From Alphaproteobacteria bacterium (GTDB taxonomy: Bacteria; Pseudomonadota; Alphaproteobacteria; UBA828): a stretch of 64,000 nucleotides of DNA. Position numbers and translations under genes: made by a program. The notes under the pieces are model-generated. The model was not told the DNA's origin and searched no databases. It was given only the letters and a program-made list of their open reading frames with translations. Where the stretch lies: positions 128,001 through 192,000 of the forward strand of contig CBDEFM010000002.1 in assembly GCA_965237415.1 (NCBI GenBank), in the 5' to 3' direction. Positions 1 to 64,000 of this stretch are shown here, piece after piece (positions within the stretch are counted from its first letter, which is position 1; every line of letters begins with the position of its first letter).

Positions 1-372
1 CACGATGTGGCCGCCCATGGAATGGGCCAGCACTACGATGGGCCGCGGGGCTTGCGCGACGACCAGCCGCTCCAGGAACAGGTCCAAGTCGCTCAAATAG
101 TCCTCGTAGCTGACGACATGACCTTTGCGCGTATCCTTCAGCACCCGGCCGGAGCGGCCCTGACCCCGCCAGTCCAGCGCGTAAACGGCGAAGCCACGGG
201 CCCTGAGGTCGCCCACGGTCTCGCCGTACTTCTCGATGAACTCGGCCCTGCCCTGCAGCAACACCACCGTTCCCCGTGCGCCGCCGGGCGGCGCCGGCCA
301 GACGGCTGTGCGGAGCGGGAGGCCGTCGTGGGCGGAGAGCGTCGCAAGCTGCGGGGCTAGCCCAGTGCCCAC
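1..372 (-). CDS. alpha/beta hydrolase, lysophospholipase L2 (PldB)-like; 3' part runs off the window
   Basis: Not in the ORF track. Manual minus-strand translation from GTG at 372: MGTGLAPQ...TVVLLQGRAEFIEKYGE...ALDWRGQGRSGR...LAHSMGGHIV (nucleophile elbow AHSMGG). Confidence 0.85.
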   Translation of the reverse strand, partial: MGTGLAPQLATLSAHDGLPLRTAVWPAPPGGARGTVVLLQGRAEFIEKYGETVGDLRARGFAVYALDWRGQGRSGRVLKDTRKGHVVSYEDYLSDLDLFLERLVVAQAPRPIVVLAHSMGGHIV

Positions 373-375
373 CCG

Positions 376-1785
376 TCAGTCTTTCGGCGCCGGCGCATCG
401 ACCCCCTTCACCGGCACGAGGCCAGCGGGCGCGAGGCCCGCGAGCTTGACCGTGAGGGGGCCGGGCGTCAGGCCCTGGTCCTCCAGGCGCTCCTTGCGCC
501 GGTTCGCTGCGATCACCATACGCCCGCCGACATAGCGCACCGGCTCGCGCGGGAAGAGCCCCACTTCCTCCCGCACCAGCCCGCACTCGGACCACTCGTC
601 CTTCGCGCCGAGGGCGAGCGAGGCGAGGACGCGGCCGCCGACGGAGGTGGGCCCCACGCCGTTGCCCGAGAAGCCGAGGCCGTAGAGCAGGTCGTCGCGG
701 CCGTCGAGGCGGCCGAAGAAGGGGAGCCCGCTGAGGGAGCGGTCGACCGGCCCGGTCCAGCTCGTCGCGATCGGCACATCGCTGAAGTTTGGGTAGATCC
801 GGCGGAAGTAACCTTCGACCTCGCGGGCGCGCGGCGAGGCGCCGTTGAAGCGATCATCGACCCTGTTGCCGAAGGAGAGCCGCCCGCCGCCGGTGCCGAA
901 GGCGACGCGGCCATCCATGGTCGGGCGGTAGTAGTTCACCAGGGTCCGGGAATCCGAGATGCACATGCCGTCGCCCCAGCCGGAGGCGGCGAGGCGCTCG
1001 GGCATCGGCCGGGTCGCCACGATATCGCTCGAGATCACGACGATGGTCCGCCGCAGCTCCGGGAACATGGTCGCCCAGGCGTTCATGGCGATGATCACCT
1101 TGTCGGCGGTCAGCGTGCCGCGCGGGGTGACCACGCGCGGCGGCCGGCTGCGGTCGAGCCGGGTCAACGGCGTCCGTTCGTAGATGCGCACACCCTTGGA
1201 GAGCGCCACGCGGCGCAGTCCGCGCGCCAGCAGGGCCGGTTGCACGCTGGCCCCGGTCGGCTCGTAGACGCCGGCGATGTGACGGTCGGTGCCTGAGCGG
1301 CGCTTGACCGTCTCCGGCTCCCAAAGCTCGAACGGGTGCAGCTGATGACGTTCCAGCGTATCCACCAACGCACTCCAGGAGCCGACCTGCGGCTCGCTGG
1401 ATGCCGCCCACAGCCAGCCGTCGCCGCGATAGTGCGCGTCGATCCCGTGGCCTTCGCAGAAGCGGCCGATGTCGCCGACGGCATCGGCCGAGGCGCGGGC
1501 GAGGCGGACCGCCTCGTCCGAGGGGCAGAACTTGCAGAGCGAGCCGAACTTGGCCCACCAGCTCAGGACGAAGCCGCCGTTGCGGCCGCTTGCGCCGCTG
1601 CCGCATTCGTCCTTCTCGACGATCGCGATATCGATGGAGGGGTCGCGCTCCTTCAGGCGGATCGCCGTCCACAGCCCGCAAAAGCCGCCGCCGACGATGC
1701 AGATGTCGGCGCGGCCGTCGCCCTCGAGGGCCGGTGCGGCTTCCTCCGCCGATAGCCCGGCCTCCGTCAGCCAATGGCTAAGCAT
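376..1785 (-). CDS. FAD-dependent oxidoreductase (DAO/PuuB gamma-glutamylputrescine oxidase-like)
   Basis: DICIVGGGFCG Rossmann motif, GASGRNGG, C-terminal GFSGNGVG. Start at ATG 1785 or 1797. Confidence 0.85.
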   Translation of the reverse strand: MLSHWLTEAGLSAEEAAPALEGDGRADICIVGGGFCGLWTAIRLKERDPSIDIAIVEKDECGSGASGRNGGFVLSWWAKFGSLCKFCPSDEAVRLARASADAVGDIGRFCEGHGIDAHYRGDGWLWAASSEPQVGSWSALVDTLERHQLHPFELWEPETVKRRSGTDRHIAGVYEPTGASVQPALLARGLRRVALSKGVRIYERTPLTRLDRSRPPRVVTPRGTLTADKVIIAMNAWATMFPELRRTIVVISSDIVATRPMPERLAASGWGDGMCISDSRTLVNYYRPTMDGRVAFGTGGGRLSFGNRVDDRFNGASPRAREVEGYFRRIYPNFSDVPIATSWTGPVDRSLSGLPFFGRLDGRDDLLYGLGFSGNGVGPTSVGGRVLASLALGAKDEWSECGLVREEVGLFPREPVRYVGGRMVIAANRRKERLEDQGLTPGPLTVKLAGLAPAGLVPVKGVDAPAPKD

Positions 1786-2119
1786 CCGTCCGCTCATAGA
1801 GCACCTTGCCTTCCCGCAGCGCCCGCGCGAGCACGTGATTGAGGGAATCGCGCCAATAGTCCACGTCTTCGCGGGAATAGACGAGAACGTCGGCGGCCAC
1901 GGGGAAACCCGCAATCGCATGATAAAGCCTGACCAGCTCCTCGTGGCGGCTGCGGGCGGGGCCGAAGGGCTCGGTCTCCAGCACGATCAGGTCGACGTCC
2001 GACCTCTCCCGCTCTTCGCCACGCGCACGGGAGCCGAAAAGGATCACCTGTTCCGGATCGACCTCGTCGACGATGGCCTGGACCATCTCGCCGATCAGCG
2101 CGTCGGTGATCGGAATCAT
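1778..2119 (-). CDS. minimal nucleotidyltransferase (MNT) antitoxin-like protein; no HEPN partner
   Basis: VILFGSRARG...SDVDLIV motif and C-terminal REGKVLYER; about 113 aa. Confidence 0.85.
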   Translation of the reverse strand: MIPITDALIGEMVQAIVDEVDPEQVILFGSRARGEERERSDVDLIVLETEPFGPARSRHEELVRLYHAIAGFPVAADVLVYSREDVDYWRDSLNHVLARALREGKVLYERTDA

Positions 2120-2123
2120 GGTC

Positions 2124-3515
2124 TCACTCTTCCTCCGCGCGCTCGCCGAATAGGAGCGTGACGTTGATCCGCCGGTTGGTATAGCCGGTTCGGAAGCGCA
2201 CGCCACCGCTTTCGTGAATGAGGCTGGAGTCGAAGATCACCGCTCTGTTGCAGCGATAAGGAACGTGCACCGGTGCACGCCCCTCGAGCGCCACGAGGCG
2301 CTCTAGCCGCGTCGGGTTCAGATTGTAATCCGAGAATCCCCAATCGGGCGGCGCGGCGACATCGTACACGGTGAGGCCGGCCGCCTCGGGATCCGGGCAG
2401 GCGTCATCGGGCGTGATCCAGAGGTTGACGTTGACGGCGGCCTTGTCCGAATGTTTGCGCGTCCCCCCGCCTGTTTGGCCGTAGCTGAACGCCCACATCT
2501 GCGTGAGTGGGTGCCCCCCCATGATGCCGCTCAGCCGCTGTTGGAGCTCGCGCGCGAGCTCCAACAGCGGCTGATGGTCGAAACCCTCGTGCAGATAGGC
2601 CCCGAGATAGGCGCCGTGCTCCTTGCAGTCGAACCAGATCGTCGCCTCCATGCAAAAGCGCTGAAGGGCGGCGAGGGCGGGTGCGCTGAGCAGATCGTCG
2701 ACGACGACCACCGATGGCGTCGTCGCATGGTAGCGCCGCTCGATTGCGCCCACGTCGAGGCCAGGGTTGAGCGCGGGCGCGATGGCCTCCTCCGGCGGGC
2801 GATAAATCACCCGGTTGTAGACGGGGCCGATGAGCTGACGCTCCGCCGCCGTGAGCGGGCGCGGCGCACCCGGCCGGGTCTCGTTGCCGAAACCGTCAAG
2901 CACCCGGCGAAGGCCCTTGCGCGCTTCGGCAAACGAAGGCGGGAGCCGGCCTTGCTCCAGCAGGTAGCCGATCTGCGCCAGGTCGAATTCGAGCTTGGCT
3001 CTGGATGCGGTGCGGAAGGTCTCCTGCTGGGCGGGATCGAGCACGGCCGTGCCGGACGCAGGGTCCGTGCCCCACCAGGCGGAGCCGCGATAGAGCGCAA
3101 GGGCCGCGCAGAAGGAGGCAACGGCCTCTTCCAGCCGCCCCTGCCGCTTCAGCGTTGCGCCGAGGTTGGTGTGCGCCGCTACCGAGCCCGGCGCGAGCGC
3201 CAACGCCGTGCGGAAGGCACGCTCGGCCGCCGCGTCGTCCCCTTGCCGTAGCGCCAGATTGCCGAGCGTGATTTGCAGGCTCGCCTTGTCGGGCGCCAGC
3301 GCCGCGGCGGTCTCGAACGCCTGAAGCGCCCGGTCTAGCGCGCCCTGGTCGGCGGCAACCAGGCCGCAGACGTAGTGCGCGCCTGCATCGCGCGGGTCAT
3401 GGGCGAGGATGGCGCGTCCGATGGCCTCCGCCTCGCTGCTTCTGCCCGCCTGATAGGCGGCGAATGCCGCGCTGGCGCGGGGCCGCCGGTCAGCGGCGCC
3501 GTGCGAGCCCGTCAC
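2124..3515 (-). CDS. TPR-repeat protein with C-terminal 2OG-Fe(II) oxygenase-like domain
   Basis: N-terminal TPRs (AHYVCGLVA, AHTNLGATLKRQGRLEEA); C-terminal HSD...H...R(RIN) facial-triad pattern. Confidence 0.75.
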   Translation of the reverse strand: MTGSHGAADRRPRASAAFAAYQAGRSSEAEAIGRAILAHDPRDAGAHYVCGLVAADQGALDRALQAFETAAALAPDKASLQITLGNLALRQGDDAAAERAFRTALALAPGSVAAHTNLGATLKRQGRLEEAVASFCAALALYRGSAWWGTDPASGTAVLDPAQQETFRTASRAKLEFDLAQIGYLLEQGRLPPSFAEARKGLRRVLDGFGNETRPGAPRPLTAAERQLIGPVYNRVIYRPPEEAIAPALNPGLDVGAIERRYHATTPSVVVVDDLLSAPALAALQRFCMEATIWFDCKEHGAYLGAYLHEGFDHQPLLELARELQQRLSGIMGGHPLTQMWAFSYGQTGGGTRKHSDKAAVNVNLWITPDDACPDPEAAGLTVYDVAAPPDWGFSDYNLNPTRLERLVALEGRAPVHVPYRCNRAVIFDSSLIHESGGVRFRTGYTNRRINVTLLFGERAEEE

Positions 3516-5007
3516 GGGTCACCTTGAACCCGGCCGCCTCCCGGTCCCAGGTCGCGGCGGTGATGCCTTCCTCCCGCAGCACCACCTTGCGCACCTTCTG
3601 CGTGGACGTGCGCGGCAGGTCGGCCCTGAACTCGATGAAGCGGGGGACCATGAAGTAGGGCATCTCGGCCGCGCAGTGACGGAGCAGCGCCTCCTCGGTC
3701 AGCGCGGCGCCGGGATTTCGCACGACCGCCACTTTCACCTCGTCCTCCCCCACCTCGGCGGGGACGGCGATGGCGGCGGTCTCGGCCACGTCGGGGTGCT
3801 TGTTGACGATGTGCTCGACCTCGAACGACGAGATGTTCTCGCCGCGCCGGCGGATCGCGTCCTTCATCCGGTCGTGGAAAAAGAGGAAACCCTCCTCGTC
3901 CATGTGGCCGCGGTCGCCGCTGTGGAACCAGAGATTGCGGAAGGCCGCCAGCGTCGCCTCCGGCAGGCCGTCATAACCCTCCATCAGGATGTAAGGGTGC
4001 TTGGCCCGGACCACGATCTCGCCCGATGTGCTGGGCGGCACCGGGCGGTCCATCCCGTCGACGATCGCCACCTCGTTATAGGGCGCCGCTCGCCCGGCCG
4101 TGCCCTTCGGCGTCGCTTCGTCTGGCCGCGTGTAGACGACGATATTCGCCTCGGTCGAGCCGTAGCCCTCGGTCAATTGCAGGCCGAAGCGCTCGAGGAA
4201 CTCCTCCTGCACGTCGTGCGGGTTGGGCACCGAGTAGATCATGCGCAGCGGGTTGTCGGCGTCGTCCGGCCGCGGCGGCTCGGCCCAGAGCATGTGGCAG
4301 ATGCCGCCCACGCCCACCGTCACGGTCACGCCGTGCGCGCGCACGTCCGGCCAGAACCGGGCCGCGCTGAAGCGCGGACGCAGCAGCATCCGGCAATCCG
4401 CGAGCATGGTGCCGAGCATGATGAACTTGCCGGCGATATGGAAGAAGGGGAGGAAGTCGTAGGTCACGTCCTCGGCGCCGAGCGACACGATCTCGTTGAA
4501 GACGACGGCGAACGAAAGCTCGAAGTGGTTGTTGATGACCACGCCCTTGGACGGCCCCGTGGTGCCCGAGGTGAACATGATGCAGGCCGTGGTGGTTGCT
4601 TCGATGGGCCTCGGCCGATCGGTGCCGTCGCCGGTCGCGACATCTTCCAGCGAGAGCACGACGCCGGGCAGCGTGCGCCGTGCATCCTCCAGGTCGCCGC
4701 CCGAGACGATGAAGGTGCCGAGACCGGGGCAGCGATCGGCGATGCGCGCGACCACGGGCACGAACTCGGCGTCCAGCACCATGGCCGTCACGCGTGCGCT
4801 GGTGACGATATGGGTCAGGATGTCGCCCCGATAGGCGGTGTTGATCGGCACCTCGACGACGCCGAGCTTGGCGGTGGCGAACCAGACGAAGACGTGCGCC
4901 GGCGCGTTCTGCATCATCACGGCGCAGCGGTGACCGGGCTCGATGCCGCGCTCCGCGAGGCCGGCGGCGATGCGGTTGGCCTCGCGGTTGATCGCCGCGC
5001 AGACCAT
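3490..5007 (-). CDS. acyl-CoA ligase, CaiC (crotonobetaine/carnitine-CoA ligase)-like; N-terminus appears short
   Basis: FTSGTTGPSKG, YGSTE, WFHSGDRG, DRMKDAIRRRGENISSFEVE. Confidence 0.85.
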   Translation of the reverse strand: MVCAAINREANRIAAGLAERGIEPGHRCAVMMQNAPAHVFVWFATAKLGVVEVPINTAYRGDILTHIVTSARVTAMVLDAEFVPVVARIADRCPGLGTFIVSGGDLEDARRTLPGVVLSLEDVATGDGTDRPRPIEATTTACIMFTSGTTGPSKGVVINNHFELSFAVVFNEIVSLGAEDVTYDFLPFFHIAGKFIMLGTMLADCRMLLRPRFSAARFWPDVRAHGVTVTVGVGGICHMLWAEPPRPDDADNPLRMIYSVPNPHDVQEEFLERFGLQLTEGYGSTEANIVVYTRPDEATPKGTAGRAAPYNEVAIVDGMDRPVPPSTSGEIVVRAKHPYILMEGYDGLPEATLAAFRNLWFHSGDRGHMDEEGFLFFHDRMKDAIRRRGENISSFEVEHIVNKHPDVAETAAIAVPAEVGEDEVKVAVVRNPGAALTEEALLRHCAAEMPYFMVPRFIEFRADLPRTSTQKVRKVVLREEGITAATWDREAAGFKVTRDGLARRR

Positions 5008-5216
5008 GACATTGGTGGGAAGTCCGGGCTGGTCATGGCGCCAGAATGGGGTCCGGCCGATTTATGTCAACGTCCGCCGGCGGATGTGGGCACATGATGC
5101 GTGGTTTCGCGCCTTGACGGGGGGAAACCGGGTTTTCATAGTGCGCAAGAGTGCGTCCCCCGTGTCTGGACAGGGCGGAGCGGGGGCGCGAATCCCAGGC
5201 AGAAGGAGCGGAGCGC

Positions 5217-6935
5217 ATGGCTGAGGGCGAAGCGCAAGGCGGTGCCCACCCCTGGGAGAAGTCCTACCCAGAGAATATCGATTGGAACGCGCCGTTGCCC
5301 AAGGCGCCCCTGCAGCGGTTGCTCGACGATGCGGTCGCCCGCTTCGCGGACCGCCCCGCCATCGACTTCATGGACCGGATCACGACCTATCGGCAACTCG
5401 GCGACCTGGCGAATCGCGCGGCCGAGGGCTTCCAGAATCTCGGGGTTCGCAAGGGCACCAAGGTCGGCATCCTCCTGCCCAATTGCACGAACTTCGTCGC
5501 CGTCTATTACGGAGTGCTGAAGGCCGGCGGGACGGTCGTCAACGTCAACCCGCTCTACGCCATCGAGGAGATCAAGAGCCAGATCGAGGATTCGGAGACC
5601 GACGTCCTGGTCACCCTCGACCTCTCCATCCTCTATGACAAGGCCCGCATCGCCCTCGACCAGACGCGGCTCACCCATCTGGTGATCTGCCCCATGGCGG
5701 ACATGCTGCCCGGCCTCAAGCGGCTGCTCTTCCCCCTGGTCAAGCGCAGCGAGATCGCCAAGATACCGCGCGATTCCCGCCATGTGTTCTTCCGTAAGCT
5801 GACCGACAACGCCGGCAGGCCCACGCCGGTCGAGATCGAGGTCGACGACGATATCGCGGTGCTTCAGTACACCGGCGGCACCACCGGAACCTCGAAGGGC
5901 GCGATGCTGACCCACGCCAACCTCTCGGCGAACGTGGCGCAGGCGGCGATGATGATGCCCGATGCCGAGGCAGGCAGCGAGGTCATGATCGGCGTGCTGC
6001 CGCTCTTCCACGTCTTCGCCATGGCCGTGGTGATGAATTTCAGCATCAAGCTCGGCGCCAAGATGATCCTGCTGCCGCGCTTCGAGTTGGACACCGTGCT
6101 CAAGGTCGTCCACAAGAAGCGCCCGACCTTCTTCCCCGCCGTACCGACGATCTATATCGCGATCAACGGCCATCCCGACGTCGCGACGGGCAAGTACGAT
6201 CTCTCCTCCATCAAGGTCTGCCTCTCGGGCGGCGCCTCGCTGCCGCGCGAGGTGCAGGAGAAGTTCCAGGAACTCTCCGGCTGCACGCTGGTGGAAGGCT
6301 ACGGGCTCAGCGAGACCTCGCCGGTCGCGACCTGCAACCCGGCCACGCCCGGCGGCAGCCGCGAAGGCTCGCTCGGCGTGCCGGTGCCCAGCACGGTGGT
6401 CGACATTTGCGCGGTCGACGATCCGGAGAAAGTGTTGCCGCAGGGCGAGGTCGGCGAGATCTGCATCTCCGGCCCGCAGGTGATGAAGGGCTACTGGAAG
6501 CGCGATGAGGAGAACGCCCGCGCCTTCGCCGGCGGGCGCTTCCACACCGGCGATGTCGGCCGGATCGATGAGGACGGCTACGTCTATCTCATCGACCGGC
6601 TCAAGGAGGTCATCATCGCCGGCGGCTACAACATCTACCCGCGCCATGTGGAGGAGGCGATCTACAAGCACCCGTCGGTGCTGGAGGTGACGGTCATCGG
6701 CGTCGACGACGCCCGCCGCCAGCAGACCGTCAAGGCCTTCGTCCGCCTCAAGGACGGCCAGAGTCTCACGGCCGACGAGCTGACGGACTTCCTCAAGGAC
6801 AAACTCTCGCCCATCGAAATGCCAAAGCAGATCGAGTTCCGCGACGAGCTGCCGAAGACGATCATCGGCAAGCTCTCCAAGAGGGAGCTGGTGGCCGAGG
6901 AGGCCGCCAAGCAGAGCGCGGCTGCCGCAGGCTAG
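5217..6935 (+). CDS. fadD: long-chain fatty acid-CoA ligase
   Basis: QYTGGTTGTSKG, EGYGLSETSP, FHTGDVG; N-terminal PWEKSYP typical of FadD. Confidence 0.9.
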   Translation: MAEGEAQGGAHPWEKSYPENIDWNAPLPKAPLQRLLDDAVARFADRPAIDFMDRITTYRQLGDLANRAAEGFQNLGVRKGTKVGILLPNCTNFVAVYYGVLKAGGTVVNVNPLYAIEEIKSQIEDSETDVLVTLDLSILYDKARIALDQTRLTHLVICPMADMLPGLKRLLFPLVKRSEIAKIPRDSRHVFFRKLTDNAGRPTPVEIEVDDDIAVLQYTGGTTGTSKGAMLTHANLSANVAQAAMMMPDAEAGSEVMIGVLPLFHVFAMAVVMNFSIKLGAKMILLPRFELDTVLKVVHKKRPTFFPAVPTIYIAINGHPDVATGKYDLSSIKVCLSGGASLPREVQEKFQELSGCTLVEGYGLSETSPVATCNPATPGGSREGSLGVPVPSTVVDICAVDDPEKVLPQGEVGEICISGPQVMKGYWKRDEENARAFAGGRFHTGDVGRIDEDGYVYLIDRLKEVIIAGGYNIYPRHVEEAIYKHPSVLEVTVIGVDDARRQQTVKAFVRLKDGQSLTADELTDFLKDKLSPIEMPKQIEFRDELPKTIIGKLSKRELVAEEAAKQSAAAAG

Positions 6936-6977
6936 TCTGCGGCGCGTCGAATCAGACAGAGCAAGAGGCCCCAGCCC

Positions 6978-8114
6978 ATGAATAATGCCGTCATCGCCGG
7001 CTATGTCCGTTCGCCCTTCCACTTTGCCCACAAGGGCGCGCTGGTCGAGAAGCGCCCGGACGATCTCGCGGCCGAGGTCGTGCAGGGACTGATCGATCAG
7101 ACCGGCCTCGATCCCGCCGAGATCGAGGACCTGATCATCGGCTGCGCCTTTCCCGAGGGCGAGCAGGGCTTCAACCTGGGGCGCATCGTGGCGCTCATCG
7201 CGGAGCTCCCGATTTCGGTCGCCGGCGCCACCGTCAACCGCTTCTGCGGCTCGTCGATGCAGGCGATCCACATCGCCGCCGGCGCGGTCCGCATGGATGC
7301 CGGCGAGGCGTTCATCTGCGCCGGCGTCGAGTCCATGAGCCGCGTGCCCATGGGCGGCTTCAATCCGGCGCCCAACCCCGATCTCTATGAGAAGAACGAG
7401 GGCGCCTACATGCCCATGGGCGAGACCGCCGAAAACCTCGCACGCAAGTACCAGATCACCCGCGAGGAGCAGGAGTCGCTGGCGGTTGCGAGCCACGCCC
7501 GCGCCGCCCAAGCCTGGGACGACGGCAAGTTCGCCGGCGAGGTGATCGCGGTCGAGACCAGCGATGGCACGGTCGAGCGCGACGGCTGCATCCGCCCCGG
7601 CACCAATGCCGAGGTCCTCGCCGGCCTGGAGCCCGCCTTCGATGCCGACGGCACTGTCACGGCCGGCACCTCGTCCCCGCTCACCGACGGTGCCGCCGCC
7701 GTGCTGGTCTGCACCGAGGACTACGCCGCGCGCAACGGGCTCGCGGTGCTCGCCCGCATCAAGGCCATCGCGGTGGCCGGCTGCCCGCCGGAGATCATGG
7801 GCTACGGCCCGGTCGTCTCGTCGGAGAAGGCGCTCGCCCGTGCCGGGCTCAAGATGTCCGATATCGACGTGATCGAGCTCAACGAGGCCTTCGCCGTGCA
7901 GGCGCTCGCCTGCGTGCGCGAGCTTTCCATCGATCTGGAGCGCATGAACATCGACGGCGGCGCCATCGCCATCGGCCACCCGTTGGGCGCGACCGGCGCG
8001 CGCATCACCGGCAAGGCGGCGCAGATCCTTCGCCGCGAAGACAAGCGCTATGCGCTGGCCACCCAGTGCATTGGCGGCGGCCAGGGCATCTCCACCGTTC
8101 TTGAGGCCGCCTGA
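6978..8114 (+). CDS. acetyl-CoA C-acyltransferase (thiolase)
   Basis: NRFCGSS, NEAFA, GHPLGATG, CIGGGQG catalytic motifs. Confidence 0.95.
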   Translation: MNNAVIAGYVRSPFHFAHKGALVEKRPDDLAAEVVQGLIDQTGLDPAEIEDLIIGCAFPEGEQGFNLGRIVALIAELPISVAGATVNRFCGSSMQAIHIAAGAVRMDAGEAFICAGVESMSRVPMGGFNPAPNPDLYEKNEGAYMPMGETAENLARKYQITREEQESLAVASHARAAQAWDDGKFAGEVIAVETSDGTVERDGCIRPGTNAEVLAGLEPAFDADGTVTAGTSSPLTDGAAAVLVCTEDYAARNGLAVLARIKAIAVAGCPPEIMGYGPVVSSEKALARAGLKMSDIDVIELNEAFAVQALACVRELSIDLERMNIDGGAIAIGHPLGATGARITGKAAQILRREDKRYALATQCIGGGQGISTVLEAA

Positions 8115-10441
8115 TGGCAATCCAGAAGGCCGCCGTCATCGGGGCGGGTCTGATGGGCGGCGGCATCGCCGCCCACATCGCCAACGGGGGCCACGACGTG
8201 GTGCTGCTCGATATCGTGCCGGACGGCGCGAGCAAGCGGAACGCGCTGGCCGAGGGCGCCGTCGCCCGGATGCTCAAGACGGACCCCGCGCCCTTCATGG
8301 AGAAATCCGACGCCAAGCGCATCACCACCGGCAATATCGAGGACCACCTGCACCTTTTAAGCGATGCGGACTGGATCGTCGAAGCGGTGATCGAGACGGT
8401 GGACGCCAAGCAGGCCACCTATCGCAAGATCGATTCGGTGCGCAAAGAGGGCGCGATCGTCTCCTCCAACACGTCGACCATTCCCTCCGCCGTGCTGCTC
8501 GACGGCATGCCGGAGGCGTTCGCGCGGGACTTCCTCATCACCCACTTCTTCAACCCGCCGCGCTACATGCGGCTCTTGGAAGTGGTGGCGGGGCCAAAGA
8601 CCCGGGCGGAGGCCGTCGCGGAAGTCTGCGACTTCGCCGACCGCAAGCTCGGCAAGGGCGTGGTGCCCTGCAACGACACGCCCGGCTTCATCGCCAACCG
8701 CATCGGTACCTACTGGCTGATCGCTGCCGTGCGCGCAGCGATCGAGAGCGGGGTGACGGTGGAGGAGGCCGACGCGGTGCTGAGCCGCCCCATCGGCGTG
8801 CCGAAGACCGGCGTCTTCGGGCTGATCGATCTGGTCGGCCTCGACCTGATGCCGCTGGTCGGGCGCAGCCTCAGGGATGCGCTGCCGGAGAGCGATCCCT
8901 TCCACGCGGTCTACGACGAACCCGCGTTCATCGGCGAGATGATCGAGAGCGGCTATATCGGCCGCAAGGGCAAGGGCGGCTTCTACAGGCTGAAGCCCGG
9001 CTCCGAGAAGAAAGAGAAGGAGGTGCGCGACCTCGCCACCGGCGAGTACGGGCCTGCCCTTCGCCCCCGGCTCGAGAGCGTCGAGCAGGCGGGCCGCTCG
9101 CTCCGGGCGTTGTTCGAGCATCCGGACAAGACCGGCGCCTACGCCTGGCAGGTGATGTCGGGCACGCTCGCCTACACCGCCGGGCTGGTGCCCGAGATTG
9201 CCGACGATGTCGAAGCGGTCGATCGCGCCATGCGCCTCGGCTACGCTTGGAAGCGCGGCCCCTTCGAGATGATCGATTTGGTCGGCGCCGACTGGTTCGC
9301 AGAGAAGCTCGCCGCAGAGGGCAGGGAGGTGCCGCCGCTGCTGCAGGTGGCGGCGGACGGCGGCGGCTTCTATCGGATCGCAGACGGCCGCGCCACGCAT
9401 CTCGCCGGCGGCGGCACGTACGTGCCGCTTGCGCGGCCCGACGGCATGCTCCTCCTCTCCGACATCAAGCGCGCCGGCAAGCCGCTCGCCCGCAACGGCT
9501 CGGCGAGCCTCTGGAACATCGGCGACGGCGTCGCCTGCCTCGAATTCCACAGCAAGATGAATGCGCTCGACACCGAGATCATGGCGCTGGTCGGGCAGTC
9601 GGTGGAGATCGTGGGCGGCAGGATGAAGGCGCTGGTGATCCACAACGAGGGCAGCAGTTTCTCTGTCGGCATGAATCTCGGCCTTGCGCTCTTCGTCGTG
9701 AACGTCGGCGCGTGGTCGATGATCGAGGAGACGGCGAAGCAGGGTCAGGACGCCTTCCGCTCGCTCAAGTTCGCGCCCTTCCCGGTGGTGGGCGCGCCTT
9801 CCGGCATGGCGCTCGGTGGCGGTTGCGAGGTCCTGCTGCACTGCGATGCGGTGCAGGCCCACGCCGAGAGCTATATGGGCCTGGTCGAGGTCGGTGTCGG
9901 CCTCGTCCCCGGATGGGGCGGCTGCAAGGAGATGATGCTGCGCGGGCTCAATGCCGGCCGGTCCGGCTTCGGCGGCGCGATGCCGGCGATCTCCAGGGTT
10001 TTCGAGACCATCGGCCTCGCCAGGGTCTCACGCTCTGCGAAGGAGGCGCGAAAAATCGGATTCCTGCGCGACGGCGATGCGATCACCGCCAACCGCGACC
10101 GGCTGCTGGCCGATGCCAAGGCCAAGGCGCTGGCACTGGCGGAGAACTACACGCCGCCGGAGCCTGCGACGGTCAAGCTGCCGGGCAAGACCGGGCGCGT
10201 CGCTCTCAAGATGGCGGTTCGCGGGCTCGCCAAGACCCGCAAGGCGACGCCCCACGATCTGGTGGTGATCGAGCATCTGGGCAACGTGCTCACCGGCGGC
10301 GAGACCGACACGACGAGGGAGGTCTCGGAGGACCGCCTCTCGGAGCTGGAGCGCGAGGCGCTGCTTGCGCTGATCCGCATGCCCGCCACCATCGCCCGCA
10401 TGGAGCACATGCTGGAGACCGGCAAGCCGCTCAGGAACTAG
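8114..10441 (+). CDS. 3-hydroxyacyl-CoA dehydrogenase / enoyl-CoA hydratase fusion (FadN-type domain order)
   Basis: GAGLMGGGIA, SNTST, HFFNPPRYM; C-terminal crotonase ALGGGCE...GLVEVGVG; ends GKPLRN. TGATG overlap with the thiolase. Confidence 0.92.
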   Translation: MAIQKAAVIGAGLMGGGIAAHIANGGHDVVLLDIVPDGASKRNALAEGAVARMLKTDPAPFMEKSDAKRITTGNIEDHLHLLSDADWIVEAVIETVDAKQATYRKIDSVRKEGAIVSSNTSTIPSAVLLDGMPEAFARDFLITHFFNPPRYMRLLEVVAGPKTRAEAVAEVCDFADRKLGKGVVPCNDTPGFIANRIGTYWLIAAVRAAIESGVTVEEADAVLSRPIGVPKTGVFGLIDLVGLDLMPLVGRSLRDALPESDPFHAVYDEPAFIGEMIESGYIGRKGKGGFYRLKPGSEKKEKEVRDLATGEYGPALRPRLESVEQAGRSLRALFEHPDKTGAYAWQVMSGTLAYTAGLVPEIADDVEAVDRAMRLGYAWKRGPFEMIDLVGADWFAEKLAAEGREVPPLLQVAADGGGFYRIADGRATHLAGGGTYVPLARPDGMLLLSDIKRAGKPLARNGSASLWNIGDGVACLEFHSKMNALDTEIMALVGQSVEIVGGRMKALVIHNEGSSFSVGMNLGLALFVVNVGAWSMIEETAKQGQDAFRSLKFAPFPVVGAPSGMALGGGCEVLLHCDAVQAHAESYMGLVEVGVGLVPGWGGCKEMMLRGLNAGRSGFGGAMPAISRVFETIGLARVSRSAKEARKIGFLRDGDAITANRDRLLADAKAKALALAENYTPPEPATVKLPGKTGRVALKMAVRGLAKTRKATPHDLVVIEHLGNVLTGGETDTTREVSEDRLSELEREALLALIRMPATIARMEHMLETGKPLRN

Positions 10442-10504
10442 CATCGTCAGCAGCGCGGCGAGGCGCGCAGAGGGCGGCGGGAGCGAAGAGGCAGGAGCTG
10501 TGAC

Positions 10505-11341
10505 ATGAGTGGCGTGGCCTGGACCCTCGCGGTCGCGCAGATGGATTGCGCCACCGGCGATACGGAGAGGAACCTCGCGACCATCGCCCGCTTCGCCCGC
10601 GAGGCTGCATCCCTGCAGGCCGACCTCGCGGTCTTTCCCGAATGCGCCACCACCGGCTACTTCCTTGGCGACCGGCTCGCCGACCTGGCTGAGCCGGCCG
10701 ACGGGCCGAGCGCGCAGCGCCTCGGCGAGATCGCGCGGGAGAACGCGGTGACCATGGCCGTCGGCGCCTATACGCAGCGCGACGGCGGCATCTACGATTC
10801 GCAGCTCCTGTTCGGGCCCGACGGGCAATGCCTCGCGGTCTACGACAAGGCTCATCTCTTCGCCGGCGAGCGCGAGAGCTGCCGCGCCGGCGACCGAGCC
10901 TGCGTGGTCGAGACACCGCTCGGCAAGATCGGGATGACGGTCTGCTACGACTTCATCTTCGCCGATTATGTGCGCCGTCTGGCCGACCTCGGCGCCGACT
11001 TGATCGTCAACAGCACCAACTGGATTTCCGACGCGTATCAGCGGGAGACCTGGGGCTGGAGCGGGCCGGTAACCCAAGGCCTCGCCGCCACCAGGGCGCT
11101 GGAGAACGGCACCTTCGTCGCCATGGCCAACCGCGTCGGCGACGAGGAGCTGGCGCCCGGCCTCTCGTTCACCAGCCTCGGCCATTCCTGCATCGCGGCT
11201 CCCTCCGGCAAGATTCTCGCGGCGCTCGCGGAGGGCGAAGGGCTAGCCGTGGCGCGCATCGACATCGCGCAGGAGGACCTCGACCGCTGGCGCGCCATCG
11301 CGACCTATCGCGAGGACCGCCGCCCCGAGCTCACCGGATGA
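10505..11341 (+). CDS. carbon-nitrogen hydrolase (nitrilase family)
   Basis: E-K-C triad: FPEC, YDKAHL, VCYD. Confidence 0.9.
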
Positions 11342-12399
11342 ACGAACCGGGCGCGACAGCATGGCCCGCGCGCTTCGCCGACGAGGCCGCGCTCGAGGAC
11401 CTGATGATTACGCCCGCGGATACGCTCCGCGCCGCGCTGGCCCGCGTCGATGGCGACATCATCGTGCTGGGCGTCGGCGGCAAGATGGGGCCGACGCTGG
11501 CGGGCCTCGCCAAGCGGGCCGCGCCGGATAAGCGCGTCGTCGGCGTCGCCCGCTTCACCGACCCGCGCGTTCGGGACAAGCTCGCCGCCTGGGGGGTGGA
11601 GACGATCCAATGCGACCTCACGGACCGCCACGCGGTCGCAGGCCTGCCGCGGCTCCCCAACGTGGTGTTCATGGCAGGGCGCAAGTTCGGCGCCGTCGGC
11701 GACGACGATGTGACCTGGGCGATGAACGCCTACGTGCCCGCCATCGTTGCAGAGACCTTCCACGAGTCCAGGATCGTCGCGTTCTCCACCGGCTGTGTCT
11801 ATCCCTTCGTCGATGTCCGCTCCCAGGGGGCGACCGAGGAGACGCCGCCGACGCCGCCCCCCGGCGAGTACGCCAACTCCTGCGTCGGCCGCGAGCGGCT
11901 GATCCAGTACTTCTCGCGCCGCCTCGGCACGCCGGGTCGCTTGGTGCGGCTCAATTACGCGATCGACATGCGCTACGGCGTGCTGCATGACGTCGCCCGC
12001 AAGGTGCAGGGCGGGGTGCCCATCGACCTCACCACGGGCCACGTCAACGTGATCTGGCAAGGGGATGCCAACGCCATGGCGCTGCGCTGCTTCGAGCACT
12101 GCACCGTGCCCGCCGCGCCCATCAACGTCAGCGGGCCCGAGACCGTGAGCATCCGCGCGCTGGCGGCGGCCTTCGGCGAGCGGCTGGGGCGCGAGCCGGT
12201 CTTCGCGGACGAAGAGGCGCCGACGGGCTGGCTTACCAACACCGAACGCGCCTGCGCCCTCTTCGGCTATCCGCGCGTGCCGCTGGGGCGGATGATCGAC
12301 TGGGTGGCGGACTGGGTCGCGCATGACATGCCGAGCCTCGCCAAGCCCACCCAGTACGAGGTGCGGGACGGCGTGTTCCAAACGCCGCCGGCCTCATGA
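11338..12399 (+). CDS. NAD-dependent epimerase/dehydratase
   Basis: LGVGGKMG nucleotide-binding motif, [15 protein letters not shown]; ATGA overlap with the nitrilase. Confidence 0.85.
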
Positions 12400-13457
12400 G
12401 CCTCGCCTGGGATCAGGTGCCGGCGCCGGTGCGGGCGGCGCTCGCGCGGGGCGTGGTGATCCCGGCGCACCCGCTCGCGCTCGATGCCGACCGCCGGCTG
12501 GATGCGGAGCGGCAGCGGGCGCTTTCCCGCTACTACATCGACGCCGGTGCCGGCGGGCTCGCGGTCGGCGTCCACACCACGCAGTTCGCGATCCGTGAAG
12601 CCGGGTTCTACGAGCCGGTGCTGCGGCTTGCCGCCGAGACCGCCGACGCCTGGACCGACCGTCCGCTGGTGCGGATCGCGGGCCTCGTCGGGCGGACGGA
12701 TCAGGCGCTCGCCGAGGCGGATATCGCGCTCGGCCTCGGCTACCACGCAGGCATGGTGAGCCTCGCCGCCTTCGCCTCAGCCAGCGAGGACGAACGGCTC
12801 GATCATTGCGCCAGGCTGGCCCGGCGCATCCCGCTGGTGGGCTTCTACCTGCAACCGGCGGTGGGCGGCGTCGTGCTGGGGCCCGCCTTCTGGCGCCGCC
12901 TGGCTGCGCTCGACAACGTGGTGGCCATCAAGATCGCGCCCTTCAACCGCTACCGCACCCTCGACGTGGTGCGTGGCGTCGTCGAGGCCGGCGCCGAGGA
13001 TCGCGTGACCCTCTACACCGGCAACGACGACCATATCCTGCTCGATCTCGTCACGCCGTACAGTCTGATGCGCGGCGGCGAGGCGGTCACGCTGCGCATC
13101 AAGGGCGGGCTGCTCGGCCACTGGAGCGTCTGGGTCAAGCGGGCCGTGGAGTTGCTCGACCGCGCGCATGCGGCGGTGGACGCAGGCGCGATCGACCCGG
13201 ATTTTCTCGCGCTCGATGCCCAGATCACCGATTGCAACGCCGCTCTCTTCGATGTCGCCAACGATTTTCGGGGCTGCATCGCAGGCTGCCACGAGGTGCT
13301 GCGCCGCCAGGGGCTGCTGCGCGGCATCTGGTGCCTCGACCCGGAGGAAGGGCTGAGCCCCGGCCAGGCGGCCGAGATCGACCGCGTCTCGGCGGCTTAC
13401 CCCGAACTCACCGACGACGACTACGTGAGCGCCAATCTCGCGCGCTGGCTCGCCTGA
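12396..13457 (+). CDS. dihydrodipicolinate synthase-family aldolase
   Basis: [24 protein letters not shown] Schiff-base Lys; ATGA overlap. Confidence 0.85.
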
Positions 13458-13490
13458 GGGCCCGCGACGCTCGGTGGATTAAGGAGACCC

Positions 13491-14654
13491 ATGGGCGTCC
13501 ACTTTGCACAATCGGAATTCGACCGGCGTCGCGACGCGGCGGTCCGTGCGCTGAAGGCGCGCGGTCTCGCCGGCATCCTGCTCTTCAAGCAGGAGAGCAT
13601 GTTCTACCTCACGGGTTACGACACGTTCGGCTTCTGCTTCTTCCAGTGCCTCTGGCTGGGGAGCGACGGGCGGATGACCCTGCTCACCCGCGCGCCGGAT
13701 CTCAGGCAGGCGCAGCATACGTCGATCATCGACGACATCCGCATCTGGGTCGATGAGGCCGGCGCCGATCCCGCCGGCGCCCTGCGCGACGTGGTGGCCG
13801 AGCATGGCGGGGCCGGCAAGCTCATCGGCATCGAACGCGATACCCACGGGTTGACGGCGGCGAACTGGCTCAAGGTCGAGGCGGCATTCCGGGAGTTCTG
13901 CTCGCTGGAGGACGCGTCGGACCTCGTCTCCGCGCTCCGCCTCGTCAAGAGCGACGATGAGCTTGCCTATGTGCGTCGCGCGGCCGAACTCGCCGACGAT
14001 GCCCTGGCGGAGGCCGAGCGGCTGTGCGCGCCGGGCGCGTTCGAGGGCGATATCCTCGCCGCGATGCAAGGGGCGGTCTTCCGCGGCGGCGGCGAGTATC
14101 CGGGAAACCCGTTCATCCTCAGCTCCGGGCCCGACGCGCTGCTCTGCCGGGACAAGGCCGGCCGGCGCCGGCTCGCTGAGCGGGACCAGCTCACCATCGA
14201 ATTCGCCGGTGCCTATTGCCGCTATCACGCGGCGCTCATGCGCACCCTCGTGGTCGGCCCTGTCTCCGACGAGCACGAGGCCATGCACCGGGCGTGCGGA
14301 GACGCCCTCGATGCGTGCCGGGATACCCTGCACCCCGGCCGGCGCTTCGGTGAGGTCTTCGATGCCCACGCCAGGGTGCTCGACGCGGCGGGCTACCGCG
14401 CGCATCGCCTCAACGCCTGCGGCTACAGCCTGGGCGCGACCTTCGCGCCGTCATGGATGGACGGCCCGATGTTCTACGCCGGCAATCCGAAAACCGTGGA
14501 GTCGGGGATGGTGCTCTTCGTTCACATCATCCTCGCCAACAGCGAGTCCGGGCTCGCCATGACGCTGGGAGAGACCTACGCGGTCACCGACGATGGCCCC
14601 GCGTGCCTGAGCCGGGCCCCGCGCAATCTCGTGCCCGGCGGCGGCCAGCGGTAG
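13491..14654 (+). CDS. M24 Xaa-Pro peptidase / ectoine hydrolase-like protein
   Basis: Creatinase N-domain (FYLTGYDT), LRLVKSDDE, EFAG..YHAALMRT, GYSLG. Confidence 0.85.
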   Translation: MGVHFAQSEFDRRRDAAVRALKARGLAGILLFKQESMFYLTGYDTFGFCFFQCLWLGSDGRMTLLTRAPDLRQAQHTSIIDDIRIWVDEAGADPAGALRDVVAEHGGAGKLIGIERDTHGLTAANWLKVEAAFREFCSLEDASDLVSALRLVKSDDELAYVRRAAELADDALAEAERLCAPGAFEGDILAAMQGAVFRGGGEYPGNPFILSSGPDALLCRDKAGRRRLAERDQLTIEFAGAYCRYHAALMRTLVVGPVSDEHEAMHRACGDALDACRDTLHPGRRFGEVFDAHARVLDAAGYRAHRLNACGYSLGATFAPSWMDGPMFYAGNPKTVESGMVLFVHIILANSESGLAMTLGETYAVTDDGPACLSRAPRNLVPGGGQR

Positions 14655-14746
14655 GGGGCGGGTTCGCCTATCTCTATGCGCAATTGCCTGATAACCGATT
14701 GCGGATGTGTCGCCGAGAGGCTCGAGAATTGAAGAATGCTCGGGTG

Positions 14747-15892
14747 ATGATCCCGGTGTATTTCAATGCGCCACTCGGCGGACTTCAATCGCATGTGCGA
14801 GCGCAATGCACAGCCCTGCGCAAATCGGGGAATCACGCAGTTGTGATGTGCAAGCCGGGACCATTTGCCGACATTTTACGAAATGATGGCGTGAAGGTGT
14901 TGACGACAGACTTTCAGGATTTGCAGATATCGATCGACGCGGCTTTGGCGGCGGGCCCTTATGACTTGATCCATGCGCATCCGTTTAAGTCGCGAAAGGT
15001 GGGACTGGCTGTAGCCACAACAAGCGGCCTTCCGCTCGTCGTTACGTTTCACGGCAATTATCTAGACGGCCTAGACCAATGGCATGACTGCGCCGATGCA
15101 ATCATAGCGGTGAGCCCAATCATTCGCGACCGTTTGCTGAGTAAAGCGTGTATTTCTGCAACCAAGTTGGTGACGATACCCAACGGCGTAAACCTTTCAG
15201 TCTTTTCGAACAAGTGGGCTAGTCAGGACCAACTCCTCGATGGTGAACAGCAGTACGCTCAAAATCTGGAGGAGAACAGGCAAACAATACTTTTCGTGTC
15301 ACGTTTGGATCCCGACAAGCGCTGCGCGTTGGACGCCATCAGCCATTGCTGGGCGCGATGCATCGAAACCCGCACCTTTGCAATAGACTGGTCGGTCGCA
15401 GGTGATGGCAGCGAACGTGGAGTGTTGGAACAGGAAGCAGCCAAACTCAACGAAGCTGCCGGTCGTCAGGTGGTCCGGTTTCACGGATGGCTGGACGAGT
15501 TAGAGTTGGCAAAGCGCTGCAGAGCCGCTGACCTCGCAATTGGTCCTGGGCGCTGTGCTATGGAAGCAATGGCCTGCGGCACCCCGGCAATCGCGGTGGC
15601 GCGGCATTACTATCTCGGTCTGGTTGAGGCTGACCGATTTCTCGCAGCGGTCTACACAAATTTCGGTGGCGGCGAATACAGAGAACATGGACGTACACCC
15701 GATAAGATGTTCGATGACGTCGTATCGGTCATTTATGATCAAGAACTAATGCAACGGATTGGTGAAACATCGTTCGCGCTAATCAAAGCATATTTTGATC
15801 AAAACTTGCTCGACGACCAATTGCTGAGCCTCTATTCAACGCTGACGAGTGGTGGGAGGGGAAAGTCACCGTGTCGCCTACGCCCGGAATAG
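14747..15892 (+). CDS. glycosyltransferase family 4, AT-rich insert
   Basis: GGLQSHV, LIHAHP, VTFHG, IPNGV, GDGSER, EAMACGTP. Start at 14705 or 14747. Confidence 0.85.
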   Translation: MIPVYFNAPLGGLQSHVRAQCTALRKSGNHAVVMCKPGPFADILRNDGVKVLTTDFQDLQISIDAALAAGPYDLIHAHPFKSRKVGLAVATTSGLPLVVTFHGNYLDGLDQWHDCADAIIAVSPIIRDRLLSKACISATKLVTIPNGVNLSVFSNKWASQDQLLDGEQQYAQNLEENRQTILFVSRLDPDKRCALDAISHCWARCIETRTFAIDWSVAGDGSERGVLEQEAAKLNEAAGRQVVRFHGWLDELELAKRCRAADLAIGPGRCAMEAMACGTPAIAVARHYYLGLVEADRFLAAVYTNFGGGEYREHGRTPDKMFDDVVSVIYDQELMQRIGETSFALIKAYFDQNLLDDQLLSLYSTLTSGGRGKSPCRLRPE

Positions 15893-15910
15893 GCCCAGAA
15901 GACCGGCACG

Positions 15911-16643
15911 ATGCCCAAGTATGAAGTCGCGCTGAGCGAGTCTTGCTTCCCGGTGCAGGAGGATCGCGAGGTTCGCGAGACCAACGTCGGCGGCCTGCTG
16001 CGCGAGACTGCGGCGCGAGACTGCGGCGCGGCGTCCCTCGGCGGAGGCTCTCGTCGAGGTGCGGCGGTCCGGCGAGATCGGGCGGCGCTGGAGCTACGCG
16101 GCGCTGCTTGCCGAAAGCGAGCGGTTGGCGCTGGCGTTGGCCTCGCGGTTTCGCCGGGGCGAACGGGTCGTCGTCTGGTCGGCCAACAGCCCGGAATGGG
16201 TCCTGATGGAGTACGCCTGCGCCCTTGCCGGGCTGGTGTTGGTCACGGCGAACCCGGCCTACCAGGTGCGGGAGCTGCGGTACGTGCTCGAGCAATCGGG
16301 AGCCGTGGCGTTGTTCCTGGTCGATGAGTACCGGGGCAATCCGATGGCCGAGATCGGCGCCGAAGCCGACGACGGGCTGGGTGCGGTCCGCGAAGTCGTC
16401 GACATGAACGATGCGGCGGCGCTCCATGCCGTGGCCGGTTCGGCGGCGGCGCAGGCGTTGCCCCACGTGTCGCCCGGCGACGCGGCACAGATCCAATAGA
16501 CCTCGGGCACGACGGGCTTCCCCAAGGGCGCGGTGCTGAGCCACCGGGGGCTCGTCAACAACGCGCGCTACTACGCGGGTCGCTGCGGCGTGACCGAGCG
16601 AACCACCTGGATCAACCCCATGCCGATGTTCCACACCAGCGGG
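15911..16643 (+). pseudogene. AMP-binding acyl-CoA synthetase pseudogene
   Basis: 13-bp duplication CGCGAGACTGCGG (16001-16026) shifts the frame; TAG at 16497-16499 replaces Tyr of IQYTSGTTGFPKG; truncated after PMFHTSG. Confidence 0.9.
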
Positions 16644-16762
16644 CGCACCTGCGGTGCTAACATACTGATATAGAATTGCTTTTTTCCTCCTGTTCTGGCC
16701 CGGAGACGCGGATTCGGTCCGCGTTTTCTCCCCGGCTGCAACAGAATGCGGGAGGAAATTCC

Positions 16763-17920
16763 ATGGCGACGCTACGCCTCAACGAACGCCGTGTCCACAC
16801 GCTCAAGCCCCACAAGTCCTCTTACGACGTCCGCGACCGCGAACTCACCGGCTTCGGCGTGAGGGTCCTGCCCTCTGGCGCTAAGCGGTACTTCATCCAT
16901 AGCCAGCACCACGGCCGGCGGGTCTGGAAAATCATCGGTCGGGCCGGGTCCATCGGCGTGGACGAGGCCCGTGATCGGGCCAGGGTTACGCTCGCCTCGA
17001 TCCGGAATGGAACTGACGAGCAGGCCGCGGCTCCACAGGACACCGTCTTCGAGACAGTCGGCGACGAGGTGTTCCGGCGATATGCTCGCAACTGGAAACC
17101 CTCGACCCTCAAGGTCAACCGGAACTACTACCGCAACCATATTCTGCCGTGGTTCGAAGGACGCCCGATCGGCGACATCGCCGCCCACGACGTCCGGCGC
17201 TGGTTCGCGTCGCTCCACAGTACCCCGGTGTCGGCGGACCGGTCTGCCCCCATCCTGTCGGTCATCATGCGCCAGGCCGAGGTCTACGGCTACCGGCCGG
17301 AGGGAACCAATCCGTGCGCAGGCATCAGGCGATATCGGCGCCAGGGGCGGGAGCGATTCCTGTCGGCAACGGAATTCGGCCGACTGGGCGGGGTGCTTGC
17401 ACGCTACGAAGCCGATCATCCGCAGGCCGTGGCGATCATACTGCTGCTTCTCCTCACCGGATGCCGCAGGGGCGAGATTTTGACGCTGAAGTGGCACTTC
17501 TATCGCGAGGGCAAGTTGTTCCTGCCGGACAGCAAGACCGGTCCGCGCACGGTCTGGCTCTCGTCTGCCGCGCGCGCCATCCTCGACGATTTGCCCCGCA
17601 AGGCGGCCTGGGTCTTCCCCTCGCCGATAACGGACAGCTGTTTGTACGCGATGACGGTCCTGCAGGTCTGGCATTCCATGAGGGCGGAAGCGGAGTTGTG
17701 CGACGTCCGTCTTCACGATCTTCGTCATACCCATGCCAGCATCGCCTTGCGGCAGGGCGAGACCGTACTCGCCATCGGCCGGCTGCTCGGGCACCGCAAT
17801 GCGGAAACCACGCTCAAATACACCCATCCATGTCAAACGGCTTTCAATACTGACCCCCGATCGGCGTGCAAAATTGACCCCCCTGAGTGGCACGGCAGAG
17901 GTTGTCCCGGTAGTCAATAG
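16763..17920 (+). CDS. tyrosine recombinase/integrase with Arm DNA-binding domain; C-terminal tail replaced by IS21 end sequence
   Basis: RDRELTGFGVRV arm domain; TGCRRGE, DSKTG, HDLRHT, LLGH, TLKY; RBS GGAGG upstream. Confidence 0.9.
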   Translation: MATLRLNERRVHTLKPHKSSYDVRDRELTGFGVRVLPSGAKRYFIHSQHHGRRVWKIIGRAGSIGVDEARDRARVTLASIRNGTDEQAAAPQDTVFETVGDEVFRRYARNWKPSTLKVNRNYYRNHILPWFEGRPIGDIAAHDVRRWFASLHSTPVSADRSAPILSVIMRQAEVYGYRPEGTNPCAGIRRYRRQGRERFLSATEFGRLGGVLARYEADHPQAVAIILLLLLTGCRRGEILTLKWHFYREGKLFLPDSKTGPRTVWLSSAARAILDDLPRKAAWVFPSPITDSCLYAMTVLQVWHSMRAEAELCDVRLHDLRHTHASIALRQGETVLAIGRLLGHRNAETTLKYTHPCQTAFNTDPRSACKIDPPEWHGRGCPGSQ

Positions 17921-18032
17921 GGGGGACCCGCGTGGCTTCGTGTAGCGCCCCGCGTTACGCGGAGCGAAGCCGCGTGGGGGGTCCCTGTTGGCCCACCGGG
18001 GCAACCGGGCCGCAGGGACGGCCGGCGCCAGG

Positions 18033-18761
18033 TCAGGAGCGGTTCTTGAAGCGCCAGCTCTCGTTGCCGGTCTCGATGATCTCGCAATGGTGGGTGAGAC
18101 GATCGAGCAGGGCTGTGGTCATCTTGGGGTCGCCGAAGACCGAGGGCCATTCGCCGAAGGCGAGGTTTGTGGTGATGACGATCGAGGTTCGCTCGTAGAG
18201 CCGGCTCATGAGGTGGAAGAGCAGCTGCCCGCCGGCCTGGGCGAAGGGCAGGTAGCCGAGTTCGTCGAGGATGACGAAGTCGCGGCGGACGAGCTGGTCT
18301 GCGGTGCGGCCCTGGCGTCCGGCGCGGAGCTCGGCCTCGAGGTGGTTGACCAGGTCGACGACGTTGTAGCACCGGCCGCGGGCGCCCTTTCGGATGCAGG
18401 ACCGGGCGATGGCGACGGCGAGATGGGTCTTGCCGGTGCCGGTGCCGCCGACCAGCACGATGTTGCGCTTGCCCTCCAGGAAGCCGCCACCGGCGAGCTC
18501 CTGGATCAGGGGCTCGTTGACCGGTGAGGCTGCGAAGTCGAAGTCGGCCAGCTCCTTGGCCGTCGGCAGCCTGGCGGACGCCATCTGGTACTTGATGGAG
18601 CGCGCCTGCTTGTCGGCGACCTCGGTCTGCAGCAGCGTACCGATGATCTGCTGCACCGGATGGCGGCGCTTGAGCCCGTCGGCGAGGATATCGTCGTAGG
18701 CGGCACGCATCCCCGCGAGCTTCAGCGCCGTCATCATCGCCAGCACCTCATGACGCTCCAT
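18033..18761 (-). CDS. istB: IS21 helper ATPase IstB
   Basis: [33 protein letters not shown]. Confidence 0.95.
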
Positions 18762-20262
18762 GACCGGCCTCCCTCAGGCTGTCATAGCGCTGGCAATCGG
18801 CAACCGGCTGGTGACGAAGTTGCAGGCCCTCGGGCGTCGGGATCGCCGCCGGCGGCGCCGGCTGGCGCTGCCGGGCAAGGATGTTGAGCACGACGTCGGC
18901 GCTGCAGGCGCCGCAGTCGAGCGCCTCGGCGCAGGCCGCCTCGACCGCCTCCAGTCCGTCCTCCTGAACCGCCGCGAGCACCTTGACGAACTGCCGGTCG
19001 CCGTCGTTGTGGCCCGCGAGCCGGGTTCGCAGGCGCCCGAGCGCGTTGGGCAACTGCCAGCCCTTGAAGGGCGCGCCATTGCGCAGCGCGCCGGGCTTCC
19101 TCGTCAGGATCGGCACGTAGTGCCACGGATCGTAGACGAACCGGCCGCGCCCGAAGCTCCGGGGATGCTCGGCGACGATCTCGCCGTCCTGGCGGATGGC
19201 GATCCGATCGGCATAGGCCCGCACGTCCACCGGCCGCCCCACCGCGCGTGCCGCGACGCTGTACTGGTTGTTGTCGAAGCGCACCAGACAGGTCTTGGAA
19301 ACCGCTACCTCAGTGGCATGGAAGCCGTCGAAGGGGCCGCGGTACGCCATCAGGAAGGGCCGCTCCTCCTCGAACACCTGCGACACCGTCTTGCCCTCGA
19401 TCGTCGGATGCGGCCGCTTCTTGGCGTCCTCGATGCACCGATCCATCAGCCACTCGTTGATCTCGGCGTAGGAGCGGCCCCGCGGGCTGGGCACGAACAG
19501 GCGGCCGCGAACGTCACCCACCTGCCTCTCGACCTGCCCCTTCTCCCAGCCAACCCCTGGCGTGCACGCCACAGGCTCGACCAGATGGTGCGAACACATC
19601 TCCTGGAAGCGGCGGTTGTAGTCCCGCTTCTTGCCCACGAACACCGTGCTCACCGCCGTCTTCATGTTGTCGTAGATGCCTCGCCGGCAGACCCCGCCGA
19701 AGAAGCGGAAGGCGCGCTCGTGCGCCTCGAACACCATCTCCTGGCTCTCGCGCGGGAAGATCTGAACCAGCTGCATCCGGCTGTAGCAGAGCCGCATGTG
19801 CGCCGCCTTCACCTTGGTCGTCACACCCGACAGGCGCGCGTACTCGTGGCTCCAGTCGAACTGGTAAGCCTCGCCGGGATCGAAGCTCAGCGGCACAAAG
19901 GCCTGCGACTGCGACAACAGCCGCCACCGGCGCCGCCAGGTCCTGGCATAGCGGCGCACCGCGTCATAGCCGCCGCCATAGCCCAGAGCCCCAAGGTCTT
20001 CATGAATCCGCAGAAGAGACAGCCGATCCTTGCGTGCCTTCTTCTCGTTGGCCTTCAGCTGGCGCTCGAGTTCCTCCACCCACGGCCCCAGCTTCGGCAT
20101 CGGCTGGATCTTGCGCTCGTAGCTGAACGAGGTCTCATCGCCCCGCACCACCTTGCGCACCGTGTTCTTCGAAACCCTCAAATCCCGGGCGATCTTCTTG
20201 ATCGGAACGCCCCTCACCAGATGATCCAGACGGATCTTCGCGATCGTTTCCACAACCAGCAT
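18748..20262 (-). CDS. istA: IS21 transposase IstA
   Basis: [37 protein letters not shown]. Confidence 0.95.
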
Positions 20263-20380
20263 CTCCCCCCCACCCCGTCCGTCCAAACGACGAGGTGTGT
20301 TCATGGACACAAACCATGGGGGGTCAAATTTGGACGCCGATCACCCCCAACAGGGGGTCAATTTTCCACGCTTAACAACA

Positions 20381-20592
20381 AGCGGGTTCGCGGCGCCCTG
20401 CACATCCAGACGGTCAACAGCCGCCACAGCCAGATCAAGGGCTTCCTGCGGGGCTTCCGCGGCATCGCCACCGAGTACCTCGACAGCTATCTCAGGTGGT
20501 TCCATCTCATCGAACTCGGCGATCAGCCATCGCCCAGAGCGTGTCTCGAGGCGGCAATGGCCAGACCATGCCTACGCTTCGCTAATTGAGCC
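20381..20592 (+). mobile_element. IS1595-family remnant (transposase C-terminus plus probable terminal end)
   Basis: RVRGALHIQTVNSRHSQIKGFLRGFRGIATEYLDSYLRWF matches the IS1595 C-terminal signature; ends ...GAGCC (rc GGCTC). Confidence 0.8.
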
Positions 20593-20732
20593 TACAAAAT
20601 AGCGTGGGATTTGTCTATCTCCTTGCTATTACTCCATTTTCGCTGGTCGCCAGAATCCTCAATCGAGTCCGCACTCCGCCATTTTCAAAGTGCCGGTCCA
20701 GTACCAACGGGGGCAGGTCAGTGACGCGCGGC

Positions 20733-20765
20733 TTGACAGGCTCGACAAAAGAACAAATAGTGAAC
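20733..20765 (+). promoter_or_regulatory. SOS promoter: -35 TTGACA and alphaproteobacterial LexA box GAAC-N7-GAAC (20751-20765)
   Basis: GAACAAATAGTGAAC ends 4 bp before the imuA ATG. Confidence 0.9.
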
Positions 20766-20769
20766 AACC

Positions 20770-21687
20770 ATGAGCGCCTCCCACCCCATACCCCCGGACC
20801 GAGTCTCTCGCGCGCACGCTGGCACGGCCACGGACATGGCTGGTGCAGCCGCTGTGCCCTCCGCCGTGCCTACCGATCTGGACGCGCTGCGGCGGCGCAT
20901 CGCGGCGCTCGAACGCCGCCCGCCCGCGCTGGAGGGCGCCGCTGACGGAAGCCGCGCGGGGCGGCCCTGGTCGCTCGGCGTCGGCGCTCTGGACGGTGCC
21001 TTGCCGGAGGGGGGCCTCGCGGCGGACGGCCTGCACGAGGCCGCGGGTGCGAGCGCTGCGGACGGGCCGGCGGCGGCTGCCTTTCTCGCGGCGCTGCTGG
21101 CGCGGCGGGTGCGTGGCGGTGAGCGCGCCGGCGAGCGCGGGACTGTGCTGGTCTGCCAGAGCCGGGGTGGGGCCGCCCGCTTCGGCCGCCTCCACGGCCC
21201 GGGCTGGCGCGATCTCGGCCTGGAGCCGGCGGACCTGCTGATCCTCCGCGCCCGCCGCGAGAGGGACGTGCCCTGGGCGATGGAGGAGGGGCTCCGCTGC
21301 GGCGCGCTCGCGGCGGTGCTGGCCGAGGCCGAGGGCATCGAATTCACCGTGAGCCGGCGCCTCGCGCTCGCCGCGGCTGAGGGCGCAACGCCGGCGCTGC
21401 TGCTGCGCCATGACGCGCTCGGCCCGGCGAGCGCGGCGCTGACACGCTGGCGGGTGACGGCGTTGCCGGGCCGGGCCGACCCCTTCGACGAGGGCGCGCC
21501 CGGCCTGCCCCGCTGGCGCCTCGCCCTCGTGCGCGCGCGCGGCGGACGGCCTGCCACATGCGATGTGGAGTGGAACCGTGAGACGGGTGATTTCCGTATG
21601 GCTGCCGCGCTGGCCGATCGACCGGCTACGCCGCGAGCGGGCGCGGTCGAGGCTCCGCGCCGGTCCCGCGCGCTGGGCGGCGGCTGA
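20770..21687 (+). CDS. imuA: ImuA (RecA/SulA-like mutasome protein)
   Basis: LDGALPEGGL..GLHE, WAMEEGLRCGAL, RRLALAA, TRWRV; first gene of imuA-imuB-dnaE2. Confidence 0.9.
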   Translation: MSASHPIPPDRVSRAHAGTATDMAGAAAVPSAVPTDLDALRRRIAALERRPPALEGAADGSRAGRPWSLGVGALDGALPEGGLAADGLHEAAGASAADGPAAAAFLAALLARRVRGGERAGERGTVLVCQSRGGAARFGRLHGPGWRDLGLEPADLLILRARRERDVPWAMEEGLRCGALAAVLAEAEGIEFTVSRRLALAAAEGATPALLLRHDALGPASAALTRWRVTALPGRADPFDEGAPGLPRWRLALVRARGGRPATCDVEWNRETGDFRMAAALADRPATPRAGAVEAPRRSRALGGG

Positions 21688-23383
21688 GGCGGCTAGAGCG
21701 AGTCCGTCCTTGACGGACTCGCGACAGGCCGCGACCGCGGCCCGCCGCTTCTGCGGCGCCCTCGCGGCAGGCGCCGGCCGCAGGCCGGCCGCCGTGAGCG
21801 ACAAAGAGCCAGAGCGTTTCCGTGTGAAACGGAAAGGCTCTGGCGCGGCCGCGCCGGTCCCCTTCGCCCTGGTGGCACCGGGCCGCCGCGGGCCGGTGCT
21901 GTGGGCGGTCAACCGCGAGGCCGGCGCACAGGGGCTGAGGCCCGGCATGCGCCTTGCCGACGCCCGCGCCCTGCACGCGGGCTTCGTCACGGCGCGCGCC
22001 GACCCGGCGGCGGACCGGCAGGGGCTCGAGCGGCTCGCCCTCTGGTGCAACCGCTTCACGCCCTGGTGCGCGGTGGACGGCGAGGACGGGCTGCTGCTCG
22101 ACATCACGGGCTGCGCCCACCTCTTCGGCGGCGAGGCGGCGCTCATGGACGAGATCGCGGCGCGGGTCACCGGCCTCGGCGTCGAGTCCCGTCTCGGCCT
22201 CGCCGACACGCCGGGCGCCGCCTGGGCGCTCGCCCGTTTCGGCCCGGCGGAGACGCGCATCGCCGCACCCGGCGGCGCGAGCACGGCGATCGCGGGCCTC
22301 CCGGTCGAGGCTCTCAGGCTCGCGGCCGAGGATGCCCACCTGCTGCGCCGCCTGGGCCTTACCACCATCGGCGCGGTGGAGGGCCTGCCGCGCGCGTCGC
22401 TCGCCCGCCGCTTCCCCTGCCGGGAGCGGGGGAGCGCGGTGCTCGCGCGCCTCGACCGGGCGCTGGGCCGGCAGGCCGAGCCGATCGTGCCCATGGCCCC
22501 GCCGCCCGCCTGCCTGGAGCGCCTGGCCCTGCTGGAGCCCCTGATCGACCGGGCGGGGCTCGACGCGGCGCTGGCCCGGCTCATGCCCGGACTGGCCGCG
22601 TCCCTGGAGCGGGACGGGCTCGGCGTGCGGCGGCTCGTGCTCTGGTGCTACCGGGTCGACGGCGGCGTGGTCCGGCGCGCGGTCGCCACGGCGCGTGCGA
22701 CAAGGGACGGCGATCACTTGCTGCGCCTCTTCCGGGAGACGCTGGAGACCGTCGACCCCGGCTTCGGAATCGATCTCGCGGCGCTCCACGCCGAGCGCGT
22801 CGAGCCGCTGGCGCCCGCGCAGCTTTCGCTCACCGGGGATAGGCGGAGGCGGGGCGACGTGGACCTGCTGGTCGATCGCCTGCTGGCAAAGCTGGGCGAA
22901 GGCGCCGTCTGCCGTCTGGAGCCGGTCGCCCGCCACAGGCCGGAGCAGGCGGAGCGGGCGGTGACGCCCGGCTGGGAGCCTGTGCCCTGGCGCGAAGCGC
23001 CTCCCGATACGTCCGAGGCGCCCCCCGATGCGCCCGATGCGCCCGCGACGCCCCAACGACCTCAACGGCCCTTCCGCCTGTTCGACCGGCCCGAGCCGGT
23101 GGAGGTGATGGCCGAGGTGCCGGACGGCCCGCCGCTGCTCTTCATCTGGCGGCGGGTGCGCCGCCGCGTCGCCCGCGCCGCCGGGCCCGAGCGCATCGAG
23201 CCGGAATGGTGGGCCGGTGCCGGAGAGCGGGACGAGACGGTGCGCGACTACTACCGTATCGAGGACGCAGACGGCCGGCGCTACTGGCTCTACCGCGCCG
23301 GCCTCTACGGCGATGGTGGGGGCGATGGCGGTGGCGACGCCGGGCGCGCGCCCCGCTGGTACGTGCACGGGCTCTATGGTTAA
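21578..23383 (+). CDS. imuB: ImuB, inactive Y-family polymerase
   Basis: RVISVWLPRW, GLLLDITGCAHLFGGE, GPERIEPEWW, RDYYRIED, WYVHG. Confidence 0.92.
   Translation: MRRVISVWLPRWPIDRLRRERARSRLRAGPARWAAAEAARASPSLTDSRQAATAARRFCGALAAGAGRRPAAVSDKEPERFRVKRKGSGAAAPVPFALVAPGRRGPVLWAVNREAGAQGLRPGMRLADARALHAGFVTARADPAADRQGLERLALWCNRFTPWCAVDGEDGLLLDITGCAHLFGGEAALMDEIAARVTGLGVESRLGLADTPGAAWALARFGPAETRIAAPGGASTAIAGLPVEALRLAAEDAHLLRRLGLTTIGAVEGLPRASLARRFPCRERGSAVLARLDRALGRQAEPIVPMAPPPACLERLALLEPLIDRAGLDAALARLMPGLAASLERDGLGVRRLVLWCYRVDGGVVRRAVATARATRDGDHLLRLFRETLETVDPGFGIDLAALHAERVEPLAPAQLSLTGDRRRRGDVDLLVDRLLAKLGEGAVCRLEPVARHRPEQAERAVTPGWEPVPWREAPPDTSEAPPDAPDAPATPQRPQRPFRLFDRPEPVEVMAEVPDGPPLLFIWRRVRRRVARAAGPERIEPEWWAGAGERDETVRDYYRIEDADGRRYWLYRAGLYGDGGGDGGGDAGRAPRWYVHGLYG
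21693..21843 (+). repeat. palindromic REP/RPE-like element inserted in frame in imuB
   Basis: Bounded by CTAG (21693) and CTGG (21840), 147 bp apart; hairpins GCGAGTCCGTC-CTT-GACGGACTCGC and AGAGCGTTTCCGT-GTGAA-ACGGAAAGGCTCT. Confidence 0.7.
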
Positions 23384-23407
23384 CGCGCGCGTTTCCGCGC
23401 GACACGG

Positions 23408-26400
23408 ATGACGCTCAAGTCTTCACAGGGCCGGCACGTCGCCTACGCCGAGCTGCAGGCGGTGAGCAACTTCAGCTTTCTGCGCGGCGCCTCCCACGCC
23501 GAGGAACTGGTGGAGCGGGCGGCGGACCTGGGGCTCGCCGCCATCGGCATCGCCGACCGCAACACCCTCGCCGGCGCGGTGCGCGCCCATGTGGCAGCGA
23601 AGGCTGTCGCGGCGAAGGCTGTCGCGGCGAAGGCTGTCGCGGCGAAGGCGGCGGGCCTGCGACTGCTAACCGGCGCGCGGCTCGACCTCGCCTGCGGGTT
23701 CTCGCTCCTCTGCTATCCCCGCGACCGCGCCGCCTACGGCCGCCTTTGCCGTCTTCTCACCCTCGGCCAGCGGCGCGCGGCCAAGGGCGGTTGCGTACTC
23801 CATCTCGACGACGTGACGGCCCACGACGAGGGCCAAGTGCTGATCGCGCTGCCGCCGGACCGCCTGGACGAGAGGGGCGGCGAGGGGGACGGCGGGCCGT
23901 TCGAGGCGGCGCTCGCCGCACTCCGCCGGCGCCATGAGGGCCCGCTCTATCTCGCCACCCACATGCTCTACCGGGGCGACGACGTGAGCCGTCTCAACCG
24001 GCTGGCGGCGCTGGCCGAACGGCACGCGACGCCCCTGGTCGCCACCAACGACGTCCACTATCACGCGCGCAAGCGCCGGCCGCTGCAGGACGTGCTGACC
24101 GCGATCCGCACGCGCGTCCCCGTGGCGCAAGCCGGCTGGCGCCTCGCCGCCAATGCCGAGCGCCACCTCAAGAGCGGGGCCGAGATGGCGCGGCTCTTCC
24201 GGGGCCACGAGGATGCCGTGGCCCGCACCCTGGAGATCGTCGAGCAGTGTACCTTCAGCCTCGACGAGCTGGCCTACGAGTATCCCGACGAGCCGGTGCC
24301 CGCCGGCAGCACGCCGCAGCAGCACCTGGAGGCGCTGACCTGGGAGGGAGCGGAGCAGTGCTATCCCGGCGGCATCCCGGCCAAGGTCCGCCGCGCGCTG
24401 GTGCACGAGCTCGGGCTCATCGCCGAGCTCGGCTACGCGCCCTACTTCCTCACCGTGCACGACATCATGCGCTTCGCCAGGGGGAAGGGCATCCTCTGCC
24501 AGGGGCGGGGGTCGGCCGCCAACTCCGCCGTCTGCTATTGCCTCGGCATCACCGCCGTCGACCCGGCGCAGATCGACCTCCTGTTCGAGCGCTTCGTCTC
24601 GCGCGAGCGGCGCGAGCCCCCCGACATCGACGTCGACTTCGAGCACGAGCGGCGCGAGGAGGTGATCCAGTACATCTACGGCCGCTACGGCCGCGCCCGC
24701 GCAGGCCTCGCCGCCACCGTCATCAGCTACCGGGGGCGGAGCGCGGCGCGGGACGTGGGCAAGGCCATGGGGCTCTCGGAGGACACGGCCGCAGCGCTCG
24801 CCGGCGCGATCCGGGACGTGCACCGGGAGGGCGTCGCCGCGAGCCGCCTGCAAGAGGCCGGCCTCGACCCCGCCGACCCGCTGCTGCGCCAGACCGTGGC
24901 GCTCGCGCGCGCGCTGATCGGCTTTCCCCGCCACCTCTCCCAGCATGTCGGCGGCTTCGTGCTGACCCGCGGGCCGCTGGAGGAGATCGTGCCCATCGGC
25001 AACGGGGCGATGAAGGACCGCACCTTCGTCGAGTGGGACAAGGACGCCCTCGAGGCGCTCGGCCTGATGAAGGTCGACGTGCTGGGGCTCGGCATGCTGA
25101 CCTGCATCCGCAAGTCCTTCGAATTACTGGCCCATCACAAGGGCTTGCATCTGACACTTGCCTCGGTTCCGCAGGACGACCCGGCGGTCTACGACATGCT
25201 GTGCCGGGCCGATACGGTCGGCGTCTTCCAGATCGAGAGCCGGGCGCAGATGAACATGCTGCCGAGGCTCAAGCCCCGCCGCTTCTACGACCTGGTGATC
25301 GAGGTCGCGATCGTGCGCCCCGGCCCGATTCAGGGCGACATGGTGCATCCCTACCTGCGCCGCCGCGACGGGCTGGAGGAGGTGATCTACCCGGCGCCGG
25401 CGCCGGAGCACGGCCCCCCTGACGAGCTGCGCCGGGTGCTTGAAAAAACCCTCGGCGTGCCGCTCTTCCAGGAGCAGGCGATGCGGCTCGCCATGGAGGC
25501 GGCGAAGTTCACGCCGGACGAGGCGGACGCGCTGCGCCGTGCCATGGCCACCTTCCGCCGGCGCGGGACGCTCAGCCTGCTGAAGGAGAAGATGGTGGGG
25601 CGCATGGTGGCGCGCGGCTACGACCCTGAGCTTGCAGAGCGCTGCTTCCGCCAGATCGAGGGGTTCGGGGACTATGGCTTCCCCGAATCCCACGCCGCGA
25701 GCTTCGCGCTCCTGGCCTATGTCTCCTCCTGGCTCAAGTGCTACCACCCCGACGCCTTCGCCTGCGCGCTGCTGAACGCCCAGCCCATGGGCTTCTACGC
25801 CCCCGCCCAGATCGTGCGGGATGCGCGCGAGCACGGCGTCGAAGTGCGCCCGGTGGATGTCAACGCGAGCGGCTGGGACAACAGTCTGGAGGACACGGGA
25901 AAGGGCGTGGGGGAGGGGGGCTGCGCGCTCCGCCTCGGCCTGCGCCAGGTGGGCGGCCTGCGCCAGGAGGATGCGGCACGCATCGTGGACGCGCGCGTCG
26001 CGGACACGCGGTACGTGCCTTATCCCGATCTCGGCACGCTCCGCCACCGCGCCGGGATCTCGGCCTCCGCCATCGAGACCCTGGCGGGGGCCGACGCCTT
26101 CCGCTCCCTAGGCCTCGATCGGCGCCAGGCGCTGTGGCAGGCCCGCGCGCTGGCCAAGGCGCCGCCGCTGCCGCTCTTCGAGGCCGCGGATCAGCGCGAA
26201 GAGGGGAGGGAGCCGGCGGTGGCGCTCCCCGCGATGGCCGACGGCGAGCAGGTGGTGGAGGACTACCGCACGCTCCGCCTCTCGTTGCACGCGCATCCGC
26301 TCGCCTTCCTGCGCGAGCGGCTGGCGGGGCGGGGTGCGCTTGCGGCCGGGGCGATGGCGCGCGCCCGGGACGGAGACCGTGCGGCGGCGGCCGGGCTCGT

Positions 26401-26770
26401 GCTGGTGCGCCAGCGGCCGGGCAGCGCCAAGGGCGTGATCTTCATGACGCTGGAGGACGAGACCGGGACCGTGAACGTGGTCGTCTGGCCCAACATCCTG
26501 GAGCGATACCGCCGGGCGGTGCTGGGCGGGCGCCTCGCGATGGTGCGGGGCCGGGTGCAGCGGGCCGGCGAGATCGTCCATCTGGTCGCAGCCCACGTGG
26601 AGGATCTCACCCACTGGCTCGACCTGCTGACGCCGGATCAAGGCACCGCGCAGCCATCGGCGGAGCACGCCAGGGCGCACGGCGGGCGCGACGGACGGCG
26701 GCCCGCCGCGGCGCCCGCACGCCACCCGCGCAACCAGCGCGTCATCCCGCGCTCACGGGACTTCCGGTGA
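23408..26770 (+). CDS. dnaE2: error-prone DNA polymerase DnaE2 (ImuC)
   Basis: SNFSFLRGASH PHP start, QGRGSAANS, PPDIDVDFE, C-terminal SRDFR. Confidence 0.97.
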   Translation: MTLKSSQGRHVAYAELQAVSNFSFLRGASHAEELVERAADLGLAAIGIADRNTLAGAVRAHVAAKAVAAKAVAAKAVAAKAAGLRLLTGARLDLACGFSLLCYPRDRAAYGRLCRLLTLGQRRAAKGGCVLHLDDVTAHDEGQVLIALPPDRLDERGGEGDGGPFEAALAALRRRHEGPLYLATHMLYRGDDVSRLNRLAALAERHATPLVATNDVHYHARKRRPLQDVLTAIRTRVPVAQAGWRLAANAERHLKSGAEMARLFRGHEDAVARTLEIVEQCTFSLDELAYEYPDEPVPAGSTPQQHLEALTWEGAEQCYPGGIPAKVRRALVHELGLIAELGYAPYFLTVHDIMRFARGKGILCQGRGSAANSAVCYCLGITAVDPAQIDLLFERFVSRERREPPDIDVDFEHERREEVIQYIYGRYGRARAGLAATVISYRGRSAARDVGKAMGLSEDTAAALAGAIRDVHREGVAASRLQEAGLDPADPLLRQTVALARALIGFPRHLSQHVGGFVLTRGPLEEIVPIGNGAMKDRTFVEWDKDALEALGLMKVDVLGLGMLTCIRKSFELLAHHKGLHLTLASVPQDDPAVYDMLCRADTVGVFQIESRAQMNMLPRLKPRRFYDLVIEVAIVRPGPIQGDMVHPYLRRRDGLEEVIYPAPAPEHGPPDELRRVLEKTLGVPLFQEQAMRLAMEAAKFTPDEADALRRAMATFRRRGTLSLLKEKMVGRMVARGYDPELAERCFRQIEGFGDYGFPESHAASFALLAYVSSWLKCYHPDAFACALLNAQPMGFYAPAQIVRDAREHGVEVRPVDVNASGWDNSLEDTGKGVGEGGCALRLGLRQVGGLRQEDAARIVDARVADTRYVPYPDLGTLRHRAGISASAIETLAGADAFRSLGLDRRQALWQARALAKAPPLPLFEAADQREEGREPAVALPAMADGEQVVEDYRTLRLSLHAHPLAFLRERLAGRGALAAGAMARARDGDRAAAAGLVLVRQRPGSAKGVIFMTLEDETGTVNVVVWPNILERYRRAVLGGRLAMVRGRVQRAGEIVHLVAAHVEDLTHWLDLLTPDQGTAQPSAEHARAHGGRDGRRPAAAPARHPRNQRVIPRSRDFR
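23597..23649 (+). repeat. 15-bp tandem repeat x3.5 (AKAVA) in the dnaE2 PHP domain
   Basis: GCGAAGGCTGTCGCG x3 plus GCGAAGGC. Confidence 0.95.
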
Positions 26771-26809
26771 GGGCCGGCGCGATCAATCAAGCCACGACGA
26801 GGGCACCGA

Positions 26810-26845
26810 ATATGCACTTGACACCATATGCTTTCAAGGACATGT
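26810..26845 (+). promoter_or_regulatory. putative TA promoter/operator: two overlapping ATATG-N10-CAT(A/G)T palindromes with TTGACA
   Basis: ATATG-CACTTGACAC-CATAT (26810-26829) and ATATG-CTTTCAAGGA-CATGT (26826-26845), directly upstream of the XRE gene. Confidence 0.6.
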
Positions 26846-26855
26846 AGGGATTGTG

Positions 26856-27182
26856 ATGACCGTAAGCCTTGAGACCATGATGGCGAGGCTCGACCCCGAG
26901 CGACGCCGCAAGATCGAGGAGCGGGCGGCCGAGCTCATCGCCGAGGAAATGACCCTGCGCGAGTTGCGCAAGGCGCGGCAGCTCACCCAGGCGCGCGTCG
27001 CGGCCGAGCTCGGCATCAGCCAGGACGGCGTCTCCCGCCTCGAGCAGCGCAGCGATTTCCTGCTCTCGACCTTGCGAAAGACCGTGGAGGCCATGGGCGG
27101 CAGCCTCTCGCTCATCGCGAGATTTCCCAACCGTCCGCCCGTCGAGCTGTCGGGCATCGCCGAGAGCGACCCACGCGACTGA
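26856..27182 (+). CDS. XRE-family HTH, HigA-like antitoxin (orphan)
   Basis: LRELRKARQLTQARVAAELGISQDGVSRLEQRSD..LSTLRKTVEAMGG. Confidence 0.88.
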   Translation: MTVSLETMMARLDPERRRKIEERAAELIAEEMTLRELRKARQLTQARVAAELGISQDGVSRLEQRSDFLLSTLRKTVEAMGGSLSLIARFPNRPPVELSGIAESDPRD

Positions 27183-27296
27183 CGCTCGGGGCGAACGCAC
27201 GCCCAGACGCCGGCAAGCCCGCAAGGCTTGCCGTCTGCGTCCCCCGATGGTTCGTTAGGGTCCGAGCACGATCACACATTTCCGGAAGAAGGGCCC

Positions 27297-28589
27297 ATGA
27301 ACTTCGACATTGGCGACAAGGCGAAAGAGGTACGCGACCAGGTGGCGGCCTTCATGGAAGCGCACGTCTACCCCAATGAAGAGGAGATGTTCGCGCAGAT
27401 CGACGAGGGCGACCGCTGGCAGCCGATCGCGCTGCTCGAAGAGCTGAAGGCGAAGGCCAGGGCCGAGGGGCTCTGGAACCTGTTCCTGCCCGAGAGCGCG
27501 TACGGCGCCGGGCTCTCCAACCTCGACTACGCGCCCGCTTGCGAGGAGATGGGGCGCTCCCACTTCGCGCCCGAGGTCTTCAACTGCTCGGCGCCCGATA
27601 CCGGCAACATGGAGGTGCTGGTCCGCTACGGCACCGAGGCGCAGCGCGCGGCGTGGCTCACGCCGCTGCTCGCCGGCGAGATCCGCTCCGCCTTCGCCAT
27701 GACCGAGGTCGAGGTCGCGTCCTCCGACGCCACCAATATCGAGACCCGAATCGAGCGGGATGGCGCGGACTACGTCATCAACGGCCGCAAGTGGTGGACC
27801 TCGGGCGCGCTCGACCCCCGCTGCCGTATCCTGATCGTCATGGGCAAGACCGACCCGGAGAACCCCGACCGCCATAAGCAGCAGTCGATGATCCTGGTGC
27901 CGCTGCCTTGGCCCGGCGTCACGGTGAAGCGCATGCTGCCGGTCTTCGGCTTCGACGACGCGCCGCACGGCCACGGCGAGGTGCTGTTCGAGAACGCGCG
28001 CGTGCCGGCGGAGAACATGCTGCTGGGCGAGGGCCGGGGCTTCGAGATCGCGCAGGGGCGCCTCGGGCCGGGGCGCATCCACCATTGCATGCGCCTGATC
28101 GGGCTTGCCGAGCGCGCGCTTGAGCGCATGTGCCGGCGCACCATGATGCGCGTCACCTTCGGCAAGCCGGTCGCGGACCGGACCGTGACGCAGGAGCGGA
28201 TCGCCGACGCCCGCATCATGATCGAGCAGTCCCGCCTGCTCACGCTGAGGGCCGCCTACATGATGGACACGGTCGGCAACAAGACCGCGCGTAAGGAGAT
28301 CGCGATGATCAAGGTGGCCGCGCCCATCATGGCCTGCAAGGTGATCGACTGGGCGATCCAGGCCTTCGGCGGCGCGGGCGTGACCACCGACTACGGCCTC
28401 GCCTACGCCTACGCCAACGCGCGCCTGCTGCGCCTCGCCGACGGGCCGGACGAGGTGCACCGCAACCAGATCGCCCGCCTCGAGCTCAGGCCCTACCGCA
28501 ACACGGTGAGCGCGCGGGGCGGCAACGCCTTCGTCATGCCGCGCGACGAGGAACCCGGTCCAAGCACGCGCCCCCGCCTCGTGGTGTAG
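27297..28589 (+). CDS. acyl-CoA dehydrogenase
   Basis: [40 protein letters not shown]. Confidence 0.93.
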
Positions 28590-28611
28590 GTGGCGGCGCC
28601 CACCTCCCCCT

Positions 28612-28748
28612 GACTCGTTCATATCCCTCAACGGCGGGCGCGAGTAACGTGCTCCCGCGCGCGTGTAAACGCGCGACGCTCGCTTGCCTACGCGCATACG
28701 CGCGCGGCGCAGTCGCGCCGTCCGGGCCTGCGGCCCGGCAGGGCGGAG
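28612..28748. repeat. 137-bp dispersed repeat, copy 1 (inverted copy at 42259-42395)
   Basis: Starts GACTCGTTCATATCCCTCAACGGCGG; 4 mismatches between the copies by manual alignment. Confidence 0.92.
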
Positions 28749-28778
28749 AGGGAACGTAGGCGGCATCGGGACGCACTC

Positions 28779-28824
28779 TCCCTCTCCTCCCCGCCGGGGA
28801 GGAGAGGGCCGGGGTGAGGTGGGG
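28779..28824. repeat. REP-like palindrome (CTCTCCTCCCC..GGGGAGGAGAGGGCCGGGGTGAGGTGGGG)
   Basis: Inverted near-copy at about 37950-37995. Confidence 0.85.
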
Positions 28825-28850
28825 TGTGGCTAGCGGCTCGACCCTGCCGC

Positions 28851-29714
28851 TCAACCCACCGGCGCAGGCGGTGCCGGCGGCGACTCGGGCTCGCCGCCGA
28901 GCTCGCGCAGGATGGTGCAGAGCTCGTCGCCGGCTTGCGCGATCTCGTCCTCGTCGGTGCCGCGTAACACCAGGGTCGTCCCGAAGTTGCCGTCGCGCAC
29001 GAAGGGGTAGCTGCCGATCTCCAGCGCGGGGTAGCGCTCCTACCCCGAACGCACGTCCATAACCTTCGAGCCCGGCGGCCACGTCGCCCTCGCCCAGCAG
29101 GACGGAAATCTCGCGCGACTTGACCGTGCGTCCGCCCTTCAGCGTCGGCGCCACGTCGCCCTCGCCCAGCAGGACGGAAATCTCGCGCGACTTGACCGTG
29201 CGTCCGCCCTTCAGCTCGGCGCCACGCTCTCGAACATCGCGCGCATCACCGCCGGGATGCCGGCGAGCACATGCACGTTCTCGACCCGGAAGCCCGGCGC
29301 CCGGCTCACCGGGTTCTCGATGAGCGTCGCGCCCTCGGGCGTGTGCGCCATCCGCATCCGCGCCTCGTTCAGCTCGCGCCCGGTGTCCTTGTAGAAATCC
29401 TCGAGGATGCGCTTCGCCTCCGGATTGATGCGGTAGGGCAGGTTGAAGGCCCGCGCGACCGCCTCGCAGGTGATGTCGTCGTGGGTGGGGCCGATGCCGC
29501 CGGTGGTGAAGACGTAGTCGTGGGCCGCCCGCAGCGTGTTGACCGCCGCGATGATCGCGCGCTCCTCGTCTCGCACCATGCGGACCTCGGCGAGCTGGAT
29601 GCCGAGCGCTGTGAGCTGGCGGGCGAGATAGGCGACGTTCACGTCCTTGGTGCGGCCCGAGAGAATCTCGTTGCCGATGACGACCAGGGCAGCGGTGACG
29701 GTGGCTTCCGACAT
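28851..29714 (-). pseudogene. CinA-like molybdopterin-binding protein, disrupted 3' third
   Basis: VIGNEILSGRTKD, TTGGIGPTHDDIT intact; then a 1-bp deletion near 29216, a 72-bp tandem duplication (about 29077-29215) and a foreign patch near 29041-29065; C-terminal RYPALEIGSYPF lies in another frame. Confidence 0.8.
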
Positions 29715-29847
29715 GACGTTGATGCTCGCTGGTGCGTGCGGATGCCGCGGGGCGGCGCAGAGCATAGAGCGGCGCGCCCGTAGCGGCCATGGCCCGAGCG
29801 CGCCGTGCCACTTGAGCCGAGGGCGCTGCGGGGCATAAGAGATGCCC

Positions 29848-30552
29848 ATGCGCTTCCCCCTCCCGCTCCGCCGGGCGACCCTGCTCACGCGCTACAAGCG
29901 CTTCCTGAGCGATCACCGCTTCGAGGACGGCAGCACCGTCACCGCCCATGTCGCCAATCCCGGTGCGATGACGGGGCTAATCGACGAGGGCCTCGAAACC
30001 TGGCTCTCGCCCGCCGCGAACCCCAAGCGGAAGCTCCCCTTCAGCTGGGAGATGGTGCGAATCGGACAAGGCCTGGTGGGCGTCAACACCGGGTGGCCGA
30101 ACCGACTCGCCGCCGAGGCGATCGAGGCCGGCGCGATCCCGCCGCTCGCCGGCTACGACACGATCCGCCGCGAGGTCGCTTACGGCACGCGCTCGCGCGT
30201 GGATTTTTTGCTCGAAGCGGAGGACCGGCCGCCCTGCTATGTCGAGGTCAAGAACGTCCACCTGAAGCGCGGCCCGGCCGCCGAGTTCCCCGACAGCGTG
30301 ACCGCGCGCGGGACGAAGCATCTTCGCGAGCTTGCGGCGGTTGCCCAAGGCGGCGCCCGCGCGGTGATGCTCTACATCGTGCAGCGCGAGGACTGCGACA
30401 GCTTCTCCCTCGCCGCCGACATCGACCCGGCCTATGCCGCGGCGTTCGCCGAAGCACGCGCGAGCGGCGTGGAGGCGCTCGCCTACGCCTGCCGGCTCAG
30501 CACGGAGGGCATCGCCGTGGACCGCCCGCTCCGCTTCGCCGAACCGGCTTAG
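29848..30552 (+). CDS. sfsA: DNA/RNA nuclease SfsA
   Basis: RYKRFLSD, HVANPGAMTG, SRVDFLL, EVKNV, FPDSVTARG.KHL. Confidence 0.95.
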   Translation: MRFPLPLRRATLLTRYKRFLSDHRFEDGSTVTAHVANPGAMTGLIDEGLETWLSPAANPKRKLPFSWEMVRIGQGLVGVNTGWPNRLAAEAIEAGAIPPLAGYDTIRREVAYGTRSRVDFLLEAEDRPPCYVEVKNVHLKRGPAAEFPDSVTARGTKHLRELAAVAQGGARAVMLYIVQREDCDSFSLAADIDPAYAAAFAEARASGVEALAYACRLSTEGIAVDRPLRFAEPA

Positions 30553-30641
30553 CCAGCGATCCTTTGGAACGCGCGCCGATAGAAGCTAGATTGCGGCCGG
30601 CGGGCGCGCCCGCCACGCATAGCGAGCAAGCGAGGCCAGCC

Positions 30642-31493
30642 GTGTCCACGTCGGGAGGCGCCGCGCCGCAGCACCTCTCCGGCGCTGCGAGCGGCGCGCA
30701 AGTCATCGAGCGGAGCGTCAAGACCCACGGGCCCAAGGAGTTCGAGGCGATGCGCAAGGCCGGGCGGCTTGCGGCAGAGGTGCTCGATGCGCTGACGCCT
30801 ATGGTCGAGCCCGGTGTCGCCACCGACGCCCTCGACACATTCTGCCACGACTACATCGTGGATCACGGCGCGGTGCCGGCCCCGCTCGGCTACCGCGGCT
30901 ACCCGAAATCCATCTGCACCTCGGTCAATCACGTCGTCTGCCACGGCATCCCCGGCGACAAGCGGCTCCAAAAAGGCGACATCGTGAATATCGACGTGAC
31001 CGTGATCCTCGACGGCTGGCACGGGGACACGAGCCGCATGTTCTATGTCGGCCAGCCGAGCGTGAAGGCGCGCCGGCTCGTCGACATCACCTACGAGGCC
31101 ACGATGCGCGGCATCGCCGAGGTGAGGCCCGGCGCCCGGCTCGGCGACATCGGCCACGCGATCCAGAGCTATGCCGAGGGCGAGCGTTGCACCGTGGTGC
31201 GCGATTTCTGCGGTCACGGCATCGGGCGGGTCTTCCACGACGCGCCGAACGTGCTGCACTACGGCGAGCCCGGCACCGGCCCTGAGCTTCGGCCCGGCAT
31301 GTTCTTCACGGTGGAGCCGATGATCAATCTCGGCGGCTGGCAGGTGAAGCTGCTCCGCGACGGCTGGACCGCCGTGACCAAGGACCGCTCGCTCTCTGCC
31401 CAATTCGAGCACACGATCGGCGTCACCGAGGACGGTCACGAGATCTTCACGCTCTCGCCGCTCGGTCACACCAAGCCGCCCTACGATTGCTGA
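30642..31493 (+). CDS. map: type I methionine aminopeptidase
   Basis: CTSVNHVVCHGIP, DVT..DG.HGD, GHGIG, EPMIN, SAQFEHT. Start approximate. Confidence 0.95.
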   Translation: MSTSGGAAPQHLSGAASGAQVIERSVKTHGPKEFEAMRKAGRLAAEVLDALTPMVEPGVATDALDTFCHDYIVDHGAVPAPLGYRGYPKSICTSVNHVVCHGIPGDKRLQKGDIVNIDVTVILDGWHGDTSRMFYVGQPSVKARRLVDITYEATMRGIAEVRPGARLGDIGHAIQSYAEGERCTVVRDFCGHGIGRVFHDAPNVLHYGEPGTGPELRPGMFFTVEPMINLGGWQVKLLRDGWTAVTKDRSLSAQFEHTIGVTEDGHEIFTLSPLGHTKPPYDC

Positions 31494-32182
31494 CGGTGGC
31501 GGAGAAGCCCCACTTTCACGGCCACCGCGAGCGGCTGCGCCAGCGCTTCGACAAGACGGGCGCGGACGGTCTGCCCGATTACGAACTGCTGGAACTGCTG
31601 CTCTGCCAGGCGCTCCCCAGACGCGACGTCAAGCCGCTGGCCAAGCGGCTGGTCGAGCGCTTCGGCACCATCGGCGGCGTGCTCGGTGCAGAGAAGGAGG
31701 CGCTGAGGGAGGTCGACGGCGTGGGCGATGGGGTGATCCACACCCTCAAGCTCGTCGAGGCGCTCGGCGTGCGCACGCTGCGGGAGGCGGTGATGGGCCG
31801 CCCGGTCATCGGCACGTGGCAGGCGGTGCTGGATTATTGCTCGGCGCGCCTCGCCCACCAGAAGACCGAGCACTTTCGCGTGCTCTATCTCGACAACCAC
31901 AACGCGCTGATCGCCGATGAGGAGCAGCAGCACGGCACGGTCGATCATGTGGTGCTCTATCCGCGCGAGGTGATCAAGCGCGCGCTCGAGCATGGCGCGA
32001 GCGCCGTCATCCTGGTGCACAACCACCCCTCGGGCGACCCCAGCCCGTCGCGCGCCGATATCGAGCTCACCAGGGAGGTCGCGAAGGCCGGCGCCACGCT
32101 CGGCGTGACCGTCCACGATCATCTGGTGATCGGCCGCTCCCGCCACGTCTCGTTCAGGGACGCGGGCCTGCTGCAGGACTGA
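31487..32182 (+). CDS. radC: RadC (JAB domain) protein
   Basis: GHRERLR, DYELLE, HNHPSGDPSPSRAD, DHLVIG. Confidence 0.95.
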   Translation: MLTVAEKPHFHGHRERLRQRFDKTGADGLPDYELLELLLCQALPRRDVKPLAKRLVERFGTIGGVLGAEKEALREVDGVGDGVIHTLKLVEALGVRTLREAVMGRPVIGTWQAVLDYCSARLAHQKTEHFRVLYLDNHNALIADEEQQHGTVDHVVLYPREVIKRALEHGASAVILVHNHPSGDPSPSRADIELTREVAKAGATLGVTVHDHLVIGRSRHVSFRDAGLLQD

Positions 32183-32217
32183 GGCCGTCGCCCCCTAATA
32201 GGGCGATGGGGACTGAG

Positions 32218-33171
32218 TTACTGCGAGCCCGTCCCGAACGCGTGGCGCAGCGCGGCGCAGGCGGCGGCCTGCGCCTCGGCAGCCGCGTCGAACCGCCCGG
32301 TGGCGGTCCAGAAGCCGTGGATGTGGCCCTCGTAGTTGCGGTGGTCGGTGGGCACACCCGCGGCCTTCAGCTTCTCCGCATAGTCGCGCCCCTCGTCGAA
32401 GAGGGGGTCGTGGCTCGCGGTCATCACCATCGCCGGCGGCAGGCCGCTCAGATCGTCGGCGCGGATCGGCGCGGCGCGCACGTCCGCGCGTTCGGAGTCG
32501 TCGTTGAAGTAGCAATCGAAGAACCAGGCCATGGCTTCGGCGGTCAGCACATAGCCCTCGCCGAAGGTCTTGTAGGACTCGCGCCCTTCGTCCGTGTCGG
32601 TAACGGGATAGACAAGGAGCTGGAAGACCAGCGGCGGCCCGCCCTCTTGCTTCGCCCGCTGCGCCGTGACGGCGGCGAGGCAGCCGCCGGCGGAATCGCC
32701 GCCGACCGCGATGCGCGCCGGGTCGCCGCCGATCTCGGCGCAGTTCTCGGCCACCCAGCAGAGCGACGCCCAGACGTCGTCCGTGGGCTTGGGAAACTTG
32801 TTCTCCGGCGCCTTGCAGTAGTTGACGCCGACGACGATGCAGCCGGCCCCCTGGCAGAGCGCGCGGCAGACACCGTCGTGGGTGTCGATGCTGAGCACCA
32901 CGTAGCCGCTGCCGTGGAAGTTGACGTAGACCGGCAGCGGCTCGGCGGGATCGGCCCCCTCGGGCCAGTAGAGGCGGACGCGGATCGGCCCGTTGGGGCC
33001 TGGAATGTCGCGGTCCTCGACGCGCCCGACGGCGACGCCCGGCGCCTGCATGCTCATGACCAGATCGTGGAAGCCCTCCCGCACCTCGGCGAGCGGGCGT
33101 TCCTTGATCGGCGGCACCTCGATCGCGTTGAACTCGTCGCAGAACGCCTGAACCTGCGGATGCAGAGCCAT
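32218..33171 (-). CDS. alpha/beta hydrolase, HSL-family esterase
   Basis: HGSG oxyanion loop, GDSAGG, DPLFDEG, HGF. Confidence 0.9.
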   Translation of the reverse strand: MALHPQVQAFCDEFNAIEVPPIKERPLAEVREGFHDLVMSMQAPGVAVGRVEDRDIPGPNGPIRVRLYWPEGADPAEPLPVYVNFHGSGYVVLSIDTHDGVCRALCQGAGCIVVGVNYCKAPENKFPKPTDDVWASLCWVAENCAEIGGDPARIAVGGDSAGGCLAAVTAQRAKQEGGPPLVFQLLVYPVTDTDEGRESYKTFGEGYVLTAEAMAWFFDCYFNDDSERADVRAAPIRADDLSGLPPAMVMTASHDPLFDEGRDYAEKLKAAGVPTDHRNYEGHIHGFWTATGRFDAAAEAQAAACAALRHAFGTGSQ

Positions 33172-33377
33172 GATGATCCCTCGCGCGTGCTGGTCTGGCC
33201 GTGGTGCATCTTAACCCGGAATTCCCACCTCGGTCATGGCCTGTGCCGCGGAATCGCGCGAAGCATTCGTCTCGTGTACGATCCGGTCGTCTCTGCCGGC
33301 GGCGCACGGCGCCCGTGCAGCGGACAACGCGCGCTCCAATGGGACAATTCGATGCGCGCAGCGATGAGGTCGGTCAC

Positions 33378-33836
33378 ATGCAAATGACGAAGTACAGCGA
33401 CTATTCATTGAGGGCTCTCATTTATCTGGGCCTCAACCGGCACCGGCGCTGCACGATCCGGGAAATCGCCGATGCCTACGGCATTTCCGAGAACCACCTG
33501 ATGAAGCTGATCCATCAGCTCGGTCAGGAGGGATTCATCAGGACGATCCGGGGCAAGAACGGCGGCCTGGAACTCGCGATGCCGGCGAGCGAGATCAATC
33601 TGGGCGAGGTCTTCCGCGCCACCGAAGGGAATTGTCAGCTGGTCGAGTGCTTCGCAGGACGGGAGAAGAACACGTGCCCGATCGCCGGACCGTGCCGCTT
33701 GACCGGCGTTTTGGAGACGGCCCTGCAGGCCTTCCTCGAGGTGCTGGATCAATACACGCTCGAGGACATGCTGAAGCCGGCGCCGGCATTTCAGCGCATA
33801 TTCGCGGCCAGAGAGGAAGGCAGGTTCCTGTCGTGA
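33378..33836 (+). CDS. nsrR: Rrf2-family regulator, NsrR-type NO sensor
   Basis: TKYSDYSLRALIYL, ISENHLMK, RGKNGGL, three Fe-S cysteines VECF...C...C; adjacent to nirK. Confidence 0.8.
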   Translation: MQMTKYSDYSLRALIYLGLNRHRRCTIREIADAYGISENHLMKLIHQLGQEGFIRTIRGKNGGLELAMPASEINLGEVFRATEGNCQLVECFAGREKNTCPIAGPCRLTGVLETALQAFLEVLDQYTLEDMLKPAPAFQRIFAAREEGRFLS

Positions 33837-33929
33837 CGGACGGGGCTTCACCGAACAGCCGCCGCCGGAGGTCTTGCGAACGACGCTCGGCATGTCGCTC
33901 CTGTGCCCGCCCCTCCCATCGCGATGGGC

Positions 33930-33968
33930 AAAAAATGGGCTGCTCCCGGAAGTCTGGGAGCAGCCCGT
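33930..33968 (-). terminator. rho-independent terminator after nirK
   Basis: Minus strand ACGGGCTGCTCCCAGA-CT-TCCGGGAGCAGCCCA-TTTTTT. Confidence 0.85.
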
Positions 33969-33981
33969 GTGACTCGACGGC

Positions 33982-35091
33982 CTAGGCCGTCATCATGGTC
34001 GGCGGCTGGACCTGCGTCATCAGGTCGTGGTCCCATTCGCCCTGCACGCTGACAATGGCCAGCGCGCCCAACTGGACGGCCTCGATCAGGTTGTGCGACA
34101 GATACACATAGACACCCGACTGCCGGAAGGTATAGAGCGCCGCCCCGGCGGAGCCGCCGCGGATGAACCAGGTCTGGAGCCCTTCCGCCGGCGGGTCGGC
34201 GAAGGAGCCCTGTTCCCAGACATAGTCGCCGTGGCCGCCGATCAGGTGCGGCCTGGAATCGCGGTTGGCCTGGGAATGGATGAACAGCACGGACTCGCCG
34301 ACGTTGGCCGTCATCGCATTGTCGCCGGTGAGCGCGCCGACCTTGCCGTTGAACACCACGTGGGTCGGCGTCAGCGTCTGCATGACGTCGAACATGTCGG
34401 CCATGCCATCGGTATGGTCGGCGTAATCCATGAAATCGCCATCGGCATCGCGGGGCACGTAATAGTCCTGCTCACCGATATAGTAGGCCCGGTCGTAGCG
34501 GAGCGGGTTGCCGTGGCGGTCCTTGAGCCCGTCTCTCGGCAGCACCATGACGGCGCCGTTCATGCCGGAGACGACGTGGAAGGGGATCATCGAGCCGCCC
34601 GGCGCGCAGTGATAGATGTAGGTGCCCGGCTTGGTCGCCTTATAGCGCAGCTTGACCTGCTCGCCTGGCGAGATGAGCGTGAGGCCGCCGCCGCCGAGCG
34701 AGCCGGTCGACGCATGGAAGTCGATATTGTGCTCGAAGACGTTGCTCGCCGGGTTCTTGAGCGTGAGCTCGATGTAGTCGCCCACGTGGCAGATCATCAG
34801 CGGCCCCGGGATCCAGCCGTTGAACGACAGCGTGTTGAGCATGGTGCCGTCGTCGTCGATCTCCCGCCTGTCCTCGGTGGAGGTGAGCTCCACCTCGATG
34901 ATCTTCGGGCCGCCCGTGGCGACCTGCTCATGCGCCGGGACGTAGGGCGGGGCGACGAGCTCCTGCTTGACCCGCGGGAGGCCGCTCAAGTCCACCTCGC
35001 TGGCCGAGGCCATCATGACGGGGGTCGCGGCCGAGGCAACGCCCAACGCGCCGCCGATCTTCAGAACGTCACGCCTGTTTACATGTAGCAT
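33982..35091 (-). CDS. nirK: copper-containing nitrite reductase with Tat signal
   Basis: NRRDVLK; HNIDFH, YHCAP...FHVVSGM, PHLIGGH, SHNLIEA supply the type-1 and type-2 Cu ligands. Confidence 0.96.
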
Positions 35092-35207
35092 GGCTGCATT
35101 CTCCTGATCCGCTGTTAACTCATCGCGTGGAATCGATTCGCCCGAACGCGCATCGGTTCTGCAATCGGCGTACTCGACGATTCACCGAGACGACCCACGG
35201 GCATTAG

Positions 35208-35242
35208 AAGATGTATTCTGAATGAAGGTTCGGGGCCGTCAA
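35208..35242 (-). promoter_or_regulatory. putative nirK promoter (TTGACG-N16-CAGAAT) overlapped by an NsrR-like box
   Basis: AAGATGTATTC-T-GAATGAAGGTT (35208-35230): one good and one degenerate half of the AAGATGYATTT-N-AAATRCATCTT consensus. Confidence 0.55.
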
Positions 35243-35275
35243 GCGGCAACTGGAATGCGCGGGCCGACATACCTC

Positions 35276-35336
35276 CCGGCAGGCGCCGATATGGCATAGC
35301 GCCGGCAGGCGCCGGGATGGCATAGCGCCGGCAGGC
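35276..35336. repeat. 26-bp tandem repeat x2.3 in the nirK/E1 divergent intergenic region
   Basis: CCGGCAGGCGCCG(AT/GG)ATGGCATAGCG. Confidence 0.9.
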
Positions 35337-35423
35337 ACAGGGGCGGGGCATTGCGCCCGGCCGGTGGCGGGACAACAATGCACCCGCCGGAGCCAAACGG
35401 CACGCACGGGGAGGCGAAGGGCG

Positions 35424-37418
35424 ATGAACGAGAGCGCGAGCAGCAACATCACCGTAGGCGCGGAGACGCTCCGCGATCTCTACGTCACCATGCGCCGCAT
35501 CCGCGCCTTCGAGGACAAGACCGCCGACCTCTTCCAGGAAGGCGTCGTCAAGGGCACGGCCCACAGCTACAAGGGCGAGGAGGCGATCGCCGCCGGCGTC
35601 TGCGCGACGCTGCGCGACGACGACATCATCGCCTCCTATCACCGCGGCCACGGCCACTGCATCGCCAAGGGCGCGCGCATCGACCGCATGATGGCGGAGC
35701 TGATGGGCCGCCAGACCGGCTATTGCCAGGGCCTCGGCGGCTCCATGCACATCGCCGACATGGAGCTCAACATCATGGGCGCGAACGGCATCGTGGGCGC
35801 GGCCATGCCGCTCGCCACCGGCGCCGGCCTCGCCGCCAAGCTGCAAGGGACGGACCAGGTGGCGGTCGCCTTCTTCGGCGACGGCGCGTCCAACCAGGGC
35901 GTCTTCCACGAATCGCTCAACCTGGCGGCGGTGTGGAAGCTGCCGGTGATCTTCGTCTGCGAGAACAACCAGTACGCGCTCTCCACCTCCTATCGGAACA
36001 CCACGGCCGTCTCCCAGGTCTCGAACCGCGCGGCCTCCTACGAGATCCCCGGCATCACCGTGGACGGCAACGACGGCGTCGAGGTCTATCTCGTGCTGCG
36101 CGAGGCGGTGGACCGCGCCCGCGCCGGCGAGGGGCCGACGCTGATCGAGGCGATGACCTACCGCCACGGCCAGCACTCGCTCCGCGTCAACCTGCGGGAC
36201 CCGCGGCCGGAGGACGAGATTCAGTTCTGGATGGATCGCGACCCCATCGCGCGCATGGAGAAGCGCCTCACGACCGAGGGCGGGTTCTCCGCAGAGCAGT
36301 TCGACGAGACCACGCAGGCGGTCGACGAGGAGATCGAGACCGCCGTGACCTTCGGCCGCGAGAGCCCGGAGCCGCAGGTGCAGGTCATGCTCGATGCCGT
36401 CTACGCCCCCCACGCGGCGCACACCGAGCCGGGGCCCGATACCGAGCGCATGCTCTCCTACCCCGAGGCGCTCAACGAGGCGCTGGATCAGGAGATGCTG
36501 CGCGACGACCGGGTCTTCCTCATGGGCGAGGACGTGGGCGCCACCGGCGGCATCTTCGGCGTCTCCAAGGGGCTGATGGAGCGCTACGGGCCGGAGCGCG
36601 TGCGCGACACGCCGATCTCCGAGGCCACCTTCGTCGGCTGCGGCGTCGGCGCAGCCATCGCCGGGATGCGCCCGGTGGTGGAAATCCAGATCTTCGACTT
36701 CGTCGCGCTCACCATGGACATGCTGGTCAACCAGGCGGCCAAGTTCCGCTTCATGCTGGGCGGCAAGCCCACCGTGCCCCTGGTGGTGCGCGGACCGCAA
36801 GGCGGCGGCATCCGCCTCGCGGCCCAGCACAGCCAGAGCCTGGAAGCGTGGTTCACCCACGTGCCGGGGCTGGTGGTGGCGGCGCCCTCGACCCCCTACG
36901 AGGCGAAGGGGCTGCTGGTCGCCGCGATCCGCGACAACAACCCGGTGATCTTCCTGGAGCAGAAGCTGCTCTACCTCGGCGGCACCGGCCCGGTGCCGGA
37001 GGAGCTTTACGCCATCCCCTTGGGCAAGGCCGACATCAAGCGCGAGGGCACCGACGTCACCGTGGTCGCGACGTTGGCCATGGTGCCGCGCGCGCTGAGC
37101 GCCGCCACGGTGCTGGAGCGCGACGGCATCAGCGTCGAGGTCATCGACCCCCGCACCCTGCAGCCGCTGGATGAGGAGACGATCCTCAGCAGCGTGCGCA
37201 AGACCAACCGCCTCCTCATCGTGCACGAGGCCTGGGTGCGCGGCGGCTTCGGCGCCGAGGTCTCGGCCATGGTGGTGGACAAGGCCTTCGACTATCTCGA
37301 CGCCCCTATCGCCCGCCTCGGCGCCCCCCACACGCCGATGCCCTACAACGACCGCCTCGAGCTCGAGGTCATCCCCTCCCAGGAGCGCATCGTGGAGGCG
37401 ATCCGCGGGTTGCTGTAG
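35424..37418 (+). CDS. 2-oxoacid/acetoin dehydrogenase E1 alpha-beta fusion
   Basis: [19 protein letters not shown]...ENNQY TPP motif, followed by a beta domain GEDVG, DTPISE, QHSQS. Confidence 0.92.
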
Positions 37419-37461
37419 CGCCGCCCCGCCCCTCACCGCGTTCGCGTCCGACGCCCCGTTT

Positions 37462-38170
37462 CGTCATGGCCGGGCATGCCCGGACTCGTTCCGGGCATCC
37501 GGCCATCCGCGGGGCAGCCCGGCAGGATGGAGGGGGACGAACGCGCGGATGCCCTGATCCCCGGCCATTCCCCCCACGCCGTCATGCCCGGACTCGTTCC
37601 GGGCATCTTCTTCCGCCAGGCCCGTCAGAGTGGGCGATCACGTGGATGGCCGGAACTAGTCCGGCCATGACGCGGTGGGGGCGTGGGCGGTCTGAAAACC
37701 ACCCCGAGACGAAAACGGGATTCCGCGAAACATTAATTCTGAAGCGGGATTCGCCGGGATTAAGTGGGATAAGTGGGATTCCACGGGCCAGCCGACCCCA
37801 GGCCTCCTTTGCCGTGGCCCCATGACTCTCCCTTCCCCACATCATGGCGCGATCTTCGCCCAAGCGCCGCGCGCCTTGCACCGCACCTTGGTCCGGGGAA
37901 GTACCGCGTGCCTGCAAGGTCACGCGCGCGGGACAGGAGCGCGGCCCGCCCCCACCTCACCCCGGCCCTCTCCTCCCCCGAGGGGAGGAGAGGGAGAAAA
38001 GGCTGGCGCCGCCCACGTTCCTCCCCCGCCCTCCGGGCCCTAGAGGACGAGCATGGCCCATGCCACCTGCGTCCCCTGTCCGCCCTTCTGCGTTTGAGAA
38101 GAAGAGCAAAGTCGGTGCCGCCTGCGTCCCCCCTCCGCCTTCGGGGGAGGGGGACAGGGGGAGGTGGGTT
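37462..38170. repeat. cluster of REP-like palindromes and dispersed repeats
   Basis: CATGCCCGGACTCGTTCCGGGCATC twice (37475, 37583); GGATGGCCGGAACTAGTCCGGCCATGAC (37644); GGGAT-phased repeat (37736-37787); CCCTCTCC..GGAGAGGG-type hairpins (about 37950, 38126). Confidence 0.85.
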
Positions 38171-38176
38171 GGGCCG

Positions 38177-39496
38177 GTACAGACCGGATAGATAGGTAAC
38201 AGAATGGACCGGATAGATGGGTGACAGGTTATGGCAGGGCCAGGAGGTGGCCGATGCCGTGGAAGGAGACCTGTCGCATGGAGGAGAAGTTGGTTTTTGT
38301 CGCAGACTGTCTGCGTGGCGAGTTGCCGATGACAGCGCTTTGCGAGGACTACGGCATCAGCCGCAAGACGGGCTACAAATGGCTCGGTCGCTATCGCGAG
38401 CACGGCCCGGAGGGCCTGGTGGAGCGCTCTCGTGCGCCGCACCGTCATGGTCGGTCGATGGCGCCGGAGATGGCCGAAGCGATTGTTGCTCTGCGCAGGC
38501 AGCGTCCCCATTGGGGTCCGCGCAAGCTGCGCGCAGTGCTGATGGGAGAGCGCCCCGAGGCGGTGTGGCCTGCGGCCAGCACGATGGGCGATCTGCTGCG
38601 TGCGGAAGGGCTGGTGAGCGCCCGCCGCCGGCGTCGTCGGGTAGCTGCGCCTGGTCGGCCGTTCCGTGCCGTCACCGCACCCAACGATGTGTGGTGCATC
38701 GACTTCAAGGGTTGGTTCCGCACCCGCGACGGCGAACGCTGCGACCCGCTGACCGTCAGCGACGCTTACAGCCGTTTCCTTCTGGCCTGTGTCATCGTCC
38801 CGCCCCGGACCGACACGGTCCGTGTGGCGGTCGAGCAGCTCTTCAAGCGCTACGGCCTGCCTCTGGCCATCCGCTCGGACAACGGGGCACCGTTCGCCGG
38901 AACGGGCGCGGGCGGACTGTCTCGTCTGTCGGTCGGCTGGATCAAGGCCGGCATCGCGTTGGAGCGCATCGAGCCGGGCCAGCCCCAGCAGAACGGACGG
39001 CACGAGCGCATGCATCGGACCTTGAAGGCCGAGACGGCCAAACCGCCGGCCGCGAGTGCGGGCCAGCAGCAGGTCCGCTTCGACCGCTTCCGCCAGGACT
39101 TCAACGACAACCGTCCCCACGAGGCGCTTGGCCAGCAGCCGCCTGCGGCGTTCTACCGGCCCTCGCTGCGGCCTTACCCCGAACGCCTGGACGAGCCCTG
39201 GTACGATGCCTGGCACGCCATGCGCCGGGTGCGCACCGACGGGTCCATCAAGTGGGGCGGCGACCTGGTCTTCATCAGCGAGACGCTGAAGGGCGAACCC
39301 GTCGGCATCGCCGAGACCGACAGCGGCGACTGGATCGTTCGCTTCGCCGACATCGACCTCGGCATCATCGATCGCCGGACGAAAAAACTTCATGGCTTCC
39401 GCGCGGCCCGGCCGGGCCGCGCGGAAGCCAAACAAACGACGAACACTGTTACCCATGTAACCGGTCCATAGCGTTACCTATGCTTCCGGTTGCACA
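38177..39496 (+). mobile_element. IS481-family element
   Basis: Left end GTACAGACCGGATAGATAGGTAAC; right end (rc) TGTGCAACCGGAAGCATAGGTAAC; internal repeats of the end motif; GCCG flanks both sides. Confidence 0.85.
38254..39471 (+). CDS. IS481-family transposase
   Basis: MPWKE, GISRKTGYKWL.RY, WCIDFKG, RSDNG, QQNGRHERMHRTLK (DDE). Confidence 0.93.
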   Translation: MPWKETCRMEEKLVFVADCLRGELPMTALCEDYGISRKTGYKWLGRYREHGPEGLVERSRAPHRHGRSMAPEMAEAIVALRRQRPHWGPRKLRAVLMGERPEAVWPAASTMGDLLRAEGLVSARRRRRRVAAPGRPFRAVTAPNDVWCIDFKGWFRTRDGERCDPLTVSDAYSRFLLACVIVPPRTDTVRVAVEQLFKRYGLPLAIRSDNGAPFAGTGAGGLSRLSVGWIKAGIALERIEPGQPQQNGRHERMHRTLKAETAKPPAASAGQQQVRFDRFRQDFNDNRPHEALGQQPPAAFYRPSLRPYPERLDEPWYDAWHAMRRVRTDGSIKWGGDLVFISETLKGEPVGIAETDSGDWIVRFADIDLGIIDRRTKKLHGFRAARPGRAEAKQTTNTVTHVTGP

Positions 39497-39574
39497 GCCG
39501 CCCCGCGTCCTTGGGCTGCTACGAAGTGACGAAGCCCGAATTACGCGTTTCAGATACCGCCGCCGGACCTCCGC

Positions 39575-39765
39575 TCAGGAATCCGCGCCATGCCCGGCCG
39601 TCAACTCGTGATCGTATTGGGCGGCCTCGGCCGGTGGCTCGGCGCGACTGATCGCCTCAATCTCGGCGTCGGAGAGCTCTTCTACGGCAAGCGCTTGACG
39701 CTGCGGGCGTTTGACGCGCTCATACTCGCTCAATGGGGTAATCACGCGCCGCTTTCTTTCATTCC
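39575..39765 (-). pseudogene. Phd/YefM-type antitoxin remnant (5' truncated)
   Basis: SEYERVKRPQRQALAVEELSDAEIEAISRAEPPAEAAQYDHEL resembles the C-terminus of alphaproteobacterial Phd antitoxins; recognised from memory only. Confidence 0.55.
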
Positions 39766-39903
39766 GTACGGTTGCGACATCACGGTAGCTGACACTACGC
39801 TGCGAATCGGAGTAATATACTGCGACCGTCGCGCAAACCAAATGGACAGAGATTGGTTGGTGACGAAAGTCCGAGACCAACACGGGCGGTTTAGGATGAA
39901 GCC

Positions 39904-40851
39904 ATGAGTGCTCCAAGAGCCTTTATTTCTTACTCGTGGGACGACGATTCACACAAGCAGTGGGTCGCCGACTTAGCTACTGATCTTCGCAATGATGGTG
40001 TGGATGCCAAATTAGATCAATGGCATGCAGTTCCAGGCGATCAGCTGCCGGTCTTTATGGAAAGAGAAATTCGAGAGAACGATTATGTTCTAATTGTTTG
40101 CACACCCAACTATCGCTTGAAATCCGATGCCAGAAAGGGAGGTGTCGGCTACGAGGGCGACATAATGACCGCTGAGGTTCATACTCAGGGAAATCACCGG
40201 AAGTTTATTCCGGTTCTTGCGAGAGGGACATGGGAAGAATCTGCTCCGTCGTGGTTGAAGGGAAAGTATTACGTTGATCTGAGCAACGAAGCGAATTATG
40301 GGACCAATTACTCAGGCCTTACGGCTACACTGCTCAATCGAAGACCAACTGCTCCGCCGGTACGAACGCTGCCGACACCGTCCGCACGGCCCGCACGGCC
40401 CATACCAACGCACATGGAAAGCGAGAGCAAGGCCATCGCAGATGAGCCAATCAAGATTATTGGTGTCATCGTCGATGAAGTTACTGTGCCGAAGCTGAAT
40501 AATACACCCGGCTCGGCACTCTATGCTGTACCACTTCGTCTTAGCCGGGCACCTTCACAGTTATGGTCCAATATATTCGTGCAGACGTGGAATTGTCCTC
40601 CTAGCTTAACCACTAAACACCGCCCCGGAATTGCTAGCGTGCAAGGCGCGAGGATCATTTTGAACGGCACGACAATAGACGAGATTAGGAAATATCATCG
40701 CACCACTCTAATATCTTGCATCAACGCCGCGAACAGAAGGGAACGAGAGATCCATGAGATCCAGCGCCAAGAGAACGAGTCGTTATCCCGCAAAATAGCC
40801 TCTCATCGCAAGGAAGTGGAGGACGTAGCAGCGGACTTATCTTTCGACTAG
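39904..40851 (+). CDS. TIR/SEFIR-domain protein with uncharacterised C-terminal domain, AT-rich
   Basis: AFISYSWD..HKQWV..LA..LR..GVDA.LDQW...PG...FME; VLIVCTPNY; GGVGYE. Confidence 0.88.
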   Translation: MSAPRAFISYSWDDDSHKQWVADLATDLRNDGVDAKLDQWHAVPGDQLPVFMEREIRENDYVLIVCTPNYRLKSDARKGGVGYEGDIMTAEVHTQGNHRKFIPVLARGTWEESAPSWLKGKYYVDLSNEANYGTNYSGLTATLLNRRPTAPPVRTLPTPSARPARPIPTHMESESKAIADEPIKIIGVIVDEVTVPKLNNTPGSALYAVPLRLSRAPSQLWSNIFVQTWNCPPSLTTKHRPGIASVQGARIILNGTTIDEIRKYHRTTLISCINAANRREREIHEIQRQENESLSRKIASHRKEVEDVAADLSFD

Positions 40852-41047
40852 CGTCTTGCTTTTAGACAACAAATATAGGCGGTGCAGACGTAGTCCACTT
40901 TAGGCGCAAGTTGCGACTCTCCGCTATCACCTCCCTTTGCTCCGACAACATTGGTCCCCGACTTGGTGACCGCCTAACCACACTGTGTCGCCGGTAGTGT
41001 GCTATGGTCACCGGTAACACCAATATGGCGATAGGGAAGCGGAAGGT

Positions 41048-42223
41048 GTGATGACCTCCAACCGGATGCCTGGCCTGGATTTCGGGCTCGGCGAGACGGC
41101 GGACATGATCCGCAGCTCGGTCGAGAGCTTCGCGCAGGCTGAGATTGCGCCGCGGGCGGAGGAGATCGACGCGAGCAACGAGTTCCCGCGCGACCTCTGG
41201 CCGCGGCTCGGCGATCTCGGGCTTCTCGGCATCACCGTGGATGAGGAGGAAGGCGGCAGCGGGCTCGGCTATCTGGAGCATTGCGTCGCCATGGAGGAAG
41301 TGAGCCGGGCGTCGGCCTCGGTCGGGCTCAGCTACGGCGCGCACTCCAACCTCTGCGTCAACCAGATCAAGCTGAACGGCACCCCCGCCCAGCGCGCCCG
41401 CTACCTGCCCAAGCTGATCTCGGGCGAGCACGTCGGCGCGCTCGCCATGAGCGAGCCGGGCGCGGGCTCGGACGTGGTGGGCATGCGCACGCGGGCCGAA
41501 CGCCGGGGCGATCGCTACGTCCTCAACGGGTCCAAGATGTGGATCACCAACGGGCCGGACGCCGAGGTCCTCGTGGTCTACGCCAAGACCGACCCCGACG
41601 CCGGCAGCCGGGGCATCACCGCCTTCCTCATCGAGAAGGGCATGCCCGGCTTCTCGACGGCCCAAAAGCTCGACAAGCTCGGCATGCGCGGCTCAAACAC
41701 CTCAGAATTGGTGTTCGAGGACTGCGAGGTGCCGGCGGAGAACGTGATCGGCGAGCCGGGCCAGGGCGTGCAAGTGCTGATGAGCGGGCTCGACTACGAG
41801 CGCACGGTGCTCGCCGCCGGCCCCTTGGGCATCATGCGGTCCTGCATGGACATCGTGCTGCCCTACGTCCACCAGCGCCAGCAGTTCGGCCGGCCCATCG
41901 GCACCTTCCAGCTCATGCAGGGCAAGCTCGCGGACATGTACACGGCGATGAACGCGGCGCGGGCTTACGTCTACGCCGTGGCGCGCGCGTGCGATCGCGG
42001 CGAGACCAGCCGCAAGGACGCCGCCGGTGCCATCCTCTTCGCCGCCGAGAAGGCCACCTGGATGGCGCTGGAGGCGATCCAGGCCCTGGGCGGCAACGGC
42101 TACGTCAACGAGTTCGCCACCGGGCGGCTGCTGCGCGACGCCAAGCTCTACGAGATCGGCGCCGGCACCAGCGAGATCCGCCGCATGCTCATCGGCCGCG
42201 AGCTCTTCGACGAGACGGAGTGA
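41048..42223 (+). CDS. ivd: isovaleryl-CoA dehydrogenase
   Basis: [50 protein letters not shown]. Confidence 0.95.
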
Positions 42224-42258
42224 CCGCGCGCGGGCGCTGACAGGATCGAACGCGCGCC

Positions 42259-42395
42259 CTCCACCCTACCGGGCCGCAGGCCCGGACGACGCGACTGCGC
42301 CGCGCGCGTATGCGCGTAGGCAAGCGAGCGTCGCGCGTATACACGCGCGCGGGAGCACGTTACTCGCGCCCGCCGTTGAGGGATATGAACGAGTC
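42259..42395. repeat. 137-bp dispersed repeat, copy 2
   Basis: Reverse complement of 28612-28748. Confidence 0.92.
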
Positions 42396-42402
42396 TAGGC
42401 GC

Positions 42403-42429
42403 AGCGTTACCCATGCTTCCGGTTGCACA
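42403..42429 (+). mobile_element. solo IS481 right end
   Basis: AGCGTTACCCATGCTTCCGGTTGCACA versus AGCGTTACCTATGCTTCCGGTTGCACA at 39470-39496 (1 mismatch in 27). Confidence 0.85.
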
Positions 42430-42487
42430 CTTCGGGGCGCTTGCCGGCGGTTGCGGTGCTTCCTATCGTGTCGTAGAGCATCCCTCA

Positions 42488-42575
42488 GCCCGCGTGGCGG
42501 AATTTGGTAGACGCAACGGACTTAAAATCCGTTGGCCCTAGGGCCGTCCCGGTTCGAGTCCGGGCGCGGGCACCA
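42488..42575 (+). tRNA. tRNA-Leu(UAA)
   Basis: Acceptor GCCCGCG/CGCGGGC-A-CCA; anticodon arm ACGGA-CTTAAAA-TCCGT; long variable arm; GGTTCGAGTCC T-arm. Confidence 0.97.
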
Positions 42576-42664
42576 AGCAGATCGATGAGTCAGGGAGGGA
42601 AGGGGGAGTGCCGGCATCGGGCGCGGCGCCTATCGGCTCCCTCGCGTCGTAATCCGAGGCCTGA

Positions 42665-43537
42665 TTGAGCGATCCCTCCGATAGCTATTCCCAGCACGCG
42701 GCTCTCTTCACCCGGGTCTACGATCTCGGGGACCCGAGCCCCTACTTCTCCACGTTGAGGCCGACCGGTTACCGAATGCCGGTGGCGTTGGCCGGGGCGC
42801 TGGAGGCAATCCATGCGCCGCTCGGTGCCGTGCGCGGCGCCGGGCATAGCCCGAGGCTGCTGGACTTCGCCTGCGGTTACGGAGCCATCGGCGCGTTGTT
42901 GCGCCATGACGTCTCGATGGCGGAGATCTATGCCCGGTACGGCGAGCGGCAGTGGCGGCCGGACGATGGCCGGCGTTATTGGGAGGCGGACGCCGCGTTC
43001 TTCGCTGCCCGGCGGGCGGAACGGGCGGCGTTCGAGATCGCCGGTATCGACATTGCCGGAAACGCGCTCGATTACGCGTCCGCCCTGGGCTTTGTCGATC
43101 GAGCCTTTCACGAGAATCTCGTGGACGATGCTCCCAGCGATGGGCTGAAGCGCTTCCTTCATGGTGTGGACTTGGTCGTCGAAAGCGGCGCTCTGGGGGC
43201 GATGCTGCCGGTCGCGTTCGCGCGCGTTTTCGATTGTGTCGGCGACGAAAGGCCGCCCTGGTTTCTCTACAGCCCTCGTCCCGATGTGAATTGGACCGCG
43301 CTGAACGGGTTGTGGGCCGAACGGGAGTATCGCACGGAAAGCTTCTGCTCCCGGCCGGTCCGCTACCGCAAGCCGTTGGACGCGCAGGAGCGGGCGGACA
43401 TGCTTCGCCGCTCCCGAGGGTTCGGCAAGCCGGACGAGGCCATCATGCGCGACGGATATTTTCTGGTCGACCTGACGCTGGCGAGACCCGAGGCCGATGC
43501 CGGCAACCCGCCGATCGTGCAGTTGCGGGGACGCTAG
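42665..43537 (+). CDS. class I SAM-dependent methyltransferase-like protein
   Basis: LLDFACGYG motif I, GIDIAGNALDYA; TTG start uncertain. Confidence 0.7.
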   Translation: MSDPSDSYSQHAALFTRVYDLGDPSPYFSTLRPTGYRMPVALAGALEAIHAPLGAVRGAGHSPRLLDFACGYGAIGALLRHDVSMAEIYARYGERQWRPDDGRRYWEADAAFFAARRAERAAFEIAGIDIAGNALDYASALGFVDRAFHENLVDDAPSDGLKRFLHGVDLVVESGALGAMLPVAFARVFDCVGDERPPWFLYSPRPDVNWTALNGLWAEREYRTESFCSRPVRYRKPLDAQERADMLRRSRGFGKPDEAIMRDGYFLVDLTLARPEADAGNPPIVQLRGR

Positions 43538-43778
43538 GCCTCTCCCTCCCAACTCTCCGGATCATGGTGCGCTGCACGGCGCGCGGTCCTTCCGTCAGGA
43601 TTGCGACATGAAGCGCAAGAGCGAGCGGACCACGGCAGGCGGGATGAGCGGGCGTGAGCGACCCGATTCCGCGCGCACGATGCTATCTGGCGCGCCCGCG
43701 ACCGTTCAGGCGCAGGCGACCCGGGCGTGCAAGACGCAATTTTCCGCGCGTACGACCCTTCGGGCGTGCGCGACTTGT

Positions 43779-43831
43779 CCCGTGGAATCCCACTTATCCC
43801 ACTTAATCCCGGCGAATCCCGCCTCAAGAAT
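43779..43831. repeat. GGGAT-phased about 52-bp repeat, inverted copy of 37736-37787
   Basis: Reverse complement ATTCTTGAGGCGGGATTCGCCGGGATTAAGTGGGATAAGTGGGATTCCACGGG. Confidence 0.9.
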
Positions 43832-43863
43832 AGTTTGTGTTTTGTGCGGGACGCGCGCGGGGC

Positions 43864-43945
43864 CGCGTGATGTGAAGGACGCGCGGGGGCGCGTAATATG
43901 AAGGACGCGCGGCGGCGCGTAATATGAAGGACGCGCGGCGGCGCG
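43864..43945. repeat. 26-bp tandem repeat x3
   Basis: CGCGTAATATGAAGGACGCGCGGCGG; first unit slightly divergent. Confidence 0.92.
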
Positions 43946-44003
43946 CGATGCCGGACACAAGTCGCGCTTGAGGCCGAAGCCCCGTTGCCGACGGGCGCCG
44001 GGC

Positions 44004-47600
<3,597 letters not shown>

Positions 47601-47762
47601 CGGCGCCGCCCTGCGACCCCAGCGATCGATTCCGCCCCCATCGACCACAAAGCGGCGCGCTTGTCCAACCGCCGCGGCAGCCGCTGTTCACGATGTTGCG
47701 AATTCACGACCGGCGGACGATGACGTACGATGCATCCGCTCCGGCACCTTGGAGGGAGAGCC

Positions 47763-48611
47763 ATGGCCGCGCGGCTCGTCGACCGGACGGTCGGGATCGG
47801 GGACGGCATCGATCTGCATTATATGGAGGCCGGCGCCGGCAGGCCGCTGATCATCATCCCCTCATGGTCGCTGACCGGCGCGGCCTATCGGCACCAGCTT
47901 CAGGAGCTGTCGCGAACGCGTCGCGTGATGGCGTTCGACATGCGCGGCCACGGCGACTCGACCACCCCGGCGGGCGGCTACCGCGTGAGCCGGCTCGCCG
48001 CCGATCTCCGTGCCGTCATCGAGCGGCTGGAGCTCGACCAGGTCGATCTCATGGGCCACTCGATCGGCTCATCGATCATCTGGAGCTACATCGACCTTTT
48101 CGGCGAGGACCGTCTCGGGCGGCTCGTGTTTGTGGACCAGGCGCCGTCGGTGACCGCGAAGCCCGATTGGTCGGCGGCGGACCGCGTGACTTATGGCTGC
48201 CTGTTGCCCGACCTCGATGCGCTCGCCGAGTTCTACCTGCAGGTGCTGGCCGCCGAGACCGCCGAGGCGACCGTGCCGGTGATCGCCCGCCTCTTCTCGC
48301 CGTCGCTGCCGGCAGCCGAGTTGCTCTGGTTCGCGCGGGAGATCTGCAAGCTGCCGCGCCGGCACGCGGCGGACCTGCTCTACGACCACTGTGGGCTCGA
48401 CTGGCGCGACGTGATCAAGCGGGTGCGGCGGCCGACTCTGGTGGTGGGCGCGGAGGCGAGCATCTTCTCGGCGGAGTCGCAGCGCTGGATCGCGGCGCAG
48501 ATCCCCGGTGCCGAGGTCGAGATCTTCAAGGCCGGCGAGGGCGGCTCGCACTTCATGTGCTACGAGAACCCATCCAAATTCAATGCGCTGGTGGAAGCCT
48601 TCCTCTCCTGA
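47763..48611 (+). CDS. alpha/beta hydrolase
   Basis: DMRGHGDS, GHSIG, GGSHFM. Confidence 0.88.
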   Translation: MAARLVDRTVGIGDGIDLHYMEAGAGRPLIIIPSWSLTGAAYRHQLQELSRTRRVMAFDMRGHGDSTTPAGGYRVSRLAADLRAVIERLELDQVDLMGHSIGSSIIWSYIDLFGEDRLGRLVFVDQAPSVTAKPDWSAADRVTYGCLLPDLDALAEFYLQVLAAETAEATVPVIARLFSPSLPAAELLWFAREICKLPRRHAADLLYDHCGLDWRDVIKRVRRPTLVVGAEASIFSAESQRWIAAQIPGAEVEIFKAGEGGSHFMCYENPSKFNALVEAFLS

Positions 48612-48849
48612 GGCACGGCCTTTCTCCCCCACGTTGTATCCCGCTCGCTCGCTACCCGGCTTATGGCGGCGGTATTGGCACCGGCTGCCGGCCTCGGAAG
48701 CCATCATCGCGCCAATGCCGCCGCCCGGCTTCGCTCCGTTACGCCAGCCGCCAAGCCTGGATTAATAGTTATCATTGTAGTAACATTAGACCGGACCAGT
48801 CACGGAGTAACCGTCATCGGTTCAATATTCAGTTGTTGAGAGGAATATC

Positions 48850-51800
48850 GTGACAAGTAAGATAGAAAAAAGCCCGGAAATTGCGCACCAAGATCGAGTT
48901 GCGCAGGTCTATTTTGGGATGTTGAAGTGGGGCGCAGCAGGCGAGATCCTCCGTCAACGAATCGATTGGATGGCGGATCAGGCGCAGGGTCCGCGAATCC
49001 TGGACGTGGGGTGCAGCGAAGGTGTCTTGGAAATTCTCTTGGCCCGTGAGGGCTTCAACGTCACCGGTGTGGACATCAACGCCGAGGCGCTTGCCTTTGC
49101 CCGAGACCTACTCGCTCAGGAGCCGGAAGAGGTCCGCGCCCGTGTGCGCTTTGTTCACGGCGATCTGGCGCAAGCGCGTTTGCTCGACGATCGCTTCGAT
49201 ACGCTGGTGATGGGGGAGATTCTGGAGCATTTGGAGGATCCTCAAGAGTTACTGGATCGGAGCCTCGACCTCATTCGCCCGGATGGCCGGGTGATCATCA
49301 CGACACCCTTCGGGTATCATCCCGACGAAGATCATCGACAGACATTCTGTCTCTCAGATTTCATCGCGCTCGCAAAACCTCGTTGCGCTCTGGAGTATCT
49401 TCGAGTGGAAGGCGGCTACATACGCATGGTTGGCCGCGTCTCCAGTTCAACAGAGAGTTCCTGGCAGCAGCTCGACAGCGATCAGCTGCTCAGCATGACC
49501 GAGGCTGCGTCGGTGTCCTCTCAGCAGCGATTGTACGGCAATATCAGCGGGCACAAGAGGCGCGTGAGTTCGCTTGAGCAGCGGGTCAAAGAGGGTGATG
49601 ACAGGGCAGCGAAATTACAGAAGGATGTAAAGGAAGAAAGTAGCAAGGCAACTAGGCTATGGCAAGAAGTGGAGGAACGAAAGAGCAGGGAAGCTAAGCT
49701 ATGGCAAGAAGTAGAGAACCGAAAGGCCAAGGCATCTGAGCTGCGGCAAGAACTCGATGCGGGAAAGGCCAAGACAGCTGAGCTGCAGCAAGAACTCGAT
49801 GCGGGAAAGGCCAAGACAGCTGAGCTGCTGCAAGAACTCGATGCGGGAAGGGCCAAGACAGCTGAGCTGCTGCAAGAACTCGATACGGGGAAGGCCAAGA
49901 CAGCTGAGCTGCAGCAAGAACTCGATGCGGAAAGGGCCAAGACAGCTGAGCTGCTGCAAGAACTCGATGCGGGGAAGGCCAAGACAGCTGAGCTGCTGCA
50001 AGAACTCGATGCGGAAAGGGCCAAGACAGCTGAGCTGCAGCAAGAACTCGATGCGGAAAGGGCCAAGACAGCTGAGCTGCTGCAAGAACTCGATACGGGG
50101 AAGGCCAAGACAGCTGAGCTGCTGCAAGAACTCGATGCGGAAAGGGTCAAGACAGCTGAGCTGCAGCAAGAGCTCGATGCGGAAAGGGCCAAGACAGCTG
50201 AGCTGCTGCAAGAACTGGATGCGGAAAGGGTCAAGACAGCTGAGCTGCTGCAAGAACTCGATGCGGGGAAGGCCAAGACAGCTGAGCTGCTGCAAGAACT
50301 CGATGCGGGAAAGGCCAAGGCATCTAAATTGCAGCGAGAGCTTAAGAAGGCAAGAGAAGGGGAGGTCAAACTAAGGCGAAGCATTCGATGGCAGTTGGGA
50401 ACATTATTCGTCGAGGCGGCCCGTCGTCCATGGCGGGTAGTTCGACTGCCGCTCGACCTGACTCGGCTCGCTGTGGTCGCCTTCAGACGACGTTACAACG
50501 TATCCAGCAACAACGTCTCTACGCGTAACCCTTCCCATCCGTCACCCCCGATGACCAAGAATCGGGGAAACATGCGTGAGGCGCTGGCTCGTCCCGGTGG
50601 CCGCACGGAAGTGCCAACGGCAACAAGTCTGCTGTCAGCCGGTTCATCCAGCGAACAGATGGTCGATTGGATCACGGACCAAGTAGAAGGCCACAGAGTC
50701 GCGGTGGTTGGATGCGACAACACAGCATTGCTCGAATCACTGGATCAGCTGCGTTTCAATGTGCGTACCTACCAACTCGATTCCTCGGTCTCGGAACCGG
50801 TTTTGGTTAAGGGCGAAGTTGGCGATGGGTCTCAAGAGGAGCCAGGTCGTAGTTTGGTAACAGATTTCTTAATCCCCGAAGCGGAGAGAGCAGTTGGCTC
50901 ATCCGGCGAGGCAGATAGTGTAATCATATGTGAAATGCCACGAGCCGGAACGGAGCCCGAGGCAATGCTCAACTACGCACGAGATCGCCTATCGCAACCT
51001 GAAGCTAAGGTGATTATCGTTCAGCCACGGTTTAACGCCTTTCCACGAGATGGAAAGGATTCCGACCTGACATCGCTTTTGACGGCGCTGAGAACGTCCA
51101 CCGTTCCCGAGTACCTCTCGCTCGCCAACGGCAGCCTCCACTTTGTCGGCCGATTCGGCCGACCGAGTGCGGAAGTATGGTCGCAGTTTGAGTCCGGGGC
51201 ATGGCCGAAGGTGACCAATGAGGTCGTGGAATCGCTCCAGTGCCGCAAGAGCAGGGAAATCAGCGCTCTCGAGCAGCGCGTGCAGGACGTGCTGGAGAGT
51301 ACATCGTACAGGGCCGGCCAGATCCTGGTAACGTCCGCGAAGGAGCCTCGAACGCTGTGGAAGGCTCCTCTTCGACTGTGGCAACTATATCGCTCATCAT
51401 GGGCACGCACGCGGCAGAGTAATGTCGGGCCTTCGCCCTCTGGTTTAACGCCTACCATAGACATACCCGCCTTGAAGACACCCCCAACGCGGAGCGAGGG
51501 AGCTCCGGTTGTGGCGGCTATACTGGACACCTTTACGGAATATTGCTTGCGCTATGAAGCAGATCTTGTTCTTTTGACCCCGAAACAGTGGAAGCGGCAA
51601 CTGGAGCGGGCGCAACCGACATTTCTTCTAGTGGAATCGGCCTGGTCGGGAAACAACGGCGAATGGCGCTACTTGCTCACCAACTACAAGAGCCGGGACG
51701 TCAATCCTCTACGCGACTTGGTCAAGCACTGCCGCGAACACGGACTCACAACTGTGTTCTGGAACAAAGAAGACCCCCCAAATTTCGATGTCTTTATAGA

Positions 51801-53178
51801 TGCGGCGAAGGAGTTCGACTTCGTTTTTACAACCGATGCGGATTGCATACCAAAATACAAAGAGATATGCGGACATGACCAGGTGTATCTTATGGCATTT
51901 GCGTGCCAGCCACGCCTGCATAATCCTTGCCGGGACAAATCCTGGCCACGCTACCCAGTTTGTTTCGCTGGGAGTTGGATGGAGAAATATTCGGAGCGGA
52001 GGCGGTCTTTGGACGACCTGCTCGAGCCCGCTCTAGCCTTCGGATTGCATATCTTCGATCGTAATTTTAAAGTGACCGGGTATGACTCTAGGTACCGGTT
52101 TCCCGATCGCTATCAGAGTGCGATCAAGGGATCCTTGGACTACGAGCATATGCTCACCGCATATCGCTGTTACGACGTCATGGTGAATGTCAACACCGTG
52201 ACAGACTCCCCTACGATGTTCTCTCGGCGGGTATTCGAATGTCTAGCCTGTGGGACACCGGTAATTTCCACTGATTCAGTAGGTCTGCGGGCTATGGTGA
52301 GCGGCTATGTTCGAATCACGCGCAGTTCGCAGGACACGACCTCTCACTTGCAGGAGCTACTGAGCGACGAGGAGCGACGGATGCGCGAGGCGCATCTTGG
52401 ATATCGTCACGTGCACACGCATCACACTTACAGACACCGGATGAAAGAAGTGTTTCTCCAGGTTGGAGTAAAGTCGAACGGCTCCGCACGTCAGCCATCA
52501 GTGAGTGTGGTCATTGCGACGTGTCGCCCGAACAATGTAAAATTCGCCATTGAAAACTATAGGAAGCAGGTGGATGCGGAGAAGGAGCTGTTGCTGGTTC
52601 TGAACAACGCGATATTCGATGTAGAATCCATCGAGGCGCGAACTAAAGATCTCCATAATGTGCGCATCGTCCAGGTTGACGGAAGTGTGACCCTCGGGGA
52701 GAGCCTTAACATGGGAGTAAAGGAGGCGTCGGGTTACTATATTGCAAAGATGGACGACGACGATTACTACGGAGAGAACTATCTTTCTGACATGATGCTG
52801 GCAGCGGATTTCTCAGAAGCCGACATTCTCGGTAAGGGAACATACTTTGTTCATATGAAGGCCGGAAATATAACGGCGCTGCGGAGCGTCGCGAGCCAGC
52901 ATGAGTTCACAGATTTGGTTGCTGGAGCTACCTTGACAGGCCGCCGAGAAGTGCTACGAGAGATTCGTTTTCCGGATGGTACAAGGGGGGAAGATAGTAG
53001 CTTGTTGGCGAAGGCGAGCAAGGCGGGTTGCCGAATCTATTCGGCTGACGCGTTTAATATGCTGGTGGTTCGAGGGACGGATCATCGGAGACATACTTGG
53101 GATATAGGTGATTCGGATTTAAAAAAAAATTGTCGGAATATACGCTCCGGTTTGGAATGGGCGCGCGTCATGATCTGA
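48850..53178 (+). CDS. 1442-aa multidomain glycan-synthesis protein: SAM methyltransferase - repeat coiled coil - degenerate methyltransferase - CgeB-like GT - GT2
   Basis: ILDVGCSEG, GEILEHLED; FLLVESAW, FWNKEDP, FTTD, TMFSRRVFE...CGTP; SVVIAT...AKMDDDDYY...GED. More AT-rich than the flanks. Confidence 0.88.
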   Translation: MTSKIEKSPEIAHQDRVAQVYFGMLKWGAAGEILRQRIDWMADQAQGPRILDVGCSEGVLEILLAREGFNVTGVDINAEALAFARDLLAQEPEEVRARVRFVHGDLAQARLLDDRFDTLVMGEILEHLEDPQELLDRSLDLIRPDGRVIITTPFGYHPDEDHRQTFCLSDFIALAKPRCALEYLRVEGGYIRMVGRVSSSTESSWQQLDSDQLLSMTEAASVSSQQRLYGNISGHKRRVSSLEQRVKEGDDRAAKLQKDVKEESSKATRLWQEVEERKSREAKLWQEVENRKAKASELRQELDAGKAKTAELQQELDAGKAKTAELLQELDAGRAKTAELLQELDTGKAKTAELQQELDAERAKTAELLQELDAGKAKTAELLQELDAERAKTAELQQELDAERAKTAELLQELDTGKAKTAELLQELDAERVKTAELQQELDAERAKTAELLQELDAERVKTAELLQELDAGKAKTAELLQELDAGKAKASKLQRELKKAREGEVKLRRSIRWQLGTLFVEAARRPWRVVRLPLDLTRLAVVAFRRRYNVSSNNVSTRNPSHPSPPMTKNRGNMREALARPGGRTEVPTATSLLSAGSSSEQMVDWITDQVEGHRVAVVGCDNTALLESLDQLRFNVRTYQLDSSVSEPVLVKGEVGDGSQEEPGRSLVTDFLIPEAERAVGSSGEADSVIICEMPRAGTEPEAMLNYARDRLSQPEAKVIIVQPRFNAFPRDGKDSDLTSLLTALRTSTVPEYLSLANGSLHFVGRFGRPSAEVWSQFESGAWPKVTNEVVESLQCRKSREISALEQRVQDVLESTSYRAGQILVTSAKEPRTLWKAPLRLWQLYRSSWARTRQSNVGPSPSGLTPTIDIPALKTPPTRSEGAPVVAAILDTFTEYCLRYEADLVLLTPKQWKRQLERAQPTFLLVESAWSGNNGEWRYLLTNYKSRDVNPLRDLVKHCREHGLTTVFWNKEDPPNFDVFIDAAKEFDFVFTTDADCIPKYKEICGHDQVYLMAFACQPRLHNPCRDKSWPRYPVCFAGSWMEKYSERRRSLDDLLEPALAFGLHIFDRNFKVTGYDSRYRFPDRYQSAIKGSLDYEHMLTAYRCYDVMVNVNTVTDSPTMFSRRVFECLACGTPVISTDSVGLRAMVSGYVRITRSSQDTTSHLQELLSDEERRMREAHLGYRHVHTHHTYRHRMKEVFLQVGVKSNGSARQPSVSVVIATCRPNNVKFAIENYRKQVDAEKELLLVLNNAIFDVESIEARTKDLHNVRIVQVDGSVTLGESLNMGVKEASGYYIAKMDDDDYYGENYLSDMMLAADFSEADILGKGTYFVHMKAGNITALRSVASQHEFTDLVAGATLTGRREVLREIRFPDGTRGEDSSLLAKASKAGCRIYSADAFNMLVVRGTDHRRHTWDIGDSDLKKNCRNIRSGLEWARVMI
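49723..50310 (+). repeat. 14 x 42-bp tandem repeat encoding (K/R)AKTAEL(L/Q)QELDA(G/E)
   Basis: 588 bp equals exactly 14 units; degenerate units on both sides. Confidence 0.97.
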
Positions 53179-53550
53179 TCGTTGCAATGTGATGGTTGGA
53201 GGCATCGCGCAATTTGGGTCGTTCCATCCCGAATCGGTTAAAGCTCAAGGTCAGGTTGCAGAGTGTAGGCCTTTGGCAGTGGTAGCGGCTATGAAGCTCG
53301 GGGAGTGGCTTGCAAACGCGCGCCCCTGAAGTGGCGAGGGCAGCAGGGAAAGGGGGCCAGAGAAGCGGGGGCGACGAGGAAAATTCGCGAGAAGCACAGG
53401 CCATCCGAGCTTTGGGACAGGGCATCTGTGCTTTAGGAATGGTGCGAACGGAAGAATGGGTTGAGGTTTGACAGCTATCGGCCTTTTACCTAGCGTCGCG
53501 TACCGGCACACGGCTCGCCGGCGCCGGGGGAGGGCCCAGGGGATAGCGAT

Positions 53551-54231
53551 GTGACGATCGGGGCGGTCCTTCCGGTCAAGGATTTCAGCCACGCCAAGCA
53601 GCGGCTGGCGGGCTTCCTCAGCGCGGTCGAGCGCCGGCTGTTGTCCGAGGCCATGGCCGAAGACGTGCTGGAGACTCTCTCTCAAGTGTCGGAATTGTCG
53701 GAGATCATCGTGGTGACCCGCGACGAGCGGGCCCGCGAACTCGCCGCCCGCCACGGGGCACGGGTACTTGCGGAACCCTCCAACGACGGCCAGAGCGCGG
53801 CGGTGGAGAGGGCTGCCGCGGCGCTGGGCCGCGCCGGCGTGGAGAGTTTGCTTCATGTGCCGGGCGACGTACCCGGCGCGAGCGGGGACGAGATCGCAGC
53901 GGTGATGGCGGCGCACGGGAGCGCGAGCGATGGCGCGGCGGCGGTGACACTGGTGCCATCCCACGATCGGCGCGGCACTAACTGCGTGCTTTGCTCGCCG
54001 CCTAACGTGTTGCCATTCGCCTTCGGCCACGAGAGTTTCGGGCCTCACTGCGAAGCGGCGCGCGCGCAAGGCATCGCGCCCCGGATCATGGCGCTGCCGG
54101 GCCTCGGCCTCGATATCGACACGCCCGACGACCTGCGCGGCTTCTTGGCGCGGCCGGCCGCAGGCCGCACCCTCGACTATCTCCGTGAGAGCGGTATCGC
54201 CGAGCGCCTCCTGGTAACCGACGCGGCCTGA
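53551..54231 (+). CDS. cofC: F420 biosynthesis guanylyltransferase CofC/FbiD
   Basis: PVK..AKQRL, GDVP, GTN, FG..SF..H, LDIDTPDDL. Confidence 0.92.
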   Translation: MTIGAVLPVKDFSHAKQRLAGFLSAVERRLLSEAMAEDVLETLSQVSELSEIIVVTRDERARELAARHGARVLAEPSNDGQSAAVERAAAALGRAGVESLLHVPGDVPGASGDEIAAVMAAHGSASDGAAAVTLVPSHDRRGTNCVLCSPPNVLPFAFGHESFGPHCEAARAQGIAPRIMALPGLGLDIDTPDDLRGFLARPAAGRTLDYLRESGIAERLLVTDAA

Positions 54232-54236
54232 GGCGG

Positions 54237-56705
54237 ATGCACGAGGCAACCAGCGATCTGCTTTCGGCGGTGCAGGGGGGCCGCCGCCCGGATGCGACGG
54301 AGGCCCTCGCGCTCGCCGCCGAGGACGACTTGGCACCGTTGCTCGAGTGCGCGGCTGCGCTCCGCGACCTGGCGCACCCCGATATCGTGACGTATTCGCG
54401 CAAGGTCTTCATCCCGCTCACCCATCTCTGCCGCGACGTCTGCCACTACTGCACCTTCGCCCGGCCGCCGCGCCGGGGCGAGACGGCGTTCATGACGCCC
54501 GAGCAGGTGCTGCGGGTGGCGGAGGCCGGCGCTGCCGCCGGGTGCAAGGAGGCGCTGTTCACCCTCGGCGACAAGCCGGAATTACGATATCGCGCCGCGC
54601 GGGAGAACCTGGAAGCCTTGGGTTATGGCAGCACGCTCGCCTACCTCGCCGCCATGGCGAAGCTGGTGCTGGAGGAGACGCCGCTGCTGCCGCACCTCAA
54701 TCCCGGCGTGCTGAGCCGCGAAGACCTGCGCGCGCTGCGTGCGGTCTCCGCCTCGCAGGGCATGATGCTTGAGAGCGCGTCCGAGCGGCTCTCCGCCAAG
54801 GGCGGGCCTCACTACGGCTCGCCGGACAAGCGGCCGGCAGCACGGCTCGAGACGCTCCGCCTGGCCGGCGAGGAGGCGGTGCCGTTTACCTCCGGCATCC
54901 TCATCGGCATCGGCGAAACCCGAGAGGAGCGGATCGAGGCCCTGCTCGCGCTCCGCGATGCCCATGATGCCCACAGGCACATCCAGGAGATCATCGTTCA
55001 GAATTTCAGGGCCAAGCCGGGGACGCGCATGGCTGCGGCACCGGAGCCAAGCCTGGATGAGCTGCTCTGGACCATCGCAGTCGCGCGCATCCTCTTCGGC
55101 GCGCACGCGAACATCCAGGCGCCGCCCAATCTGAGCCCCGGCGCGCTGCCACGGCTGGTCGCGGCGGGGATCAACGACTGGGGCGGCGTCTCCCCGGTGA
55201 CGCAGGATTACGTCAATCCCGAGGCGCCGTGGCCGCATCTCGACGCGCTGGCACGCGAGACTGCCGCTGCCGGGAAGACGCTGGCCGAGCGGCTCACGAT
55301 CTATCCGTCCTACGCGCTTGCAGGCGAGCGCTGGCTCGATGCGGCGTTGCGCGAGCGGGTGCTGAAGACGATCGATGCGCAAGGCTATCCCCGTACCGAC
55401 GCCTGGGTCACGGGCGCAGGCGAGGCGCCGCCGGCGGATCGCACACCCGCGCCGGCCGTCGTGGCGCCCGACATCGAGCGCCTTTTGGCCCGCGCCGAAG
55501 CTGGCTCGACCCTCAGCGAGGACGAGCTGGTGCGGCTCTTCGAGGCGCGCGGCGGCGCCTTCGACGCGGTGTGCGCGGCTGCCGACGGGCTCCGGGCACG
55601 GGTTAGCGGGCCACAGGTTAGCTATGTGGTGAACCGCAACATCAACTACACCAACGTCTGCTACTTCCGCTGCCAGTTCTGCGCCTTCTCCAAGGGCAAG
55701 ATGAGCGAGAATCTGCGCGGCCGGCCCTACGACCTGCCACTGGAGGAGATCGTGCGGCGGGTACGCGAGGCGTGGGAACGCGGCGCGACCGAGGTCTGCC
55801 TCCAGGGCGGCATCCATCCCGACTACACCGGCGAGACCTATCTCTCGATCTGCCGCGCCATCAAGGCGGCAGAGCCCGCGATCCACGTCCATGCCTTCTC
55901 GCCGCTGGAAATCTGGCAAGGCGCCGCGACGCTGGGACGAACCGTGCCCGACTTCCTCGCGGAGCTGCAGGAAGCTGGATTGGGCTCGCTCCCCGGCACG
56001 GCCGCCGAGATCCTCGACGACGAGGTGCGGGCCGTCATCTGCCCCGACAAGATCGCCACCGATCAATGGCTCTCGGTCATGGAGGCCGCGCATGGGCTGG
56101 GCCTGCGCAGCACCGCCACGATCATGTTCGGCCATGTCGATTCGCCGCGTCACTGGGCGCGCCACCTGTTGCGCGTGCGCGCCTTGCAGGAGCGCACGGG
56201 CGGCTTCACCGAATTCGTGCCGCTTCCCTTCGTCGCGATGGAGGCGCCGCTCTATCTCAAAGGCCGCGCTCGGCGCGGGCCGACCTGGCGCGAGGCTCTG
56301 CTCATGCACGCGGTGGCGAGGCTCGCGCTCAACCCGGTCATCGCCAACATCCAGACCTCGTGGGTCAAGATGGGGCCGGAGGGGGCGGCGGCCTGCCTCC
56401 GCGCGGGCGCCAACGATATCGGCGGCACGCTGATGAACGAATCGATCACCCGCGCCGCCGGCGCGAACCACGGGCAGGAGTTTCCGCCGGGCGAGATCGA
56501 GGCGCTGGTTGAGGGGCTGGGGCGCACGCCGGTGCAGCGCGCGACGCTCTATCAGCCCGCGCCCACCGCGCGCCGGGCCGCTGCGCAGGGCGCGGCACCG
56601 CTCGCCCCGGTGGTGAACGCGCCCGCCCGTCGCTATGAGCGGCGCGCAGCGGCAAGCGATCTGGTTCGTCCCGGTCTTGAAGTCACTGCACCGGCGGGGG
56701 AGTGA
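54237..56705 (+). CDS. fbiC: FO synthase, fused CofG-CofH
   Basis: Two radical-SAM motifs, CRDVCHYC and CYFRCQFC; YSRKVFIPLT; NRNINYTN. Confidence 0.95.
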   Translation: MHEATSDLLSAVQGGRRPDATEALALAAEDDLAPLLECAAALRDLAHPDIVTYSRKVFIPLTHLCRDVCHYCTFARPPRRGETAFMTPEQVLRVAEAGAAAGCKEALFTLGDKPELRYRAARENLEALGYGSTLAYLAAMAKLVLEETPLLPHLNPGVLSREDLRALRAVSASQGMMLESASERLSAKGGPHYGSPDKRPAARLETLRLAGEEAVPFTSGILIGIGETREERIEALLALRDAHDAHRHIQEIIVQNFRAKPGTRMAAAPEPSLDELLWTIAVARILFGAHANIQAPPNLSPGALPRLVAAGINDWGGVSPVTQDYVNPEAPWPHLDALARETAAAGKTLAERLTIYPSYALAGERWLDAALRERVLKTIDAQGYPRTDAWVTGAGEAPPADRTPAPAVVAPDIERLLARAEAGSTLSEDELVRLFEARGGAFDAVCAAADGLRARVSGPQVSYVVNRNINYTNVCYFRCQFCAFSKGKMSENLRGRPYDLPLEEIVRRVREAWERGATEVCLQGGIHPDYTGETYLSICRAIKAAEPAIHVHAFSPLEIWQGAATLGRTVPDFLAELQEAGLGSLPGTAAEILDDEVRAVICPDKIATDQWLSVMEAAHGLGLRSTATIMFGHVDSPRHWARHLLRVRALQERTGGFTEFVPLPFVAMEAPLYLKGRARRGPTWREALLMHAVARLALNPVIANIQTSWVKMGPEGAAACLRAGANDIGGTLMNESITRAAGANHGQEFPPGEIEALVEGLGRTPVQRATLYQPAPTARRAAAQGAAPLAPVVNAPARRYERRAAASDLVRPGLEVTAPAGE

Positions 56706-56750
56706 GCGCCGGCGCTCGTTGTCAGTCTCCTCAGTCCGCTCCTGCACCGA

Positions 56751-56844
56751 TCACGGGATTTGGTCTGCGAGAAGCCGGGCCATCATGTGACGAACGTGAT
56801 CCTGCCCGATCGACCCGGACCGAGAACTCAAGGCGAAAGGCCAT
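56751..56844 (-). pseudogene. ParE/RelE-like toxin with internal deletion
   Basis: MAFRLEFS start overlapping the antitoxin end, joined out of frame to GQDHVRHMMARLLADQIP*; only 94 bp. Confidence 0.65.
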
Positions 56845-57103
56845 GCGCGCGACGCTTGTCGCCGATCATCCCGGCCAGCCGTGTGTCCATCCCCTCCGCG
56901 CCGACGAACGCGCCCTCTCGGCGGCGCGACAGCAGGGTGCGCAGCGCCGCGGTTTCTGGTCCCTCGGCCTCCACTCGCTGGCGCAACAGGTCGACGCCTC
57001 GCTGCAAGACCGCGCTAACGTTGGGGTAGTGCCCGGCCTCGACCAGCGCCTTGGCAAAGGCATGCTGCTCGTCGGTGAGGGAGATCGAGGATTTGACCGT
57101 CAC
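56828..57103 (-). CDS. ParD-like RHH antitoxin
   Basis: MTVKSSISLTDEQHAFAKALVEAGHYPNVSAVLQRGVDLLR; GTG start after a GGAGG RBS. Confidence 0.85.
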   Translation of the reverse strand: MTVKSSISLTDEQHAFAKALVEAGHYPNVSAVLQRGVDLLRQRVEAEGPETAALRTLLSRRREGAFVGAEGMDTRLAGMIGDKRRAHGLSP

Positions 57104-57221
57104 GAGAGCCTCCTTGAGGCCAAGGCACTAAGCCGTCGAACCGCAGCCAGCGGAGCTACGTGGGATTCGATCCGTTGCAACGATTTGCGACCTCGGCCGG
57201 ATGCCCTGAGACTACTCTTGA

Positions 57222-57317
57222 TCAAGGCTTCGGCCGAGGAGGAGGCGGAGGGGGCGGCGGCTTCGGCGGTCTCGGTGGTGGCCCTAATTTCTCGATTGGG
57301 TCGGGCTCATGCGGCAT
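57222..57317 (-). CDS. 31-aa proline-rich peptide overlapping the stop of the SLATT-like gene
   Basis: MPHEPDPIEKLGPPPRPPKPPPPPPPPRPKP*; 11-bp overlap with the upstream CDS; too short for the ORF track. Confidence 0.55.
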   Translation of the reverse strand: MPHEPDPIEKLGPPPRPPKPPPPPPPPRPKP

Positions 57318-57798
57318 ACCGATTCGCCTCGGCCTCGTATGCAGCCACCGCGCAACGCTCGTTGGTCTTGTTGTCGGTATGGATATCCAGTCGGTTGGAG
57401 GCTGCGGCGGCGCGCCGCATGATTTCTTCGGATCGGCTCACGGCCTCATCCTCCTCCATCCGATCTGCGTAGACGCTCTCCCACAAATTGCGGTACTCCG
57501 TCTCAAGGTCGCTGAATTCCCTACTGACGGAACCCAGCATCGCGGCCGTCTTGCCGGGGTCGACGACCAGGTCCCAGATCGTCACAGCAAGTATGGCCAG
57601 ACCAGGTGCGACGACGAAACTCGTCGGTATCACGTCGACCAGCGTGACCCCTGTCGCGATTCCCAAGAAGGCCAAGAGAATTCTCAGGATGTTTCTGTGC
57701 ACATGGTAACGTCTTGCCGTGGCGTCGTAGTATCTAGACCACCGCGCCATGTCGAGCAGTCCCTGCCAGATGGCACCTCTCGTCTGGTCGGAGATCAT
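57307..57798 (-). CDS. two-TM SLATT-like membrane protein
   Basis: SRYY...Y helix, two adjacent hydrophobic segments (ILLAFLGIATGVTLV, FVVAPGLAILAVTIWDLVV) and a helical tail; RBS GGAGAAG. Confidence 0.6.
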   Translation of the reverse strand: MISDQTRGAIWQGLLDMARWSRYYDATARRYHVHRNILRILLAFLGIATGVTLVDVIPTSFVVAPGLAILAVTIWDLVVDPGKTAAMLGSVSREFSDLETEYRNLWESVYADRMEEDEAVSRSEEIMRRAAAASNRLDIHTDNKTNERCAVAAYEAEANRYAA

Positions 57799-58018
57799 GG
57801 TTCTTCTCCGTGTTCGGCGACCAAGCCGCCGCTCCACGTTACTACTGCGACGACTCCCCGTCGATGGACATGCATTGGAGTTGGTCCATTACAATCATCT
57901 GCTGTTCCAGAGTGCGGGCGTCAAGCAGAAGGCTGTCTGCGGTCGGGAGCGAGGCCCATCCGTGTGATAGGCTTGGCCCGCGCGCGGTGGTCGCGACCAA
58001 ATGGGAGGAGCAGCGACG

Positions 58019-58474
58019 ATGGCGGGCTTCACGATTACGTCGACCAACCACACGAGCTTCACGGTCTCCAGCCTCGACCGGGCGATCGGCCTGTTTCGCG
58101 ATGCGCTCGGTTTCGAGTTGCTGAACCGCTCGCCGCGCGATCCCAAGTTCATCGAGCAGGTGGTGGGCGTGGAGGGCGCGGATATCGAGGTCGCCTACTT
58201 GCAGGCGCCCGGTCACCGGCTGGAGCTGATCGAATATCGCGGCCCCGCCGACCGCGGCCGGGTCGAGTCGCGCCCCTGCGATGCGGGCTTCGCCCATATC
58301 GCCTTCGACGTCGACGACATCCACGAGGCGATCGCGGCGGTGCGGGACGCCGGCTCCGAGCCGATGGGTGCGCCGATCACCGTCAACGCCGGGCCGAACA
58401 AGGGCGGCCTCGTGGTCTATACGCGGGACCCCGACGGCATCACGGTCGAGTTCATCCAGAGGCCGAAGGCATAG
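58019..58474 (+). CDS. VOC (glyoxalase) family protein
   Basis: HTSFTVSSLD, ELIEY, HIAFDVDD, RDPDGITVE. Confidence 0.9.
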   Translation: MAGFTITSTNHTSFTVSSLDRAIGLFRDALGFELLNRSPRDPKFIEQVVGVEGADIEVAYLQAPGHRLELIEYRGPADRGRVESRPCDAGFAHIAFDVDDIHEAIAAVRDAGSEPMGAPITVNAGPNKGGLVVYTRDPDGITVEFIQRPKA

Positions 58475-58484
58475 TTGCGGGCGA

Positions 58485-59102
58485 ATGTTTTACGAAACCG
58501 CGCGCAACGATCACGGCCTGCCGCACGACCCCTTCAAGTCCTGTGTGGTGCCGCGACCGATCGGCTGGATCACGACGGTCGACAACGCCGGCGTCCTCAA
58601 CCTCGCGCCCTTCAGTTACTTCAACGCCTGCGGCGATCACCCGCCGCAGGTGATGTACGCGCCGAGCGGCTCGCACGCCGAGGGCGGCGCCAAGGACAGC
58701 CTGCAGAATGTGCAGGAGACCGGCGAATTCGTCGCCAACCTCGCGACCTGGGAGCAGCGCGAGGCGATGCGCATCTCGACGAGCCACGTGCTGCGCAGCG
58801 TCGATGAGTTCGCGCTGGCCGGGCTCGAAACCGAGCCGGCCCGGCTGGTGCGTCCGCCCAAGGTCAAGGGCGCGCCGGTTCACCTCGAATGCAGGCTCCA
58901 CAAGGTCATCGAATTGCTGGCCGACGATCCAGCCAGGTTCCGCAACTGGATCGTGCTCGGCCAGGTCGTCGGCGTTCATATCGACGATTCGATCATCACC
59001 GACGGCCGCGTGGATCAGTCGAAGTTCCGGCCCATCGCGCGCCTCGGCTACGCCGACTACACCACGGTCGACAGCCACTTCGAGATGCCCTTTCCGGACT
59101 GA
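58485..59102 (+). CDS. flavin reductase-like (DIM6/NTAB) protein
   Basis: VPRPIGWITT, NLAPFSYFN, KDSLQN..ETGEF, PIARLG. Confidence 0.9.
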   Translation: MFYETARNDHGLPHDPFKSCVVPRPIGWITTVDNAGVLNLAPFSYFNACGDHPPQVMYAPSGSHAEGGAKDSLQNVQETGEFVANLATWEQREAMRISTSHVLRSVDEFALAGLETEPARLVRPPKVKGAPVHLECRLHKVIELLADDPARFRNWIVLGQVVGVHIDDSIITDGRVDQSKFRPIARLGYADYTTVDSHFEMPFPD

Positions 59103-59156
59103 GGCCGCACCACAAGACCTTGCGCTCGAGCTTCGCTGCGCCTACAAGGAGTAGCG

Positions 59157-60119
59157 ATGCAGCCTGCGCTTCTGCCCTCGATCTTCGGCGACCGGCATCT
59201 GCTGGGGATCGAGGGGCTTTCCGCCGGCGCGATCACCCATCTGCTTGATATCTCCGAGGGCTACGTCGCGCTGAACCGCGAGGTGCAGAAGCGCAAGAGC
59301 CTGCTCGGCGGGCGCACTGTCGTGCTGCTCTTCTTCGAGACCTCGACCCGCACCCGCACCTCGTTCGAGCTCGCGGGCAAGCGGCTCGGCGCCGACGTCA
59401 TCAACATCGCGGTGGCGAGCTCAGCGATTAAGAAGGGCGAGACGCTCATCGACACCGCGATGACGCTGAACGCCATGCACCCCGACATGCTGGTGGTCCG
59501 CCATCCCGACGCCGGCGCCGCCAGGCTGCTCGCCAATCACGTCGAGTGCGGTGTCATCAACGCCGGCGACGGCAGTCACGAGCATCCAACGCAGGCCTTG
59601 CTGGATGCGCTGACCATCCGCCACCGCTTCGGCCGGGTCGAGGGGCTCCGGGTCGCGATTTGCGGCGACGTAATGCACAGCCGGGTCGCCCGCTCCAACA
59701 TCCTGCTTCTCAACACGATGGGCGCCCGGGTCCGCATCATCGCACCGCCGACTCTGGTGCCGGCCGCGATCGAGCGGATGGGCGTGGAGGTCTTCCACGA
59801 CATGCGCGCAGGGCTAGCCGGCTGCGACGTCATCATGATGCTGCGCCTGCAGCAGGAGCGCATGCAGGGCACCTTCGTGCCCTCCACCCGTGAGTACTTC
59901 CATTTCTTCGGCCTCGACCGGGACAAGCTCGCCGAGGCCAGGGAGGAGGCGCTGATTCTCCATCCGGGGCCGATGAACCGGGGTGTGGAGATCGACAGCG
60001 CGGTCGCCGACGACATCACCCGGAGCGCCATCCTCCACCAGGTCGAGCTCGGCGTCGCCGTGCGTCAGGGCTGCCTCGAAGCCCTGAGCCGAAATCTCGG
60101 CCCGGCACCGGTCTTCTGA
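59157..60119 (+). CDS. pyrB: aspartate carbamoyltransferase
   Basis: [33 protein letters not shown]. Confidence 0.97.
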
Positions 60120-60132
60120 TGCGGAGTGGGCC

Positions 60133-61434
<1,302 letters not shown>

Positions 61435-61451
61435 CGGTGGGCGGGGGCGCC

Positions 61452-62666
61452 ATGTCGTACGCCGATATCGCCACCGCCTGCCTCCGGCGCCTGCCGCCGG
61501 AGACGGCGCACAACGCGGCGCTCGCCCTTCTCGGGCTCGGTCGGCTGCCGGCCCCGCCGCCGCCCGCACCGGCGCTCGCGACGACGCTCTGGGGGCTGCG
61601 CTTCCCGACGCCCGTGGGGCTCGCCGCCGGCTTCGACAAGGATGTCCGATGCCCCGACGCGGGGGCACGGCTCGGCCTCGGCTTCGGCGAGGCGGGCACG
61701 GTGACGCCGTTGCCGCAGCCGGGGAACCCGAGGCCCCGCCTGTTCCGCCTGCGGCGGGACCGCGCGCTGATAAACCGGTATGGCTTCAACAGTGCCGGCC
61801 TGGATATCGCCGTGGAACGGCTGGATCAGTGGCGCCGCGCGAATGGCGCGCCCCGCTGCCCGCTCGGGATCAACATCGGGGTGAACAAGGACAGCGCCGA
61901 TCCTGCGCGCGACTATGCTGACGGCGTCACGCGGGTGGCGGCGCTCGCCGACTATGTGGCGGTCAACGTTTCCTCACCCAACACGCCGGGGCTTCGGGCG
62001 TGGCAGACGGGCGATGCGCTCGACCGACTGCTGGCCGCGCTCGCGGATGCCTATGCCCGCCTCGACGCCGCGCCGCCGATCCTGCTCAAGCTCGCGCCGG
62101 AGATCGACGACGAGAGTTTGGCAGCGCTGCTCGACGCCATCGACGGCGCACCCATCGCCGGCCTCATCCTCACCAATACGACGACCGCGCGCCCGCCCGG
62201 CCTCGTCTCGCGTCGGAGGGGGGAGGAGGGCGGCCTCAGTGGCCCGCCGCTGGCGCCGCGCGCGCTTGGGGTGCTGCGGCGCGCCTACGCGTTTAGCGGC
62301 GGTCGCTTGCCGCTGATCGGCGTGGGCGGAATCGATTCGGCGGAGGCGGCCTACGCCCGTATCCGCGCGGGCGCGAGCCTCGTCCAGCTCTACACCGCCC
62401 TGGTATATCGCGGGCCGCGGCTCGTCGGCGAGATCACGCAGGGTCTCGCCCGGTTGCTTGCGGCCGACGGCTTCGCTTCGCTGGTGGACGCGGTCGGCGC
62501 CGATCACCGCGCACCCGCCTCGCGCGGTCACGATGCGTCGGCGATCTCCCGCGCGATGGCCAGCGCCGCGGCGAGCGGATCGGGCGCCTGCGTGATCGGG
62601 CGGCCGACAACAAGCGCCGTCGCGCCGGCGCGAGCCGCATCGGCGGGCGTCGCGACGCGCGCTTGA
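61452..62666 (+). CDS. pyrD: quinone-dependent dihydroorotate dehydrogenase with C-terminal extension into pyrF
   Basis: PETAH, GLAAGFDK, NRYGFNS, NVSSPNTPGLR, GGLSG, VQLYT. Confidence 0.93.
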   Translation: MSYADIATACLRRLPPETAHNAALALLGLGRLPAPPPPAPALATTLWGLRFPTPVGLAAGFDKDVRCPDAGARLGLGFGEAGTVTPLPQPGNPRPRLFRLRRDRALINRYGFNSAGLDIAVERLDQWRRANGAPRCPLGINIGVNKDSADPARDYADGVTRVAALADYVAVNVSSPNTPGLRAWQTGDALDRLLAALADAYARLDAAPPILLKLAPEIDDESLAALLDAIDGAPIAGLILTNTTTARPPGLVSRRRGEEGGLSGPPLAPRALGVLRRAYAFSGGRLPLIGVGGIDSAEAAYARIRAGASLVQLYTALVYRGPRLVGEITQGLARLLAADGFASLVDAVGADHRAPASRGHDASAISRAMASAAASGSGACVIGRPTTSAVAPARAASAGVATRA

Positions 62667-63253
62667 TCGGCCTTGCCGCTGTCGTCGCCGCTTGCCGGGC
62701 GGATGCCGGGGACAACGATATCGAAGCCCGCCCCATGTTGGGCGCGCAGCGCCGCAATCTCGTGCGGGCTCGCGATCACGCCGGCCAGCCCCGCCTCGCG
62801 TGCCAGCCCGGCGAGGCGCAGCACCTGACCGCGCGCCGTGTCGCCGATGCCCTGGCGCGCGAGTTCCGCCTCGTCGAGGCTGGTGAGCACGGTCACGCCG
62901 AGCAGGCGCGGTGGGGCTACGCCCTGGCGCGCGGCTTCTTCCTCCGCAGCCTCGCGCGCCGCCCGCATCATGGCGAGCCCGCCGGCGGTGTGAATGGTGA
63001 GATAGTGCGACTCCAGTGCGACTACGCTGCGCACCGCGCCCGCGACCGTGTTCGGGATGTCGTGCAGCTTGAGGTCGAGGAAGAGCGGCGGGCCGGCGGC
63101 GCGTACCGCGCCGATGCCCTCCGGACCATGGGCGCAGAAATATTCGAGGCCGAGCTTGAGGCCGCCCACCGCCGGCGCGAGCAGGCCCGCCAGACGCTCG
63201 ACCGTGGGCCTGTCGCGCGCATCGAGGGCGCAATAGAGAGAGACGTTCGGCAT
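62528..63253 (-). CDS. pyrF: orotidine-5'-phosphate decarboxylase
   Basis: FLDLKLHDIPNT, VTVLTS, PGIR, VVGRPI. Confidence 0.96.
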   Translation of the reverse strand: MPNVSLYCALDARDRPTVERLAGLLAPAVGGLKLGLEYFCAHGPEGIGAVRAAGPPLFLDLKLHDIPNTVAGAVRSVVALESHYLTIHTAGGLAMMRAAREAAEEEAARQGVAPPRLLGVTVLTSLDEAELARQGIGDTARGQVLRLAGLAREAGLAGVIASPHEIAALRAQHGAGFDIVVPGIRPASGDDSGKADQARVATPADAARAGATALVVGRPITQAPDPLAAALAIAREIADAS

Positions 63254-63373
63254 CGATACTCCGGTGCCCGGCGGGCTCGGATTGCGTTCGCGCGCTCCCG
63301 TCCGGCTCCCAATAGTTTACTCTCCGGTGCAAGAGGAGACGACCAGAGACGGGAATTAGGTGAGGGGGCGTCG

Positions 63374-64000
63374 ATGAGCGGAACGGCGGACGAGATTGCG
63401 GCGGTTTTGCTCGATACCGGCGCCTTTCTGATACGCCCCGAGGCGCCGTTCCGTCTGACCTCGGGGCTCTATGCGCCGTTCTACGTGAACTGTCGGCTGA
63501 TCCTGTCGCGGCCCGAGGCTCGCTCCAGGGCGGCGGCGGCGCTGGCGGACACCGTGCCGCGGCCCGGCGCCACGGTCATCGCCGGTGGCGTCACCGCAGG
63601 CGTTCCCTTCGCCACCCTCGTCGCGGACCGGCTGAGACTGCCCATGGTCTACGTCCGGGCCGAGGCCAAGGCGCACGGCACCGCAGGCCGCATCGAGGGC
63701 GGCAGCGTCGCCGGCGAGTGCGTCCATCTGATCGAGGATCTGATCTCCACCGCCGGCAGTATCCTCGCTTTCGCGCAAGCGCTGCGCGGCGCTGGCGCGG
63801 AGGTGGACGGCGTGAGCGTGCTGTTCTCGCGCGCGAGCGCGTCGGCACGGCAGGCGCTGGAGGAAGCCGGGCTCACGCTCACCACCATTTGCGATCTCGA
63901 CACGCTGCTCGCGGTGGCGCTCGGCAGCGGGCGCATCGACGAGAGGGCGCTCGGCGAGGTCCGGGCCTTCCTCGCCGACCCCGAAGGCTGGTCCGCCCAA
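63374..64000 (+). CDS. pyrE: orotate phosphoribosyltransferase (3' end beyond the window)
   Basis: Not in the ORF track. Manual translation: MSGTADEIAAVLL...PFRLTSGLYAPFYVNCR...YVRAEAKAHG...LIEDLISTAGS. Confidence 0.92.
   Translation, partial: MSGTADEIAAVLLDTGAFLIRPEAPFRLTSGLYAPFYVNCRLILSRPEARSRAAAALADTVPRPGATVIAGGVTAGVPFATLVADRLRLPMVYVRAEAKAHGTAGRIEGGSVAGECVHLIEDLISTAGSILAFAQALRGAGAEVDGVSVLFSRASASARQALEEAGLTLTTICDLDTLLAVALGSGRIDERALGEVRAFLADPEGWSAQ

Follow-up and report, generated by a model that had tools for sequence, protein, structure and literature searches.

The window analysed here is a 64,000-nucleotide stretch of an alphaproteobacterial genome assembled in 2 contigs (96% complete). 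It contains a genomic island whose last gene, the subject of this study, begins with a GTG codon and encodes a single polypeptide combining a methyltransferase, a repeat-encoded helical rod and two glycosyltransferase (GT) domains (Table 1). The preliminary description had read the locus as one large ORF with a methyltransferase, a repeat array, a CgeB-like GT and a GT2, and Pfam and Tandem Repeats Finder confirmed that observation.

Table 1. Features of the target gene and its island, in window coordinates.
Feature	Position	Strand	Extent and basis
Target ORF	48850..53178	+	1442 aa; methyltransferase, helical repeat rod, pseudo-methyltransferase, GT-B, GT-A
Shine-Dalgarno-like GAGAGGA	48838..48844	+	5 nt before GTG start; direct sequence reading
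N-terminal class I SAM methyltransferase, putative chain-capping domain	48934..49440	+	aa ~29-197; Pfam, AF2
Helical rod, putative ruler	49477..50424	+	aa 210-525 (~315 aa); AF2
42-bp VNTR: 14.3 near-identical copies (49721-50319) after 2.3 degenerate copies (49627-49725)	49627..50319	+	Tandem Repeats Finder
Conserved basic amphipathic segment, RRSIRWQLGTLFVEAARRPWR..., putative membrane or docking element	50371..50499	+	aa 508-550
Low-complexity Ser/Pro/Asn linker	50500..50646	+	aa 551-599; translation; pLDDT <50 in both AF2 models
Degenerate second methyltransferase-like domain	50647..51156	+	aa ~600-769; BLASTP, AF2
Short second stalk, helical (aa 774-816), followed by two helices at 818-856	51169..51417	+	AF2 model, segment helices 215-257, 259-272, 274-297
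GT-B-type glycosyltransferase, CgeB-like	51508..52464	+	aa ~887-1205; Pfam, AF2
GT-A-type GT2 glycosyltransferase with conserved DDDD/DxD motif	52501..53169	+	aa ~1218-1440; Pfam, Foldseek
~16-kb island ending with target gene	37430..53465		comparison with genus genomes without the gene

Genomic setting of the gene

The target gene is foreign to the host genome and was horizontally acquired. Its GC content is 56-60% vs ~70% in the surrounding DNA, and its GC3 is 0.60 vs 0.84-0.94 in neighbouring genes; the ORF, earlier called AT-rich, is so relative to the host and not in absolute terms. The island is present in 2 of the 21 genomes of the genus. In genomes of the genus without the gene, the sequence preceding cofC corresponds to window positions 36066-37415 and continues directly into 53465/53466-53610 (left edge seen in at least four loci, L104-L107, among eight; right edge in 5/5 loci). 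Besides the target gene, the island carries an IS481-type transposase, a TIR protein, an acyl-CoA dehydrogenase, a fused ABC exporter and an alpha/beta hydrolase. The actual neighbours of the target gene encode the hydrolase, the fused exporter, CofC and FbiC, and no glycan genes were found beside it within the window, as the preliminary description had stated; such genes do occur near its relatives and elsewhere in the genome.

The sole Wzm/Wzt pair of the genome lies ~1.5 Mb from the target gene, among transposases. Its Wzt, at ~250 residues, lacks the C-terminal domain that binds the cap, and the genome gave no match to Wzt_C. The only Epimerase_2 gene (wecB, for UDP-GlcNAc 2-epimerase) is split by a Mutator-family transposase, and wecB and wecC share the low GC3 of the target gene (0.59-0.62). 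With a distant exporter, this form of Wzt and a split wecB, the glycan pathway in this genome may be incomplete, and if ManNAcA is the substrate it is broken. The target gene, alone at the island edge, could then be an orphan of a scattered, partly broken cluster, with no product made at present. We regard this as improbable: the 4.3-kb frame is intact and under purifying selection, with a dN/dS of 0.22 vs the sister-species orthologue over the last 936 codons, and ManNAcA is only an inferred substrate. In the sister species, moreover, wecB is intact and Wzm is 99% identical, likewise at distant sites, so scatter alone does not mean decay.

Domains flanking the rod

The N-terminal SAM methyltransferase noted earlier was recovered as a Pfam match (Methyltransf_23/25/11 at residues 35-157, E 7.5e-18) and as a Rossmann-type fold at residues 29-197 of the AF2 model. 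Its cofactor-binding residues are conserved, and G54, C55, G58, D75, D105, G122 and E123 vary little or not at all among 20 homologues. Among solved structures, small-molecule methyltransferases have the closest folds; WbdD is absent among the structural matches listed and matches weakly by sequence (E 2e-4 to 4e-4). The predicted fold is a generic one, and a capping role for the domain is putative.

The amphipathic segment that had been proposed to follow the rod is supported by its helical hydrophobic moment (0.61-0.66) and net charge (+2 to +4) in windows across residues 516-542, and by conservation: W514 and W528 are invariant, many residues nearby are at least 90% conserved, and the motif is nearly invariant among homologues. 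AF2 confidence falls below 50 from residue 513 onward. The preliminary description missed a domain at residues ~600-770, a divergent second version of the N-terminal methyltransferase (BLASTP E 6e-13, 26% identity) in which motif I has changed from GCSEG to GCDNT; strands and helices alternate in its AF2 model.

At the C-terminal end, Pfam bore out the predicted order of a CgeB-like GT followed by a GT2. Glyco_trans_1_2 (PF13524, the CgeB-like family) matches residues 1069-1201 (E 1.7e-18, 67.4 bits vs a cut-off of 25), and the GT-B domain has a pLDDT of ~75-94 (AF2) and many residues invariant among homologues. Glycos_transf_2 (PF00535) matches residues 1219-1334 (33.2 bits vs a cut-off of 23.3); M1301, D1303 and D1304 are conserved among homologues, and Foldseek matches of this domain include 6p61, SpsA, TarP and RmlT.

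Searched together with Foldseek, the GT-B and GT-A pair is nearest EXT1-EXT2 and EXTL3, bifunctional co-polymerases of heparan sulfate (E 9e-11 over ~600-690 aligned columns), and PmHS2, a heparosan synthase; the top matches are 7zay_B (E 9e-11), 7au2, 8og4 and 8viw. These glycosaminoglycan co-polymerases likewise carry a GT-B-type and then a GT-A-type domain in one chain, but have no methyltransferase and no rod. With TM-scores of 0.19-0.26, rmsd of 15-16 Å and 11% sequence identity, the likeness is one of domain order and fold class, not of shared family.

A length-variable rod encoded by 42-bp repeats

The array at 49721-50319 has a period of 42 bp with 92% matches, 0 indels and a score of 988 (Tandem Repeats Finder), and the 14 near-identical 14-residue units described earlier as the core of the region were recovered in its 14.3 copies. 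Within the array, bases 42 positions apart have an identity of 0.92, vs 0.26 in the remainder of the ORF; at lags 39-45 the comparison values are 0.20-0.30. This periodicity is far beyond chance. In the protein, the 14-residue register spans residues ~237 to 516, with degenerate units on both flanks of the 14 near-identical ones.

Could the 14-copy array be an assembly artefact? The array is spanned by no contig of four public runs, and short contigs end at 49765 and resume at 50292. Against this, the genome is in 2 contigs, unit-specific variants occur in fixed order with 0 indels, and Mb-scale contigs of independent assemblies carry like arrays with other copy numbers; we consider an artefact very improbable.

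The rod is coiled-coil-like in composition (L 16%, A 17%, E 17%, K 12%) and is matched weakly by SMC coiled-coil models (TIGR02169, E 3.3e-8). One heptad register places L, V or T at a, L at half of the d positions, and E at g paired with K or R at e. T, G or E occupy half of the predicted a/d core positions, most units contain a recurring Gly, and the periodicity of hydrophobicity is strongest at 2.8 residues (power 46.7, vs 8.9 at 3.5). The core layers alternate with a period of 14 between large (L6, L10) and small (T3, G13) residues. AF2 models helices at 210-367 and 372-525 (pLDDT 62-94) with a break at 368-371, so the monomer model presents the rod as a fold-back hairpin. We take the modelled helical rod as a candidate oligomeric parallel coiled coil. 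The two nearly equal modelled helices would also suit an antiparallel fold-back or an antiparallel dimer, in which the rod is no ruler, and the alternating L6/L10 and T3/G13 layers would, by reasoning, pack better staggered or antiparallel. Single-chain models of long homo-oligomeric coiled coils, however, often show fold-back.

The preliminary description had called the rod a 42-bp VNTR in which gain or loss of a unit keeps the frame, and had proposed comparing repeat number among homologues. That comparison revealed variation in whole 14-residue steps among close relatives. In 47 of the 53 homologues with both flank anchors (rod lengths 91-301 residues; copy numbers from short-read assemblies may be collapsed), the rod differs from that of the target by an exact multiple of 14 residues. 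In one pair of proteins with 99.9% flank identity the rods differ by 49 residues, and in another pair (97.8%) by 5 units. The syntenic orthologue of the sister species has 7.3 copies of the 42-bp unit found here, vs 14.3 in the target. In homologues on contigs of 0.45-6 Mb, the flank anchors lie 134 (off-register), 175, 189, 203, 217, 231 or 245 residues apart, vs 301 in the target. Expansion is lineage-specific, with different units amplified in different lineages, and a second clade uses another 14-residue unit in 2.5-23.2 copies. Internal repeats occur in 63 of 121 proteins, with 14, 28 and 42 as the only periods.

Such variation might be neutral slippage in the same enzyme, the repeat serving only to oligomerise or space its parts and rod length being irrelevant. 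Arrays of near-identical 42-bp units (here 92% alike) slip regardless of function, and the lengths spread over their whole range without a preferred value in these data. Six of the 53 homologues depart from the 14-residue register, and five of these break the heptad register too; downstream frames are intact in all six. Yet the 14-residue periodic rod is retained in lineages 55-68% identical, despite different unit sequences, and in the second clade, which argues for selection on the rod itself. Rod length also sets chain length in the characterised systems, as far as the available parts of the reports describe them (PMC5082667, PMC11231755); coiled-coil insertions or truncations engineered in WbdD shift O-antigen modal length (PMC5082667). 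We hold neutral variation to be possible and rather unlikely.

Relation to known rulers and proposed function

The available text of PMC11231755 describes WbdD, WbbB and Klebsiella O7 ORF6 as coiled-coil rulers of the Wzm/Wzt exporter pathway; in O12 WbbB and O7 ORF6 the terminator, coiled coil and glycosyltransferases are fused in one protein, and ORF6 orthologues in alphaproteobacteria and cyanobacteria are mentioned (J Biol Chem 2024). We compared the target with ORF6 by published description. Klebsiella pneumoniae O7 ORF6 resembles it as a single large protein and works with Wzm/Wzt; its N-terminal terminator, which contains a methyltransferase, sits distally on a central coiled coil, and its two GT modules at the C-terminus are annotated as far as residue 1414 (PMC11231755). 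In ORF6, however, the methyltransferase is followed by a kinase and a CBM-like domain, and both GT modules are GT2 (PMC11231755), whereas the target has no kinase, a degenerate methyltransferase and short stalk, a GT-B (CgeB-like) and GT2 pair, and a VNTR coil with natural variation. WbbB (K. pneumoniae O12 / Raoultella terrigena) shares the N-terminal terminator, coiled-coil ruler and two C-terminal GTs; its terminator is a beta-Kdo glycosyltransferase, and no repeat-encoded coil is described in the available part of that source (PMC11231755). In WbdD/WbdA (E. coli O9a, O8; K. pneumoniae O3, O5) a parallel trimeric coiled coil keeps a methyltransferase terminator at a distance of ~20 nm from the membrane, and WbdD has a C-terminal amphipathic membrane region comparable to the basic amphipathic segment of the target (available parts of PMC5082667 and PMC11231755). 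In that system the polymerase, WbdA, is a polypeptide of its own, and the O9a WbdD carries a kinase as well; in the target the polymerase is fused.

We favour, as fairly probable, the reading that the target is a single-polypeptide terminator, spacer and polymerase for an ABC-transporter-dependent surface polysaccharide. The GT-B and GT-A domains would alternate, building a disaccharide-repeat polymer, probably acidic (ManNAcA-containing), on a lipid carrier at the cytoplasmic membrane. By spacing methyltransferase and polymerase apart, the rod would limit methyl-capping to chains that have grown to its length, whereupon polymerisation would stop. Slippage or unequal recombination in the VNTR would add or remove 14 residues (~2 nm) and shift the modal chain length with the reading frame unbroken. 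Copy-number differences in such a rod suggest that the known molecular-ruler design seems length-adjustable in nature; if the reading is true, natural copy-number variation makes a surface-glycan ruler adjustable. This function had been proposed earlier, with the suggestion that phage or host pressure might drive such tuning, and the domain order, the exporter-linked loci of relatives (5/10) and the VNTR steps speak for it; the fold-back AF2 monomer and the generic methyltransferase fold speak against it.

Wzm/Wzt-type ABC exporter genes adjoin relatives of the target gene directly upstream in L018, L022, L036 and L039 (4/5 loci of one set) and in L024. No ABC exporter was found nearby in the other 5/10 related loci; of the ten, L024, L038, L077 and L088 were scanned for some of their ORFs. 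Genes of UDP-ManNAcA synthesis, for UDP-GlcNAc 2-epimerase and UDP-ManNAc dehydrogenase, are adjacent in L016, L018, L022 and L027, and heparinase II/III-like genes in the same four loci and L024. In L036 the methyltransferase and rod form a protein of their own, like WbdD.

If the rod were no ruler, the methyltransferase would decorate the polymer internally or act on another substrate, and chain length would be set otherwise, for example by coupling to export. The resemblance of the methyltransferase to small-molecule enzymes and the form of Wzt in this genome agree with that. However, the target shares its polarity, with the methyltransferase at the far end and the GTs opposite, with every characterised ruler protein in the available descriptions, and the Wzt adjacent to the relatives in L018 and L024 has a large C-terminal LRR-repeat extension that could read the chain end. 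We consider a rod without ruler function quite unlikely.

In streptococcal M, alpha C and Rib proteins, near-identical in-frame DNA repeats change protein length between strains, and in such bacterial surface-protein VNTRs it is the exposed antigen that carries the repeat. In the target the repeat lies instead in a cytoplasmic biosynthetic enzyme and would alter the length of the glycan product.

Domain organization and the repeat-encoded rod

The reading frame at 48850–53178 on the forward strand is real, encodes 1,442 residues and begins at a GTG codon five bases 3' of the sequence GAGAGGA. Scans around the gene returned promoters (4 found, 2.2 ± 1.5 expected) and terminators (4 found, 4.2 ± 2.1 expected) at chance level. 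The N-terminal methyltransferase, the CgeB-like glycosyltransferase and the GT2 domain named in the preliminary description all score above Pfam thresholds (see table), and that domain list stands except for an oversight, a degenerate second methyltransferase. The segment at residues ~600–770 aligns with the N-terminal methyltransferase (26% identity, E 6e-13) as a diverged copy, its glycine-rich motif changed from GCSEG to GCDNT. The cofactor-binding residues of the N-terminal SAM methyltransferase are conserved, as are the catalytic motifs of the GT-B (PF13524) and GT-A (PF00535) domains, which lie C-terminal of the rod.

The rod is encoded by a 42-bp tandem array, preceded by 2.3 degenerate copies that were also detected by Tandem Repeats Finder. 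Base identity at a lag of 42 is 0.92 in the array vs 0.26 in the rest of the ORF, and neighbouring lags within the array give 0.20–0.30. The units are head-to-tail and near-identical, and their length is a multiple of three, making the array an in-frame VNTR. At the protein level, the 14-residue register pattern xKxxxLxQE[LV]xxxx spans residues ~237–516. Its centre consists of 14 near-identical units (AKTAELLQELDAGK and variants), flanked on each side by degenerate ones, which bears out the 14 near-identical 14-residue units described earlier. Contigs of four public runs end at the array edges, and none spans the array.

An AF2 model of residues 1–620 (mean pLDDT 72.3) contains a methyltransferase fold (residues 29–197) followed by predicted helices at residues 210–367 and 372–525 (pLDDT 62–94, with confidence below 50 from residue 513). 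The solved folds nearest to the N-terminal methyltransferase are the small-molecule enzymes OvsM, MtfA, UbiG and TehB, and the modelled fold is generic. WbdD is absent among the structural matches listed for this domain and is only weakly similar to it by sequence (E 2e-4 to 4e-4).

The composition of the rod and one heptad register fit a coiled coil: L, V or T occupies a, every second heptad on average has L at d, and E at g lies opposite K or R at e. In the same register the remaining d positions are G or E, and T, G or E fills half of all core (a/d) sites. These core residues count against the ruler reading, as do the hydrophobicity periodicity of the rod, strongest at 2.8 residues and not at 3.5, and the AF2 monomer, in which the rod folds back at its midpoint. 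A two-copy complex prediction for residues 205–560 scored 0.05, below the mark, and is evidence neither way. A rod formed by a single α-helix of the ER/K type is unlikely from the composition (Leu 16%, charged residues 42%).

The AF2 model of residues 560–1442 (29-row alignment, mean pLDDT 75.9) comprises a Rossmann-like pseudo-methyltransferase, a 43-residue helix, two shorter helices, and GT-B-type and GT-A-type domains, the last two at pLDDT ~75–94. Foldseek ranks two bifunctional heparan-sulfate co-polymerases, EXT1-EXT2 and EXTL3, highest for this model (~600–690 columns, E 9e-11, TM only 0.19–0.26), followed by single-domain GT-A matches (6p61, SpsA, TarP, RmlT) and then by the heparosan synthase PmHS2. 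We read the modelled GT-B and GT-A pair as sharing fold-class order with alternating co-polymerases, not family membership. A likeness between the basic motifs that follow the long rod and the short stalk was noticed by eye, gave no alignment in BLASTP and was dropped.

Coordinates of features in the protein, in the window and at two related loci
Feature	Position	Strand	Details
Class I SAM methyltransferase families	residues 35–157		Pfam, above threshold
Glyco_trans_1_2 (PF13524, CgeB-like)	residues 1069–1201		Pfam, 67.4 bits vs gathering threshold 25
GT2 Glycos_transf_2 (PF00535)	residues 1219–1334		Pfam, 33.2 bits vs gathering threshold 23.3
IS481-type transposase	38221–39471		on the island
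Low-GC TIR gene, 315 aa	39904–40851	+	N-terminal TIR_2/SEFIR (E 8e-21); just 3' of the IS481-type transposase
Fused ABC exporter	44004–47648	-	host-like GC3 of 0.91
Alpha/beta hydrolase	47730–48611		
42-bp tandem array	49721–50319	+	Tandem Repeats Finder: 14.3 copies, 92% matches, no indels
CofC	53551–54231		
FbiC	54237–56705		
Wzt-type ATPase, long C-terminal LRR extension	L018 8396–9931		512 aa in total
Wzt-type ATPase, long C-terminal LRR extension	L024 8188–9939		584 aa in total

Natural variation in rod length and gene architecture

A homologue search with residues 560–1442 gave 410 proteins at E <1e-3, 120 of which were listed. Rod length was taken as the distance between 20-residue anchors flanking the rod, and both anchors were present in 53 homologues among the matches listed. 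The anchor distance differs from the 301 aa of the window's protein by an exact multiple of 14 in 47 of the 53; the six off-register homologues leave remainders of 7, 3, 4, 9, 13 and 13. Distances run from 91 aa up to the 301 aa of the window's rod, the longest among the matches listed. At the syntenic site of a sister species (G004, a single 6.2-Mb contig), the window's 42-bp unit is present in 7.3 copies vs 14.3 in the window. Repeat number, which the preliminary description had proposed to compare among homologues, does differ between them. Assembly collapse cannot explain this variation, because homologues on contigs of 0.45–6 Mb vary too (134 aa, off-register, and 175, 189, 203, 217, 231 and 245 aa).

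Two proteins that are 99.9% identical over 1110 flank residues lie 49 aa apart in rod length, and another pair with flanks 97.8% identical lies five units apart. As such sequence pairs show, copy number evolves faster than the flanks. The units that have expanded vary by lineage (for example, GREAKLWQEVEERK three times in the homologue P0028), and another homologue, P0051, carries a super-repeat of 42 residues. Homologues of 55–68% identity retain the 14-residue register, built from units whose sequences are quite different. A second clade (P0069–P0084), ~60% identical in the glycosyltransferase part and without the pseudo-methyltransferase, carries a unit of its own, EQQVQAGTEKAAQL, with copy numbers from 2.5 to 23.2. 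Internal tandem repeats are present in 63 of 121 proteins (at our own threshold, among the matches listed), with periods of 14 (49 proteins), 28 (10) and 42 (4) only; the 14-residue quantum has been kept and independently expanded in several clades of the family. No repeat is detectable at the DNA level in the orthologue of another genome of the genus (G007).

Shorter family members (~920–950 aa) cover 95–98% of residues 560–1442, and those scanned with Pfam have an active-looking N-terminal methyltransferase. We infer that this domain aligns with the degenerate domain of the window's protein and hence that an N-terminal methyltransferase-rod-motif module was joined to the short form, the inner methyltransferase then decaying. 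A single 160-nt contig of the public run X11 departs from the window sequence at 49692 and runs on into sequence encoding ISALEQRVQD of the second stalk (a short helix at residues 774–816). This junction is a hint of a short form that skips residues ~282–800 and suggests a co-occurring allele that would be without both the VNTR and the pseudo-methyltransferase. Relative to the G004 orthologue, the region of the pseudo-methyltransferase and second stalk (50650–51450) has a dS of 0.03 and the two glycosyltransferase domains (51500–53170) have one of 0.18–0.23, an unevenness along the gene that suggests recombination between alleles.

A proposed ruler model and its family context

The ruler design is already known. 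The terminator, coil and glycosyltransferase modules of O12 WbbB and O7 ORF6 reside in a single polypeptide (PMC11231755), and according to a review (PMC5082667) the modal chain length rises with insertions in the WbdD coil and falls with truncations. For O-antigens and related glycans, length-setting by coiled-coil rulers has been shown in a few enterobacterial proteins whose coils were lengthened or shortened by engineering. New here are the VNTR-built rod with natural copy-number variation, observed in two clades, the GT-B plus GT-A polymerase, and the duplicated, decayed methyltransferase module. The full texts searched, with subscription journals mostly outside the coverage, describe no repeat-encoded, naturally variable ruler.

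The helix rise is ~0.148 nm per residue, and a rod of 280 residues would hold the methyltransferase up to ~41 nm away. In the proposed mechanism, the GT-B and GT-A domains would act in turn to assemble a polymer of disaccharide repeats on a lipid carrier, by gene context probably a ManNAcA-containing one. Chains reaching the methyltransferase would be methyl-capped and stop growing, the rod would be oligomeric, and glycan length would follow rod length. Gain or loss of a 42-bp unit would change the rod by ~2 nm without a frameshift.

Nature seems to have repeated the ruler-length experiment many times, with close relatives carrying from a few to more than 20 units of 14 residues, which an unstable repeat encodes. 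If rod length sets chain length, these relatives form a ready allelic series for quantitative tests of the ruler model, and the array would let wild populations adjust surface-glycan length rapidly and would supply glyco-engineering with a modular part for making polymers to a chosen length. The ruler design would also be extended to an exostosin-resembling GT-B plus GT-A polymerase and to uncultured lineages. A tentative, rather doubtful further step is that the array acts as a contingency-type locus inside a biosynthetic enzyme, producing heritable, reversible diversity of surface-polysaccharide length in uncultured, possibly host-associated populations and graded escape from phage or host recognition while glycan chemistry stays constant.

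The gene lies directly 3' of an ABC-2 permease and ATPase (Wzm/Wzt-type) pair in five of ten related loci (L018, L022, L024, L036 and L039); exporters of this type belong to the pathway that uses coiled-coil terminators as rulers. The 273-residue L018 permease is without a Pfam match and matches an ABC2_membrane protein of the window's own genome (G000) at E 5e-44. No exporter was seen near the gene in L016, L027, L038, L077 and L088; the Pfam scan covered part of the ORFs in L024, L038, L077 and L088, with those of L020, L025 and L030 outside it. UDP-GlcNAc 2-epimerase and UDP-ManNAc dehydrogenase genes adjoin the gene in L016 (from G007), L018, L022 and L027, and heparinase II/III-like genes adjoin it in these four loci and in L024. 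Taken with the exostosin-like fold order, the heparinase-like genes may mean that the polymer resembles a glycosaminoglycan, or that it is epimerised or trimmed as a polymer.

L036 has a split arrangement like the WbdD type, in which a 398-residue protein comprises the methyltransferase and rod and a CgeB-like glycosyltransferase comes after it. Two tandem MT-GT-GT2 paralogues occur in L022 (9941–15565), L024 (9965–15753) and L025 (9911–15545); those of L022 are 921 and 949 aa, and both copies are confirmed. In the L018 and L024 Wzt-type ATPases, leucine-rich repeats take the place of the carbohydrate-binding domain of characterised Wzt proteins, and this extension may read chain ends in a new way.

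The full-length match L017 is in a record titled Alphaproteobacteria MAG, relatives of 42–52% identity are mostly in records titled Dehalococcoidia MAGs, and the GT-GT2 module by itself is present in records of Nonomuraea, Bacillus, Listeria riparia and Aeromonas. A 790-nt contig of the sponge-metagenome run X1 matches part of the gene at ~94% identity (43 differences), which shows a relative in the sponge run, not the window's own habitat.

Pathway genes in the genome and the setting of the gene

In the window the gene stands alone, with no wzm/wzt cluster around it. The sole Wzm/Wzt pair of the genome (G000:C2:1671996-1673705) lies ~1.5 Mb away among transposases and beside a low-GC GT2 gene. 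The Wzt of this pair (~250 aa) is without a C-terminal cap-reading extension, and a PF14524 profile search of the whole genome gave no match. The sole Epimerase_2 (UDP-GlcNAc 2-epimerase) gene of the genome (G000:C2:1273240-1275810; L101 6240–8807) is divided into C-terminal and N-terminal halves by a Mutator-family (IS256-like) transposase gene. The wecC (UDP-ManNAc dehydrogenase) gene beside it is intact, and both genes have low GC3 like the target gene. In favour of the ruler reading are the intact frame of the target gene and a dN/dS of 0.22 relative to G004 across the last 936 codons (0.16 in GT-B, 0.28 in GT-A). In G004, wecB is intact and Wzm is 99% identical, likewise at distant sites.

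GC content is 56–60% in the target ORF vs ~66–75% in the window, and GC3 is 0.60 vs 0.84–0.94 in neighbours judged real by codon-position GC. By the same measure, long ORFs beside the gene (47693–48853 and others) are shadows in other frames. Full-length matches occur in three of 21 genomes of the genus: the window's own, G004 (93% identity, syntenic, with the same flanks) and G007 (55% identity, in a different gene context).

In gene-less genomes, the DNA upstream of cofC corresponds to window 36066–37415 and then directly to 53465/53466 onward, with the left junction seen in at least four loci (L104–L107) and the right edge in five of five. Because these sequences are joined directly, window ~37430–53465 is a 16-kb island with the target gene as its last member; it is missing from the remaining genus genomes examined. 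The alpha/beta hydrolase had been expected to border the empty site in relatives; this was refuted, and the true site joins an E1 dehydrogenase gene to cofC.

Genes of the island differ in GC: those for the acyl-CoA dehydrogenase, the fused ABC exporter and the hydrolase are host-like (GC3 0.89–0.94), and the low-GC3 members are the TIR gene and the target gene (0.52–0.60). The fused ABC_membrane/ABC_tran protein is unlikely to be a glycan exporter, given its host-like GC3 and an ABC type that differs from Wzm/Wzt. The TIR_2/SEFIR protein could be a defence or eukaryote-like protein. The non-coding DNA between the target gene and cofC holds a 21-bp tandem repeat in two copies (81% match) at 53396–53438.
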